DNA from: Selaginella moellendorffii | Lineage: Eukaryota > Plantae > Lycopodiophyta | Assembly (NCBI RefSeq): GCF_000143415.4 | Contig: NW_003314381.1 | Span: 1 to 64,000 of the forward strand | DNA: 64,000 nucleotides | Direction of reading: 5' to 3' | Shown here: piece after piece, positions 1 through 64,000 of the stretch | Layout of the letters: the number at the start of each line of letters is the position of its first letter | Position numbering within the stretch: the first letter of the stretch is position 1 | Translations under genes and position numbers: made by a program | The notes under the pieces: generated by a model | What the model was told of the DNA's origin: nothing | Seen by the model: only the letters and a program-made list of their open reading frames with translations | Database searches by the model: none

Positions 1-783
1 CACTTCATATGGACCAGCATATCGATGGGAAAGTTTATCACTCTTCCCTGTCCGTAAAGGCACCAAGGTGTTCCGCCGCTCACTTGACGGAAAGATCACT
101 CGCACAAAGACGAGATCACCCACCTTATATTCCCGGAATTGGCGATGCTCATTGGCAAACTTCTCCGCTCTATCCTAAGCTGCTTGCAAATTCCGTTTGC
201 ACACCACCAGAATCTCATCAAGTTCTGTGGCCAGATCAGTTGCCTCGGAATCAAGCTTATCTTGAACGTCCTTACTCAAATGCAATCCCAACTCCACCGC
301 TGTTCGAGGATGCCTTCCAAACATGGCAAAGTAAGGACTTAGCTTGGTTCCACTGTGTTGGCTATTGTTGTAAGCAAATTGCACCAACGGAAGATATAAA
401 TCCCACTGTCCTTGCCTTTGACCAATGCTACAACGTAGCATATCCTCCACCACCTGATTCACACGCTCAGTTTGCCCATCCGTCTGAGGATGATCTCCAC
501 TCGAGAGTTTCAAAGTCACTTGCATAGCCTTTGCAAAGCTTTTCCAAAATCCACTAGTGAACTTTGAATCTCGATCACTAATGATGTCCTCCGGCAAACC
601 AAAATCAGGAAAAACCTTCTCCAAGTAAACCGCAGCCAATTCTGAGGCAGTGACAGTCTTCCGAAGAGCCAACAACTGCACATACTTCGTCAACCGATCC
701 ACTATGACCCATACTTGCTCCTTTTGCCTCTGTGTTCGTGGCAAACAAGTGAAGAAGTCCATAGAGATACTACACCAACGGCT
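1..783 (-). pseudogene. Integrase core and C-terminal part of the same polyprotein (in-frame stops at 784 and 175)
   Basis: SMDFF...VDRLTK...ISDRD...HPQTDGQTERVN...AYNN motifs in ORF 175-762, same frame as 784-4200. Confidence 0.9.
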
Positions 784-3700
784 CTAAGGAATAGGTAAAG
801 GTTGCAAAAGACCCCCCGGCTTCTCCCGTGGCACCTTAACCCGCTGACAAAGCTCGCATGATTTACAATACTTGAGGATATCAGCCTTTATATTCCTCCA
901 ATAAAAGTTGCGCTTAATCAACTCATACGTCTTCTTCCCCCCAAAATGACCGGCCTCTGGACGATCATGATAGTGGAATAAAACTTGAGTAATTAACGCA
1001 TCCACCTGTGGTAAATAGACACGGCCATTGTAGTAGAGAATCCCATCCACCAATGAGAAAGGAGCTTCCATCTGGTCTCGCAAAGAGGCCACCTCAGCAT
1101 CCTGAGCCTGAGCATGCTCAACCAATTGCCCAAACTCGCTGACCACCTTACTCAAATGATGACAAAATCGTGTTCGTAACGTCGTCACATGACGAACACG
1201 AGATAAAGCATCCGCCACCACATTTGTTTTTCCCAGACGATGCTCAATAGAAAACTCCCCAAACTCCATGAGTTTGACCATCCAACGAGCTTGCCTAGTG
1301 TTCAACTCCTTCTGTGTGAAAAGATACACAAGTGGTTTGTGATTTGTCAACACCACGAACACTGCACCATAAAGATAGTGCCGCCACGTCCGCAAAGCAT
1401 GAACAATAGAGAGTAACTCTTGCTCATATGTGGAATAGCGTTGCTCCGCAGAATTCAAAGTTCGACTCTCATATGCAATAGGCTGTCCCTCTTGCATGAG
1501 AACTCCTCCCAGTGCATAACCACTCGCATCGCATGTCACCTCGTAAGGTTTCGATGGATCAGCAATGCGAAGCACTGGAGCCTCGATCAACAATCGTTTC
1601 AGCGCCACAAAACTCTCCTCTTGTGGCATCTTCCACTCGAATGGCACATTCTTGCGTAACAACCGCATCAACGGAATAGCCACCTCTGCAAACTTATGCT
1701 GGAAACGTCGGTAGTAACTAGCCATACCAAGAAAACTGCACAACTCGGCCACTTTAGTCGGTGTAAGCCAGTTTTCCACCACAGCCACCTTCCTTGGATC
1801 TGTCTTGACACCCTTAGATGTCACAATATGGCCTAGATATTCCACCTCCGACTTTGCAAATTCACATTTGCTCTTCTTCGCATAAAGTTTGCTGTCTCGA
1901 AGTAACGAAAGAACCTTGTGCAAATGCACCCTATGCTCCTCCATATTCTTGCTAAAAACAAGAATATCATCCAAGAAAATCTCCACAAACTCATGAAGAT
2001 AACGCCCAAATACCTCCGTCATCAACCGAGTAAATGTGGCCGGTGCATTCGTCAAACCAAACGGCATAACGGTAAACTCAAAATGTCCAAAGCTTGTGTT
2101 GAATGCCGTCTTGGAGATAGATGCATCATCCATTGCAATCTGATGATATCCACTCCTCAGATCAATCTTGGTAAACACTCGTGCTTCACCAAGCTTGTCT
2201 AGGATATCATCCACACGTGGCATCGGCATCTTGTCCTTCACTGTCTTCTTGTTTAAAGCACGATAGTCAATACACATCCGCATTGAACCGTCCTTCTTCT
2301 TCACAAGCAAGACCGGAGCACCAAACGGAGACTTACTTGGCTGAATAAATCCAAACTCAAGTAACTCCTTGACTTGTCGTTGAACTTTTTGCTCCTCCGC
2401 ATAACTTAACCGAAATGGACGCCGGTAAATTGGCCGCGTCCCCGGCTCCAATGTAATCCCATGCTCCACACCTCGTAATGGAGGCAATCCATGAGGAATT
2501 TCAGATGGAAAAACATCAGAAAACTCATCAAGTACATCCCGTACTGCTGCTTCTCCCCCACACGTGCCTTGGTCCCCCAAGTCACGAACAAACAGCAAGT
2601 AACTTGAAAGTGCTTTTCCATTACGACAAGCCCGCTTCAAAGATGTAGCAGAGAGCATAACAACTGGTGGTTGAACGCCCTCGCCAAACCACACATCTTT
2701 AACGCCACCATACTCCAGCGAGATACGCTTAATGCTCCACTTTATCTCTGGATCCACCTTCACCAACCATGGCATCCCAAGAATGAGATCCACACGATGG
2801 ATATCCGCGAGATAAAAAGTCTCCACAAGTGTGGTTTTGCCAACCAACACTTCCAGCCCCTCGACACAAGCATTGAAATGCTGAGCAAAGGTAGCTGCAC
2901 CTTCCACTGTGTATGGAACAACTCCACGTGTGTTCAGGCAATGCTCCGCAACAAACTTTGCCAAAACAAAGTTGTCATCACTCCCACTATCCAGTAAAAT
3001 CCGCACTGGATCGCCACGGAACACGCCCTCCAGCATTAAAGCTGATTCACGCGTATCCTCGAGCTCCATCTTGTTCCACACACAGTTGAGTTGACGAGCA
3101 ACGATCGAAAGTCTCTTCCTCCTACCGGAATGGTCGTTCTCGTCATCCTCACGCTGTAAAGCTTGCAACTTTTTAGTATCTGACTTACCGTGAGAAGATG
3201 ATTGGCCATTCTTCTTGTCCTGCTGCTTGTTCTTCAACTGTGGACAATCAGCCTTGTAGTGTCCAAGTTCACCGCAATGATGACAACCCTGCCTATAATT
3301 CTTCACAAAGAACTTTTGCTTCTTGGACCCCTTTGCATCTGAAGTAGTCACCACCGACTTCAACTTGTGATGCTTGTTCCCCTCCTTGTGTCCACGGCGA
3401 TCATCACGACGATTCTCGACAGAAGGACTCCGCGAACGCTTGCGAGACTTGTGCTTGTCATTGTCAAGGCGACGAGCCGTATCAAAGAGCTCCTCCAAAC
3501 TCTTTGTAGGCTGAGAATGACGCAAGTGTTGCCGCATGCTCTCACTATGTAGGCCATCAATGAAGTAGGATTTGTTCTGATCTGGATCCTTCATTGGAAC
3601 ACGACTAATCAAGCGAGTAAGCTTCTCAATATAATCCCCGAGCGTCATTTTCCCTTGCTGGAAATGGCGAAGTTCTGTACGAGCATTCTCCACGTCGTAA

Positions 3701-4200
3701 TGAGGGGCAAAACGTAAACGAAAAGCAGCCTCAAACTCATCCATGGTAGACACTAGTGGTTTCTTATCCGCAACACGGGACTCCTCAAGCCAATTCCACC
3801 ATCGAAGACCCGCATCACGCAAAACCATTGGAATAGCCACTAAAGCCTCTGCATCTGGAGTTCCTCTAGCAGCCAAAAACTTCTTCACATTGGCTAGCCA
3901 AGCAAGACACTCGTCCACACCACCATCACCGGAAAAGGTTGGAATCTTGAGTCGATCTACCAAAGAAGGCTTACTTGGAGCGCTACCCCGTCCAGCCTCG
4001 AGTGCCTCAACACGCCCATGCATGGTATCCATCATGCCATGCATCTCGTCTTGCATCTCTTGCTGATTTTTATTAAGGGCTCGCAGCTCATGAACCACAT
4101 CTTGAATGGTCCAAATCTCCGCAGCTTCGTCGGCACCATCGTCGGCACCACCATCGACAATAGGATTCCAGCGTTCAGCTTGGTCGGCCATCGCAACCAA
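784..4200 (-). CDS. Gag-PR-RT-RNaseH-integrase N-terminal polyprotein
   Basis: Zinc knuckle CHHCGELGHYKADC, protease LLDSGS, RT CIDYRALN and FLDDIL, RNase H CDASG, integrase HHCC; first ATG about 4191; premature stop at 784 with the frame continuing into the integrase core. Confidence 0.93.
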   Translation of the reverse strand: MVAMADQAERWNPIVDGGADDGADEAAEIWTIQDVVHELRALNKNQQEMQDEMHGMMDTMHGRVEALEAGRGSAPSKPSLVDRLKIPTFSGDGGVDECLAWLANVKKFLAARGTPDAEALVAIPMVLRDAGLRWWNWLEESRVADKKPLVSTMDEFEAAFRLRFAPHYDVENARTELRHFQQGKMTLGDYIEKLTRLISRVPMKDPDQNKSYFIDGLHSESMRQHLRHSQPTKSLEELFDTARRLDNDKHKSRKRSRSPSVENRRDDRRGHKEGNKHHKLKSVVTTSDAKGSKKQKFFVKNYRQGCHHCGELGHYKADCPQLKNKQQDKKNGQSSSHGKSDTKKLQALQREDDENDHSGRRKRLSIVARQLNCVWNKMELEDTRESALMLEGVFRGDPVRILLDSGSDDNFVLAKFVAEHCLNTRGVVPYTVEGAATFAQHFNACVEGLEVLVGKTTLVETFYLADIHRVDLILGMPWLVKVDPEIKWSIKRISLEYGGVKDVWFGEGVQPPVVMLSATSLKRACRNGKALSSYLLFVRDLGDQGTCGGEAAVRDVLDEFSDVFPSEIPHGLPPLRGVEHGITLEPGTRPIYRRPFRLSYAEEQKVQRQVKELLEFGFIQPSKSPFGAPVLLVKKKDGSMRMCIDYRALNKKTVKDKMPMPRVDDILDKLGEARVFTKIDLRSGYHQIAMDDASISKTAFNTSFGHFEFTVMPFGLTNAPATFTRLMTEVFGRYLHEFVEIFLDDILVFSKNMEEHRVHLHKVLSLLRDSKLYAKKSKCEFAKSEVEYLGHIVTSKGVKTDPRKVAVVENWLTPTKVAELCSFLGMASYYRRFQHKFAEVAIPLMRLLRKNVPFEWKMPQEESFVALKRLLIEAPVLRIADPSKPYEVTCDASGYALGGVLMQEGQPIAYESRTLNSAEQRYSTYEQELLSIVHALRTWRHYLYGAVFVVLTNHKPLVYLFTQKELNTRQARWMVKLMEFGEFSIEHRLGKTNVVADALSRVRHVTTLRTRFCHHLSKVVSEFGQLVEHAQAQDAEVASLRDQMEAPFSLVDGILYYNGRVYLPQVDALITQVLFHYHDRPEAGHFGGKKTYELIKRNFYWRNIKADILKYCKSCELCQRVKVPREKPGGLLQPLPIP

Positions 4201-4214
4201 TCCTCTGATACCAA

Positions 4215-4447
4215 TGTTATGATCCGGCGCAAAAAGACAAAGATCTAGTTGCCCAAGACTATGCTACGCCACCTCTTCAGGTTCCTCACCACCCAACCAC
4301 CCCCGAGCTACCTCAAAAGCTCCACTGCGCTGCCGCTCCACTGTGAGCCCTAGGGTAGGTTAAGTCCCTTACCCTAACATGCCTTAATATACCCTTGAGC
4401 CTCCCTTTGACCGATGTTGACCACGTAGTCAAAGCTGGCGCCTAACA
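4215..4447 (-). repeat. 5' LTR (about 233 bp)
   Basis: TGTTA...TAACA termini, adjacent to the PBS. Confidence 0.8.
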
Positions 4448-7331
4448 CTCAAAGAGATCAAAATTTTACTTGCAAATGTCAAAGAGATGTTGGAAAAAGG
4501 TGTTATTCGAAAGTCATAGAGTCCTTAGGGGTGTGAACTTCATTTTGTGACAAAGCCTGATGGGAGTATTTGTTTCTATATCAACTATCGTCCATTAAAT
4601 GAAATGACAATCCCTGATGTGTACCCTCTTCCTCACACTATTGATCTCTTGGATTGTCTAGGGAGAAGTCATTAGTTCACTAAGCTTGTTTTTGGGTACT
4701 GGCAAGTACCGATGGCAAAAAGAGATATTCCTAAGACTATTTTTCATACACCATTTGGTTTATATGAATTCTTAGTGATGCCATTTGGTTTGAACAATGC
4801 TCGAGCAACTTTTCAATGGATGATGGATAAAGTTCTTTGTGATATGCCAGAGGTGATTGTTGACTTCATTAATGATGTTCTGATCCACTCAGAGGGAACA
4901 TAGGAGGAACACGTTCGTGATGTTCATAAAGTATTGGATCGGCTATGGGATGTTAGTTTAAAGCTGAAACAATCGAAATGCATGTTTAGGTTTAACACAA
5001 CTTATCTTGGGTATTATATTTCTTGTGAGTGTTTGTAAATTGATCCTAACAAACTTGTGCCTATTCTAAAGTTCCCTACTTCGAAGTATGTGAATGATGT
5101 GTAGTAGTTCCTGGGCAAGGTGCAATATCTTAGTCATTTTTTCGATCATTTTTCTAATTGCATTGCACAGTTGCAAGCATTGCTAAAGTTATTAAGATCA
5201 TTTGGATGACTTTCATTTGGTTTGCAAACTGTGAGTGGGCGTTTATAGATCTCAAAGTGCTATTGATGACTCTTCCAATTTTGGCATATCTTAACTACAC
5301 TCGATTTTTCATTTTACTCGTTGATACTTCTGATATTGGTTTTGGAGGCGTATTGATGCAAGAGAGCCCGAGTGTGCTTGATCAGCACCATCCCATTGCA
5401 TACATTAGATGTATATTACAACCAGCGAAAGTGAACTACTTCACGATAGACAAGGAGTGTTTAGTAGCAGTCTGGGTTTTAAGAAACTTCATGCATATCT
5501 ACATAATTCTCGGACGTTATTAAAAGGTGATCATGTTACTATTACTTCATTATTGAAGCGGAAGAACTTGGTTGGTTCTACTGCTCGGTGGGCTTTGAAG
5601 CTTCAAATATATGATTTTGATGTTATTCATTGTTCGGAGAGTTTTATAGTTGATGTTAATGCCCTCTCTCAAGCTCTTTTTCCTTTTTCGCTCTTTTATC
5701 ATGTTTCTGATGAGCCTATTGTTTAAGCATCTATGGATTTTCTAGACAAGGATTTTGTGCCATTGGCGGATGATGTACTTGACGTTAAATGACCCCAAAG
5801 TGTAGAGCAAGATCTACTTTCTCTTGATGAGGCTCAAAAGATTGAGCTATGGATTCGAAGACTTCAAGAAGGGTTTGAGAATCTTGCATCACTTGCTGAT
5901 AACTTGTCATTCTAGCATTTACATTCTTAATATTGCCTTGAAGATGGCCTTATTTATTTTATGGGGATGCCTAATCATTTACAGCTAGTGGTGCTTTCAA
6001 TGTTTATTCCACGATTTCTCTATACCTACCATGATTCTCCTGTTCTAGGCAAGCATATGGGATATTGTCGTGTGACTGAGAAGTTACCTAGGTCTTTCTA
6101 TTAGCCAAAGATATGACATGATGTTATCTAGTATATGCATAGTTGCATTTGGTGCCAAACTCGTGATACTCCCCCTTGTGTTGGAGTCAATTGCAATTTC
6201 CTGTCTATTTAAGTTTATGGTGTTTGATCTTATGGTACCTTTTCCATGATCAACTGCTAGTAATGAGTATGTTATTATTACTTTTTACTACTTGACTCAT
6301 TGGGTGGAAGTTAATACTCTTGCTAGTGCCTCTATAACTACTGTTGGATACTGCCTCCTCAATTAAGTAGTGTTCCAGCATTCTTGTCTTGAGTGGATTC
6401 TTTCAAATAATGGTCTTGCATTTATGGCTGAAGCATTTCATGTTTTGACATCTTAATTGGAGATCCGCCACACTTTCACAAGTGCTTATCATCCACAGTC
6501 AAACGGTTTGTTGGATGGCTCATTCAAACATTCAAAGGGATGATCGTGAAGTATGTGAATTTTCAACATTTAGATTGGGATAGTTATTTGTTATTTCTTC
6601 AGTATGCATATGTTATAGGGGTGTAGAATTTTGTTAGTGCTTCACTATATAACTCTTATATGGTCATGATCCAATATTACCAATCAAGCTAGGTTTACCT
6701 TCACAGTTGCCACAAGCTACCGATGCTAAGTCATGGGATCAGTATTTGATGAACATTCTTCCACTTGTCTGAGCAAAGTCTACTGAACACCTAGGCCATG
6801 TATAAGTGGGATAACAATGACACTACAACTTTCATCATTGTCCACCTACGGAGTACAAAAGGGATGACTTGGTGTTAGCTGTTTTCCCCATCTTACGGTA
6901 TGTGGTTTATCTAAGAGGCTCCTAAAAGATCATATCAAGTGTTGCAAGAAGTTGTACCACAAGTTTATGAAGTCCAACATGATGTCCAACAGGCTGATCC
7001 TTCAGAAATTGTGCATATGCAGCGGTTGAAATGCTTCATACCAAGGGATCAAGAACAACTGATACCACTTATAGATCCACTGATGTCTCTTCTTGATGTT
7101 CCTCCAGAGGCCCATCTACGAGAGAACCCTGATATGCTTCCATTATTCCAAGAGAAGGGGATGATGTGAGGCCCAAGTGTATGGCTACAATGCCATATAC
7201 TAATATTAGTGTAGTGGGGCTGTCGGATTGATTTCAATCTGAACCACTCGCTCTTGTATATAAGTTAGGGTTTTTGGGCTAATTGATATACACATTTTCT
7301 GTATTCCCTTTTCATATTCCATGCACTCACA
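4448..7331 (+). mobile_element. Degenerate Ty3/gypsy (family A): RT-RNaseH-INT remnants, PPT, 3' LTR 7165-7331
   Basis: Fragments TPFGLYEFLVMPFGL, VDTSDIGFGGVL, ARWALKLQ; PPT GAGAAGGGGATGA; LTR TGTGAG...CTCACA; many stops and frameshifts; same family as 45903-47640 and 62473-64000. Confidence 0.88.
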
Positions 7332-8108
7332 GATGATAAGGAAAAACTTCTTAATATTATTAAAATTATGAATTATTTAAAATACCTATTTAATAAAACT
7401 TTTACCTCTAAAACCTTAACAAAATATTCTTTTATGTACTAGAATATTTTAAGTCACCCTTGACTCCCCATTGACTTGGGTGGATCTCAGATGTGAATGG
7501 CAGGGAAGTCACTTATCTAAGGCTGTACACAAGATGCTGGATCTTCATCAAATGTATGCATTCCTTTTACAATCTTCAGGCTATTAATTTTGCAAGGCAA
7601 CTTCAATATGGCAACATATTGTGGCAATAGGTTTGGACTTGACCAAACCTAACCCCACCCAAATGCATGTGGTAGTGAATAGGAGAGTGGAAGTGATTGT
7701 GGTGGTATGCTCTCAAGGTGAAGCACATCACTCCCAGCCACAATTTATGGAGACAAGGAGCTCAATGCCCTAATCATCACCTGACCCAATCATCACTTGA
7801 GGAGGCAAGTCGCACATCAACAAGACACCCAAAAAGGATTGAAAGAAGTGAAGAACATGAAGACTCTTTCTCTAAGTTAAGTTGTCATTAATAGCAGTGA
7901 TGTTTTCAACAAGGTCATGGTCTTTATCCTCTCTAAGCTTTACAAGATCTTCAAGAAAATGTTGCATATCCACAACATGCCTCCCCCAATGGAGGCATTG
8001 AAGGATTTGCCTACCTATGATTTTCTCCACTAAGAGAAAAAGGTGGCTATGGAGGATTTGAAGAAAGTTGGCTGCTAGAAAAAGTTGTTCCTGTTTGTGA
8101 CATTGTAT

Positions 8109-8132
8109 AAGCTCTATTTCGTTAAAGTGGGA
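8109..8132 (+). repeat. Left terminal inverted repeat (24 bp)
   Basis: Exact reverse complement of 21466-21489; preceded by TSD GTAT. Confidence 0.92.
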
Positions 8133-8767
8133 TTTATTCAGTAAAATGGGACTAGGTACAAATTTTCAAGTATTTGAAAATAACGTGAAATTATATGTTT
8201 TTGTCCAGGGGCTAGACATATCTGGGGCATGGTGACTAGCGCGGTGACTTTGTGTCTAGACTGAGTCCATCTGGTTGTATAATAAATCTCATTGTCAAGG
8301 TGAACAAGCCAAATCTGAAGCTAAAGAAGAGCGATGGCATGCGCGCACACACTATTTGTTTGTTCATTGAGCGTGTGGTGAGCTTTCCAAGATGAATGTC
8401 ATTCCTATTAGCCAGACATATAACTTAATGGTGAGAACATTTAGATATTATTCAATGTTATCTTTTTCTAACGAATCTAATTGTGAAGGTGTAGCAAGAG
8501 GCATTGCTAGTCTGGAGAAGTCATTTAACTCATTTGACCCTTAGTGTATTTTCATGAAACTAAATAACATTCATATTATTAAGGAATTTCTCTAGTACCT
8601 TTTTTTTACGACATAGAGGCTTGCATTTCTTTCAAAGGTGATTTAGTAAAAGGCCTGAGGGCACATGCCATTCTATTTTTCAGACCGGTATTAAGATATA
8701 CTAGTGCAAAGGGAAAAAGGTATTTGGTGATCAAGTAAATGGCATGAGGGCACACGCCATTATAAGC

Positions 8768-9025
8768 CTAAGCGCTAGTGGACACCTCCTTTTTGGTACT
8801 CTCAGCGGTACTATCATCCTTCTCCGGGTCAGTTATTTTGCTTTGGATTGTTGTCTCTGACGTTACTAGGGCGTTCTCAATAGTTGTTAATGTTGCCGTT
8901 TGTTCAAAAAAATGATCACCTGGAGTATAGTACGGGGAGTTTGGAAGACTTATATATTCTACATCTTCACCTATCTCCTTCTCCGTCTCCTTTTCTGCCT
9001 CACTTACAGATTTTGTGCTTGCCAT
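8768..9025 (-). CDS. Small acidic, S/T-rich hypothetical ORF inside the transposon
   Basis: Open ATG-started 85-aa frame (MASTKSVSEAEKE...) in otherwise AT-rich DNA; no recognisable motif. Confidence 0.25.
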   Translation of the reverse strand: MASTKSVSEAEKETEKEIGEDVEYISLPNSPYYTPGDHFFEQTATLTTIENALVTSETTIQSKITDPEKDDSTAESTKKEVSTSA

Positions 9026-9665
9026 GAGAACGCTCTTCACCCTAAAATATGGAGTTCGTTGTGTTATAAAAGGAAACCAACACACACGCTGCAAGGGAAT
9101 GATGGTACATAAAGCACGTAAGCCCACAATATGGGTTTATGTGCCATTAATATGGGCCACACGCCATATTATTAGATTTATGCACGTGTGATTGGTAAAT
9201 GCATATGTCACATCATCTTTGTTTTACCTCACACACTATATCAGGCCTAATGAACCATATCACATGTGCGCACATGCTATATATATGGAGAAGTATTATG
9301 CAAGGATAGAAAAATTCAATGCATGATTGTGGAGAGCAATGGCATGAAGCCACATGCTAAATAACATTTTAGAGAAAGAATTAAAATAGAAACATGCAAA
9401 CAGTACTAAGTGGACCAAGACTTAGAAGTGCACAATTGAATGAGGTATTTCTAATAAATATTTCACTCACCTCATATAGGAATGGCTACCACTCTCAAAT
9501 GGCGTATCGCCTCATGCCATCACCTCACAATTTGTTATAACAATCCGATGAATTCATATTCGGCTTGTTCACCTTGAACTTTAAGTAAGATTTGCTAGAA
9601 CAACTAAGAATTTATACTTGTTATTTGTATCATCTCACCTAGGAATGGCGTAAGGCCATATGCCA

Positions 9666-12600
9666 TCACGCCTCCTCTGATTCAGATTTGGATTGTTCAC
9701 CTTGAAATAAAATACATTAGAAACTTAGTAAAGGAATATTAATGAATCTCACCTTGAACCCAGGTTATGAATGCTCTTGCTGCATCTCTTACATGGTCTG
9801 GCAAGGTGATGGTGGCACTCTGCTTCCACATCCAACCATGCACAACATTATCCACCGATATGCTCATGCTGGGATCCCTTGGATTCAGCACCCATCTCTT
9901 TTCTAGGCAATCCTTCGTATATCTGGAACATGGCTTGAACCACTCCACAGTTACATTGAAGGAGTTAGTTTCCGCGTCCTCCTCTGCATCAGTGATGCAG
10001 CGCCCCACCCATATCATTTGTTTTTTATTACTGGGTCTGACAAGCACGACCATTCCTTTGCAGACCTATACTGGATTGAATGCTGAATCCGGCTTCTTGT
10101 TCCTCGGCCCACAATAGTGATCCTAAACATCGTTATCTGTCACTGCATTTCCAGAGGACATTGTTCCGCTACTATCTGGTGCTCTGGGTTCTGGCCAAAA
10201 GGACTCTTCCAATTCTTCATATACAACCGGCCCATTTTGGATAGCAGATATAATCTTCTCCCAGTATTCGAGCAAAGGCTTGCACCTTTTAAAATAGGAT
10301 TCTCCACCAAACACCAACCCCCTCTTCCAGAAGGCAATATGCTGTCTAATCCCAGCCACTATACTTTCCTGGTCTTTGATTCCATCCGGGTGCATTGGCC
10401 GTGGGGAACCCTGAGGAATCATAGGTTCCCCAGTTATGGGATCTCTCTTGAAGAGTTCAATGCTGTCCATTGGCAGCCACACTGTGTCCCATTCTCTCAT
10501 CTTGTACCTCATCACTGGAGCACCGTCACGCATGCTAAAATGAAACTGAAGAGGCTTGGAGTGGCCAATCAGCGTTTCGGATCCGTCCCTGATGTAGCCT
10601 TTTACAAACCCCTTAAAGTCTGGAACCTCTGTCACAAGTGCAGCTTCAACAGTGCCTTTGATGCAATTTTGGAATTCATCGTAGAGTTGTGGGAGGGTGA
10701 GGACATTGGATCGCCGGAGGGACTCTGCCAGGTGACTGAACATGGCATCGACGTCTTCATGAGTGTGCCCAACCATGAGAAAGCCAAGTGTAACCGTTTC
10801 AAATATGCCTTTGGCAACAAGCATCGCCAAGTACGCGAAGACGTACATGTTTTTGTTCTCATTGCCAGCATTGTCTGTTTGGAGCAGAAGATGGGGTGGA
10901 AGGCCACATCGGCTGCAAGAACTTCCTTGAGATTCTGCTTCGTTTGGATGAGGTTGTGCATTCACCGGGCGACCAGCCTCGTCGGAATGGCATGAGGCCT
11001 CACGTGATAACCCTACAATCTGACGGCCAACATATTCACTGAGATGGCATGGGGCCCCACGCGATACTGCAAGCCTTTGCTCCTCCTCCAGCTGAACCCT
11101 GTATAGGGTTTGATCGACAAGGGCCTTATGCAAGGGTTGGCTGTTCAGCTCAGTCTGCGCACTTTGCAGAGACCTTAAGTGTTTTGCTAGGGACGCAATC
11201 ATCATGTTTGCACCCCCGCCACCCCATAGAGGTACAAAGAAGTTCCCATAGTTCTGGGCACCATGCCCATGAGCGATTATGCCAAACAGAGACACAGGCA
11301 GCTGCATGGATGAAGAGATTGCCTTGGGGGCAGGATTGAGTCGAGGTAAGCACGTCTTTTTCTGGTCCATTTTGTCGTGGATGATGCAGAGGTAAGAGTC
11401 AGGTCTCTCCATGGAGAGAATCCTGTTATGATAATATGCAGTCCTGCAGCTTCTTTGCTCGATGTTGTGGTCGAGCCACCTTCTAACCAACGTCTCTCGC
11501 TCTTGAGCGCTGCAAGAATTCTTCGACAAAGCCATTTTGATAGCAGTGCACTCGTCACACTTTGAAAAGCTGGAGTACTTTCCTATACTCACATCCCTGA
11601 ACCTGTTGCTCCACAATCTACTAAATCTAGATTGACTCAGCTTCCTGTAGCCATTACTCTGGAGTTCCCGATTCACATCTTCCAATATGGCCCCCTTGGT
11701 ATACATGGAAGGGAGAACTCGTTGGGTGTCTCGTGTTCCATCTTCCAAGAGGCGGGTTTTATGTGGTTGCTACTCGCTACATGTCTTGACAAACCTCTTG
11801 AAGATTGCCTCTCCATATACAACATGACCCCTGGTTTTGTGCGTACCGTCGTTCCCATGGACTGCCTGTTGAACCCTTTGTTCCTCGAACTCAGTTTTGA
11901 TTCTGTAGAATGTGGTTCGAGGGACTCCATAAATGATTCTCCATGCCTTCATGCAGACCAAACCCCTCTGGAAGACCATGCCCCCCACTTAATGTTCTGA
12001 AGCATCAACAGATGACCGTAATGCCTCATACACAAAATTGCGAGCTGCCTTCCAGGACAATGTCTTGTATCTTGCTCTCTCCTTTTCAATAGCATTCCAA
12101 TCAGCATGTTGACAGCACCTCCTCTTGCAACAAGCAACTATCGAGACCATTCGAACCTCCATCGCCATTTTCTGCCTTTTCGGTTCGTTGCTCAAATCCC
12201 TTTGGCTGCGCTTTAGGAAGGTGTACTTTCTTTTCCCATGAAGAGATGTTTTGTTATCAGTTGTAGTGGTGTTTGATTGTGAATCCTTCACATTCTCAAA
12301 CACTAAATGCCTCAATTTCCACTGCATAATGCTTCTAATAGTCAGACTGTTTTCTTCTGTGTCAACAACCTCTAAAATCGCAACTCCAATATCATCCCAG
12401 CCCAATTCTTGATTAGCAACCGCATCTCTTGGATCGACAACTGTGGCTAAGCCCTCAGCTACCACCTCCCCCTCGGGGTTGTTTAGAAACACCTTTGCCT
12501 GAATCCATGTAGCATGGTTCTTAAGATCCACGGAGGGAACATGTGTCGCACTTGCGCTGTCCCCAACATCTGCTTTCTTCTGAAGATTTTTCAAGGCAAC

Positions 12601-12807
12601 AACAACATTTACCCCGACGACCATCTCTCCTCGTTCAATAGCGACCACATTCCCATCGAAGACAGTCTCTACTGATACAGCAGCATTGCCTTCCCCAAGC
12701 CTTTGACAGTGTATAACAAAGTTTCGATCCATAGACACAAGGGTCCCTTTTGCAACTCTCTTCCCACCATTCAAAATGTAAACTTTTTCCCCAACCCTGA
12801 AGGCCAT
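9666..12807 (-). pseudogene. Sola-like (DUF7869-type) DDD transposase of about 1030 aa with four in-frame stops
   Basis: ORFs 11989-12807, 11770-11988, 10123-11748 and 9739-10053 share one frame (stops at 11989, 11770, 10123, 10066). Motifs: CCKRRCC, VCMKAWRIIYGV (HTH-like), KCDEC, and IIHDKMD / LQTDNAGNENKN / GHTHEDVD (candidate D-D-D triad). Probable short last exon GEQSKSESEEA*. Confidence 0.8.
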
Positions 12808-13053
12808 TTTGAAAGTGCAGAAAAGAAGTTAAGACCATACAAAAAATGATTGGAGAATGGCCTAAATCATAACATACCAAACAACCTCAATAGCATGAGG
12901 CCACATGCCATTATTCAAACATGCTATTGACACCCACGTGAAATTTCGCATTCACAAAATTGGCATGAGGCCTCATGCCATCTTGATAAGCACACAGCTG
13001 CAGGCAAGTAAAAACATACATGACAATACCTTAGCCATGAAATTGCAAGGGCG

Positions 13054-13147
13054 CAAGATGGCATGTGGCCTCATGCCATTCCTAAATGTGGTCCTAGGCC
13101 CAAGATGGCATGTGGCCTCATGCCATTTCTAAATGTGGTCCTAAGCC
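13054..13147. repeat. 47-bp tandem duplication, each unit containing the palindrome
   Basis: caagatggcatgtggcctcatgccattYctaaatgtggtcctaRgcc, two copies. Confidence 0.9.
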
Positions 13148-13220
13148 ATTCCATGGTGAACATACCAGGAAGCACAAGTGCCGAATATCAAGAGGAAGCG
13201 GTAGCCACACCAAAGACAGT

Positions 13221-13345
13221 GCCGCTCGCAACACCGCAACTACTCGTAGCGCCGCTCGCAACACCACAACTGCTCGTAGCGCCGCTCGCACAAACTGCCA
13301 CTCGCATAAACTGCCGCTCGCAATGGTGCTCGCAATGCCGCAACC
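13221..13345. repeat. CpG-rich 30-bp tandem repeat upstream of the transposase
   Basis: gccgctcgcaacaccRcaactRctcgtagc twice, plus partial gccgctcgca units. Confidence 0.8.
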
Positions 13346-14149
13346 GCTTGTAGACGCATAAACCACAGCTCACAACGTCGCTTACACAAGCAGCGCTCAT
13401 TGCGCTCAGCGGAACCAAGAACACGGCGCACAAAAATGATAGACCTAGGAATGAGTTCGAGAATTCAAAAATAACACACGCTTGAACGTCACATCAAATC
13501 CTCTGACAAACCAGATCTTATGATTCCTCTGACAAATTTCAAACTGAGTAGCTTCTAGACTTTGCTGTCGGAGGTTGAACTTTGTCACATGATGTCCTTG
13601 CCTCGATCCAGCTGTGCCATGTTAGTGATTCTAACTTTGCCATGCCGTGTCAGTGATCCGCGCCAAGATTATTCGCCGTGTAAAGGAATAATTATGCTGT
13701 GTGTGTACGTCCATTTATGGCAATATAAGGCCACACGCCATTCAAAGAATAATACTAGTCGAGCATTTTTTGGTGCATTTTTGGGTTCAAAATTGCATGA
13801 GCCCACACGCTATAAAGTTTACCTGTACCAAAAATAGAAACAGCTTTATTTACTTGGGAATTTAAGTGGTTGAGGCATTTTTAAACTTACAAACACATGC
13901 CCTACTTACATTCCTTTGGTTGCTTAAAATTCAAAAATATTATAAACCTTTCTTTTTGCATTTTCAATGTTTTCAATTATGGTTTTTGATTTTCGCAGGA
14001 CCAGCCTAGTAATCTATTTGCATCCTGTCATGTTTATAGCTAGCTTTCGTTTGTCCCCTTCGCTAGCCTGAGATACATTTGCTCGGCATCTGCCTCTTAC
14101 AGCATTTGCCCAGAAAGGGCATCTTTCTTCATGCAGCATTTGCCACATG

Positions 14150-14175
14150 TTTAGGGTTTAGGGTTTAGGGTTTAG
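14150..14175 (+). repeat. Interstitial plant telomere repeat (TTTAGGG)3.7
   Basis: tttagggtttagggtttagggtttag. Confidence 0.9.
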
Positions 14176-15633
14176 CAATTCAGTAGCTTGATAAACACGC
14201 AAATACAGAACTTGATGCAAAATCCTTTGATATGTCACAATGCCCCTAGGACCATAAACACATTTCAATAGAGAGGGTCCTTTCATTTCATAACTCCTTA
14301 TGTAGATCTTGGTGAAACCAGAGTTAGTGAAGTTAGTTTCTTGTGATCCCGCATCTGATTGTGATATCCCTTTGCAGTGTCGATGGAAAGGTCAATGCAC
14401 ACCAAACTGTAAAATCTTGGAGCAAAATAACGGTCGGATCTATGGCAAATGCCCCTGAAACATTGTAAGGCTCGTGTGGTCTCATGTGGTGTCCGATTGA
14501 GATGCTTCTTTGCAGGGTCATCAAGAAATACATTGTATACCATTCTGTAAAATCTAGTTGCAATCTAATGGTTGGATCTCTAGAAAACTCAAAAAAATCT
14601 CGCGCATGTCAGAATATTCTAGGAAAATACTCCTATGTGCCCCTGAAAATGGCATGCGGCCCCACGCCATTCAAGAGATAACGCCAGATGACGCCGAGCA
14701 TTTTTTGGTGCATTTTTTGGGATTTGTATACCATTCTTTATTTAGCTGAACATCTGGCATTTTTGGAAATACAAGATGCTTTGGAATATCCAATCATGCA
14801 TGGTATAAATATAGCGAGGGTATTAAATGATATCCCAATCATGATCTTTCTTTTGGATTTCGCGTGCATGCAGTCCGAGGAATGATGACGTTGCGGATTT
14901 CTTTTGGATTTCATGTGCATGCATGCGTGCGGCGATCCAAAAATTAATGGTGGCGCCCAAGTCCGAGGAATGATGACGTGGCGGGATTACCAACCGTCGT
15001 GACATTTCGCGCGTGTGAGGTTAGGTTTTGCATTTTGCTTCGTACTCGCGCTCGCACACTCGCGCTCGCATCGCGCTCCCACTCACGATCACGCTCACAT
15101 TCGCGCTCATCTACCTTCTCTACAGGTTTCTCGTGTGCATCGGTGTCCACTCGCGCTTGCATCACACTTGCGCTCGCATCGCGCTCGTGTGCATCGGCGT
15201 CCACTTCAAGACACACCCAGTTTGTAACTTTGCCGCCAACTCTGCCGCCCACTCCGCCACCCACACGCAGCCCACTTGGCGTCTCGGGAGATTTCAGCGC
15301 CACTCTCCAACTGTAAGTGGCAGAGTAGCCTTGCTGCTAAGATCCGCTGCACACACAGTGCACATTCGCTAGCAAGTCCGGCCTCGATTGTCACGCCTCC
15401 ATTCGGCTTCAAATGGTAAGTCTTTTAGGCCAAGTAGAAAATGGCATGAGGCCACATGCCATTCAGTAGCAACATTGGCATGCACCGATTGGGCTCTCGA
15501 GTGCAGTCCGGTTACAGATGGCGTGTAGCCTCACGCCATCTTAGGATGCAGCCTCAAGACATCTGATGCAGTGGTGAATGGCGTGTGGCCTCACGTTATT
15601 TCCAGCTGCTAGCTTTTCATCTGTCAGCTCTAA

Positions 15634-18600
15634 TTGTTGTGCATTTCTGAACAGGTGAGGAATTGCATTCTTCTTCCAGCCACTGTCAATGTGGATGCAG
15701 AGAAGGGGGAGGAGCTCACCAGTTGGACTTTCGGGATGGAAGGCGAGGATCTGAGGCTGTACAACACAGATGGTGGGAGAAAAGATTGCATGGGGATCCT
15801 CATCCAAGTGACAGACACTCCATGCAGTTCCATGCAAGAATATGGACTGGCACTTGTGGTAGAGACAGCGTCTGCCTTCAAGATCCACCTTGCACATCCT
15901 AGCGGCTTCCCGGAGGGGGGCAGCGGCTATGAGGAATTCCTAGAGGGAGCTAGAGAGAGGTTGTCCAGGAGGCCCACAATTTCAAAGACGATGCGGGTCT
16001 ATGAAGATCACATGGAATCCACGGACCTCACCTACGGCGATGTTCAAAAACTATATTCCAACATTGAGCCGTTGAGAGTGCCTCCAGTTCGCGAAGTGAA
16101 GGGGAAGGGGGTCAATTTGGAAACTACCCCGAAGCAGAAAAGGGTGGTCAAGCTCAAGCCGACGTCCGACTCTCCTGCTCCAAAAAAGAAGCTACTCGGT
16201 GATGCCATTGCCTCGGGTTCGAACACTACACCCACAAAAAAGAAGAGCCGCAAAGAGTAGAAAGAGCAAGAAGAGGCAGCAAAAATCGTCGCAGATAATA
16301 GTACTTGTTACTATTCCAACAAAGTATATACAATCGACGTGAGCCGTATCGACATCCAAAGCAAATACAACCACAGGCTAGTATCTAATGAGTGGGTGGA
16401 GAAACTGAAGCAGAAGATGCTGGCAAGTCCAGTAACACCCGACATCGCAGACGTGATCCCCTACTACCGAACAATGAAGGGCGAGACGAGGTTTCCAGAC
16501 TTGATCAATAGGAAGGTGTTGGACGATCAGAACATCCGGTTCTATGCCGTCTCTGGGCAGCATTCTAGCTTGGCAATGCAAGAGATAGTTGTGGATATTA
16601 TGGTGGGCGAGGAGGTGAAGAAAGTCTTCAAGACAAGAGTTGTCCGCCTGATAAAAGGCAACTCGCCCCTCTGATCTATCATATACATCTCCCACGCGCA
16701 GAATGTCAAGCAAGAAACGTGCTACAAATCAGGTCTGCACGAGACATTGGCACGAACACGAAAGCTCTAGGTTCAACTGAAGAAGCCACAAAAACTAGGA
16801 CAAGGACGTGCACTAGCAACTAGCGCCTGGCATGTAAGCCTCGTTGCATGTGGCATAGCATGTGGCCTCACGCCATTTCCATTGCAGGAATTCTCGAGTC
16901 GTCTCTCGAAAACACTGGGGGTCAATGACACACTCAGCATCCATAACATTCTACTCGCGACAAAAGTTATTTTTGACAAATGGGTAGATGTGCTGAGGAG
17001 GTACCATGATGGGGAGTTACTAAACTCAATGGGTGTGGAGGACGGCCGGAAGCCCAATGATTTGAAGCTCAATGCCTTGCGTTTCTCGCGGTCTCTAGAC
17101 GACGACGACCTTCTGACAGTGGCTAATGCTCTTCTACGTGGTGAGGTAGTCTTCAACAAGACCAAAATGACTCCCGGCCATATTGTGACATACGAGGACT
17201 TGTGCACGACTCTAAGAGCTCGTGTGCTATTGAAGGATTGGATCTTCGAGCAAGTGGCCATGGAGAGGGTGAGCATCGACACCACGCAAGAGATGATGGA
17301 AGCGCTGGATTTGTCAAATGAAGACATCGACGAGTACGTGAAGGGGGCCCCCAAGTTCATCGATCTGCTGCGGGATGCCACGAAAAGTAAAGCTGAGAAG
17401 TTGGATCAGTATCCAAATTTCATTAAGAGGGATGTCGACCGCCGGCTTCAGAAACAGCTCGACCCCGCAGTAGAAGCCTATCGAGAACCTGACCGAGTAT
17501 ACGTGAATTCGGATGAGGATCAAAGGTGGAGGAGCATCATTTCCCGCGGAGATGAGTAGGTCAAGAACATCTTTTGTGTGATGAACTTCACAAACGAGGA
17601 GATCACTCATGCAGACAAAGTCAGCTCCATCATTGACTTAATGGTGGGACTTGCGGAGGTGGAATCTTCAGTCCACTATATGATCTACGACTCCAAATCC
17701 TATCACAAGTTCTGGAAGGCCTTGAACGAGGTGAAGGCTCGGTTGAAAGGCAAGGAGATGCGGGAGATCCATGGGATAATGGCTAAGAAAAAGATACCGA
17801 CGAATGTCTGCATCTTCACACTCGCCCTTGTTATTGGTCCTGCAGCAGAGTGGGACTGGAGTGACTTCCCAGCTTCGTTCGACAAGGCCGATCGAATTGA
17901 TCTGAGGGACGTCAATTTACCCGTGCCTGAGGAACTGAAGACGGCTATGGAGCTTTCGAATCCAAAGAAAGCTCCAGGTGCAGCATGGGAAATGCTCAGC
18001 TGGGTCTTCAACGCAATAGCGGGTGGGTCACCTGCTTCCGACTCCAAGGGCAAATGCATTGTCGAGTACAACTGCGGCGGACTATTCTTTCGAGCCGCAC
18101 TACTCAAGGGTGTCCCGTGTGTTGCGGTGACAAACTCCATTGAAGAGGTGACTTCAATGGAGCATATAATTACAGTTGCCAAAGAAAAACAGTATCTTCT
18201 CTGCGAACTTGGTGAGTACGCACTTTAAGTTTAAATGTTATCTCACAAGCTCTGTATGCAGGAGCGTGGCCACCCCCAGATGCTGAAACGGCGTTAACAG
18301 CTACTGTTGAAGATACCCATGTTGGGCTGAGCTCACAACCTGCACAAGGTAAGGTCACGTGAGGCCTCACGCCATTTTCATTATAGATCGTTGTGAATAT
18401 TCAAACACGAGGACTGAAAAGCGCACTAGTGGCGCGTCGAAGAAGGACAAACAGACAAGCAATAGGAAAAAAAGAGGTACAAATTATATTTGCAATGGCA
18501 TGTGGTCTCATGCCATTCCTTGCAGGAGACACTTCTTCAAAGGCAAAATAGGCAAGCACCAGCCAAGCTCAAACTAACAGTGGTCATAAAAAGCGAAAGC

Positions 18601-21047
18601 ACGTTGGACAGTCGTCGGGATCAGAGGCGTTTGATTCGAAAAGGAAGAAGGGCAATGAAAAGATGATAGGTAATGCCTCGCGGTTATGGCGTGTGTGCTC
18701 ATGCCATTCATTGCAGATCAAGGGCTGAGTGAAAGCAGCCAGTCACCACCTCCTGACTCAGATTCCTATAGCGGACTCCCCTTCCCCAATCTCAATGGAG
18801 AGGTACAATGGATGAGGGATGCTTTTCAAGTTAGGGCCATGTTTTTCTCATCTCGTCGTCTTCGAAGGGTGCAAGAACATGCAGAAACCATGTTAAGATA
18901 GTCGGGTGAGGATACAGTCGTAGGTCACATACTAAAACAGGCTATGGATGTCTTGTATTTTGAGATGGAGACTTGGCTAGATGATTTTCCCAAGATGGTC
19001 CTGGAAGAACAAGCCATCCAGCCTGAGCAGCCTATGGAACAAATGTAGGAGGGGGATGAGGAGCCAGAGAAAGATAATGAGCAGGAAGAGCAGAAGGACG
19101 AAGAGGAGGACAAAGAAGAGGAGGACGAAGAGGAGGACAAAGAAGAGGACGACGAAGAGGACTTGGATGGTCCTCACAATGGTGACGATCACAATAACGA
19201 TGACGACGATGATGACGACGATGGCCAGCCTGAGGTGGCCAAAGAGCAGCAGAGGAAGGTCATACAAGACAAACCATCAGGTAAATAATAGTACATCCAT
19301 TCCTAACCTTTTACCATTTCTAACATTGTCCATGTAGGTCGCAGAGCAAATGGTAAGTAGAGATTATTCAGTTGAATTTATAAACTCTAGCCTTTAGTGT
19401 CGAGGAAGGATAGTGCCAAGCAAGGGTCGAAACGTATGTCCAATCCTTCAGAATCAGCAGTGCGCCCAAGTGATATCAGTCCTAGTTCCTCAATAGCAGT
19501 TGATGGTAAATACAGTATAGTCGATTCAATGTGATAATGAGTTTGTTTTTAGTAGCACGGGAGGATACCATCTCAATCAAAGGGAGATATTTGGACATGC
19601 ATATGGATCCGCCAGTGGACTCTACTTGCCTGCAAGAGTCATCAGAGCTGGTGGAGGCTACTATCCATATCAACGCCAAGCAAGCTGACCACACTCCACT
19701 TGATGCTGCCCATACCACTGAGTCAATCTTGTCCACGTATCCAACTGACGGTGACCAGGTGCCATTGGACCCGCATGAGGCCGCCCCAGCCGCCAAGCCG
19801 GTCGTATCCTCATTTCCAACGGACTCAACGTGTGCCCAATAGTCTGACTACGTGCCGTTGGAACCTCCCTACACCGCCCCTGCTGCCTGTTCGGTCATGT
19901 CCACTTTGCCAACGGAGGCACCAGCTGAAATGGCGTGTGATCACACGCCATCAGAACCACCCCATGCCACTGTTGAGCCAGTTGTACCAAAGTCTACAGC
20001 TGAAATGGCATGTGCCCACACGCCATCGGATGCGATTGACCCCACATTGCAGAGGAGAGTATTTCTGCCCTTCACGTTTCCTCGACCAAAACCCTCTCAA
20101 CGACCATCGGGAGCACCATTCGCTAATATTGTAGATGGTAAAATTGACTTGTACCATTTTTTATGCTGACGCATTTCATTTCAGAGTCACGGCGAAGGTA
20201 CTGTATCGTTTTTGATCTGAACGGTGTCCTTTTCTCCCATGAGCGTGGCTTGTCCTCGAATGTCACTGCACCCTCCAAAGCCTACGGTCGCAAGTTGGTC
20301 AAAAGAGACAGATTCACATTAATCACACGGGAGAAACTGCGGGATCTAATAATGACCATGCGACACTTAAAACAGAGGGCCAGGTTCAATTTGCAATTGG
20401 GAGTTTGGACATCCATGATGCGCCACAATGCATTAACATTGCTACAGATGATGCACGATCAGACGCGAGTAATATTACCATTTGACTTTCTCCTAACGCA
20501 GGAGGATTGCTTGACTATGGTCCATGTGAGGGGTAGCAAGCCCATCTTCGTCAAGCCAGAGGCTGTAGTGATGAACTGGACTGCTAGGTTAAGTGAAATC
20601 CTCATCATCGATGACTCGCCGATTAAAACTGTAGCGAACACGCACACATATGCAGTGCACCCCATCTCTTGCAATATGGAAACTAGGGAGAAGAAACCAT
20701 ATGTTCTGGGGGACCTTGCAAAACGGCTTGGAGCGATGGTGATAGAGAATCGGCCAGTCCAGGAGGTGGCTGCAGAAATCAACCAAATGGCAGATAGAAT
20801 GGTATATCAGAAGCTATTTGATCGGACAGACACCAGTCATCATTTATGGCATGTATATTGTCTAGCCAAGCACTATCCGCATCTCCATAATCTGCTCAAC
20901 CGGATGGGTTCTTCGACCACTGAACATGAGCATGGACGTATTAGAGAAGAGATGGCATTACTATTGGGTTTAAATCCTGATAGTGTGGAGAGTGATGAAA
21001 TTCCAAGATTATTGTATAGGCATTGGAGGCAAAAAATAACAGTCTGA
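15634..21047 (+). pseudogene. Multi-exon transposon cargo gene: ParB/Srx-like domain, degenerate DNA MTase-like fold, acidic tract, FCP1/NIF-like HAD phosphatase
   Basis: ORFs 15634, 16339, 16882 and 17578 are in one frame, broken by single stops (16258, 16672, 16768, 17557). Short GT-AG introns (16834-16887, 18212-18261, 18349-18386, 18477-18525, 18670-18716, 19281-19337, 20138-20184) appear to link it to the HAD exon. Start codon not resolved. Confidence 0.62.
20185..21047 (+). CDS. FCP1-homology (NIF family) HAD phosphatase-like domain, terminal exon
   Basis: IVFDLNGVL (motif I), GVWTSMMRHN (II), TQEDC...FVKP (III), ILIIDDSPIK..AN (IV); open frame. Confidence 0.78.
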
Positions 21048-21465
21048 GATGGCATGTATTTATTTAAAAATGTAACTTATTATGGCATGGGGTTCCATGC
21101 CATTGTATTAATATTAAAAGACAATTCTTTGAGAGGATTTGCATTATACTAGAAGTGTTACAGCATGTTATTGGAAGTCTACGAAGTTGTTTTATTAATA
21201 AGGGGAAAGTAAAGATTGAATGGGGACTTGGGCTCCACCTAGACTCGGAGCAATTGAGCTAATATTAAAAGGATGGAAAGAAATTGGACGACGATGACAA
21301 GGAGAAGAGAGAGGTGAAGCAGTGGCAGGGGGAGGAGAAGTGATTGAGTAGACATTTCCTTGTTTAAAATAAAATGGCATGTGCCTCAATGTAGTTGAAT
21401 TTTGTTATATTTATATACTATATAAAGGTTTGGAAACCTTATTTTACAAGTGGGATAATGACAAT

Positions 21466-21489
21466 TCCCACTTTAACGAAATAGAGCTT
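21466..21489 (-). repeat. Right terminal inverted repeat (24 bp)
   Basis: TCCCACTTTAACGAAATAGAGCTT followed by TSD GTAT. Confidence 0.92.
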
Positions 21490-22929
21490 GTATGCTATAT
21501 GTGTTAAAACCAAATGATAGACAACAAAATGACCTCTTTCACCTTGAGCATTTAAGGCCTTTGATAATTTTTCTTGGAGAGTTTCTAGCTCTAGGAAAGG
21601 AAGTTTATGAAGGTATTATGACATCCACTTTAACAAGCATAGCATTCACCACTCTCATATATGGTCTGTACTTCAGCTTGATAGGCATCAATTATTGTGT
21701 GCTACTCTAAAACATGGCATGCCATGTCATGTAAGTTCATAGTCCTATTCAAAAATGTCTTCTATGATATTTATAATGCTGACAATAGAGCATCAAGATT
21801 CAATTTTCTAACATATATGATTATGGAATGAGATTTAAATATATTGTCACTATGAATCTTTGGAATTTTAGGAGATAAATAGAGATAAAATAGCCAATAA
21901 AGGCTCTCTTATTAAGTAATTACCATTAGCTTTTTTTTAAAAAGTGTGCCATATATGATATTAGAGTAAATGGCATGGGTTAAATTCTTTAGTGCTATTT
22001 AAAATATTCTATATAGTATATATTTTTACCCTTAAAATTGAAATTGAAAAGTCCTTGCAAAGGCTCTTTAGGTTAGTTGAAGTCATTCTTCTCTTTATGA
22101 ATAAAATGAACAATAATATCCTTAATACCCTAAACCAATTCAGCTAAAGGGCAATCCAATCTTGACTAGATCATGGCATTTTTCCCTTTTGCAGGAGAAG
22201 AACCAATAATAAACCTATTTCATCTCAAGAAAATTTTAAATATGTGAAGATTTTATAATATTCCTCCAAAATATTATATCAGAAGTTCATAAGACTTGAA
22301 CCTCTCTTATACAATCTTATACCATATTGGCTATTGTTGTAGGCAAATTCACTAATGAACTTTGGCTAATATAATAGAGTAGTATATCCTCCACCACCTA
22401 ATTATGTGCCTTCTATATGCCTTTCACTAATGTCGCTAATGTTAACCTGTATAATCCTGGTAGATATGGGGCTGGAAAGCTAGCCCAAATCACCTAGAAA
22501 ACTCATAAAGACTAGTGCTCTCATAGAAAACATCTCAGCCCTAAGTACAAACTATATATATATATATATATTGGAATTTACTAATCCCCATGTATATGGC
22601 ACTCTCTATTAGGAAAGTCATCTCAACATTGTGAACCAATATGTGTTCAAGGATAACTAGAAGACTAAAAGGACACTAGTAGGATAAGAAAAACAACATC
22701 TAAAGCAATCCATCAAAGGTAACTATTGAAACTTTGAAACAAATGCAAAAGCACAAACATAACTATGAGTTGAGAGTAAATTTATTCTCCAGCAACTTCA
22801 AGATCATTTAGAACTCTAAACTCAACACAGAAACTCAAAATGGATAAAATAACCATCATTTTGTGTCGCGAATGTGACTTTGAGTATCGAAAGATATTTG
22901 TCAGCCAGTCCTTACGGATACTCTTTCTA

Positions 22930-25290
22930 TGCCACGACGGCAGGAGGTGGTTCCCTTTATAGTCTCCACCCAAGTTAGTTGAGAAACTGGTCAGCACATG
23001 TGCACTTAGACTAAAAGGGCACTAAGGAAGGAAATCTTAAGTTGTCATTAAGTCAAGCATACTTGACACGGTGACGATAAACTCATGTTGTTGGCTTGCA
23101 CTTGTTAGTGTTGGGAACCCCCTCGATATTGAATTTAGTCCTTCAATATTGTTATATGATAGCTTACCGTGTCTACCAAACACCCTCACTATCATACCTT
23201 TGTGTTAGTTTCATTTTGGTCCCAAATGCTATTTATGGAAAGTGTTTAGATTCACTCATTTAGCATATCTACAGAATGTAAAGATTGGCTTGAACACAAT
23301 AGTATTCTGTAAGCGACTTAATTTTCCATTCTACTTTAGTCATTTAACCACACCTTTGACCACTTAGAGGAGTCTCATTCACAACCTCCTTAAGTCCAAT
23401 TCAGGACTTGGGACTTGCTAGCCTCGAGGATGGCATCCATGCCAGTCATCCCTTGCACTTAGTCCAAGTGCTCCATGTGTCCGGTCCTAAAACTAACACC
23501 CAAAGGTACCACTGACATATCGGCCCGTTACGCTAAGGCCATGCCCATTCACCTTTGCCGCACTAGTGGTCCAATACCACTTGCATCACAATCCTGTCTC
23601 TCCAAGACTGAGCCATCCGTCCACGAGTGGTCAACCCAGATCCACTCCTTAGCATCCTTAGGATGCCTATAGACATGGGGAATAGCCTTCCCCAATATCC
23701 CTTTGTCAGTTCCTACCAAGTCCCTTTTCTGTCCATGGCTATATTTGCCAACACTGCCACTAGATCAAGGCCCACAGGCCCGACCACTAAGTCCCATGGT
23801 CCTCTGGGACTTCCTCACCATGTGACTGTATCCTTAATCACTACACTAGAGGACTGCTCCTCCTCCTTTCCCCCATTTGGGACTTTGGGACAACATTTCG
23901 AAACACCGTGGGCCTATGCGAGCCCTGTGGGTACTCTTCCCACATTCCACCTTTAGGTGCTCTAGCCATGGGCTTAGAGCGAGGTTCCGTTGAGCCATGC
24001 CTAGTATCCAAGTAGGTAGTGCCACCCACACTTGGACTGGGAGCATCAGCCAGTCGATCTCCTGGGGGAACTAGAGCCGGCTCTTGAACACTTCACCAAG
24101 CTACCCCGCTTGTCGGTCTGTATTCACTCTAGTCTTGGACTTCCCAGTGGGCAGCTCATCACCCAACACTGGGTCTGGCCTTCTTGGGCCAAACTAGCCT
24201 TTCCTGGCCAAACTGGCTCCACTGCAGTCCTCCCCCTTATTATACTTTTGGAGCTCACCAAACCCCCCAGGGTTTGGGAGACGAACGCTTTGGGCTTTCA
24301 CCCTCTCAGACTCGGACTTGGACTTGGACTCGGACTCAGACTCGGACTCGGACTCGGACTTGGACTCAGACTCGGGCTTGGGCTCAGTCTCGGCCTTGGC
24401 CTTGGTCTTGGTCTTGGTCCTGGTCTCGGTCTCGGTCTTGGTCTCGGTTTTGGTCCCGGTCTCGGTCCCGGTCTCAGTCTCGACCTCGGACTCCATCTTG
24501 GGTCCTTCTCGGACTCCATCTCGGATTCCATCTCGGGTCCATCTCGGACTCCATCTCGGACTCCGTCTCGATCCATCTCGGACTCCATCTTGGACTCCAC
24601 CTCGGACTCCTTCTTGGACTCCACCTCGGACTCCACATCGGACTCCATCTCGAACTCCAGCTCGGGTCCATCTTGGACTCTCCCACGTGTCATGTATTGG
24701 TCCTTTTGGGTCCCTTTTTGGAGCCTTGCTTATGGCTTGCTTCATATTTGTTCCTCGAGCACTTTGTTGTGAGTTCCACTCCCGCTCTCGACCTCTCAAG
24801 TCGGAGCTTTTAGTCCAAATGTGTTATGCTCGTTTGGCTTTCACTTCGGCCACTACCACGTGGCACCCTTCCGGCTCCACTTTGGGGCCTAGGGATTTTG
24901 TGTCTCACATATTCGACCCGTGTCCAAATTCGTAATCTAGGGACATTCCATATTTAATAAGTTTTAAGATTATCCCAGAGACTAAACTTCTAGTACTAAG
25001 GAAGGCTTAGGGTGAAATCCTAAAGCATGTGTTCCTCAAGGGGGGGGGGGGGGGGCAGGGGGGAGGGGGAGCTAGGGGGCTTATAGGGGGTTCCAAATGT
25101 ATAGTAGGGATAGTGGTTGGAATGTATGTTCGACCATTTGAGACATTAGTTTGGCTCTTGCTAGGCTGTGTCGCTCCATGTTCTACATCCGGCTTGGGTC
25201 TAAGCCTAAGCTCCATGCTGCTCTAGTCGGTGGGGTACCCTCCTCCTCGCATTAGGCCACCGATATACCAAAATTGTGTTAGACACCATC
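22930..25290. repeat. Copy of the 900-bp repeat family, split by a solo LTR
   Basis: 22930-23307 plus 24910-25290 align with 45025-45555 and 44400-44850. Confidence 0.8.
23308..24909 (-). mobile_element. Solo LTR (1.6 kb) with internal CTCGGA / GGACTCCATCTC minisatellite
   Basis: TGTAAGCG...TCTCACA termini; 5-bp TSD TATTC at 23303-23307 and 24910-24914; homologous to the LTRs at 30568 and 36558. Confidence 0.93.
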
Positions 25291-25367
25291 TGACACCATT
25301 TTGTGTGTAGGTGTTGGATACGGGGAGCTGGTGCTCGTGGGATTGTACCAGACCCTTGTTTCATAGC

Positions 25368-28300
25368 GCAACGGGCTTGGAGTTCAACTCCAAATTCAAA
25401 TGCGCTACATTTGTTATTAGAGGAATTGTCTTAGTGATTCCTATCCAACTTTTATCGGATTTTCTAACTCAAGTTGCATATGTAGAGACTTTTCTAGTAG
25501 ATTCGAAGTGACTTGTGTAGGATTAGTTGGATTGCACCATTTGGTAAGAACATTGTATATATGTTCAACTACTAATAGAAGCATGTATGTAGTTAGCAGG
25601 ATGGTGAAAAGGAAATGTACTGATGATGCTAAAACCTCTAGACGGGTAAATGGAGAGGAGGAAACTCCTGTTAGAGATGCTGTGGAAAAAGTTGAGGCTA
25701 AGTCAGAAGAGGAAAAGCCGGATGCTACAGTGCTACAGTGTACAGTTCAGGAAGTTAAGATTGAGAATTTGCGAAGGGAAGTTCGCAAATTGAAGAAGGA
25801 AAATAAAAAGAGGAAGAAAGAAGCTGAGGCTGCTAAACCAACTAAACCTAAACAATCGGACTCCTCTTCAAGTTCTGAGGACGATAAAGTTTTGCAACCA
25901 CCCCCGGTTGCATGAGTTTCAAAGTTCAAGCCCCCAAAACCACCCAATTTTAGAGGCGTGCGGGACTATCAGGTTTTGGAAAATTGGGTTTACGATATGG
26001 AAAACTATTTCATAGCGGCAAATGTAGATGATTGTACAAAAGTTGCATGCACGCAATCCTTTCTCACCGATCATACTAATACTTGGTGGCACCAGGTGTG
26101 TGCTGAAAAAAGGTAGACTAGAAGTTGGACCAAGATGTGGTCTTGTATCCATAAGGAATATTTGCTGGATGATCTTGGTCTGAGACTTTGCGTGAAGCTG
26201 CGGCAGTTAAAGCAGCGAGGGGACCTCATACATTACGTTAATGTGTTTGCTTAAAAGCGTATTATGATTGCAAATATGAGTGACGAAGATGCTCGGAGTT
26301 ATTTCCTAGAGGGCTTAAGTTCACTTTCTCGCAATAAGATTTTGAAGTTTAAGCTGAAGACGTACCTAGAGTGTAAGGAGGTAACACAACAAGTTGCCTT
26401 TAGCCATTCACTCATGGAACAATATCAGCAGCCATATGCTGGTACCTCGAACAAGAATAAGAATTCTAGGAATAAACAAGGTGATCGAAAATAGAGGGTG
26501 GAAGGTAGGTTTTGCCTTGGGGGCTCACAAGCAACAGTTAACAAAGGTTGTGGTAGTGGTTGGAAACCACCAGCAGTTTCTTCTAGTCCTAAGCCCTTTG
26601 TTCCTCCTCTTGATGGGTACAAGCAGCAACAACTTATGAAACTTGCTCCTAGCGGAATGGGTAGTGTGGGTCATTGCTTCCATTGTGGAGAGTCAGGACA
26701 TAGGTCCTTGGAATGTCCCAACAAGCATAAGATAAAGTCTCATGTTAATATCATGAGGGAAAACAGTGGTGGTGAAGTTGAAGGGGTTGATGAGTTGGTC
26801 AATGCAAACTATGAGGAAGAGGAGGTGAGTTACTTTGTTGCTTTCCTTAAGTTTTTCTCACAGTCAATGCAAACACTAATCCGTTGATATATCTGGTAGG
26901 CTTTATTTGTGGAAACCGAATCCGAGTGATAATTAACACGAGAGCTACACATAGCATGATATCTGAAGACTTAGTTAAGTTGTTAGGATTGAATGCTGAG
27001 CAGATGTCACCTATGCACTTCCGGTTTGCAGAAGGTGGGCAAGTAGTCAGAAAATTTTTAAGTGATGTTCCAATAAAAATATCCAAGTGGAAAGAAAGAG
27101 TGGACTTGATAGTGTTGAAGATACTAGATTTTCAAATGGTGTTTGGTATGGATTTCTTCAACAGATATATAAAAGGGATTTACGGTGCTGGACAAAGTTG
27201 CATCATATTGAAGTCAGAAGGACATCCCTATGTGTCCTTCCAGTTGCAAAAGTGTTCCTCAAAGAATTGGGATGCTAAGTTCCTGACTGTGAGAGTTGCT
27301 CAAAAAGCAACTAAAAAGGGATGTTGGACCTTTTAGGTTCAAGTGATGGAAACTGATGGTGTTGGTGACTCAGTTCGAATTGGTGATGGGGTTGATCCTG
27401 TACCAAAGAAGATATTGAAGAGTTGTTGGCAAGGAATCAGGATATCTTTCCAAAGGATTTGCCACCAGGGCTAACTCCTATCCATGAGGTTGATCATTAG
27501 ATTGAGGTCATTCTAGGTTCTACACCACCTAAAAAGGCTCTGTATCATCTGAACATCAAGGAGATGGAGCATTGGTCCTTTTTGTTATGAAAAAGGATGG
27601 AACCACGAGGATGTGTATTGACTATCAGGCACTCAATAAAATCAAGGTCAAAAACAATTATCCTTTGCCCCGCATTAATGACTTGTTTGACCAACTCTTA
27701 AAGGCTAAGTATTTTAGGCGGCTTAATTTGTAGTCCAGGTATCATCAGATACGGGTAGCAGATCAGGATGTGAAGAAGACAGCCTCTAAGACTCAATATG
27801 GATCTTAGGAGTTCTTTGTCATACCGTTTGGGTTATGCAATGCTTCGGCAATGTTCAACACTATGATGGATAGAATATTCGGAGATTATTTGGACACATT
27901 TGTTGTCCTATACATCGACAATGTTGTAGTCTTCAGCAAAATGTTGGAGGATCATTTGAAACACTTGGAGCTAGTGTTTCAAAAGTTGTGCGAACATAAA
28001 CTGTATGCTAAGGAAAGTAAATGTGCTTTTAGACAATTGCATTTAAAATTTCTCGAACATATAGTTGGTGGTGGCACAATTGAGGTAAATCCAAAGAAGG
28101 TGGAAGTGGTGAAGTCTTGGGAAGTTCCGACCACTATATTAAATGTTCGTTCCTTTCTCGGTTTAGTAGGATACTATTGCAAATTTGTCCTCAATTTTGC
28201 AAGAATTGCTCTTCTGTTGACTGAGTTGACAAAGAGTAGTATACTATTTCATTGGACACTAGCTTGTCAATGTACTTTTGTACAATTGAAGGAGATCTTG

Positions 28301-30050
28301 ACTATGGTTCTTGTTTTTAGGATCCCGAATCTTGATAAACACTTCGAAGTGCATTGGGATACATCTGGCTATGCTATTGGTGCCGTGTTACAGCAAGATT
28401 GTGATAAAGTGATTAATGTTATGCTTGGTTGTCCCGTTATGTTCTATTCCAAGAAATTGGATGAAACCCAACAAAGATGGCCAATGCATGAGAAAGAGAT
28501 GTTTGTTATAGTGTCGACTCTGGAACACTAAAGACACTACTTAGGTGGACACACCAAGGTTTATACAGATAGTAACACACTAAGCTACTTTGCTACGTAG
28601 CCTAAGTTTATGCCAAAGCAGGCTCGTTGGTAAGAGAAGCTTGTTAAATATGATATTGAAATCATATATAAACCTGGTAAAGACAATATTATTCCAGATA
28701 CATTGAGTCGTCATGCTTAGGTTCGGGCAATATCGGCAATCAGTTTGGACTAGTTGGAGGATGTTCGGGTTTCATATGGAAGTGATCCATTGGCGAAGGC
28801 AATCTTACACCGTGCAGAGTTGTCAAAGCAAAAACCTGGTAGCGAAGCGGCGAAAGTTGCTAGTCAAACCAATGCGAAGCTTCACTTCTCAACTCAGGAT
28901 GGGCTTATATTTTATAAGCAAGAAATATTGTATCTTCCCTCTAAGGATCTACAGTAGTTGTTTCTACGGGAACATCATGATGTTCTGGCAGCAGGACATG
29001 GTGGAAAACGCAAGACTCTTGCTTCATTGAAAAAGAGATTTTTCTGGTTTGGTATGGAAGGTGATGTTGTAGTGTGTTGGTCCCGGCTATTGAGACTTAT
29101 GTGGAGCAATTACGCCAAGGTTGGTCTAGAGTTGCTAAGGCGATGGGCAAAGCTCAAGATAGGTATCGATATGATAAGGATTAGCATTGTCGTGATGTAT
29201 CCTATCAAGTGGGAGATTAGGTGTGGCTATCTTCCTAGAACTTGAGCATTAAAGGATCTTTGTCTTGGAAGCTATTACCAAGATATGTTGGACCCTATCG
29301 GGTGTTGAAACAATTTGGTGATGTATCCTACTAGTTGGATATTCCACACAAGATGTCCAAACTTCATGATGTGTTTCATGTCAGTTTACTGGCCCCATAT
29401 CATGAGGATCCTGGCCACTCAAGGGATGTTCGTCCAGCTCCGGATGTTATTGATGGTGAACCGGAGTATGAGGTTGAGGCTATTCTTTTGTCTTGTAAGG
29501 CACGTGGTGGTCGAAGGAAAGAATATTTAATTAAGTGGAAAGGTTACTCATCTTGTGAATCAACTTGGGAACCTCTTAGGAATCTTACACATGCTCGTGA
29601 GCTTGTCACGGAGTATGAGAATCGTAATAAAGACTAGCTTTTGTAAATCTTGTAATAAATCTTGCAAATCAATAAAGTAATATATTTCTATAAATCAAAG
29701 TTTCATTGCTCTTGTTCATTGGTACTTGGGTCAATTATGGTAGGCTGACTTTGGCACTTCAGTGCATGGGTTCAATCCATAACCATGGGGATAGCTATTA
29801 TAGACTGATCACAAATCCTTGCCTCTCTCTCGATGATTCATTTTTGCAAAGGGGCATGGTCGTGTAAACAACTTAATCTACCAGTTTATAATAGTTGTCT
29901 AAATCTTCCCGACGGGGTTGATTTCTTGCTCAGGGGAAGTTGGGCCTCTGGCCTTCTCCCTATGTCCCTGCGGGTAGGGATGTATCATTCCTTTGTAAGT
30001 CGAGTGGTGCAACGGGCTTGGAGTTCAGCTCCAAATTCAAGTGTGCTACA
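25368..30050 (+). mobile_element. Degenerate chromovirus (Ty3/gypsy) with deleted integrase core
   Basis: Truncated 5' LTR ending 25409 plus decayed PBS; gag CFHCGESGHRSLEC; PR; RT YIDN; RNase H; HH zinc finger jumps at about 29070 to the INT C-terminus; chromodomain EYEVEAIL...YLIKWKGY...TWEP; PPT; 3' LTR 29863-30050. Confidence 0.88.
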
Positions 30051-30567
30051 CTTTGTTTCATATCACTTTGTTTTCTATACTGCAGTGCATTGCTAGGTGT
30101 GCACTAGTAAATCCTAATCATGGTTTTGTTAAGCTCATTATTTCATTTGTAACATCAACCATCCATCCTAAAGATTGATTGTGAGCATAAAATTCTCAAG
30201 GACTTAAAATCATAGATGCAATAATCCTCAAAGAGCCATATACAAGATAAATGAGCATGAAAGATCAACTATATATCAATGCAATTCCAGTAAACTTCAA
30301 GTAATAGACAATATATCACTCAAATCTAATCTAAGGATACCAATGATCAATTGGTTATCAAGAGACACAATAGGTGATGATCCTAACAGTGTTGGGGCTC
30401 CATCCAAAAATATGTCACCATCATTGGAAAAAAAAACACTTAGAAGAACAAAACTAAATCAAAACAAATTATGGAATGGAAGCATCAAAAGTAGTAACAC
30501 CTCAAGTGTGAGCCATTTTGCAGATCATGAGTAGCCAGTCCAAAAGAGTGTTTATGAAGCAACCAAG

Positions 30568-33500
30568 TGTAAGCGACTAATTTTTCCATTCTACTTTAGT
30601 CACTTAACCACACCTTCGACCGCTTGGAGGAGTCTCATTCACAACCTCCTTAAGTCCAATTCAGGACTTGGGACTTGCTAGCCCAAGAATGGCATCCATG
30701 CCACTCATCGCTTGCACTTAGTCCAAGTGCTCCACGTGTCCGGTCCCAAGACCGACACCCAAAGGCACCACCGACATAGCAACCTATTACGCTAAGGCCA
30801 TGCCTATTCACCTTGGTCACACCGGTGGTCCGACACCACCTCCATCACAGTCCTATCTCTCAAGGATTGGGCCGTTTGTTCATGAGTGATCATCCCAGAT
30901 CCACTCCTTAGAATCCTTAGGATGCCCATAGACATGGGGAATAGCCTTCCCCAATATCCCCTTTCTGGTCTCCACCAAGTCCCTTTTTACCCATGGCCGT
31001 GTTTGCCAACACTGCCATTGGATCAAGGCTCATAGGCCTGACCACTAAGTCCCACAGTCCTCTGGGACTTCCTCACCACTCGACTGTATCCTTGGTCACT
31101 ACACCAGAGGACTACTCCTCTTCCTTTCTACAGTCTGGGCCCTTAGGGAAACATTTCGGAACACCGTGGCCCTACGCGGGCCTCATGGGTACTCTCCCTG
31201 CCTTCCGCCTTTGGGTGCTCTAGCCATGGGCTTAGAGCGAGGTTCCGTTGAGCCATGCTAGGTATCCAAGTAGGTAGTACCACCCACACTTGGACTGGGA
31301 GCATCGACCAGTCGATCTCCCGAGGGAACTAGAGCCAGCTCTTGGACATTTCACCAAGCTACCCCATTTGTCAGTCCGTATTCACTCTAGTCTTGGACCT
31401 TTCCTGGGCCAAATTGGCCTTTCCTGGCCAAACTGGCTCCACTGGGCTCCAACCCCCACACTCTCCCTACTATACTTTTGGAACCCCCCGCAGCCCCCCC
31501 CCCCCGGGGGACGATTGCTTTGGGCTTTCACCCAACTGCCTGTATTAGTATTCGGACTCGGACTCGGACTCGGACTTTCCTGGCCAAACTGGCTCCACTG
31601 CAGTCCTCCCCCTTACTATACTTTTGGAGCTCACCAAACCCCCCAGGGTCTGGGAGACGAACGCTTTGGGCTTTCACCCTCTCAGACTCGAACTCGGACT
31701 CGAACTCGGACTCGGACTCGGACTTGGACTCGGACTCGGACTCGGACTCGGGCTCGGGCTTGGGCTCGGTCTCAGCCTTGGCCTCGGTCTCGGTCTCGGT
31801 CCTGGTCTCGGTCCCGGTCTCGGTCTCGGTCTCAGTCCCGGTCTCGGTCTCGACCTCGGACTCCATCTCGGGTCCTTCTCGGACTCCATCTCGGATTCCG
31901 TCTCAGTCCACCTCGGACTCCATCTCGGACTCCATCTTGGGTCCATCTCGGACTCCATCTCGGACTCCATCTCGAACTCCATCTCGGGTCCATCTCGAAC
32001 TCCGTCTCGGTCCACCTCGGACTCCATCTTGGACTCCATCTCGGGTCCATCTCAAACTCCATCTCGGACTCCATCTCAGGTCCATCTCGGACTCCATCTC
32101 GGTCCACCTCGGACTCCACTTCGGGTCCATCTCGGACTCCATATCGGACTCCATCTCGGACTCCACTTCGGACTCCATATCGGACTCCACTTCGGGTCCA
32201 TCTCGGACTCCAACTAGGGTCCGTCTTGGACTCCATCTTGGACACTTCCACGTGTCATGTGTTGGTCCTTTTTGGGTCCCTTTTTGGAGCCTTGCTTATT
32301 GCTCGCTTCGTGCTCGCTCCTTGAGCACTTTGTTGGGAGTTCCACTCCCGCTCTCGACCTTCCAAATCAGAGCTTTTAGTCCAAACGTGTTACACTTGTT
32401 TGGGCTTTCGCTTCGACCACTACCACGTGGCACCCTTTCCGGCTCCACTTTGGGGCTTAGGGATTTTGTGTCTCACAACTCCACCACCCATAGACGAAGT
32501 TCGATGTCCTCATCGAACGGTAAACCATTTTATAAAGTAACACCCGCATGTGTTACCATTTCCATCCTTGGCACTTAGCCAATATTTGTCAATGGTTTGA
32601 CATTGAAGGCTCACCATGCCTTCTCCATATTCGTCACACCATGCGTTGCCCATCCTCTAAGGAGGATAGTCTCTCCAACTTAGAGACTCACTTGACCACC
32701 TAGGGTGGTTTGCTCCTTTTTATTGGTTTAGTTCTCGCTAAACCCGTTAGAGACACCCTCTCTAACTCAATTCCACTACTCATTCTTGAGTAGTCACAGA
32801 TTCCATTGATCTACCTTTGCACTTTGGAACGTTTACTTTTGACTTCTTGAAGTCAATTTCCTAGGTGTCTCCGACACCTTGCCTTGCACATTTTGTGCAA
32901 CTCCACTTCCCCTCCTAGGAAGTTCTCTACTCGAGGGCACCCTCATCCTCTTTTCTATTTTTGTGCCCCCATTGGCATTACGTTCCATTTATCATTATTT
33001 GTGCTAGGGCTGTCCACGGCCCTATCTTTTGGCTACTTAGTTGCTCCTTCACTGGGAGCCTTTCCTTTGCCAAATTGGAGCACTTGGGAATCCATCCTTG
33101 GAAGTCCACTTCTTTTTCCGCAATCCGTTAGCATCAAACACATTAGTGTTCCTTGGCTAACTTTGCCACTTGGATTCTTTCCAATGGATTCCACGGCCCT
33201 ATCTTGGGCACTCGTCTTTTGCTCCTATCCTTGGATTGTTGCAACAAGCAACATAGGATCATTACCTCCCTCCTTGAGGTATTCTTTTGGTTCCATAGCA
33301 AAGGATCTGCTCTGCCCAGACTAGAGTGTTCACCCCTAGTAAGTCTCCCCAACTGTTCTAGGCTCTCTTCCTAGCCCAACCTTGTGACCCACTCATGAGC
33401 CTGTCTCTAGAGACTATTTTCTTGAACTCATAATACCATTGTATTGTAGTAGTTCATTTCCCTTAGGTGTCCTTCCCACTTAGTCACCTTGACCAAGCCA

Positions 33501-36500
33501 CACCTTTATCAATAGTTCAAATCAACACTTTGAACTAGGAATCATATTCCTTAACCCAAACAAAGACTTTATCCTTGTTTAGCCATAAAATCACCTAGTG
33601 ATCTCATCTTGACCCCTTAATAGGTCTACCAATAGGAATTAGGTCTTCCAGACCTTACTAAGTTGTTGACTATGACCTCGGGGGCATCCCCCACACTTGG
33701 TGGTGTGCCCAAGCTAGCCCTTCCGACCAAGGATCCATAGCAACTGAGACTGGGTGTCCCCATCTCATTCACCACGTCCTTGGTACCTTTTGCACCAAAG
33801 TGTTCAAGTTAGATATGCCGAGCTTTCACTCTAAGCAATCTAATCATGCATTACGACTCCGGGGCATCCCCCGCTTGGCAGTGTGCCCAAGCCAATCTCC
33901 TCATTGAGAGTCCATGACCACCGAAATATGAGTGTCCTCATATTCCAAACTATCACCACGCCCTAGTGATTTGGGACTCAAACCCAAGCACTAGAGGGTC
34001 GGGACTCGAACCCAACCTCCTTATATGCATCTACGGACGACATCCCCCAGGATGCCTAGCGTGACTCTCCACGCCGGTGCACCAACTTTTACTTAAAGCG
34101 CGCTACAGATCACAGCTTAGGAACCTAGTTCCTCCACACTGCCAAGTCCTCTCACTTGACAAGTCCGTGATCATGCATGGACTCCTCCATGCTTGGCCTC
34201 ATGGCCCACCCTTTTTGAAGTAATCACCTTCAACTAGGGTATTCGTTCCCCCGACTTGCTAATCTCGCTTGGCAAGTCCTCCGACCGCTGTAACATGGTT
34301 CTTGCATAAGCGTGAAAGTCCTTGACCATCGACTTTCGTTCAAAGCCCTCTTTTTGAACACTTGGGAACTACTTCCCTAACCTTGATAGCCTTGCCTCAT
34401 GGCAAGCTTCAAGACCACGTTTTTGTTGTGCCACTCTAATTTCACGCGTTCCATGAACCATTTACACTTGGCCTTTCTAGGTACTAAGCTACCTAGAATC
34501 ATCTTTGGGAACCTTGAAAGAACTCTGTCCCTTAGCTTGCTAAGGCCTCCCTTTTCGCAAGCTTTATAGTTGCCATATAGTCTAACATGGACAATTCCAT
34601 ATTTTAGACTCTCCATGGCATCACGGTTACTAGCAACAACATCCTCGAGCACCCTCTTGATTCTCCACTCCCAACTTGCATAACCACCGTTGGATATGCC
34701 CTTCGATTTCTATGGTTCGGTTCCATCCCAATACTAGTTGCCTTTTGGCCCCATATATTTCCTTTGGTTATTCTCCTCCAAACTAAGAGGATAGCTTTGC
34801 ACTTTCTATCATGCCTTAGAAAGTATTCTTAGGGATGAATCTACCCGATATCCTAGGGAGTGGTTCCTCAATCCAGGTATGCTCACCTTATAATCCCCAC
34901 ACACCGGGATTAACGTTGTTGCTTATGCCCATCACTAGCCTTGCCAAAATTCAATCTTTGGCTTTGTCCAATTTGGGTAGACGGTCTTCTCCTGTCTCCA
35001 CAACCTTGGACATTTGGATAGCACCTTCTATCCATCATTCGTTAGGGACTTAGTCCCTTGGGCCTTATCTATTGCCCTCGCGACATCAAACACCACCTCC
35101 CGATGTCCTAGAGTGTTTTGGTGTCCCAAATGATGGTCTGTTTAACAATGAGCATTCCTTTTTTATAACATTAACTTATTATATCGCAACATAAGCAATT
35201 TATCCCTCATAAGGGTATATCTAACTTCTTTATGCCATTAAGAAGTCTTGGGTAGCTACCTTCTACTAGTTTGACTAATTATCTTGCACCTTTTGCTTAG
35301 TTGCCTCATAATTGTCAAGTCCTACAACTCATTGTTGGTGCTTCCACACTTCCATCATTGTTTTGGTCACCACACTCTACCACATGCCTTCCAGCTTAGG
35401 CTATGCCATCCCCATTTCCGTTGGGATCCCCTTTGGCAAGGGGTTCTTATGAACCCACCAACATAACCTCAAGGTATCACACCTTGGCACATTTAGTGTC
35501 TCCACACCATTGGCCCCACGAGCCTATCCTTATGACACTACTTATTAGTGTCTAGGTCTTTGCCAAGACCAATATAGTTGTGCCTCATGCTAACTATTCG
35601 TTAGCACCGCACCATAATGTTTGTCCCCAACTCTGGGCCAAAGTTGCTTTCTTCTAGGAACATCTTTCCCACAACTTTAGTATGACACATTCTACCATCA
35701 ATGAGATATCTTCTGTTCTCATACTTGGATCTTATAATCCTCCCCATACCTCATGGGGCAGCATACACCTCAATCTAAATGTTTCAACCAATCCCTTAGG
35801 ACCATTCCTTGACCCCACTTGAGTCATCCAGCATTTTTGGACTTCGCTAAACCAACGACCCATAAGGTCCTATTTTTGAGGTGCCAGCTCACTCGAATAC
35901 AACTTCATGTATTCATGTCCTACTCATAAGGAACACCTTGCAAGTGTTACTCCAACACTTCATTATTTCCTGTTCTCTGTGGGCTGCCTTTTGCCCCTTA
36001 GCACTATCCGTCCTCATGATGAGAATCCTGACTCATTCTTTGAGCACACCCCCAACTCCTTGGGTTCGTTTCAGCATTTATAAAAGGTAGCCCTTGCTAC
36101 CATTTCGAGGGCTCTTGCCCTCATCCTTACTTGACCTCTCATGGTCATCAATTCCGGTCTCAAATTCATGAGCACCAACCTCAACTATGTGCCGATTATC
36201 TTGTGACTCCTTTATTGTTTTGGAGTCTGCATCTTTCCTGTGATCCCAACTATAGTTGTTTACCACAACTACCTTAGCTAGTTTGCTGAGTCAAACCCTC
36301 ATCCGGATCACATCCTCAACTCTTTGAGGGAAACCTTGTACCATTCCCAAGATCCCGAAGTCGTTCCCTTACTGGCCCTTTTCCATCCACCACATCGCGC
36401 ACAAGTTCACACATGAACTTGAACGAAGAGCCATGTCCTCTCAGCATGCTACTCCTCGAGGATAGGTCTATATCTAGGACCTTCCAATTCCAATACAAGT

Positions 36501-38389
36501 GGTGATATACTTGGCCACCAATAAGAGTTGGACTAAGGAACAGCTCCAATACCAAATTGTAAGCGATTAATTTTTCCATTCTACTTTAGTCACTTAACCA
36601 CACCTTCGACCGCTTGGAGGAGTCTCATTCACAACCTCCTAAAGTCCAATTCAGGACTTGAGACTTGCTAGCCCAAGAATGGCATCCATGCCACTCATCG
36701 CTTGCACTTAGTCCAAGTGCTCCACGTGTCTGGTCCTAAGACCGACACCCAAAGGCACCACTGATATATCGGCCTGTTACGCTAAGGCCATGCCCATTCA
36801 CCTTTGCCACACTAGTGGTCCAATACCACTTGCATCACAATCCCGTCTCTCCAAGACTGGGCCATCCGTCCACAAGTGGTCAACCCAGATCCACTCTTTA
36901 GCATCCTTGGGATGCCCACAGACATGGGGAATAGCCTTCCCCAATATCCCTTTGTCAGTTCCTACCAAGTCCCTTTTCTGTCCATGGCCATGTTCGCCAA
37001 CACTGCCACTCGATCAAGGCCCACAGGCCCGACCACTAAGTCCTATGGTCCTCCGGGACTTCCTCACCATGTGACTGTATCCTTAGTCACCACACTAGAG
37101 GACTGCTCTTCCTCATTTCTCCATTTGGGACTCCGGGACAACATTTTAAAACACCGTGGGCCTACGCGAGCCCCGTGGGTACTCTCCCTGCCTTCCGCCT
37201 TTAGGTGCTCTAGCCATGGGCTTAGAGCGAGGTTCCGTTGAGCCACGCCTGGTATCCAAGTAGGTAGTGCCACCCACACTTGGACTGGGAGCATCGGCCA
37301 GTCGATCTCCCGGGGGAACTAGAGCCAGCTCTTGAACACTTCACCAAGCTACCCCGCTTGTCGATCTGTATTCACTCTAGTCTTGGACTTCCCAGTGGTC
37401 AATTCATCACCCAACACTGGGTCTAGCCTTCCTGGGCCAAACTGGCCTTTCCTGGCCAAACTGGCTCCACTGCAATCCTCCCCTTACTATACTTTTGGAG
37501 CTCACCAAACCCCCCAGGGTCTGGGAGACGAACTCTTTGGGCTTTCACCCTCTCAGACTCGGACTCGGACTTGGACTCGGACTCGGACTCGGACTCGAAC
37601 TCGGGCTCGGGCTTGGGCTCGGTCTCAGCCTTGGCCTCGGTCTCGGTCTCAGTCCTGGTCTCGGTCCCGGTCTCGGTCTCGGTCTTGGTCTCCATCTCGG
37701 GTCCTTCTCGGACTCCATCTCGGACTCCATCTCGGATTCCGTCTCGGTCCACCTCGGACTCCATCTCGGACTCCATCTTGGGTCCATCTCGGACTCCATC
37801 TCGAACTCCATCTCGGGTCCATCTCGGACTCCGTCTCGGTCCACCTCGGACTCCATCTCGGACTCCATCTCGGGTCCATCTCGAACTCCATCTCGAACTC
37901 CATCTCGGACTCCATCTCAGGTCCATCTCGGACTCCGTCTCGGTCCACCTCGGACTCCACTTTGGGTCCATCTCGGACTCCATATCAGACTCCATCTCGG
38001 ACTCCACTTCGGACTCCATATCGGACTCCACTTCAGGTCCATCTCGGACTCCATATCAGACTCCATCTTGGACTCCACTTCGGACTCCATATCGGACTCC
38101 ACTTCGGGTCCATCTCGGACTCCAACTAGGGTCCGTCTTGGACTTCATCTTGGACACTTCCATGTGTCATGTGTTGGTCCTTTTTGGGTCCCTTTTTGGA
38201 GCCTTGCTTATTTCTCGCTTCGTGCTCGCTCCTTGAGCACTTTGTTGGGAGTTCCACTCCCGCTCTCGACCTTCCAAGTCAGAGCTTTTAGTCCAAACAT
38301 GTTACACTCGTTTGGGCTTTCGCTTCGACCACTACCACGTGGCACCCTTTCCGGCTCCACTTTGGGGCCTAGGGATTTTGTGTCTCACA
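30568..38389 (-). mobile_element. Non-autonomous or decayed LTR retrotransposon with 1.8-1.9 kb minisatellite-containing LTRs
   Basis: LTRs 30568-32477 and 36558-38389; TSD CCAAG at 30563-30567 and 38390-38394; degenerate Met PBS at 36543-36554; PPT at 32478-32490; 4.1-kb interior without an intact ORF. Confidence 0.92.
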
Positions 38390-38394
38390 CCAAG

Positions 38395-41300
38395 CACATG
38401 TATCATGGAACCTTGCCATTACAAAAAGTGTATCACTCATGTGCCTATAAAAACTCTTTTCACCTCCAGATAATGGCAGATGAGCTACTTCCAACCCAAC
38501 CCATAGTGCATCCAACTTACCATGATAATGCTTTTTGATGAAAAGACAAACTATGTCACTTGGATGGAACCTCTCACCATGTTGTTTTGCATGATGTAGA
38601 GCCATGTGCCTCTGACACAACTTGTTGATTGCAACAACATCTCTAAGAGTTGATCATGGCAATGTTGCAATTGGATGTTGACTTTAGGAGTAGTTATTGG
38701 ATTAGCCACAACAGCTAAAAATGAAATTGCAAGATGTTCAATGTTGATTGGGAAAACAACAAGCCATACACCAACTCATATGGTGTAGTTCCTATAGAAG
38801 CCTTGTAGGTGGTTTGAAAGTGCCACAATGCCCCTCAAAGATGAAATGGCTACAAGCAAGGATAGTTACTAACCATGCATTGGAGCATAGCCTTGAGAAC
38901 TTTGTTTGTTGACTTATGCACTCACTTTGGTGTGCTTAATGCCAAGTTTCTTGAAATATCCTTGACAACATTCTCTATAAAGTGTGAGCCATAGTTAGAA
39001 ACAATTATCTAAGGCACTCTAAAGCAACAAAATAAGTCATAGATGAAGTTGGTTGTGGCTTTCTAATTTGCTGAGATCACAGCTAATAAATTTTGTTTCT
39101 ATAGGTCTCTAGACTGATTCTAAAGTTTTGTTCATTGGTCTCCTTGCCTTTCTATGTGTTCTTGATCAAGCAGATATGTAGTATGGAACCAAATACATAG
39201 AGTAGATTGAGAACTTCTTAAGCCAATTAATTTAAATATAGCTTCCACCCACTGTGTGCAATAATTAGTGGCTAAGATGATATAGAGATGGCAGTTTTGG
39301 GCTTGTGGAAATGGTCTTATGAAATCCAACCCTTAGTGAGTGAATGATGCCTTTGGCTCAATTGGAACTAGTGGATATTAATGATCATATTGAGTTTGTT
39401 GGAACTTTTAACAAGGAAGATACCACTGGACAAAATGCTTGACATCTTGGAATATTGGCCAATAATAACCTGAACAAAGGATGTGCTTTTCTATGAGAAG
39501 TGCTAAAAGGTGGCCATTGCATGGGTGGCAACTTGTGAGTATCCCCCAAGACCTCCTCTTCCATTACACATTGCAAAAGCACAACATTAGAGTGGCATTT
39601 CCTAGTGAAGTAGATCATATAAGGCTTGCAATCATCATTTTGTTGACACAATGAAATCTCACAAACACCATCTAAGAGTGAGATGTGGAGTGTAAGCGAA
39701 GGACGCTAAACCCTAAATATCCCAAGACCCTTAACTGATTGAAAAAGGGGGTGCACTCTTATTCATGGGCCCTATGGATTATCTTTTGAGTCGTTCTTTT
39801 TGGTTGCTTACAATCCACCATGCTTCCTTGCAAGTTCACGCCCTCGTGAACAGAAGCTGAGAGCCGCAGCTCTCCCGAGAGCCCCGCTCTCTTGACTCCC
39901 TACCCTTTGGGTCGAGCCCAACGGGAGAAAATTAGACCAGCCAAATGTTAATCAACATATGGTGTGATTCCTTTAGTTAACCAATAGAGTCGAATCCAAG
40001 ATCGCTATGATACCAAATGTAAGCTCTTGAGTTTGGACTTCCCAGGAGGTCATCCAACCCAATATTATTCAAACCCAAGGACACTTAACCCCAAATATCC
40101 TAAGACCCTTAACCGATTAGAAAAGGGGGTGCATTCTTATTCATGGACCCTTTCTCTTTATATTTGAACCCCTATGGATCATCTTTTGAGTCGTTCTCTT
40201 TAGTGGCTTACATAGAGATGGAAGTCTTAATCCCACTGTAGTGGTTGAAGAATTGGTGTGGATAAAAGTAGTAATATCAACCTCTTAAAAGCATGTTGAG
40301 TCTTATTAGTCCATTTGAAAGGTTGTCAAACACAAAGAAGCTTTTAGAGAGGTTGTAAAAGAGAAGCATAACCATAGAAATATCATTGAAAGAACCCAAA
40401 ACCTCCCAAAAATTAGTGAACTTGTTGCACAAAAGTTGGCATTACCTTTGTCACAATTTGATGGACCTTTGATGATGTAGTGATTCCTTATTGAGAGATC
40501 ACATGTCCAAGTAGTCATCCCTTAGAAAACCATGAATTAACACTTTGAGAGATTAAATTGGATCAAGTAGAGGTGATAACATTCAAAGATTTATTGAAGA
40601 TGTAGCAAGTGTTTCTGCCAATCCCTTGCACAAGCAAAGTCATCTATATACATATGCATCGAGTGGAATGTCAATTTATGAAATGCAAAGTTGATAAAAT
40701 GCTGAAAAGTGGATGGAGCATTCACAAAACCAAAAGGTAAAACCTGATAGATAAAGTTTCCCTATAAGTGAAGAACATTGTCTTTAACTAGTCAAGATGT
40801 TGGATTTGAAATTGATTATAATTGCTATAGACCTCCTTTCCAATGATAACATCAAAAATCATGTTAATGAAGGGTGTTGGAAAGTGATTTTGAATTATTG
40901 CTCAATTCAAGTTTTGAAAGTCAATGCAAACTCAAATACTCCTATTAACCTTCTTGAATTGTATAATTGAGGAGAGCCACTCATCAAGATCCACCAAGAA
41001 GATAAAATCAATATCAATCAACTTCTGAACTTCTTTTTTAACCAATAGCTCAAAAAGAGGATTGAGTTGACATTGAGCATGTTTCATAGAAGTGATAGTT
41101 GGATTTATTGCAATAGTATAGACAATGATGTCTATTGAAATGCCTTTCAACTTTAAATAGTCCCATGCAAAAACATTCACAAACTCACCAAGGAGATCCT
41201 TTAGCAGTTTTCCCTCCTTAAACTACTTTGGCTCACTACTTTTATAGCTAAATCCAGAGGTATTGTTGCTAATTCAGCTTGGAAGACTTACACCTTCAAC

Positions 41301-44100
41301 TTAATCATGTCCACCATTGCATCATGATTGATGGGATGGATTGCCTCCTCTAGTAAGGCTTCTGCTACAATAATCTTCTACAACCCTTTGCTAATGCATT
41401 AGCAACAACATTAAGAAATATGTTCAATGGTCTAAGATGACAATTGAGCTAATATATGATGTAGTTTCTCATGAAGAGCTTGCAATCTAGGATATCAAAG
41501 TTGAAACTTTCTTTCTAACTACTTGCAAAGAAGCAAGAAACCTAAGCAAATGTAAAGATGCTTGACGCCCAACACCAAAGCTTGCTCAACTCCTAATGAG
41601 GCCACTTTATACTCATATTTATTAGCAAGAGTTGTCATTACTTTTTGTGAGAATGATTTGATAAGTTGGCCATCATTGGACAATAGCACTGCACCAAGTC
41701 CACCTTTTCCCAGCACTTTAGAAAAAACTTCATTATAAAATAAGAAATGAGGACTAGAAAGTGCATTTGTCTTCTCTATCTTTGCAGTGTTCCTAATTGC
41801 ATTATCCTCAATCTCTCCAAACCAAGCAAATTGAGTGCATTATGAAAGATGTCCTCGTTGGATGAAAATAACTCAAGCAGCTGATTTTAAGAAGCTAGAA
41901 AATGTGTAGCATCATCAAAATGAGTGAATTCCTCTAGATGGCATAGTAGGACTAGACTATGCAATCATATCATTATCAACAATATTGAGATTTTCCTTGA
42001 ACTGTGTATGTGAATGAAGCTTTGTTAAATCCACACTAGCTAATCAACTCTTGAGTGTTATATCTTCATTGTCAAATAGGATTTGATGAGCACACAAAAC
42101 ATTCACCACTTCTTTTAGAGAATCATCCCTAGTTGATTCACAATCCACCATCATAGCTAGTTCTAGCTTGTAAGTGATGTTGATTTTTTGATTAGTTGTT
42201 AAAGTCCATCCCGATTATAAAGATGATCAACACACTCCCCATCTGTGATATTCATAACCCCATTCACCCAAAAAGTGCTTATTGAAATGTTCTTAAGCTA
42301 CACTTGACCAAAAAGGAGAATATAGATTAGCCAAGTAGAGATCATCATTGGGGAAGTCCATAGCCAAAATGTTTATAACACTTATGATCCCACTAATGAC
42401 CACCTCCACATCACAAATAATCCTTATAAGTTGAAATTGGTTACAAAGATCTTTAGAACAATTTGAGTCACACCCTTCATAAGAAGTTGAAGCTTATACT
42501 ACAAAACTCCTAGCAAAATATTGATCCTAGATCTAGAATCAATGATAGAGTGAGGCAAACTTCATCCCTTAATGATTGTTGTGCAGAAGAATGCACTAGG
42601 ATCCTTAAAGCGTTCAAGATTAACCATGTGAACATCATGCTTCTTAAACTCATCCAAAACATGAGTCACAATTGATGGAGCTTTTGTAGTACAAAAGTGA
42701 TAAAAAAAAGATGTGGCACTAGCTACAAAAGTTGAGCAATAGATAGGATTGGCTTAGTTGAGCAATGTCATCCCACATGATTTACACCAACATTTGTAGA
42801 AGATCTGACAATTTGAAACATAGCAATAGCTTAAATGAGATGAGCATTGTTTGGAAGTGAAGTTGGGCCAAGAATTTTTTATGACGAGCTTGTGTTCCCT
42901 AAAACAACAAAATGCAATGTATATTAGCATTTCTATTGAACTTGAAGTGCTCATTATTTAGTAAAACAGGCACCTTCAATGTGCCCCCATCATCCATAAT
43001 ACAAACACTTCTTGGGTGGTTGTTAAATATGATAATCTTGCTTTTTATATTAACATCTCAAGTAAGGTTATGGAACAGTATTGTAGGGAGTATGAAAACT
43101 TTAACCACAATATCCACAACTACCTTAACATTCATAACCACCTTGTTACTGTTGATAGTAGTTAGTGTTATTGTTTGCTTTATGCATATCATGCGTTAGA
43201 ACTTCTGGCTCACCACTTCATTGGCATTATGTAGTCACAACCATCTTCTCATAAAATTGCTCCTAGATTTTTTGCATCTTGTCCATGATAGCAACTATCA
43301 TCTTGACTCAAAACTTGATTGAGTCAAGCTTGTAAAAGGATGGTTAAATCATGTTGCACTCTATATCTAAGATAACACCAACTTTTAAGAGTTGTTTTTC
43401 CTTTTGCTCTATTGTACACTCTATTGTAGCCTTTACTGCCCCAAACTACCTCTTTCAAACCTTGCGAGCCAAATCCAAGTGAAGGCTATCCACATAGAAA
43501 TGTACATCCTTTGGCCTTTCTTTTCCACTCCATATTGGCCACAAGGATGGAGATATGCCCAAAAAACCTAGTTATAAACCTCAAGATTCTCCTTAGCATT
43601 TTATTGAGGCTATGGAACTCCACAATGATGTGATCTTTAGTTTCTGGTGGCACAAACCTCTTGTAGAAAAGAGTAGTTAGCACCCTTGAGTTTGCAAGTT
43701 GTTGCAAAGTGAGTGAGTGTTGCCATTGAGTTGCTGCCCTATATAATGTCAAGACAAAATAATCCCTAAATAGATTATCATCCACATAAGACATTTTCAA
43801 TCGTGAGCGAATGGTATTAATGTGGTCTTGAACATTAGATCCATAAAACTTTGACAAGAGCTACAACAGCTTGATGTCAATCTTTGCCTTATTTTGGAAA
43901 AATGGTGCCATCATTGGATGCAATGGTGGTCGAGAAGATGACAGTGTTGAAATGATAGATGACAACCCAGACTCAAAAGTTAATAAAAATGGCTTCACTA
44001 GAGAAGAGGTTTGATTAATAGTTGTTGGTTTTATTTATTTGAGATCCTCATAGTCCCACAAGTAGAAACCATCTTAGTAGATGCCCCAGTGAACTTCCCT
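38395..44100 (-). mobile_element. Highly degenerate Tat-clade gypsy with order gag-PR-aRNaseH-RT-RH-INT
   Basis: gag 43486-43857; additional RNase H (GLGAVLL...NKYEYKVASLGVEQALVLGVKHL) 41519-41716; RT (VFAWDY...LVKKEVQKLID) 40932-41180; INT (DFIRPF...LATNYCTQWVEA) 39132-39329. Confidence 0.72.
39691..40212 (-). mobile_element. Cassandra-type TRIM with a 5S rRNA-derived LTR segment
   Basis: LTRs 39691-39812 and 40018-40212 (TGTAAG...CTTACA); Met-type PBS at about 40003-40015; 205-bp interior; near-TSD TGGAG/TAGAG; 40035-40089 matches the 5S internal promoter region. Confidence 0.85.
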
Positions 44101-44399
44101 CTATAGGGTTATATTGGAGCTTGCCAAATTAACTTCCTTGTAAGGAAAGGATTTTATGCAAGGAAAAGTGAGGAGAAAAGAGGATGGGAACACAAGATTT
44201 ATTTTGAGGGAAAGAAAGCTCAACTTCTTGTGAGGGAAATAGACCGTCTCTATTGTATCATTGGGATGTAGGGACCCCTTATGACCTTGGGGAGAAACTC
44301 CCAAACCTCTAGAGTTTACAGCTAAGACACCATATGTCACAAAGATGATTTCATGTATTGAAAATTACCTATTAGCTAGTCTTTCAAATATTCTTTCCT

Positions 44400-45555
44400 T
44401 GCCCTTTATGTTAGTCTCATTCCGGTCCCAAATGCTATTTATAGAAAGTGTCTAGATTTGCTCATTTGCCATATCTATGGAATATAGAGATTGTCTTGAA
44501 CACAATGGTGTTCATCCCATGTCCAAATTCACAATCTAGGGATATTCCATATTTAGTAAGTTTCAAGCTTGTTCCAGATATTAACTCCTGGTACTAAGGG
44601 TGGCTAAGGGTGAAAGCCCAAAGCGTATGTTCTTCATAGGGGGGGAGGGGGGTGGTTATGGGGGGTTTCAAATGTATAGTAGGGATAGTAGGTAGGTTGG
44701 AATGGCCAACTAACCAAAGGCATAGTTTAGCTCTTGCTTGTGTGCCTATCTTTATTCTGCATCTGGCTTGGGTTTAAGCCTAAGTTCCATACCATGTTAG
44801 TTGGTGGAGTACCCATATTCTTGCGTTAAACCACCGGTATGCTAAAATAACATTAAACTTTATTTGGTTTTGTTTTGTGTGCTAGTCTTGACATTGAGAT
44901 GTTGGATGCTCTAAGACTATTCTAAGTCGCTCCGTACTCTTGTCCCTTCACTCCTTGGGATGTATGCTCAAGAGGTGCTCCTTGGGTCTAAGCCCAAGCT
45001 CCACACTTGAACACTCTTTCCTTACTGCCACGACGACAGGAGGTCGGTATTGCTGAACCCGTTATTAGCCTCCACCTGAGCTAGTTGAGAAATTGGTCTT
45101 CGCGTGTGCACTTAGACCGTAAGGGCACTAAGGAAGGAAATCCTAAGTTGTCATTTGTCAAGCAGACTTGACACAGTGATGAGAAACTCATAATGTTGAC
45201 TTGCACTTGCTAGTGTTGGGAACCCCTGCGATATTGAGCTTGGTCCCTCAATATTGCTAGATGATAGCTTACCGTGTCTACCAAACACCCTCGCTATCAT
45301 GACTTTTGTGTTGGTCTCATTTCAGTCCCAAATGCTATTTATGGAAAGTGTCCAGATTTGCTCATTTGGCATATCTACGGAATATAGAGATCGGCCTGAA
45401 CACAATGGTGTTCGTCCCGTGTCCAAATTCACAATTTAGGGACATTCCATATTTAATAAGTTTCAAGCTTGTCCCAGAGACTAACTCCTGATACTAAGGG
45501 AGGCTTGGGTGAAAGCCCAAAGCGTGTGTTCCTCAAAGGGGGCTAAGGACCCATG
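44400..45555. repeat. 900-bp tandem repeat running into the assembly gap
   Basis: 44411 onward (ttagtctcattccggtcccaaatgctattt) recurs at 45311 onward, an offset of 900 bp. Confidence 0.82.
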
Positions 45556-45902
45556 NNNNNNNNNNNNNNNNNNNNNNNNNNNNNNNNNNNNNNNNNNNNN
45601 NNNNNNNNNNNNNNNNNNNNNNNNNNNNNNNNNNNNNNNNNNNNNNNNNNNNNNNNNNNNNNNNNNNNNNNNNNNNNNNNNNNNNNNNNNNNNNNNNNNN
45701 NNNNNNNNNNNNNNNNNNNNNNNNNNNNNNNNNNNNNNNNNNNNNNNNNNNNNNNNNNNNNNNNNNNNNNNNNNNNNNNNNNNNNNNNNNNNNNNNNNNN
45801 NNNNNNNNNNNNNNNNNNNNNNNNNNNNNNNNNNNNNNNNNNNNNNNNNNNNNNNNNNNNNNNNNNNNNNNNNNNNNNNNNNNNNNNNNNNNNNNNNNNN
45901 NN
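45556..45902. other. Assembly gap (N run)
   Basis: Run of n characters. Confidence 1.
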
Positions 45903-47640
45903 TATGATTTTGATGTTGTTCACCGCCTAGGGAGTTCTGTGGCTGATGCTAATGCCCTTTCTCGAGCTCCTCTTCCTTCTTCACTCTCTTTTTATGTTTT
46001 TGAGGAGCCTGTCGTTCCAGCATTTATGGATTTTCTAGACGAGGATTCTGTGCCGTCGGCAGTTGCTGTACTTGATGTTCAGTGTCCACAAGGTGCAGAG
46101 CAAGATCTACCTTCGCTTGATGAGGTTCGCGAGGCTCAAAAGATTGAGCCATGGATTCGAAGGCTTCGAGATGGGTTTGAGAATCCTGCATCACTTGCTG
46201 ATGACTTGCCTTTCTGGCATTTACATTCTCAATGTCGTCTTGAAGATGGCCTTCTTTATTTTGTGGGGACAGATCCTGATGATCATTTACGGCTGGTGGT
46301 ACCTTCTATCTTTATTCCGCGATTTCTCCATGCCTACCATGATTCTCCTGTTCTAGGTGGGCATATGGGACATCATCGTATAATCAAGAAGCTATGCAGG
46401 TCTTTCTATTGGCTGGAGATGCAACGTGATATTATCCGGTATGTGCGTAGCTGCGTTTGGTGCCAAGCTCGTAATACTCCCCCTTGGGCTGCAGAAGGAC
46501 GGTTGGAATCCATTGCAGTTTCCCGTCCGTTTGAGTTGGTGGCATTTGATCTTTTCCACGATCGACTGCTGGCAATGAGTATGTTATTATTGCTTCTGAC
46601 TATTTGACTCGTTGGGTGGAAGCTAGTGCTCTTGCTAGCGCCTTTGCAACTGCTGTTGGATACTTCCTCCTCAATCGAGTGGCGTTCCAGCATTCTTGTC
46701 CAGAGCGGATTCTTTCGGATAATAGTCCCGCATTTATGGCTGAGGCATTTCATGTTTTGACGTCTCAATTGGGGATTCGCCACACTTTTACGAGTGCTTA
46801 TCATCCACAATCAGACGGTCTGGTGGAACGGCTCATTCAGACGTTCAAGGGGATGATTGCGAAGTATGTGAACTTTTGGCATTCGGATTGGGATGGTTAT
46901 TTGCCGTCTCTTCGGTATGCATATGTCACTAGGGTGCAGAGTTCTGTTGGTGCTTCACCATATAAACTCTTATATGGTCATGATCCAATATTACCAACGG
47001 AGTTCGGTTTACCTTTGCGATTGCCACGAGCTGTAGATGCTAGGTCATGGGATCAATATTTGACAAGCATTCTTCCACTTGTCTAAGCAGAGTCTGCCGA
47101 ACACTTAGGCCACATACAAGTGGGACAACAACGGTGCTACAACTCCCATCATCGTCCACCTGCAGAGTACAAAGTGGATGATTTGGTGTTAGTTCTTACG
47201 GTACGTGGTTTATCTAAGGGGCTTCTTGCACAGTGGAAAGGACCGTATCAGGTGTTGCGGCAAATTGGACCACAAGTTTATAAGGTTTGGCATGACGTCC
47301 AACAGGCCAATCCTCCAGAGATTGTGCATGTGCAGCGGTTGAAATGCTTCATACAAAGGGATCAAGAGCAATTAATACCATCTACAGATCCGCTGATGCC
47401 TCCTCCTAATGTTCCTTCAGATGCTGACTCGTTTACAAGAGAACCCTAATGGTCTTCCATTATTCCGAGAGGAGGGGATGATGTGAGGGCCAAGTATATG
47501 GCTACAATGCCGTATACTAATATTAGCATAGTGGGATTTTGGTAGCTGTCGGATTGGTTTTAATCCGAACCGCTCACTCTTGTATATAAATTAGGGTTTT
47601 TGGGCTAATTGATATGCTTTCCATATTCCATGCACTCACA
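45903..47640 (+). mobile_element. Gypsy family A 3' portion: RNaseH end, integrase, PPT, 3' LTR 47482-47640
   Basis: ADALSR-like motif, HDSPVLGGH..CVWCQ, ILSDN, YHPQSDGLVER; LTR TGTGAG...CTCACA. Confidence 0.9.
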
Positions 47641-47760
47641 AAGTAATATTAATTTTGGAAATTATAGAAATTTTATTAAATATATGGGCCAGTTAATTAT
47701 TATTCACAGGACTAAAACATGTTAGATTTTGTATTTCTATAAATTCTGAAGAAAAACAGC

Positions 47761-48494
<734 letters not shown>

Positions 48495-48613
48495 CGAAGA
48501 AGCCCTAACTAGATTCTTTCATAACCGGGGTTTAAGATTTTCGACCTTTTATGCAAATATAATGCTCCAAAATAACCTTCAAAATACATAAAATGTGCAC
48601 AATACAGTCTAAG

Positions 48614-49373
48614 TTATTTGCAGCTATTTTGTTCACCTTGACCAGCAGCAAAGCATTGCATATCCCAGGGTACAGGAAAATGAACAGCCTCAGCATGTGG
48701 TATAGAGAAGCTCTGATAAACAAACCTGGAGCGGAGCAACAGATTTGTTGTGCTACTTTCTTGATGCAATTGAAATATCCAACTTACACTCTAACAGGAG
48801 GTCTTGACATTACCGCCGAAAGCTGCACATCCTCGTCCCCTGTGTTGATAATCTGTGCATAGGAATGCATGCTGAATCGAATGGTGATTTTCCCATTACA
48901 CAGACCTGGTGGACTGCATTTCGAGGAACCGCTATGGTGCTGTTTTGTGAGAACTGGAACTGGGTGGTTTCACCCGGATGCTCCAATCCTGGTTCTGCCA
49001 AGAGCAAAGTTCCGGTCCCTCTGAGCACCAAGAGGACTTCTTCGCAGTCGTGGCGGTGAATTGGAGTGCCAGATCCTGGAGCAAAAGTCTGGAGCCAAAC
49101 TTCTATCTGATAGGAAAGAAGATGAAAATGTGAGCTATTGTGTGGTTTTTCAGGACCTCTTTCATGCCGTGGTGAACCGCTCCGGCCACAGTGATGTGGG
49201 AAATTCCAGAAAGGCCGTAATTTCCTTCGGAAATATCAGAGAGGTTCCTAACAACTGGAAGAGAGAAAAATAAGAGAGAAAGCAAACCAAGAGTTCTGAA
49301 ATGAAATACCTGAAGAAGAGGGTCTTGAAAAAAGCGTAACGAAGAGAAGCATCCAAACCAAAACACTCTCCAT
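48614..49373 (-). CDS. ABP1: Auxin-binding protein 1, copy B (5 exons)
   Basis: MESVLVWMLL... signal peptide; [15 protein letters not shown]; TPIHRHDCEE; VPRNAVHQ; ends PWDMQCFAAGQGEQNSCK*; same intron positions as copy A. Confidence 0.9.
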
Positions 49374-50292
49374 CCGAACCCACATACCCTAAAACAGAAA
49401 TAAAACTCAACACTTTTTGTTTGTAACTAAAGTGAATACATGCTATTAAAGTTAACCATATTATGATAAGAAATTCATAGAATGTTCCGTCGATCTTTTA
49501 TCTTTTTCGCGGAGCCGCTGTCACAAACTTAAATTTCGCCCTTACAAAGTCACAGAGAAAACAAAAATCTGAAAATTAAAGAAGTCCGTCAACCCACTGC
49601 AGATGCCACTGGCTCCACTCCACATCTGAATCATCTTTTTTTGATGAATCACGAAAGCTACCGTAGCATTCAAGCGTCCCGTGGAATCACGAGCAATGTG
49701 CCAGTGATCCATCAAAATCAAGCCTCCGCTTTAGCTTGACCAGATCGAGATATGGCAGCAAGAAACTCTCTGGAAGTTGACGAGACGCGAGAATTTTAGC
49801 TGCGAAAACACGGATGATCAGCATGGAGGATTTAGTGCGCTGATGCTGGCGGTGAGAATTTCTGTTGGCGCTGGCGAAGAATACAAGCTCTTGTCAGCTT
49901 AAAACTCTCTCGCCAGGGAAAGTTTTCGCATTTGATGCAAGCCAAGCGCGAGAGACCCACCAGCCTTGAAATCGTGTCAGCTGACAACCCGGTCGTGGAT
50001 CATGCTTGGCTCGCACAATTCTCTCGGCCGCTTGCCAGAGTCGATCGTTCATAAACAAACCGTGAAGTTGGATCGATCCAACCAACGACCATAACGAACT
50101 TCATTCTCAGCTGACACGGGTTTCCCAGAAAACAGTTTCGCTGCTTTTGTCTCAAGAGGATCAACTGGAGGAGCGGAAGCTTCCGGCAGTGACCATCCAT
50201 CTCTCAACACTAGTCCTGAAAAACCAAAGAGACAAACTAGAAGAATCAGTGCTTTGAAAACCCAAGAAAAATCACGCACTACTCCCTCGCTT

Positions 50293-52911
50293 CTATCTGA
50301 TCAAGCTGGAATAGCTGAAGCTCGGGGGAGTCACGTACGCCATCGAGACGCTCTCCCGCGACGCGGTGATGTCCACGATCGCCTCCGTCTGCACCGAGAA
50401 GTGGAACGTCATCGGCGGCTCCTCCACCTCGCGCTTCCCCTCGATCATCCGCACGACCTCGTCCATCGCCGGCCGGGATCCGGCGTTCTCCTGGATGCAC
50501 CACAGCGCGATGTGGACGAGCCGCGTCGCCACCTTCTCGCTCGCGGAGCTCCGGACTTTGGGATCCACCACGCCCATCAAATTCCCCAGCCGGACCTCGT
50601 TCACCACCCACGCCGGGAAGTACCACGCCAGATCGATGTTCATCCTCGACACCTCCAAGTTCTTCCGCCCGCCAATGATCTCGAGAAGAACCATGCCGAA
50701 GCTGTAGACGTCGCATTTCTTGGTGGCGATGGAATGGAGCAGCCATTCCGGGGCCAAATATCCAGGCGTCCCTCGCACACACGTGATGACCTGGCTCACA
50801 TCGTGGTCGTCCAATTGCTTGGACATTCCGAAATCCGCCACCTTTGCCACGAAGCGATCGTCGAGTAGGATATTCTGGGGCTTCACGTCCAGGTGGATAA
50901 TAGGCTCGCTACACTCCTCGTGGAGATAGGCCAGGCCACGTGCCGTGCCCAGAGCGATCTCGATCCGGCGATCCCAGCCGAGCGTTCGGAGCTCCGGGGA
51001 TCGATTCCCATCCCCAATTCCCTCCGCGCCGCCACCGCCGCCGCCACCGCCACCGCCACTACCGCCGCTGCTACCGCCGCCGCCAAACAGCCACCGATCC
51101 AGCGATCCATTGGGCATGAATTCGTAGACGAGCATGCGCTGCGAATCCTCGAGGCAAAATCCGCACAGCCGGACGACGTTCATGTGATTGATGCTCCCGA
51201 TCGTCGCGACCTCGGCGATGAATTGCCGCGCGCCCTGCGTGCCAGTGCCCTCGAGCTTCTTCACCGCGACGTGCCGCCCATCGCCCAGGAATCCCTCGTA
51301 CACCGATCCGAATCCCCCAGCTCCAAGCTTGCGGGAGAATCCCTTTGTCGCGGACTCGAGCGCCGAGTAGGAGAATCGCTGGGGCAGCCCGCGGACGCTC
51401 GAGAGCACCGCGTTTATGTCGCTGTCGGCCTTGTTCTTGCGGCGATTCCTCCACACCAGGACCGCCAGCACCGCTGCCAGGACGATCGCGGCGGCGGCGA
51501 TGCCCGCCACAATCTCGACGACCCTGTTCTTGGATCCACCGCCCTCCTCCGGCGCGGCCACGGAGATCGGACCCATCAAGAGCTTGGCGTTCTGGAACTT
51601 GATGAAAGCGTCCACTGCCGGATCCTCGGCCATGCTCCCGATCAGCGCATCGCCCACGAAGAAGCACTCGCGGGATCGATCGTTGTAGAAGAGCGCCATG
51701 CACTGGCAATTGGAGAGGCAATCGGTGGAGCACTCCTGGAGCGAGGATCGCTTGCTGGGCGCCACGAATCCGGTGGAGAAGTAGCGGATCCCGGTAGCGT
51801 TGAGGAAGTGGTGATTGTAGATCTCGTTCTCGCAGACCATCGGCTGGGGGATACCTGTGCTTGGGGCCGAGCAAGCACCGCCGCTGCTAGCATTCCCGCC
51901 AAAGCTCTCGTTCCCCTTGCTGTGGATCTCCACGCATCGGCATTTCCCTCCGGCCTCGCAGATCCCATAGGGGCCGCAAGCCAGCGGCAGCTTGCACGGA
52001 TCATCGCCCGAGAATCGCGAGTCGGGTAGCCAGTCCGAGGAGGATCGATCCAGGCCATAGACGACAAGGTCGCCGTTTGGATCCAGCCTAACAAACGGAA
52101 GAACGAGAGGATCGCTTCTCCTGGAAGCCAAGATCTCGAGAGATTTCCCGGCGCCGCAAGAATTGTGGCCGAGAATGAGATTGTTCCCGGAGAAGCCAAG
52201 AGCCGCCGGGCATGACGATGATAATCCTTCCAGCCTCCAGAGATTGTATGGCTGGGATCGCAGCGAGAGCGTGAGGGTTTCTTGTGAGACCGCCGCCGCG
52301 AAGAATCCCTGCGAGAACTGCGTCGCCGCGCTACCATTCCTGGCCGAGCTCGTGAGGCTCATCCCGGATTTGAGCGCTTGCCCGGGCAGCATCGTGTCGC
52401 CGGGGGAATCGAAGCTCTGCCATATCCTAGCGCCGCTCTCGTCGAAGAAGGCGAGATTTCCCGATTCCTCGAGCTCGATCCCTGCGATGCCGGTCACATC
52501 CAGCTTCCAAGTGAGCGATCCTTGAGAGTTGAGAAGGATGAACTTCTTGTGCGTCCCCGTGAGCATAAGGCTCGATCCATCGCCGGTGGAGCCGGTCCTG
52601 TTCGCGATCCACACCGGCACCGCCGCGCGCTCCTTGCCGCTGGCTCGCCCCTGCATCATCACGCACAGGAAGAAATCGCCGGTGGCATTGGGGTCGAAGA
52701 ACGCGAGCGCAAACGTCCCGTTGTCGCTCACGAAATCCACGCTGCCATTGCCGAGGATCCGATACTTCCCTGGCCCGCTCGCGATCGAAACCTCGGTGAG
52801 ATTCGCTACATTGTTGATGCGCTGCCCTGGCGCGAGATCATACTTCACGGCCTGCGAGAATCCCGTCGTCGCGACGATCGCAAGGAGGCGCCATAGAAGT
52901 AGCATTATCAT
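50293..52911 (-). CDS. G-type lectin S-domain receptor-like kinase (SD2 type), intronless
   Basis: Signal peptide; B-lectin (VWIANR, WQSFDSPGDT); EGF-like CGPYGIC; PAN; TM; kinase GAGGFG, VAVK, HLDVKPQN, DFG, GYLAPEW. Confidence 0.96.
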   Translation of the reverse strand: MIMLLLWRLLAIVATTGFSQAVKYDLAPGQRINNVANLTEVSIASGPGKYRILGNGSVDFVSDNGTFALAFFDPNATGDFFLCVMMQGRASGKERAAVPVWIANRTGSTGDGSSLMLTGTHKKFILLNSQGSLTWKLDVTGIAGIELEESGNLAFFDESGARIWQSFDSPGDTMLPGQALKSGMSLTSSARNGSAATQFSQGFFAAAVSQETLTLSLRSQPYNLWRLEGLSSSCPAALGFSGNNLILGHNSCGAGKSLEILASRRSDPLVLPFVRLDPNGDLVVYGLDRSSSDWLPDSRFSGDDPCKLPLACGPYGICEAGGKCRCVEIHSKGNESFGGNASSGGACSAPSTGIPQPMVCENEIYNHHFLNATGIRYFSTGFVAPSKRSSLQECSTDCLSNCQCMALFYNDRSRECFFVGDALIGSMAEDPAVDAFIKFQNAKLLMGPISVAAPEEGGGSKNRVVEIVAGIAAAAIVLAAVLAVLVWRNRRKNKADSDINAVLSSVRGLPQRFSYSALESATKGFSRKLGAGGFGSVYEGFLGDGRHVAVKKLEGTGTQGARQFIAEVATIGSINHMNVVRLCGFCLEDSQRMLVYEFMPNGSLDRWLFGGGGSSGGSGGGGGGGGGGAEGIGDGNRSPELRTLGWDRRIEIALGTARGLAYLHEECSEPIIHLDVKPQNILLDDRFVAKVADFGMSKQLDDHDVSQVITCVRGTPGYLAPEWLLHSIATKKCDVYSFGMVLLEIIGGRKNLEVSRMNIDLAWYFPAWVVNEVRLGNLMGVVDPKVRSSASEKVATRLVHIALWCIQENAGSRPAMDEVVRMIEGKREVEEPPMTFHFSVQTEAIVDITASRESVSMAYVTPPSFSYSSLIR

Positions 52912-53573
52912 CTTCTCATGGGCTCCGCTAGCTCCCTAGCGAGAGGATTTGAACTGGTGGACATTCCGCCACGTAAAGTAGACAATCTCCACCGTCGATC
53001 CAGACTTTTCCACCGTTGGATCTAATCTGGTGGATCAAATAATAAAAGTGCTGTCACCGTTGGATCTTTCGTCGTGGCAAACATGCACCGTTGGATCCAA
53101 ACTGGCGATTCTGGGAATAATCAATGCCCTCGTTTAGGTTTTATGCGCCAAACAGGGGTGCGGTGCTGCATTTCCAGCGGTCAGTGTGCTGATCTTGACG
53201 CTTCCCAGAGGGAAAATCACGCAGTTTTACCTACATTGGCCGGCTCATTCATCCGCCCATTGATTGTGGCGCACAGTACTTCCAGCAAGAAAGAAAAAAG
53301 AAAGATCTGCGAGGAGCGTGACCGGTCCAGTGATCGCTGCCAGGCGCTGCTGGGCGATGGTTTTCTTCACATTGCTGGAAGGCGGGAAGAGAATGGGTGT
53401 TTTCTTGTGGCGATTTAATGCCGCTGCCGGGGATTTGCAAGGAATTTACTTTGCGCTTGAGACTGGAGGGGGATCCCTTTCGTTCTGGGCCTCTTCTTCT
53501 CTAGCAGTGGCTTGCTAGATTTGAGAGGAAGAGTTGGAGCATTCATTCTGCTCCAGGGCCTCCCTAAGATTCA

Positions 53574-55223
53574 ATGACGCTGCTTCTCGTTTTGCTGGCC
53601 GGTTGCTACGCTCTCACATTCGCTGGCTCTCCAGGAGCGTCAGCGAAGGGAATGCAAGCAGTCACCCGCAGCGATGGAATTTGCAAGGAGCTCGTCGCTC
53701 CTCACGGTTTCCACTGCGAGGAGTTCATGGTAAGTTTGATTGGAATGGAAACTTTCCTTTCATTTCTCACATCTCTCACTCCTGTGTGTTGTGACTCTTC
53801 TTCTTCCAGATCCAAACTCAGGACGGATACCTTCTGGGACTGCAAAGAGTTTATCGCAAGATACAGAAGAGTGGTCGCACAGTTATCCTCTACCACGGCA
53901 TTGACAATGTAAGTTCTTCCAGGAGAGGTTCTTGTTTCGTCGCTAAGTTTCTGGATCGAAGCATTGTAGGGTGGAGATATCTGGCTGCTGAATCCTCCGA
54001 GACAATCTTTGGCGCTCATGCTTGCGAATCGAGGGCACGAAGTCTGGATCCCAAACACGAGAACGAGCACGTATAGCTACGGCCATGTTTCGCTCAGCAA
54101 AGATGACAAGGTTCCTGGAAATCTTTTCTTATATGCTCTTTCTATGCCATAGCCTTTGCGTTCTTCCTTTTTACTGGCTTCCTGAAAAGCAATTCTTCTT
54201 TTTCCACAGATGTATTGGGACTGGAGCTTGGACGAGCTCGTGAATTACGATCTCCCAGCAGTGGTGGAGCAAGTTACTGCCAAAAGTGCGACGCAAAAAG
54301 TTGACTTTGTTGCGTATTCCCAGGTAAGTTTCTTTTTTCAAGGGTGATTGTTTCGTGAGATCTGGCTGGATTTCAGTCTTCTCAAGCGTTGTTGGGAGCA
54401 TTCTCCGAGGGCAAATTGGTGGATCAAATCTCCAAGGCAGTGATGATAGCTCCTGTGGCTTATGTCTCGCACACAACCAGTCCAATTGCTCTCATAGCTA
54501 CCAGGTTTAATCTTGGTCTAGTTCTCGTCGGCCTCAACATCTACGAATTCAATCCCAGATCGTAAGCAACTCGAGCTAAAATTCTCTATTTTCACTAGCT
54601 GGGGTCTCCGACTTACAGGACGTCTGGAGCAAAGATCCTGGAAACTCTGTGCGTCACGGTCAACATTTGCGAGAGTGACATTCTATCACTGATAACAGGT
54701 CTGTGGAGAGCATGTTTTTGTTTCTTAAAAAAATAAAGCTTGGATCTCTCAAAGGCCCCAATTGCTGCGTTGACGACACGAGGATGGAATTTATAAACAA
54801 ATACGAGCTCCAGTCGACCTCTGTCAAGAATTGGAACCATCTGGGACAGCGTAAGCCAAAAAAAAACTCATTTTTTCTAGAAAACAGTGTAATGCTGGTC
54901 GATCGTTTGCTCCTCCAGTGTTCCAAAAGAAAAGCTTCACCAAATTCGACTATGGCGAGAAGGAGAACCAGGAGCGCTATGGCACGAAAGGAGTGCCAGA
55001 GTACGTGCCCTCGAGAATTCCCACGGAGATCCCGATGATGCTCATCCACGGCGGGAAAGATGCTCTGGCCGATCCAGACGACGTCCACAGGCTCTTGGGC
55101 GAGCTCAAACAAACTCCAGAAAAGGTCCTCTTCTTGCCACACTACGCCCACTTTGACTTTGTTCTTGGGACAAACGCGAGCAAAGACGTCTACGAGGGCA
55201 TCGTCAACTTCTTGGAATCGTGA
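53574..55223 (+). CDS. LIP1-like triacylglycerol lipase (multi-exon)
   Basis: GICKELV, QTQDGYLL, HG, YWDWSLDEL..YDLPA, nucleophile context AYSQ|S, GPNCC, GGKDALAD, YAHFDF. Confidence 0.9.
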
Positions 55224-55306
55224 AGGGTTGACCAGGACGTGGACTTGTTGACTAGAGTGTTGACTGTATTAGTCAACTTGCTGCTTAAGACGCTTATCAT
55301 AATAAT

Positions 55307-55378
55307 GTCGATGTAGTATAGTGGTGAGTATTTCCGCCTGTCACGCGGACGACCCGGGTTCGATCCCCGGCATCGGCT
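55307..55378 (+). tRNA. tRNA-Asp(GTC)
   Basis: GTCGATGTAGTATAGTGGTGAGTATTTCCGCCTGTCACGCGGACGACCCGGGTTCGATCCCCGGCATCGGC; full cloverleaf; T run downstream. Confidence 0.95.
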
Positions 55379-55492
55379 GCTTTTGGGCGGAGCGATGTTT
55401 TTCCTTTCACGAGAGATGGGTGATCGCAATGGAACAAGAATAAGAATGTTCTTCACACTCTTTTCTCGATTGCGAGGACTTGGATTGCGAGG

Positions 55493-55882
55493 ATGGCGAT
55501 GGCGAGAGCTGGGATTTTGATGGTTTTCTCGCTGGTGTTGGTATCCAAAGCCTGCGGTGACTGCCGGCTCACAGACATCTGGAGCTGCGTTCCAGCTGTG
55601 ACCAAGCGGGTTGATCCAACCAGCGATTGCTGCAATCTCATCCAAGTGATAAGCCTCAATTGCCTGTGCTCCGCAGCGATCGGGCGAGACGCCGCTGCGC
55701 GAGGCGTGGATGTGCGGCGAGCCGTGGAGCTGCCGCTCAAATGCGGGCGAGAGGTCGGATTGGAATACACCTGCGCAGGTGAGAGAGAGATGACTCAATC
55801 GTGTGATCGATCGATCGGTGTTTGCTTTGCTTGTTCTCCAGGAATCCCGTTCAATGGCGGGAGAGAGCCCCGTGTACGGTAG
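55493..55882 (+). CDS. Non-specific lipid-transfer protein (DIR1-like), one intron at about 55779-55841
   Basis: Signal peptide and eight-Cys pattern C..C..CC..CLC..LPLKC..C. Confidence 0.85.
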   Translation: MAMARAGILMVFSLVLVSKACGDCRLTDIWSCVPAVTKRVDPTSDCCNLIQVISLNCLCSAAIGRDAAARGVDVRRAVELPLKCGREVGLEYTCAGEREMTQSCDRSIGVCFACSPGIPFNGGREPRVR

Positions 55883-55947
55883 AACTTTTTTTTCAGTGTT
55901 CTTTTACTTTACACAGTAATCTCAATCGCTATCGATCGAGCAATCCT

Positions 55948-57783
55948 TTACGAGTTGAAGAACTCCACGACTTTGGGGTAGACGAGATCTTTGGCGTTGT
56001 ATGACACCACGAAGTCGAGATGCGCGTAGTCTGGGAGGAAGACGAGGTCGGGCTTGGATTGAAGCTCGGAGACGAGCTGCGCGACGTTTTGTGGAGCGGC
56101 GAGAGCGTCCTTGGCCGCGTAGAAGAAGAGGAACGGGATTGTTCTTGGGATGTTGGGAAGCGAGTACGTCGGGGGAGAGATCCAGCCGTAGCGGACGAGG
56201 TTTTGCCAGAATCCATAGTCGAACTTGTCGAAGCTCTTGCCTCGGAACTCTAGAAGTTTGTAGGAATCTCGTGAGCACAGCGAAGTTGGCGAGAGAAAGA
56301 AAAGCGGGCTTACGTTGCGCGAGATGGCCAAAGTTCTTTGCAGATGTTGATTGAGGCTCGTAAATTTCGTAGTACGCTCGGCGTGTGTCATTGATGCAGC
56401 AATTTGGACCTGCGTGAATCAGAGTTCTTGGTGAAAGATGGCGACCTTTGATTCGAAATCGATCGAGAGAACGGACAACGTACCTGCGAGAAGCGTGACA
56501 AAGTTTTCGGTGCATTCTGGATCATCCGAGAGCTTGCAAAGGTACTCAGTCACAGGTTTGTTCTGACTGGAAAGAACAAAAAGAAGAAAAAGAGACAAAG
56601 TAAGAAAGATCCAGACACACATGAAAAGACACAGAGGACACGTACGCTCGGAGGCTGAATTCGTAGATGCCGAGCGATGCAATGAGCTACAAAAAATTGG
56701 AAGAACATGAGAAAAAGTAGTGAAAGAACAGAGAAGAAAAAACACTATACCAGATCGAGATGAGTTTGAGCTCCAAGAGTGAGAAGCGAGGTTGCGTGAT
56801 CAACATAAGCAACTGGAGCAAGCATCACAGCTTTTTCCACAATGTCAACGAGCCTGTGCTCGGAGAACGCTGCGAATGCCGCTTGAGTTCCCTGCTCAAT
56901 AGAAAAAAACAAAAAAAGCCTGTAAGTCTCAAGAAAGACTAAAATTCTCTGAGCTCGATCGAAGCAGACACGAACAGAGCTCAAGAAAATCCTGAGAGAG
57001 AAAAGAGCAAAACGAGAGAAAAGAAATCATTTCGATCGAAGAAGGCACGAATAGAGCTCAAGAAACTAGAAAATCCTGAGAAAAAAATTCCCATACCTGT
57101 GAGTAGCCAACGTACAAGACCTTGCTGTTCGTTCTCGCGTAAACCATCTCCAGCATTGCCTGGAGATCATACGCCGAGAGCTCGTCCACGCTCCAATCCC
57201 AAAATTCCTATCAAAGAAGAAGAAGATCATGCCGGTGGAAGACTTTGGATGATCTTACCCTGTCCGATCTGCTGTAAGAGACATGGCCATAGCTGAATTC
57301 GCTGGTTCTCACATTGGCGATCCAAACGTCGTGACCAGCGTCGGCGAGAATGAACGCCAGAGACTCCGGAGGCGCATTGAGCACCCAAATATCCCCGCCC
57401 TAAAAAATGGAGGAGAGATTTAAGGGGAAAACGAAGAACCCTAAAAACTCTGTTCTTACAATGAGAATGCCATGGTTGAGGAACACTGGCTTCTTTCGCT
57501 CGCCAATGTAGCTCGCGCTCCACACTCTTTGCACGCCCAGAAGGAACCCATCCTTCGTCTCGACCTACATCGCCACCATCGATGATCCATGGATGAGAGA
57601 AACCCTCGAGAGAAATGGGATTCTTACAGCCAATTCCTCGCATTGGTATCCGTAAGGCTGGACGAGCTTCACGCAGAGACCGTCTGCGCGATTCAATCCT
57701 CCCCGGAATGTGGGCAGCGCGCGAGAGAATTGGATCTTCCAGCAGCAGAGGAGGACTGACAGCACGATGATTGGCGAGCTCAT
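55948..57783 (-). CDS. LIP1-like triacylglycerol lipase (multi-exon), convergent paralogue
   Basis: MSSPIIVL signal peptide; GLCVKLVQPYGYQCEE; YVGYSQ|GTQ; APVAY; GPNCC; KDALA; YAHLDF. Confidence 0.9.
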
Positions 57784-58096
57784 CTGGAAGAACAGGGGAA
57801 AGAATCTTTTCTTTCTCCCTCGGAATGAATCCACTCGAGAGAAAAACACGAGAACTCGCTCTCTTCCGGCGAAGATTGGTCCCTCCCTGGATCAATTAAT
57901 GCCGCCGCTACTGGCAGAGCGAAAGGAAAGAATCGAGAGAAAATCTCTCGAAAAGCTCTGGATTGTACAAAGCCGTGCCAGTGCTGCCAGTGCCACCAGG
58001 GGAGGAAGAAAGAAAGCCAAACACTCACACGCGAATGTTTCTCTTTCTCGCTTTCCCCTAGCAGCGCAACAAATCGCTCGCTCGCGAAAAACTCCG

Positions 58097-58097
58097 C

Positions 58098-58123
<26 letters not shown>
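58097..58123 (+). repeat. (GA)n microsatellite in the lipase upstream region
   Basis: gagagagagagagagagagagagagag. Confidence 0.85.
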
Positions 58124-58130
<7 letters not shown>

Positions 58131-58557
58131 TTTCTACTAACGAAAATCTCGCTCGCATCCACAAATCAGGGCTCGATCGCGCGAGGAGAGTAAGAGTTTG
58201 GTGGAAAGACAAGCAAACTTTGAGGTGGTGGTAGTACCATGGATCAATGCACTCTCGCACATCGCATTCCAATTACTACAGCGCTTTCTTTGTGGCACTG
58301 CGTTAGGTGGTAGAGCATTGATGGAAGAACCCTAAAAACAGGGGATGGAGCCTAGAAGCAGGGGAGGGAGGGAGGGAATTCTGTCCTGCCAGGCCTTTTT
58401 AATACCAATCCGCGTCGAATCCTGGCCGGAGTAGCATCAAAAAGTGTGCCCACGACCGGAATTCCAAGAACCATGCTGGAATTCAAGAACTATTTCCCCG
58501 GATTCCTCCCTGAGCGCTTTGATCTCGCGGGAATGGGTCTCCAAAGAGGAATCGGGG

Positions 58558-59970
58558 CTACCAGGATGCGTAGCTGCTCGCAAGCAGCACATAGGAAGCT
58601 GGATCGTCGGCCTCGATGACGTTCCTGCCCGCAAATTTCCCTCCAGGCTCGTGGATCTTGCTTGCGCTCATCAATGCCGCCCACGCCACGCCATTGGGTT
58701 GATCCGGCATCCCCTCCGCGAGCTCCCGCGCGGTCGCCATCCTCCCAGCCCTCCCAAATCCATCGATCAAGCACACATAGTGCTCCCTGGACGCCTCCAA
58801 TCCATAGTCGCGAGCCATGGACGCCGCGAATTCCCAGCTCTCCTCGACCGATCCCGTCCGGCTGCACGCCGAGAGGAGAATCACGAAGCAAATCTCGTTG
58901 GGTCTCACTCCCTCCATCGCCATTTCCTGGAACATCGCGATCGCGGCCAGCAATCGACCCGACTGGGCATAGCCGGCGATCATCGCCGCCCAGGACACGA
59001 CATTCCGGACAGGCATCGCGCCGAATAGCCGCCGGGCCATGCGCAGCAGTCCGTACTGAGAATATGCCGCGAGAATCGCCGTCCACGAGACGACGGTTCG
59101 ATCCGGGATGGCATCAAACGCTCGCTTTGCCCCGAGCAGATCCCCGTTCTGGGCATATCCCGCCACCATGGTGTTATAAGTGGCATAGCTCTTCTCCACC
59201 ATGGTGGCAACCAGCCTCTCCGCGTCCTCCATCTGGCCGCTCCGTGTATATACTTGCACCATGGTGTTTTGTGCTACCACGTCGTACACCGGCATCTCGT
59301 CAAACAGTACCTTCACATCTTCCAAATGCCCAGCTTGGGCATATGCTGCTAGTATGGTTGTGTAGGAACGAATGTTCCATTCTGGCATATTCTGGAATAT
59401 TATGCTACCCTCATCGTTCCTGTGCGCTACTAGATATGCTTCTAAGAGAGTGTTATAAGAAATAAGATCCCACAAAGGCATTCTTTGGAAGAGATCATTC
59501 GCGCCATCGCAATGCCTTGTTCGGGCAAATGCTGCGATCAAAGTGTTCCATGAAACAACGTCTTTCTCTGGAATAGAATCGAAGATCTCCTTCGCCTCGG
59601 TGGATCTCCCGGAGTTTCCATAGGCCTGAAGCATCGAATTCCACGAAATCACGTCCCTCTCGCCCATGGAATCGAACAAGAGCTTGGCATTGTCGACATA
59701 GCCATGGCGAACAAACACCGCGATCATGATGTTCCAGGAGAAGAGATTGGGCGATTCGATCGCGGCAAAGGTCGCACAGGCATCCTCGAGCGCGCCACAC
59801 TGGCTATACGTTTCAATCAAGAGATTGCTGAGGTATCTAGAGCTGCTTGCTTCGCTCGATCGGATCGATGCGTGGATCTGCCTTAGGGCAGCCAGATCTC
59901 TCGCGCGCCCACAAGATTGGACAAGCGCTGCGAGATTGTCCTCGAAACTCCTAGCCAAGTTTCGTGCCAT
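58558..59970 (-). CDS. PLS-class pentatricopeptide repeat protein with partial E domain
   Basis: Run of about 31-aa repeats (FDSMGERDVISWNSML...); LSACSRTG...HYVCLIDGFGRAG; likely start MARNL at 59970. Confidence 0.92.
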   Translation of the reverse strand: MARNLARSFEDNLAALVQSCGRARDLAALRQIHASIRSSEASSSRYLSNLLIETYSQCGALEDACATFAAIESPNLFSWNIMIAVFVRHGYVDNAKLLFDSMGERDVISWNSMLQAYGNSGRSTEAKEIFDSIPEKDVVSWNTLIAAFARTRHCDGANDLFQRMPLWDLISYNTLLEAYLVAHRNDEGSIIFQNMPEWNIRSYTTILAAYAQAGHLEDVKVLFDEMPVYDVVAQNTMVQVYTRSGQMEDAERLVATMVEKSYATYNTMVAGYAQNGDLLGAKRAFDAIPDRTVVSWTAILAAYSQYGLLRMARRLFGAMPVRNVVSWAAMIAGYAQSGRLLAAIAMFQEMAMEGVRPNEICFVILLSACSRTGSVEESWEFAASMARDYGLEASREHYVCLIDGFGRAGRMATARELAEGMPDQPNGVAWAALMSASKIHEPGGKFAGRNVIEADDPASYVLLASSYASW

Positions 59971-60073
59971 CTTTGATAATTCAAAAAAAAAAAGATACCC
60001 GTGAATATTCTCGGTGCTGAAGAGATTAGGGTTAGGGTTCTTGAGGGGATTGGAGACGGCAGAAAATCGATCG

Positions 60074-60319
60074 ATGGCAGCGCTTCTGGGGATCGGCCGC
60101 AGGCTCGGGCTGGCGCCATCGGCGTCTAGATTTGGATCCACAGCAGGTTCTCAAGCGCGGTTTTACGCCAAGTCAAGCTACGCCGAGGAGCACAAGGGTG
60201 GGATGGGCGACAAGCTCATCAACGGTGCCATTTTCGGATTGATGGGCGTGATGTCGGTCTTGGTGGTGAATTTCTGGCGGCATCCTCCCCACGCCGCTCA
60301 CGAACACCACGAGGATTAG
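60074..60319 (+). CDS. Small putative mitochondrial single-pass membrane protein (81 aa)
   Basis: R/S/A-rich presequence-like N-terminus ending ARFYA, one hydrophobic helix, His-rich tail; telo-box-like TTAGGGTTAGGG at about 60026. Confidence 0.55.
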   Translation: MAALLGIGRRLGLAPSASRFGSTAGSQARFYAKSSYAEEHKGGMGDKLINGAIFGLMGVMSVLVVNFWRHPPHAAHEHHED

Positions 60320-60832
60320 CGAGAAGTCAAATCTTTTGGGGGTCCGCCAAGGATCACTCCAATTTTTCATAAAGGATGTGCTTGCTCGCGGGAGGTAATG
60401 CTTGTTACTTGGCTTGATTCGTGGAGAAGAACTACTTACCAGACAAAGCTTCTTTATTTTTTTTTTTCGTAATAAAAGGTGTTTAGTTGAAACTTTCGCG
60501 TCAGCACAGGAACTTAGAACACTCTTCCGCGCTGACCAGCAAAATATTCTCTGGGTTTGTCTGTCCCATTGGTTGAAAGTTGCCATGGATTTTGTTCTAA
60601 CGCTTGTTGACTGCAGTCCCTCGCGATTAAAGTCGCGTTGTTGGTGAGCGTACGCCGGTGAAACAAGAATTTCTCCGCGCAATCGCTGTGACTCATCGCC
60701 ACTTTCACTCGTATATATAGAACAAGTTCCTCACTTGCTGGCAACATTACAGCGCTTCTCGAGTTCGTTCTTCAAGGAGCTTCAGTCCAGTTCTCTTTCG
60801 GAAGAGTTCTTTTCTTGAAGTTTCTTTCGAGA

Positions 60833-62228
60833 ATGACGATGATGGATGCAGTAATGAGCTCGGGTCGATTAATCAACACGCAGTCGTGGCCGATAGGCGA
60901 TGTTGGCGACGCTCGGCGAGCTCGTCCCACGTCCTGGAGGACGACAACGCGTGCGGTGAATGGAAACGCTGTCTTGGCTCCCGAGAGATTTCCTGGCTCT
61001 GGCTCGCTGCTCGAGCGCTCGAGCTACTGCCCTCGAAGGAACGTGGAGAGTTTCAGTATCAGAAGCTACGAAGTGGGAGAAAATCGCAAAATTTCAATTG
61101 CAACTCTTGCTAATCTTCTCCAGGTACGTGATGTTCTCTTTTCCTGTTGCGTTGTTTCTTGGTGATCACACTTTGCATTTTTATGCAGGAGGTGGCTTGC
61201 AATCACGCTCGTAATAACGGCTTCTCTGTGGACGGCTTCGCGACCACTCTGTCAATGAGGAAGTATGGATTGATATGGGTTATCACACGGATCCACATAG
61301 AAGTCGAGGAGTATCCTAAATGGTACTAGAACTTTGATCAATACCGCTGCTCTTTGTGCTCAAAAGCTGATCGATTTTTTTCCTTGTTCAGGGGAGACAA
61401 CATCGAGATTGATTCATGGTTCCAGTTCCAAGGCAAAAACGGTACTAGACGGGACTGGAGAGTGACAAACACGAGAACCGGAAAAGTGATCGCAAGAGCT
61501 ACGAGGTAAGTTCTTTCAAGTCTAAAAGAAACTTAGCCAGAAAGATTTTTAAAAAACAATTTCTTGCAGCACTTTCGCTCTGATGAACGAGCAGACTCGT
61601 CGCTTGGCTCGAATCAATGACGACGTTCGGAACGAGTTTTGCCTTTACGTCTTGCATCCGCCAAGGTGAAGAAAAAAACAATTTTTTGAAGAGATCTCGT
61701 GATAAATAAGATCTGTTTAATTGTAGTTGGGTTTTCGTGGACGACGCTGTCACCAAGAAGCCAATCTCCAAGCTCAGCGAGTACCAGCACGTCAAAGAGA
61801 ACTTAAAAGTAAGTATCACAATTCGTCTTGAAAAGTTTGTGTCCCTAGATTCATTGTGTTTTCCTCTTTGCAGCCCTCTCTTGCGGACTTAGACATGAAC
61901 CAACACGTAAACAACGCAACTTACATGAACTGGATACTCGAGGCAAGTTCATTTCACTCGATCCAATCTCCAGACAACAGAACTAATCTAATCTTCTCTT
62001 TTTCAGAGCTTGCCCCGGGAAGTTCACACCAAGAACGAGCTCAACTCAATGACACTCGAGTTTAGATGCGAGTGCAAACGAGAAAACACGATCAATGCCT
62101 GTTCCAGCCTCGAGATCGATGACAAGAACGACGAATCAAGCTCCACTTTCACGCACCTCTTATATCTGGTTGGTAGCGACAAAGAAGTGAGCAGGAGTCG
62201 AACAACGTGGAGAAAACCAAGCTTTTAG
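60833..62228 (+). CDS. Plastid acyl-ACP thioesterase (FatA/FatB family), multi-exon
   Basis: FSIRSYEVG, NLLQ|EVACNH, GFATT, LIWVITR, YPKWGD, GTRRDW, DLDMNQHVNN, EFRCEC; GC-AG intron at about 61943. Confidence 0.93.
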
Positions 62229-62472
62229 AAAATTGATAAATTCTTGTTCAGTTCAGTTGAAGAATTTTGGTCAGGCAGGGCTTTAGCAAAATCCTCATTG
62301 AAGACTAGATATTTGGGTTATTCGAAAGACAGGCTATACTAGCAAGTGCAAGACTATCCTAAACCAGCAAGAGTAAAATCAAGTATCCAATAGTTCTTAA
62401 GTTTAATATATATTTTTATTATTTTATTTACATTTATAAATTATTTTCTTCAAAAGAATATTGATTTCACTT

Positions 62473-64000
62473 TGTGAGTGTATGGAATATGGAAAGGGAA
62501 TACAAGAAATATATATATCTAACTTATATAGAAGAGTGAGTAGTTTGGATTGAAACCAATCTGACATTTACCAAAATCCTATTATGATAATATACTATAA
62601 CATCATAATTGTACACTTAGACTTTATATCATCCCCTCATCTCAGAATGATGGAAGCCCGTCATGGTTCTTTCATGAATGGGCCAGAACATTAGGGGGAG
62701 GCATTAGTGGATTTATAGATGGTGCTAATTATTCTTAATCCCTTTGTACGAAACATTTTAGCTGCTGCACATACACAATTTTTGGAGGATCTGCTTGTTG
62801 AACGTCATGCCGAACCTCATAAACTTGTAGTCCAACTTACCACAACACTCAATATAGTCCTTTCCACTGAGTAAGAAGCCCTTTAGATAAACCACATATC
62901 GTAAAATAGGGAAAACAAATTAACACCAAGTCATCCACTTTCTACTTTGCAAGTGGATGATGATGGGAATTGTAGTGCCATTATTGTCCCACTTGCATGC
63001 GGCAAGGTGTTTAGTAAATTTTGTTCTGACAAGATGCTTGTCAAATATTGATCCCACAACCTAGCATCACTTGCCCACGGCAATTATAAAAGTAAACCCA
63101 ACTCCGTTGGCAATATTGGATCATGACCATATAATAGTTTGGTGAAACATCAATAAAACTTTACACTTCTATAACATACATATACCGAAGAGATGGCAAA
63201 TAACCATCCTAATTCGAATGCTAAAAGTTCACATACTTCGCGATCATCCTTTTAAAGGTCCAAATGAGCCGTTCCACCAAACTATATAACTATAGATGAT
63301 AAGCACTTGTGAAAGTGTGGCGTATCCCCAACCAAGGCGTCAAAACGTGAAATGCCTCAGCCATAAATGTAGGACCATTATTTAAAAAAATCTGCTTCAA
63401 ACAGAAATGTTGGAACACCACTCTATTGAGGAGGAAGTATCTAACAGCAGTTATAGATGCATTAGCAAAATCACTAACTTCCACCCAACAAGTCAAGTAG
63501 TCAGAAGCAATAATATTATACTCATTGCCAGCAGTTAATCATGAAAAATGCCCCATTAAATCAAATGCCATCAACTCAAAAGGACAGGTAACTGCAATTT
63601 ACTCCAACCGCCTTTCCGCAACACGAGGGGGAGTATTACAAGCTTGGCACCAAACGCAATTATACATATACCAATTAACATCATAATGCATCTCTAGCTA
63701 ATAGAAATATTTGAGTAGCTTTTCGATCACACAATGATGTCCCATATGCCCCCCTAGAATAGGAGAATCATGGTAGGCATGAAAAAACGTGGAATAAAGA
63801 TCGAAGGCACCACTAGCCGTAAACGATTATCAAGATCTATCCCCACAAAAATAAATAAAGTTGTCCTCAAGGCGATATTGAGAATGTAAATGCCAGAATG
63901 GCAAATCATCAATAAATGATGCAAAATTCTTAAACAAATCTCGAAGCTTTCGAATCCATGGCTCAATATTTTGAGCTTCGCGAGCCTCATCAAGAGAAGG
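62473..64000 (-). mobile_element. Gypsy family A degenerate 3' portion (LTR 62473-62628, PPT, integrase)
   Basis: Reverse-complement similarity to 46100-47640 and 5830-7331. Confidence 0.88.

Follow-up and report, generated by a model that had tools for sequence, protein, structure and literature searches.

What occupies the 13.4 kb between positions 8105 and 21493 of the window, by which we mean the whole 64,000-nucleotide stretch of Selaginella moellendorffii DNA analysed here? Our results show that it is a cut-and-paste DNA transposon, bounded by terminal inverted repeats (TIRs) and a target site duplication (TSD). We consider it highly probable that the element is a complete but inactivated copy of a multi-copy Sola-type family, which has an accessory gene and putative protein-binding palindromes. 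Its ends and main parts are as follows.

8105-8108, unstranded: left TSD, GTAT; the identical 4 bases lie directly outside both TIRs.
8109-8132, plus strand: left 24-bp TIR, AAGCTCTATTTCGTTAAAGTGGGA; 0 mismatches to the right TIR, with 0 such matches expected by chance.
8133-9738, minus strand: non-coding subterminal region 3' of the transposase stop; the homologue alignment stops at 9739.
9739-12807, minus strand: transposase pseudogene, a single exon of 1,022 codons with a DUF7869 core and 4 in-frame stops.
12808-15735, unstranded: divergent spacer, 2.9 kb between the two start codons, in which both promoters and 5' UTRs are presumed to lie.
15736-21047, plus strand: second (cargo or accessory) gene of about 1,670 codons and 5.3 kb, with its ATG at 15736 and its stop at 21047; a pseudogene in this copy.
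21466-21489, minus strand: right 24-bp TIR, a perfect inverted match (24/24) to the left TIR.
21490-21493, unstranded: right TSD, GTAT, repeating the left 4-bp flank.

The perfect TIRs and the GTAT duplication had both been claimed in the original prediction, and they hold. A TIR search of the 64-kb window that allowed up to 3 mismatches returned two matches only, which are the two element ends. The TIR has no match in metagenome contigs, and an Rfam search of the element returned nothing. A minus-strand transposase frame of about 1030 codons and a plus-strand second gene of about 5.4 kb had also been described, arranged head-to-head around a 2.6-kb spacer. Both genes are there at close to these lengths (the transposase frame runs from 12807 to 9739), the first with its four stops and the second interrupted by stops and frame changes, and they are indeed head-to-head. 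Only the spacer had to be corrected to 2.9 kb; a tandem-repeat scan finds a short (TTTAGGG)n tract in it.

That the transposase is of the DUF7869 type, as had been proposed, is clear from a 541-aa piece of the frame. This piece matches Pfam DUF7869 (PF25273) with an E value of 1.3e-43 (149 bits against a cut-off of 26) and contains both DNAGNENKN and GHTHEDVD. Seventy-five homologues align over the full length, nearly all of them carrying PF25273, and across 20 homologues of 28-46% identity the motifs HDKMDxxKT, QxDNxxxxNKN and GHTHxDxD are invariant. The invariant acidic residues in these three motifs (D125/D128, D292 and D332/D334) form a candidate DDD triad, assigned by motif only. The N-terminal piece gives a weak Pfam match to TNP1/En/Spm (E 0.011), below the cut-off. 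The in-frame stops lie at 11991, 11772, 10125 and 10068. Judging from the family, an intact member would encode a transposase of about 1,020 aa that presumably recognises the 24-bp TIRs, excises the element and reinserts it with a 4-bp duplication.

Few eukaryotic cut-and-paste transposons have been studied as little as Sola elements, and no Sola transposase is known to have been characterised biochemically. The assignment of our element to a Sola-like (DUF7869, DDD-motif) cut-and-paste family of a land plant is partly supported by the sequence. It rests on the length of the TSD, the DDD-type motifs, a by-eye likeness to Sola2 motifs and a 7-base block in the TIR. TSDs of 4 bp are a Sola hallmark (PMC3627910, PMC3845634), and the element has such a TSD as well as TIRs. 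By eye, the motifs of Sola2 transposases (D..., D-[GN]-A-x-x-x-K-[SN] and H-x-x-x-x-D-x-x-F) resemble ours in form. The block in the TIR is AAAGTGG at positions 16-22, which stands at the same offset in published insect Sola1_NA TIRs.

Sola1 elements and their MITEs (Bao et al. 2009, as cited in PMC3845634) share the 4-bp TSD and 12 of the 24 TIR bases with our element. Their reported target preference is AWWT/AWDT, whereas our TSD is GTAT and the flank of a second locus (L001, see below) is AAAG, although these are two sites only. The insect elements have a single gene of about 630 aa, whereas ours has two. The Sola-like identity originally put forward is supported in part by the three invariant acidic motifs, the 4-bp TSD and the inner TIR block, but not by the target sequence. 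The subgroup may be Sola1-like rather than Sola2.

Does the element have relatives at other loci? A search for other copies with the same TIR had been proposed, and L001 carries the same TIR end next to a different flank. It is a deletion derivative, 97-98% identical to our copy, in which the first two transposase stops (11991 and 11772) read Q. The X4 and X20 contigs run colinear with 15200-21199, from which they diverge by about 1.7%; their depth is even, and variant bubbles occur. Hence the second gene is present in other copies and belongs to the family, as had been supposed, and not to this copy alone. Where this copy has stops, at 16672 and 16768, others have C and G. To judge from these sequences, the family is mobile and multi-copy.

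The copy in the window, however, is dead: a methylation-decayed pseudogene pair and not an active element. Its second gene has about 8-10 in-frame stops. Compared with other copies, 28 of the 32 listed transitions replace the C or G of a CG or CHG site by T or A in the window. In the RNA-seq runs X23 and X24 about 0 reads fall on 15400-21199, and the sole pile-up, at 15310-15349, belongs to another transcript, with which the element shares 40 nt. This copy has probably been silenced and eroded through deamination of methylated cytosines.

What does the second gene encode? The product is probably a nuclear protein of about 1,670 aa. We tentatively divide the gene into 8 exons, separated by 7 short GT-AG introns, the introns being taken from a scored gene model and inferred from frames. 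They largely resolve the stops and frame changes, and removal of three palindrome-bearing mini-introns restores the frame. If the X20 contigs represent RNA, two of the predicted introns are retained in them. Four parts of the gene matter for what follows.

16261-16671, plus strand: stretch with a ParB/Srx-like candidate reading (…YAVSGQHSSLA…), from language-model neighbours only.
17560-18211, plus strand: orphan stretch with a candidate degenerate N6/N4 methyltransferase-like reading, from language-model neighbours only.
18212-18261, 18349-18386, 18477-18525, 18670-18716, 19281-19397, 19506-19552 and 20138-20184, plus strand: tentative introns; the frames join only after their removal.
20199-20645, plus strand: NIF/FCP1-like HAD phosphatase domain (PF03031, E 4.8e-6, 26.8 bits against a cut-off of 21.8).

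The gene had been called a multi-domain cargo gene; the term multi-domain is not supported, as the NIF domain alone is significant. This NIF/FCP1-type phosphatase appears to be the only recognisable domain, with no recognised function over about 85% of the length. The PF03031 match covers residues 13-161 of the last exon. The domain is divergent, since the region has no match in the PDB at E 0.01. Where motif I should read DxDx(T/V), this copy has DLNGV, with Asn for the second Asp; the codon AAC could stem from G>A decay of GAC in this copy.

The two other stretches are orphans. For 16261-16671 there is no match in Pfam, NCBIfam, PHROG or the PDB, and a homologue search of protein sequences found none. 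Its language-model neighbours include ParB_N, DUF6551 and DUF3723 clusters, which is a lead only, and an AF2 model made without an alignment is unusable (pLDDT 34). A homologue search with 17578-18228 found none, nor did an exhaustive HMMER search with 17560-18225 against 1.84 billion representatives. The neighbours of the latter include N6_N4_Mtase clusters (0.87-0.90), again a lead only. No HMM match to N6/N4 methyltransferase (PF01555) was found in Pfam, PHROGs, NCBIfam, the PDB or the representatives; the stretch has no DPPY-type motif IV and at best a degenerate motif I (…EYNCGGLFF…), and its AF2 model without an alignment is equally unusable (pLDDT 37). Against the PDB, the second-gene pieces give only a non-significant match to DndE (E 0.26), and no piece matches OrfB_Zn_ribbon/TnpB (Fanzor1-like). 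A tblastn search of ten second-gene pieces against L001 and three relatives (L002, L003 and L004) found no match, the relatives' contigs being short or limited to +/-10 kb.

The most conspicuous non-coding feature of the element is an array of short palindromes.

8335-21102, unstranded: 24 dispersed, CpG-containing 22-bp palindromes, ATGGCRTG-WGGCCW-CAYGCCAT.

The window has 26 matches to this palindrome where 0.6 are expected, and 24 of the 26 lie inside the element. They occur in the subterminal region (six at up to 2 mismatches, at 8335, 8651, 8740, 9340, 9500 and 9646, and a seventh, at 9260, with 3), in the spacer (nine, at 12891, 12961, 13059, 13106, 13793, 14650, 15442, 15519 and 15579), and in UTRs, short introns and coding linkers of both genes. 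Fold prediction lets each palindrome form a hairpin. Structured-RNA elements with covariation were considered and rejected, as the differences between arms are one-sided CpG decay.

The distant DUF7869 relatives L002 (Ceratodon), L003 and L004 have their own lineage-specific palindrome arrays beside the transposase gene, and no second-gene homologue was detected in their available sequence (short contigs or +/-10 kb). Hence the palindromes track the transposase, not the cargo, and the sites do not depend on the second protein. Most likely, the palindromes are putative double-strand binding sites for a dimeric element-encoded protein. The arrays of the relatives make the N-terminal region of the transposase the first candidate for this protein, which would bind the roughly 24 CpG-containing palindromes.

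An alternative is that the element carries a pair resembling ParB and parS. A ParB/Srx-fold N-terminal domain would nucleate on the palindromes and coat or mark the element, and the dead methyltransferase-like domain and the phosphatase domain would be the effectors. The palindromes are indeed parS-like in form and confined to the element, the language-model neighbours of both orphan stretches (16261-16671 and 17560-18225) point in this direction, and a G-Q-H motif, read by eye, is reminiscent of DGQHR, the signature of ParB-like domains. However, no ParB, DndB or methyltransferase model and no PDB chain is matched significantly, the homologue searches came back empty, the AF2 models are unusable, and relatives without a detected second gene still carry palindrome arrays. 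We regard such a pair as unlikely. Also improbable, in our judgement, is a self-recognition system in which family-specific, CpG-containing palindromes, spread over the whole element and even placed in purpose-built mini-introns and coding linkers, would be read by an element-encoded protein, and in which a ParB/Srx-like reader, a dead methyltransferase scaffold and a CTD-phosphatase-like effector would counteract or redirect host silencing. Such a system would be VANC-like (see the VANDAL elements below) and of independent origin.

We favour the reading that the second gene is an accessory gene of the family and not recently captured host cargo. It would be family-specific, transcribed divergently from the transposase, and encode a protein of about 1,670 aa ending in an NIF/FCP1-type phosphatase domain. 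One might object that NIF is a common host domain, that the three distant relatives show no such gene and that exchanges of 3' cargo regions are documented for Sola2. The second gene would then be a passenger, a host gene or chimera captured once (by transduplication, as in Pack-MULE or CACTA captures) and without a role for the element. We think that this is quite unlikely, for the following reasons. First, two second-gene pieces have no host-like homologue, one of them even among the 1.84 billion representatives, and a recent capture would not have left the NIF domain so divergent. Second, the frame of about 1,670 codons and its splice sites are kept, C>T decay aside, and the gene is found at even depth in other copies. 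Third, the gene is studded with the family's own palindrome, introns included.

The palindromes could also act at the level of RNA or introns, either as a mobile module of palindrome plus 3' splice site (introner-like) that gave rise to the mini-introns or defines them, or as hairpins feeding small-RNA pathways. Downstream of four second-gene palindromes, a Y-tract and CAG/TAG follow within 8-12 nt; three of the four sit in GT-AG introns of 38-49 nt that the reading frame requires, and every palindrome folds as a hairpin. Yet introns account for a minority of the copies; the others are spread over the subterminal region, the spacer, the 3' UTR and linkers coded in frame within both genes. The arms vary by independent CpG decay without compensatory change, the arrays of the relatives stand upstream of the transposase ORF, and in the two RNA-seq runs about 0 reads fall on the second gene. 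We judge an RNA-level role to be very unlikely and prefer putative binding to double-stranded DNA.

The last alternative, chance or composite boundaries with two unrelated genes between fortuitous inverted repeats, has in its favour that one complete copy alone was inspected directly, but it is next to impossible given a 24/24 inverted match where 0 are expected, identical 4-bp flanks, the same terminus joined to different flanking DNA in L001 and palindromes that cease at the element ends.

An appealing aspect of this Sola-like family is that it offers defined ends, a conserved transposase with candidate catalytic residues and a candidate binding site, which changes its sequence between lineages and keeps its palindromic form. 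Because the ends, the transposase and the candidate site are defined, protein-DNA recognition and its co-evolution are directly testable. The second gene specifies a large orphan protein, which a transposon family has retained and whose only recognisable part resembles RNA-polymerase-II CTD phosphatases. Should this protein intervene in host transcription or silencing, plants would provide a new case of a counter-defence encoded by a transposon. Genome annotators should treat the units, their pseudogenes and their palindromes as a single repeat family, to be masked and not annotated as genes.

How does the element compare with known systems? The term "cargo-carrying" is shared with the Starship elements of fungi, which are 20-700 kb long, use a tyrosine recombinase and carry accessory DUF3723 genes and many host-beneficial genes. 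DUF3723 clusters do occur among the language-model neighbours of 16261-16671 (a lead only), but our element has 13.4 kb, a DDD-type transposase and one extra gene.

En/Spm (CACTA) elements have subterminal TnpA-binding repeats, often as inverted pairs, near their ends and promoter. They share with our element the many copies of a short motif, bound there by an element-encoded protein and accompanied here by the TNP1/En/Spm match below the cut-off (E 0.011). In contrast to En/Spm, the sites here span the whole 13 kb, including introns and coding linkers, and the core is DUF7869, not CACTA. The Mutator-like VANDAL elements of Arabidopsis reportedly encode VANC, an anti-silencing protein (Fu et al. 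2013; Hosaka et al. 2017). They too have an accessory protein besides the transposase and family-specific short motifs across non-coding parts that differ between related families. They differ in superfamily, in the protein and in the type of motif (tandem there, palindromic here), and our copy is methylation-decayed.

The Sola2-Fanzor elements of Dictyostelium fasciculatum and Polysphondylium pallidum (DFa-1/2/3 and PPa-1/4/5; Bao & Jurka 2013) measure 10.2-15.3 kb and have TIRs of 12-22 bp and TSDs of 4 bp (PMC3627910). They encode a transposase of about 890 aa and a multi-exon Fanzor1 of 1,010-1,827 aa, and occur at low to moderate copy number (PMC3627910). Like our element, they combine a Sola-type transposase with a large multi-exon second gene, TIRs and a 4-bp TSD at similar length. 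Our element had been presented as unlike ordinary single-gene cut-and-paste transposons and perhaps an undescribed plant lineage of giant ones, which goes too far: it is not a new kind, because two-gene Sola2 elements of 10-15 kb are already published, and Sola elements have been annotated in ferns. It differs from the Sola2-Fanzor elements in its palindrome array, which is not reported there, in its host, a land plant instead of Amoebozoa, and in its second protein: Fanzor1 (TnpB-like, RuvC plus Zn ribbon) there, an orphan protein with an NIF end here.

The observation behind the original prediction is confirmed, namely a TIR element with a 4-bp TSD at 8105-21493. This identification holds because matching TIRs have GTAT on each flank: the left TIR, AAGCTCTATTTCGTTAAAGTGGGA, returns as an exact reverse complement at the right end, and GTAT stands immediately outside both. 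With up to three mismatches allowed, the TIR occurs only twice in the 64-kb window, at the two ends of the element, and shuffled sequences lead us to expect no match at all. The interpretation attached to this observation is upheld only in part. The element and its neighbours are arranged as follows.

784-4200, minus strand: Ty3/Gypsy element, 1,138-aa frame (gag-protease-RT-RNase H-integrase)
8105-8108: left GTAT
8109-8132, plus strand: left TIR
12807 (ATG) to 9739 (stop), minus strand: transposase frame, 1,022 codons
15736 (ATG) to 21047 (stop), plus strand: second gene, coding frames
21466-21489: right TIR
21490-21493: right GTAT
27851-28531 and 45939-46607, plus strand: Ty3/Gypsy fragments (RT/RNase H, integrase zinc-binding domain)
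50293-52911, minus strand: intronless host gene for a G-type lectin S-receptor-like kinase (B_lectin, PAN, kinase; 872 aa)
58558-60141, minus strand: intronless host gene for a PPR protein (527 aa)

The transposase frame is not open, as it contains in-frame stops at 11991, 11772, 10125 and 10068. Its central 541-aa piece matches Pfam DUF7869 (E 1.3e-43), and nearly all of the 75 relatives from a database search are DUF7869 proteins. They include environmental eukaryote sequences with 38-44% identity and annotated bryophyte proteins (Ceratodon purpureus, Riccia sorocarpa, Calypogeia fissa) with about 30%. Because full-length relatives (935-947 aa) can be aligned from the N-terminal CCxxxCCQ region through the C-terminal end of the frame, the gene is a single exon and its stops are mutations, not introns. 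When 20 relatives (28-46% identity) are aligned, the residues that never vary fall in three acidic motifs: HDKMDxxKT (D125, D128), QxDNxxxxNKN (D292) and GHTHxDxD (D332, D334). Judged by motif, this layout fits a DDD-type RNase H-like transposase. The N-terminal part (11989-12807, minus strand) is a candidate DNA-binding region. It holds two similar units of about 60 aa and matches TNP1/En/Spm (Transposase_23) weakly, below the cut-off (E 0.011); relatives have PF26133 (DUF8039) at this position.

A 4-bp TSD is a published hallmark of Sola1 and Sola2 (PMC3845634, PMC3627910). An ungapped comparison with the published TIR of insect Sola1_NA finds 12 of the 24 bases in common, AAAGTGG (positions 16-22) among them. 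The Sola1 target is AWWT, whereas the element has GTAT, which counts against Sola1. Compared by printed motifs, the transposase shows the same three motif types as the Sola2 transposases in the supplement of PMC3627910 (…DFKEN…, …W(S/C)D(G/N)AxHFK(S/N)… and …YHGKSxxDxHF…). Sola-type is taken as the best classification, with no subgroup assigned. Sola elements have already been annotated in fern genomes.

The first 2.5 kb of the second gene form one frame, interrupted by TAG and TGA codons only. Further downstream the frame changes, and the parts can be joined through seven putative, short, canonical GT-AG introns on the plus strand (18212-18261, 18349-18386, 18477-18525, 18670-18716, 19281-19397, 19506-19552 and 20138-20184), leaving about 1,670 codons. 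Joint removal of the mini-introns at 18349 and 18477 eliminates two stops and keeps the downstream frame. Contigs of sequencing run X20 read straight through two of the predicted introns, and would be unspliced there if the run is RNA. The only significant domain is a NIF/FCP1-like phosphatase in the last exon (E 4.8e-6, over the Pfam cut-off), with DLNGV as motif I. Other features of the protein are an acidic tract, a region of proline-rich repeats and basic stretches that resemble an NLS. Language-model neighbours (ParB_N, DUF6551, DUF3723 and N6_N4_Mtase clusters) suggest that 16261-16671 may be ParB-like and 17560-18211 methyltransferase-like, as leads without statistical support. Neither piece has a match in Pfam, NCBIfam, PHROG or PDB or a homologue in a word-indexed search, the methyltransferase-like piece has no homologue among 1.84 billion representatives, and single-sequence AlphaFold models of both were unusable.

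The window copy is dead, and the family is mobile. A Logan contig (L001) encodes a protein, P0001, with 95% identity to the transposase, and matches window positions 12981-12799, 12556-10675 and 8241-8108 at 97-98% identity. It is an internally deleted derivative: its element sequence ends with the TIR found in the window, beyond which lies unrelated DNA (AAAG…). The first two in-frame transposase stops are Gln in this contig. Public sequencing runs were compared over 15200-21199, where the X4 and X20 contigs run colinearly along the entire second gene at about 1.7% divergence, with even depth and variant bubbles. Of the 32 transitions listed, 28 are T/A in the window and C/G in other copies, in CG or CHG context. 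Two stops of the second gene belong to the set: TGA at 16672 (CGA elsewhere) and TAG at 16768 (TGG elsewhere). The pattern is the signature of methylated-cytosine deamination in a silenced repeat.

Essentially no reads fall on the second gene in two raw RNA-seq runs from the same species. A 40-nt piece of the spacer (15310-15349) is the only part matched by about 160 reads of RNA-seq run X23 and by about 100 of X24. In these reads the piece is flanked on either side by unrelated sequence that stays constant, and it has A>C at 15340; a transcript expressed from another place in the genome therefore has this segment in common with the element. The spacer also holds 3.9 copies of a plant telomere-type repeat (TTTAGGG) at 14149-14175, possibly a telobox-like promoter motif.

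A palindrome is repeated along the element. With up to two mismatches allowed, the window has 26 matches to TGGCRTG-N6-CAYGCCA (0.6 expected), 24 of them within 8335-21102. The complete palindrome measures 22 bp and reads ATGGCRTG-WGGCCW-CAYGCCAT. At the R/Y positions the two arms vary independently, with no compensatory pairing, as would be expected for decay of an ancestral CpG (GCGTG…CACGC). Counted at up to two mismatches, the copies are distributed as follows.

Left TIR to transposase stop (1.6 kb): six; a seventh, at 9260, needs three mismatches
Variable linker of the transposase: two, in frame
Spacer: nine, four immediately upstream of the transposase ATG and three immediately upstream of the second gene
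In or at mini-introns of the second gene: four
Proline-rich coding region of the second gene: two
3' UTR of the second gene: one

A unit of 25-46 nt beginning TCAAGGTGAACAAGCCAAATCTGAA abuts a palindrome at 8295-8340, 9553-9577 and 9660-9705, all in the left subterminal region and one of the three inverted, which suggests duplicated modules of unit plus palindrome. Two X4 contigs diverge from the window precisely at a palindrome (15463 and 18376) and carry on with what follows another palindrome of the element, one after 12910 (plus strand) and one after 10988 (minus strand). Either the assembly graph switched at the repeats, or these are rearranged copies in which palindromes served as the points of recombination.

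Three distant DUF7869 loci each have their own repeated palindrome of 21-24 bp adjoining the transposase ORF.

Locus L002 (from Ceratodon purpureus CM026423.1), positions 9183-9947 of the locus: TTCAACTCGAYTCGAGTTGAA, about nine copies in the 800 bp upstream of the ORF
ENA metagenome contig L003, 1032-1863 and 5039: TTTAGCTCGAKTCGAGCTAAA, five copies upstream and one just downstream of the ORF
ENA metagenome contig L004, 34-4391: CCTATGGCTATGTGGCCATAGG, at least 13 copies

Because these relatives carry arrays of their own while no homologue of the second gene is detectable in them, the arrays are a trait of the transposase lineage, apparently of all of it, and one for which the second gene is not needed. 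The palindrome sequence changes along with that lineage. A transposase domain, or some other factor that the relatives share, is therefore a likelier binder than the protein of a ParB-parS pair, and the second protein may also read the palindromes. We found no published description of such lineage-wide arrays.

Among described elements, the Sola2-Fanzor chimeras of dictyostelids come closest; they are 10.2-15.3 kb long with TIRs of 12-22 bp and 4-bp TSDs, and combine a Sola2 transposase with a second, multi-exon gene of 1,010-1,827 aa (PMC3627910). Since these chimeras have been described, a giant two-gene Sola element is not a new category. The window element differs from them in its host, which the receptor kinase and PPR genes of the window show to be a land plant, in the identity of its second gene and in having palindromes across its whole length. 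It is of value chiefly for the palindrome arrays found across the lineage and for the orphan phosphatase-tailed accessory protein, each of which is directly testable. The nearest functional analogies would be the subterminal binding repeats of En/Spm and the VANC anti-silencing system of VANDAL elements.
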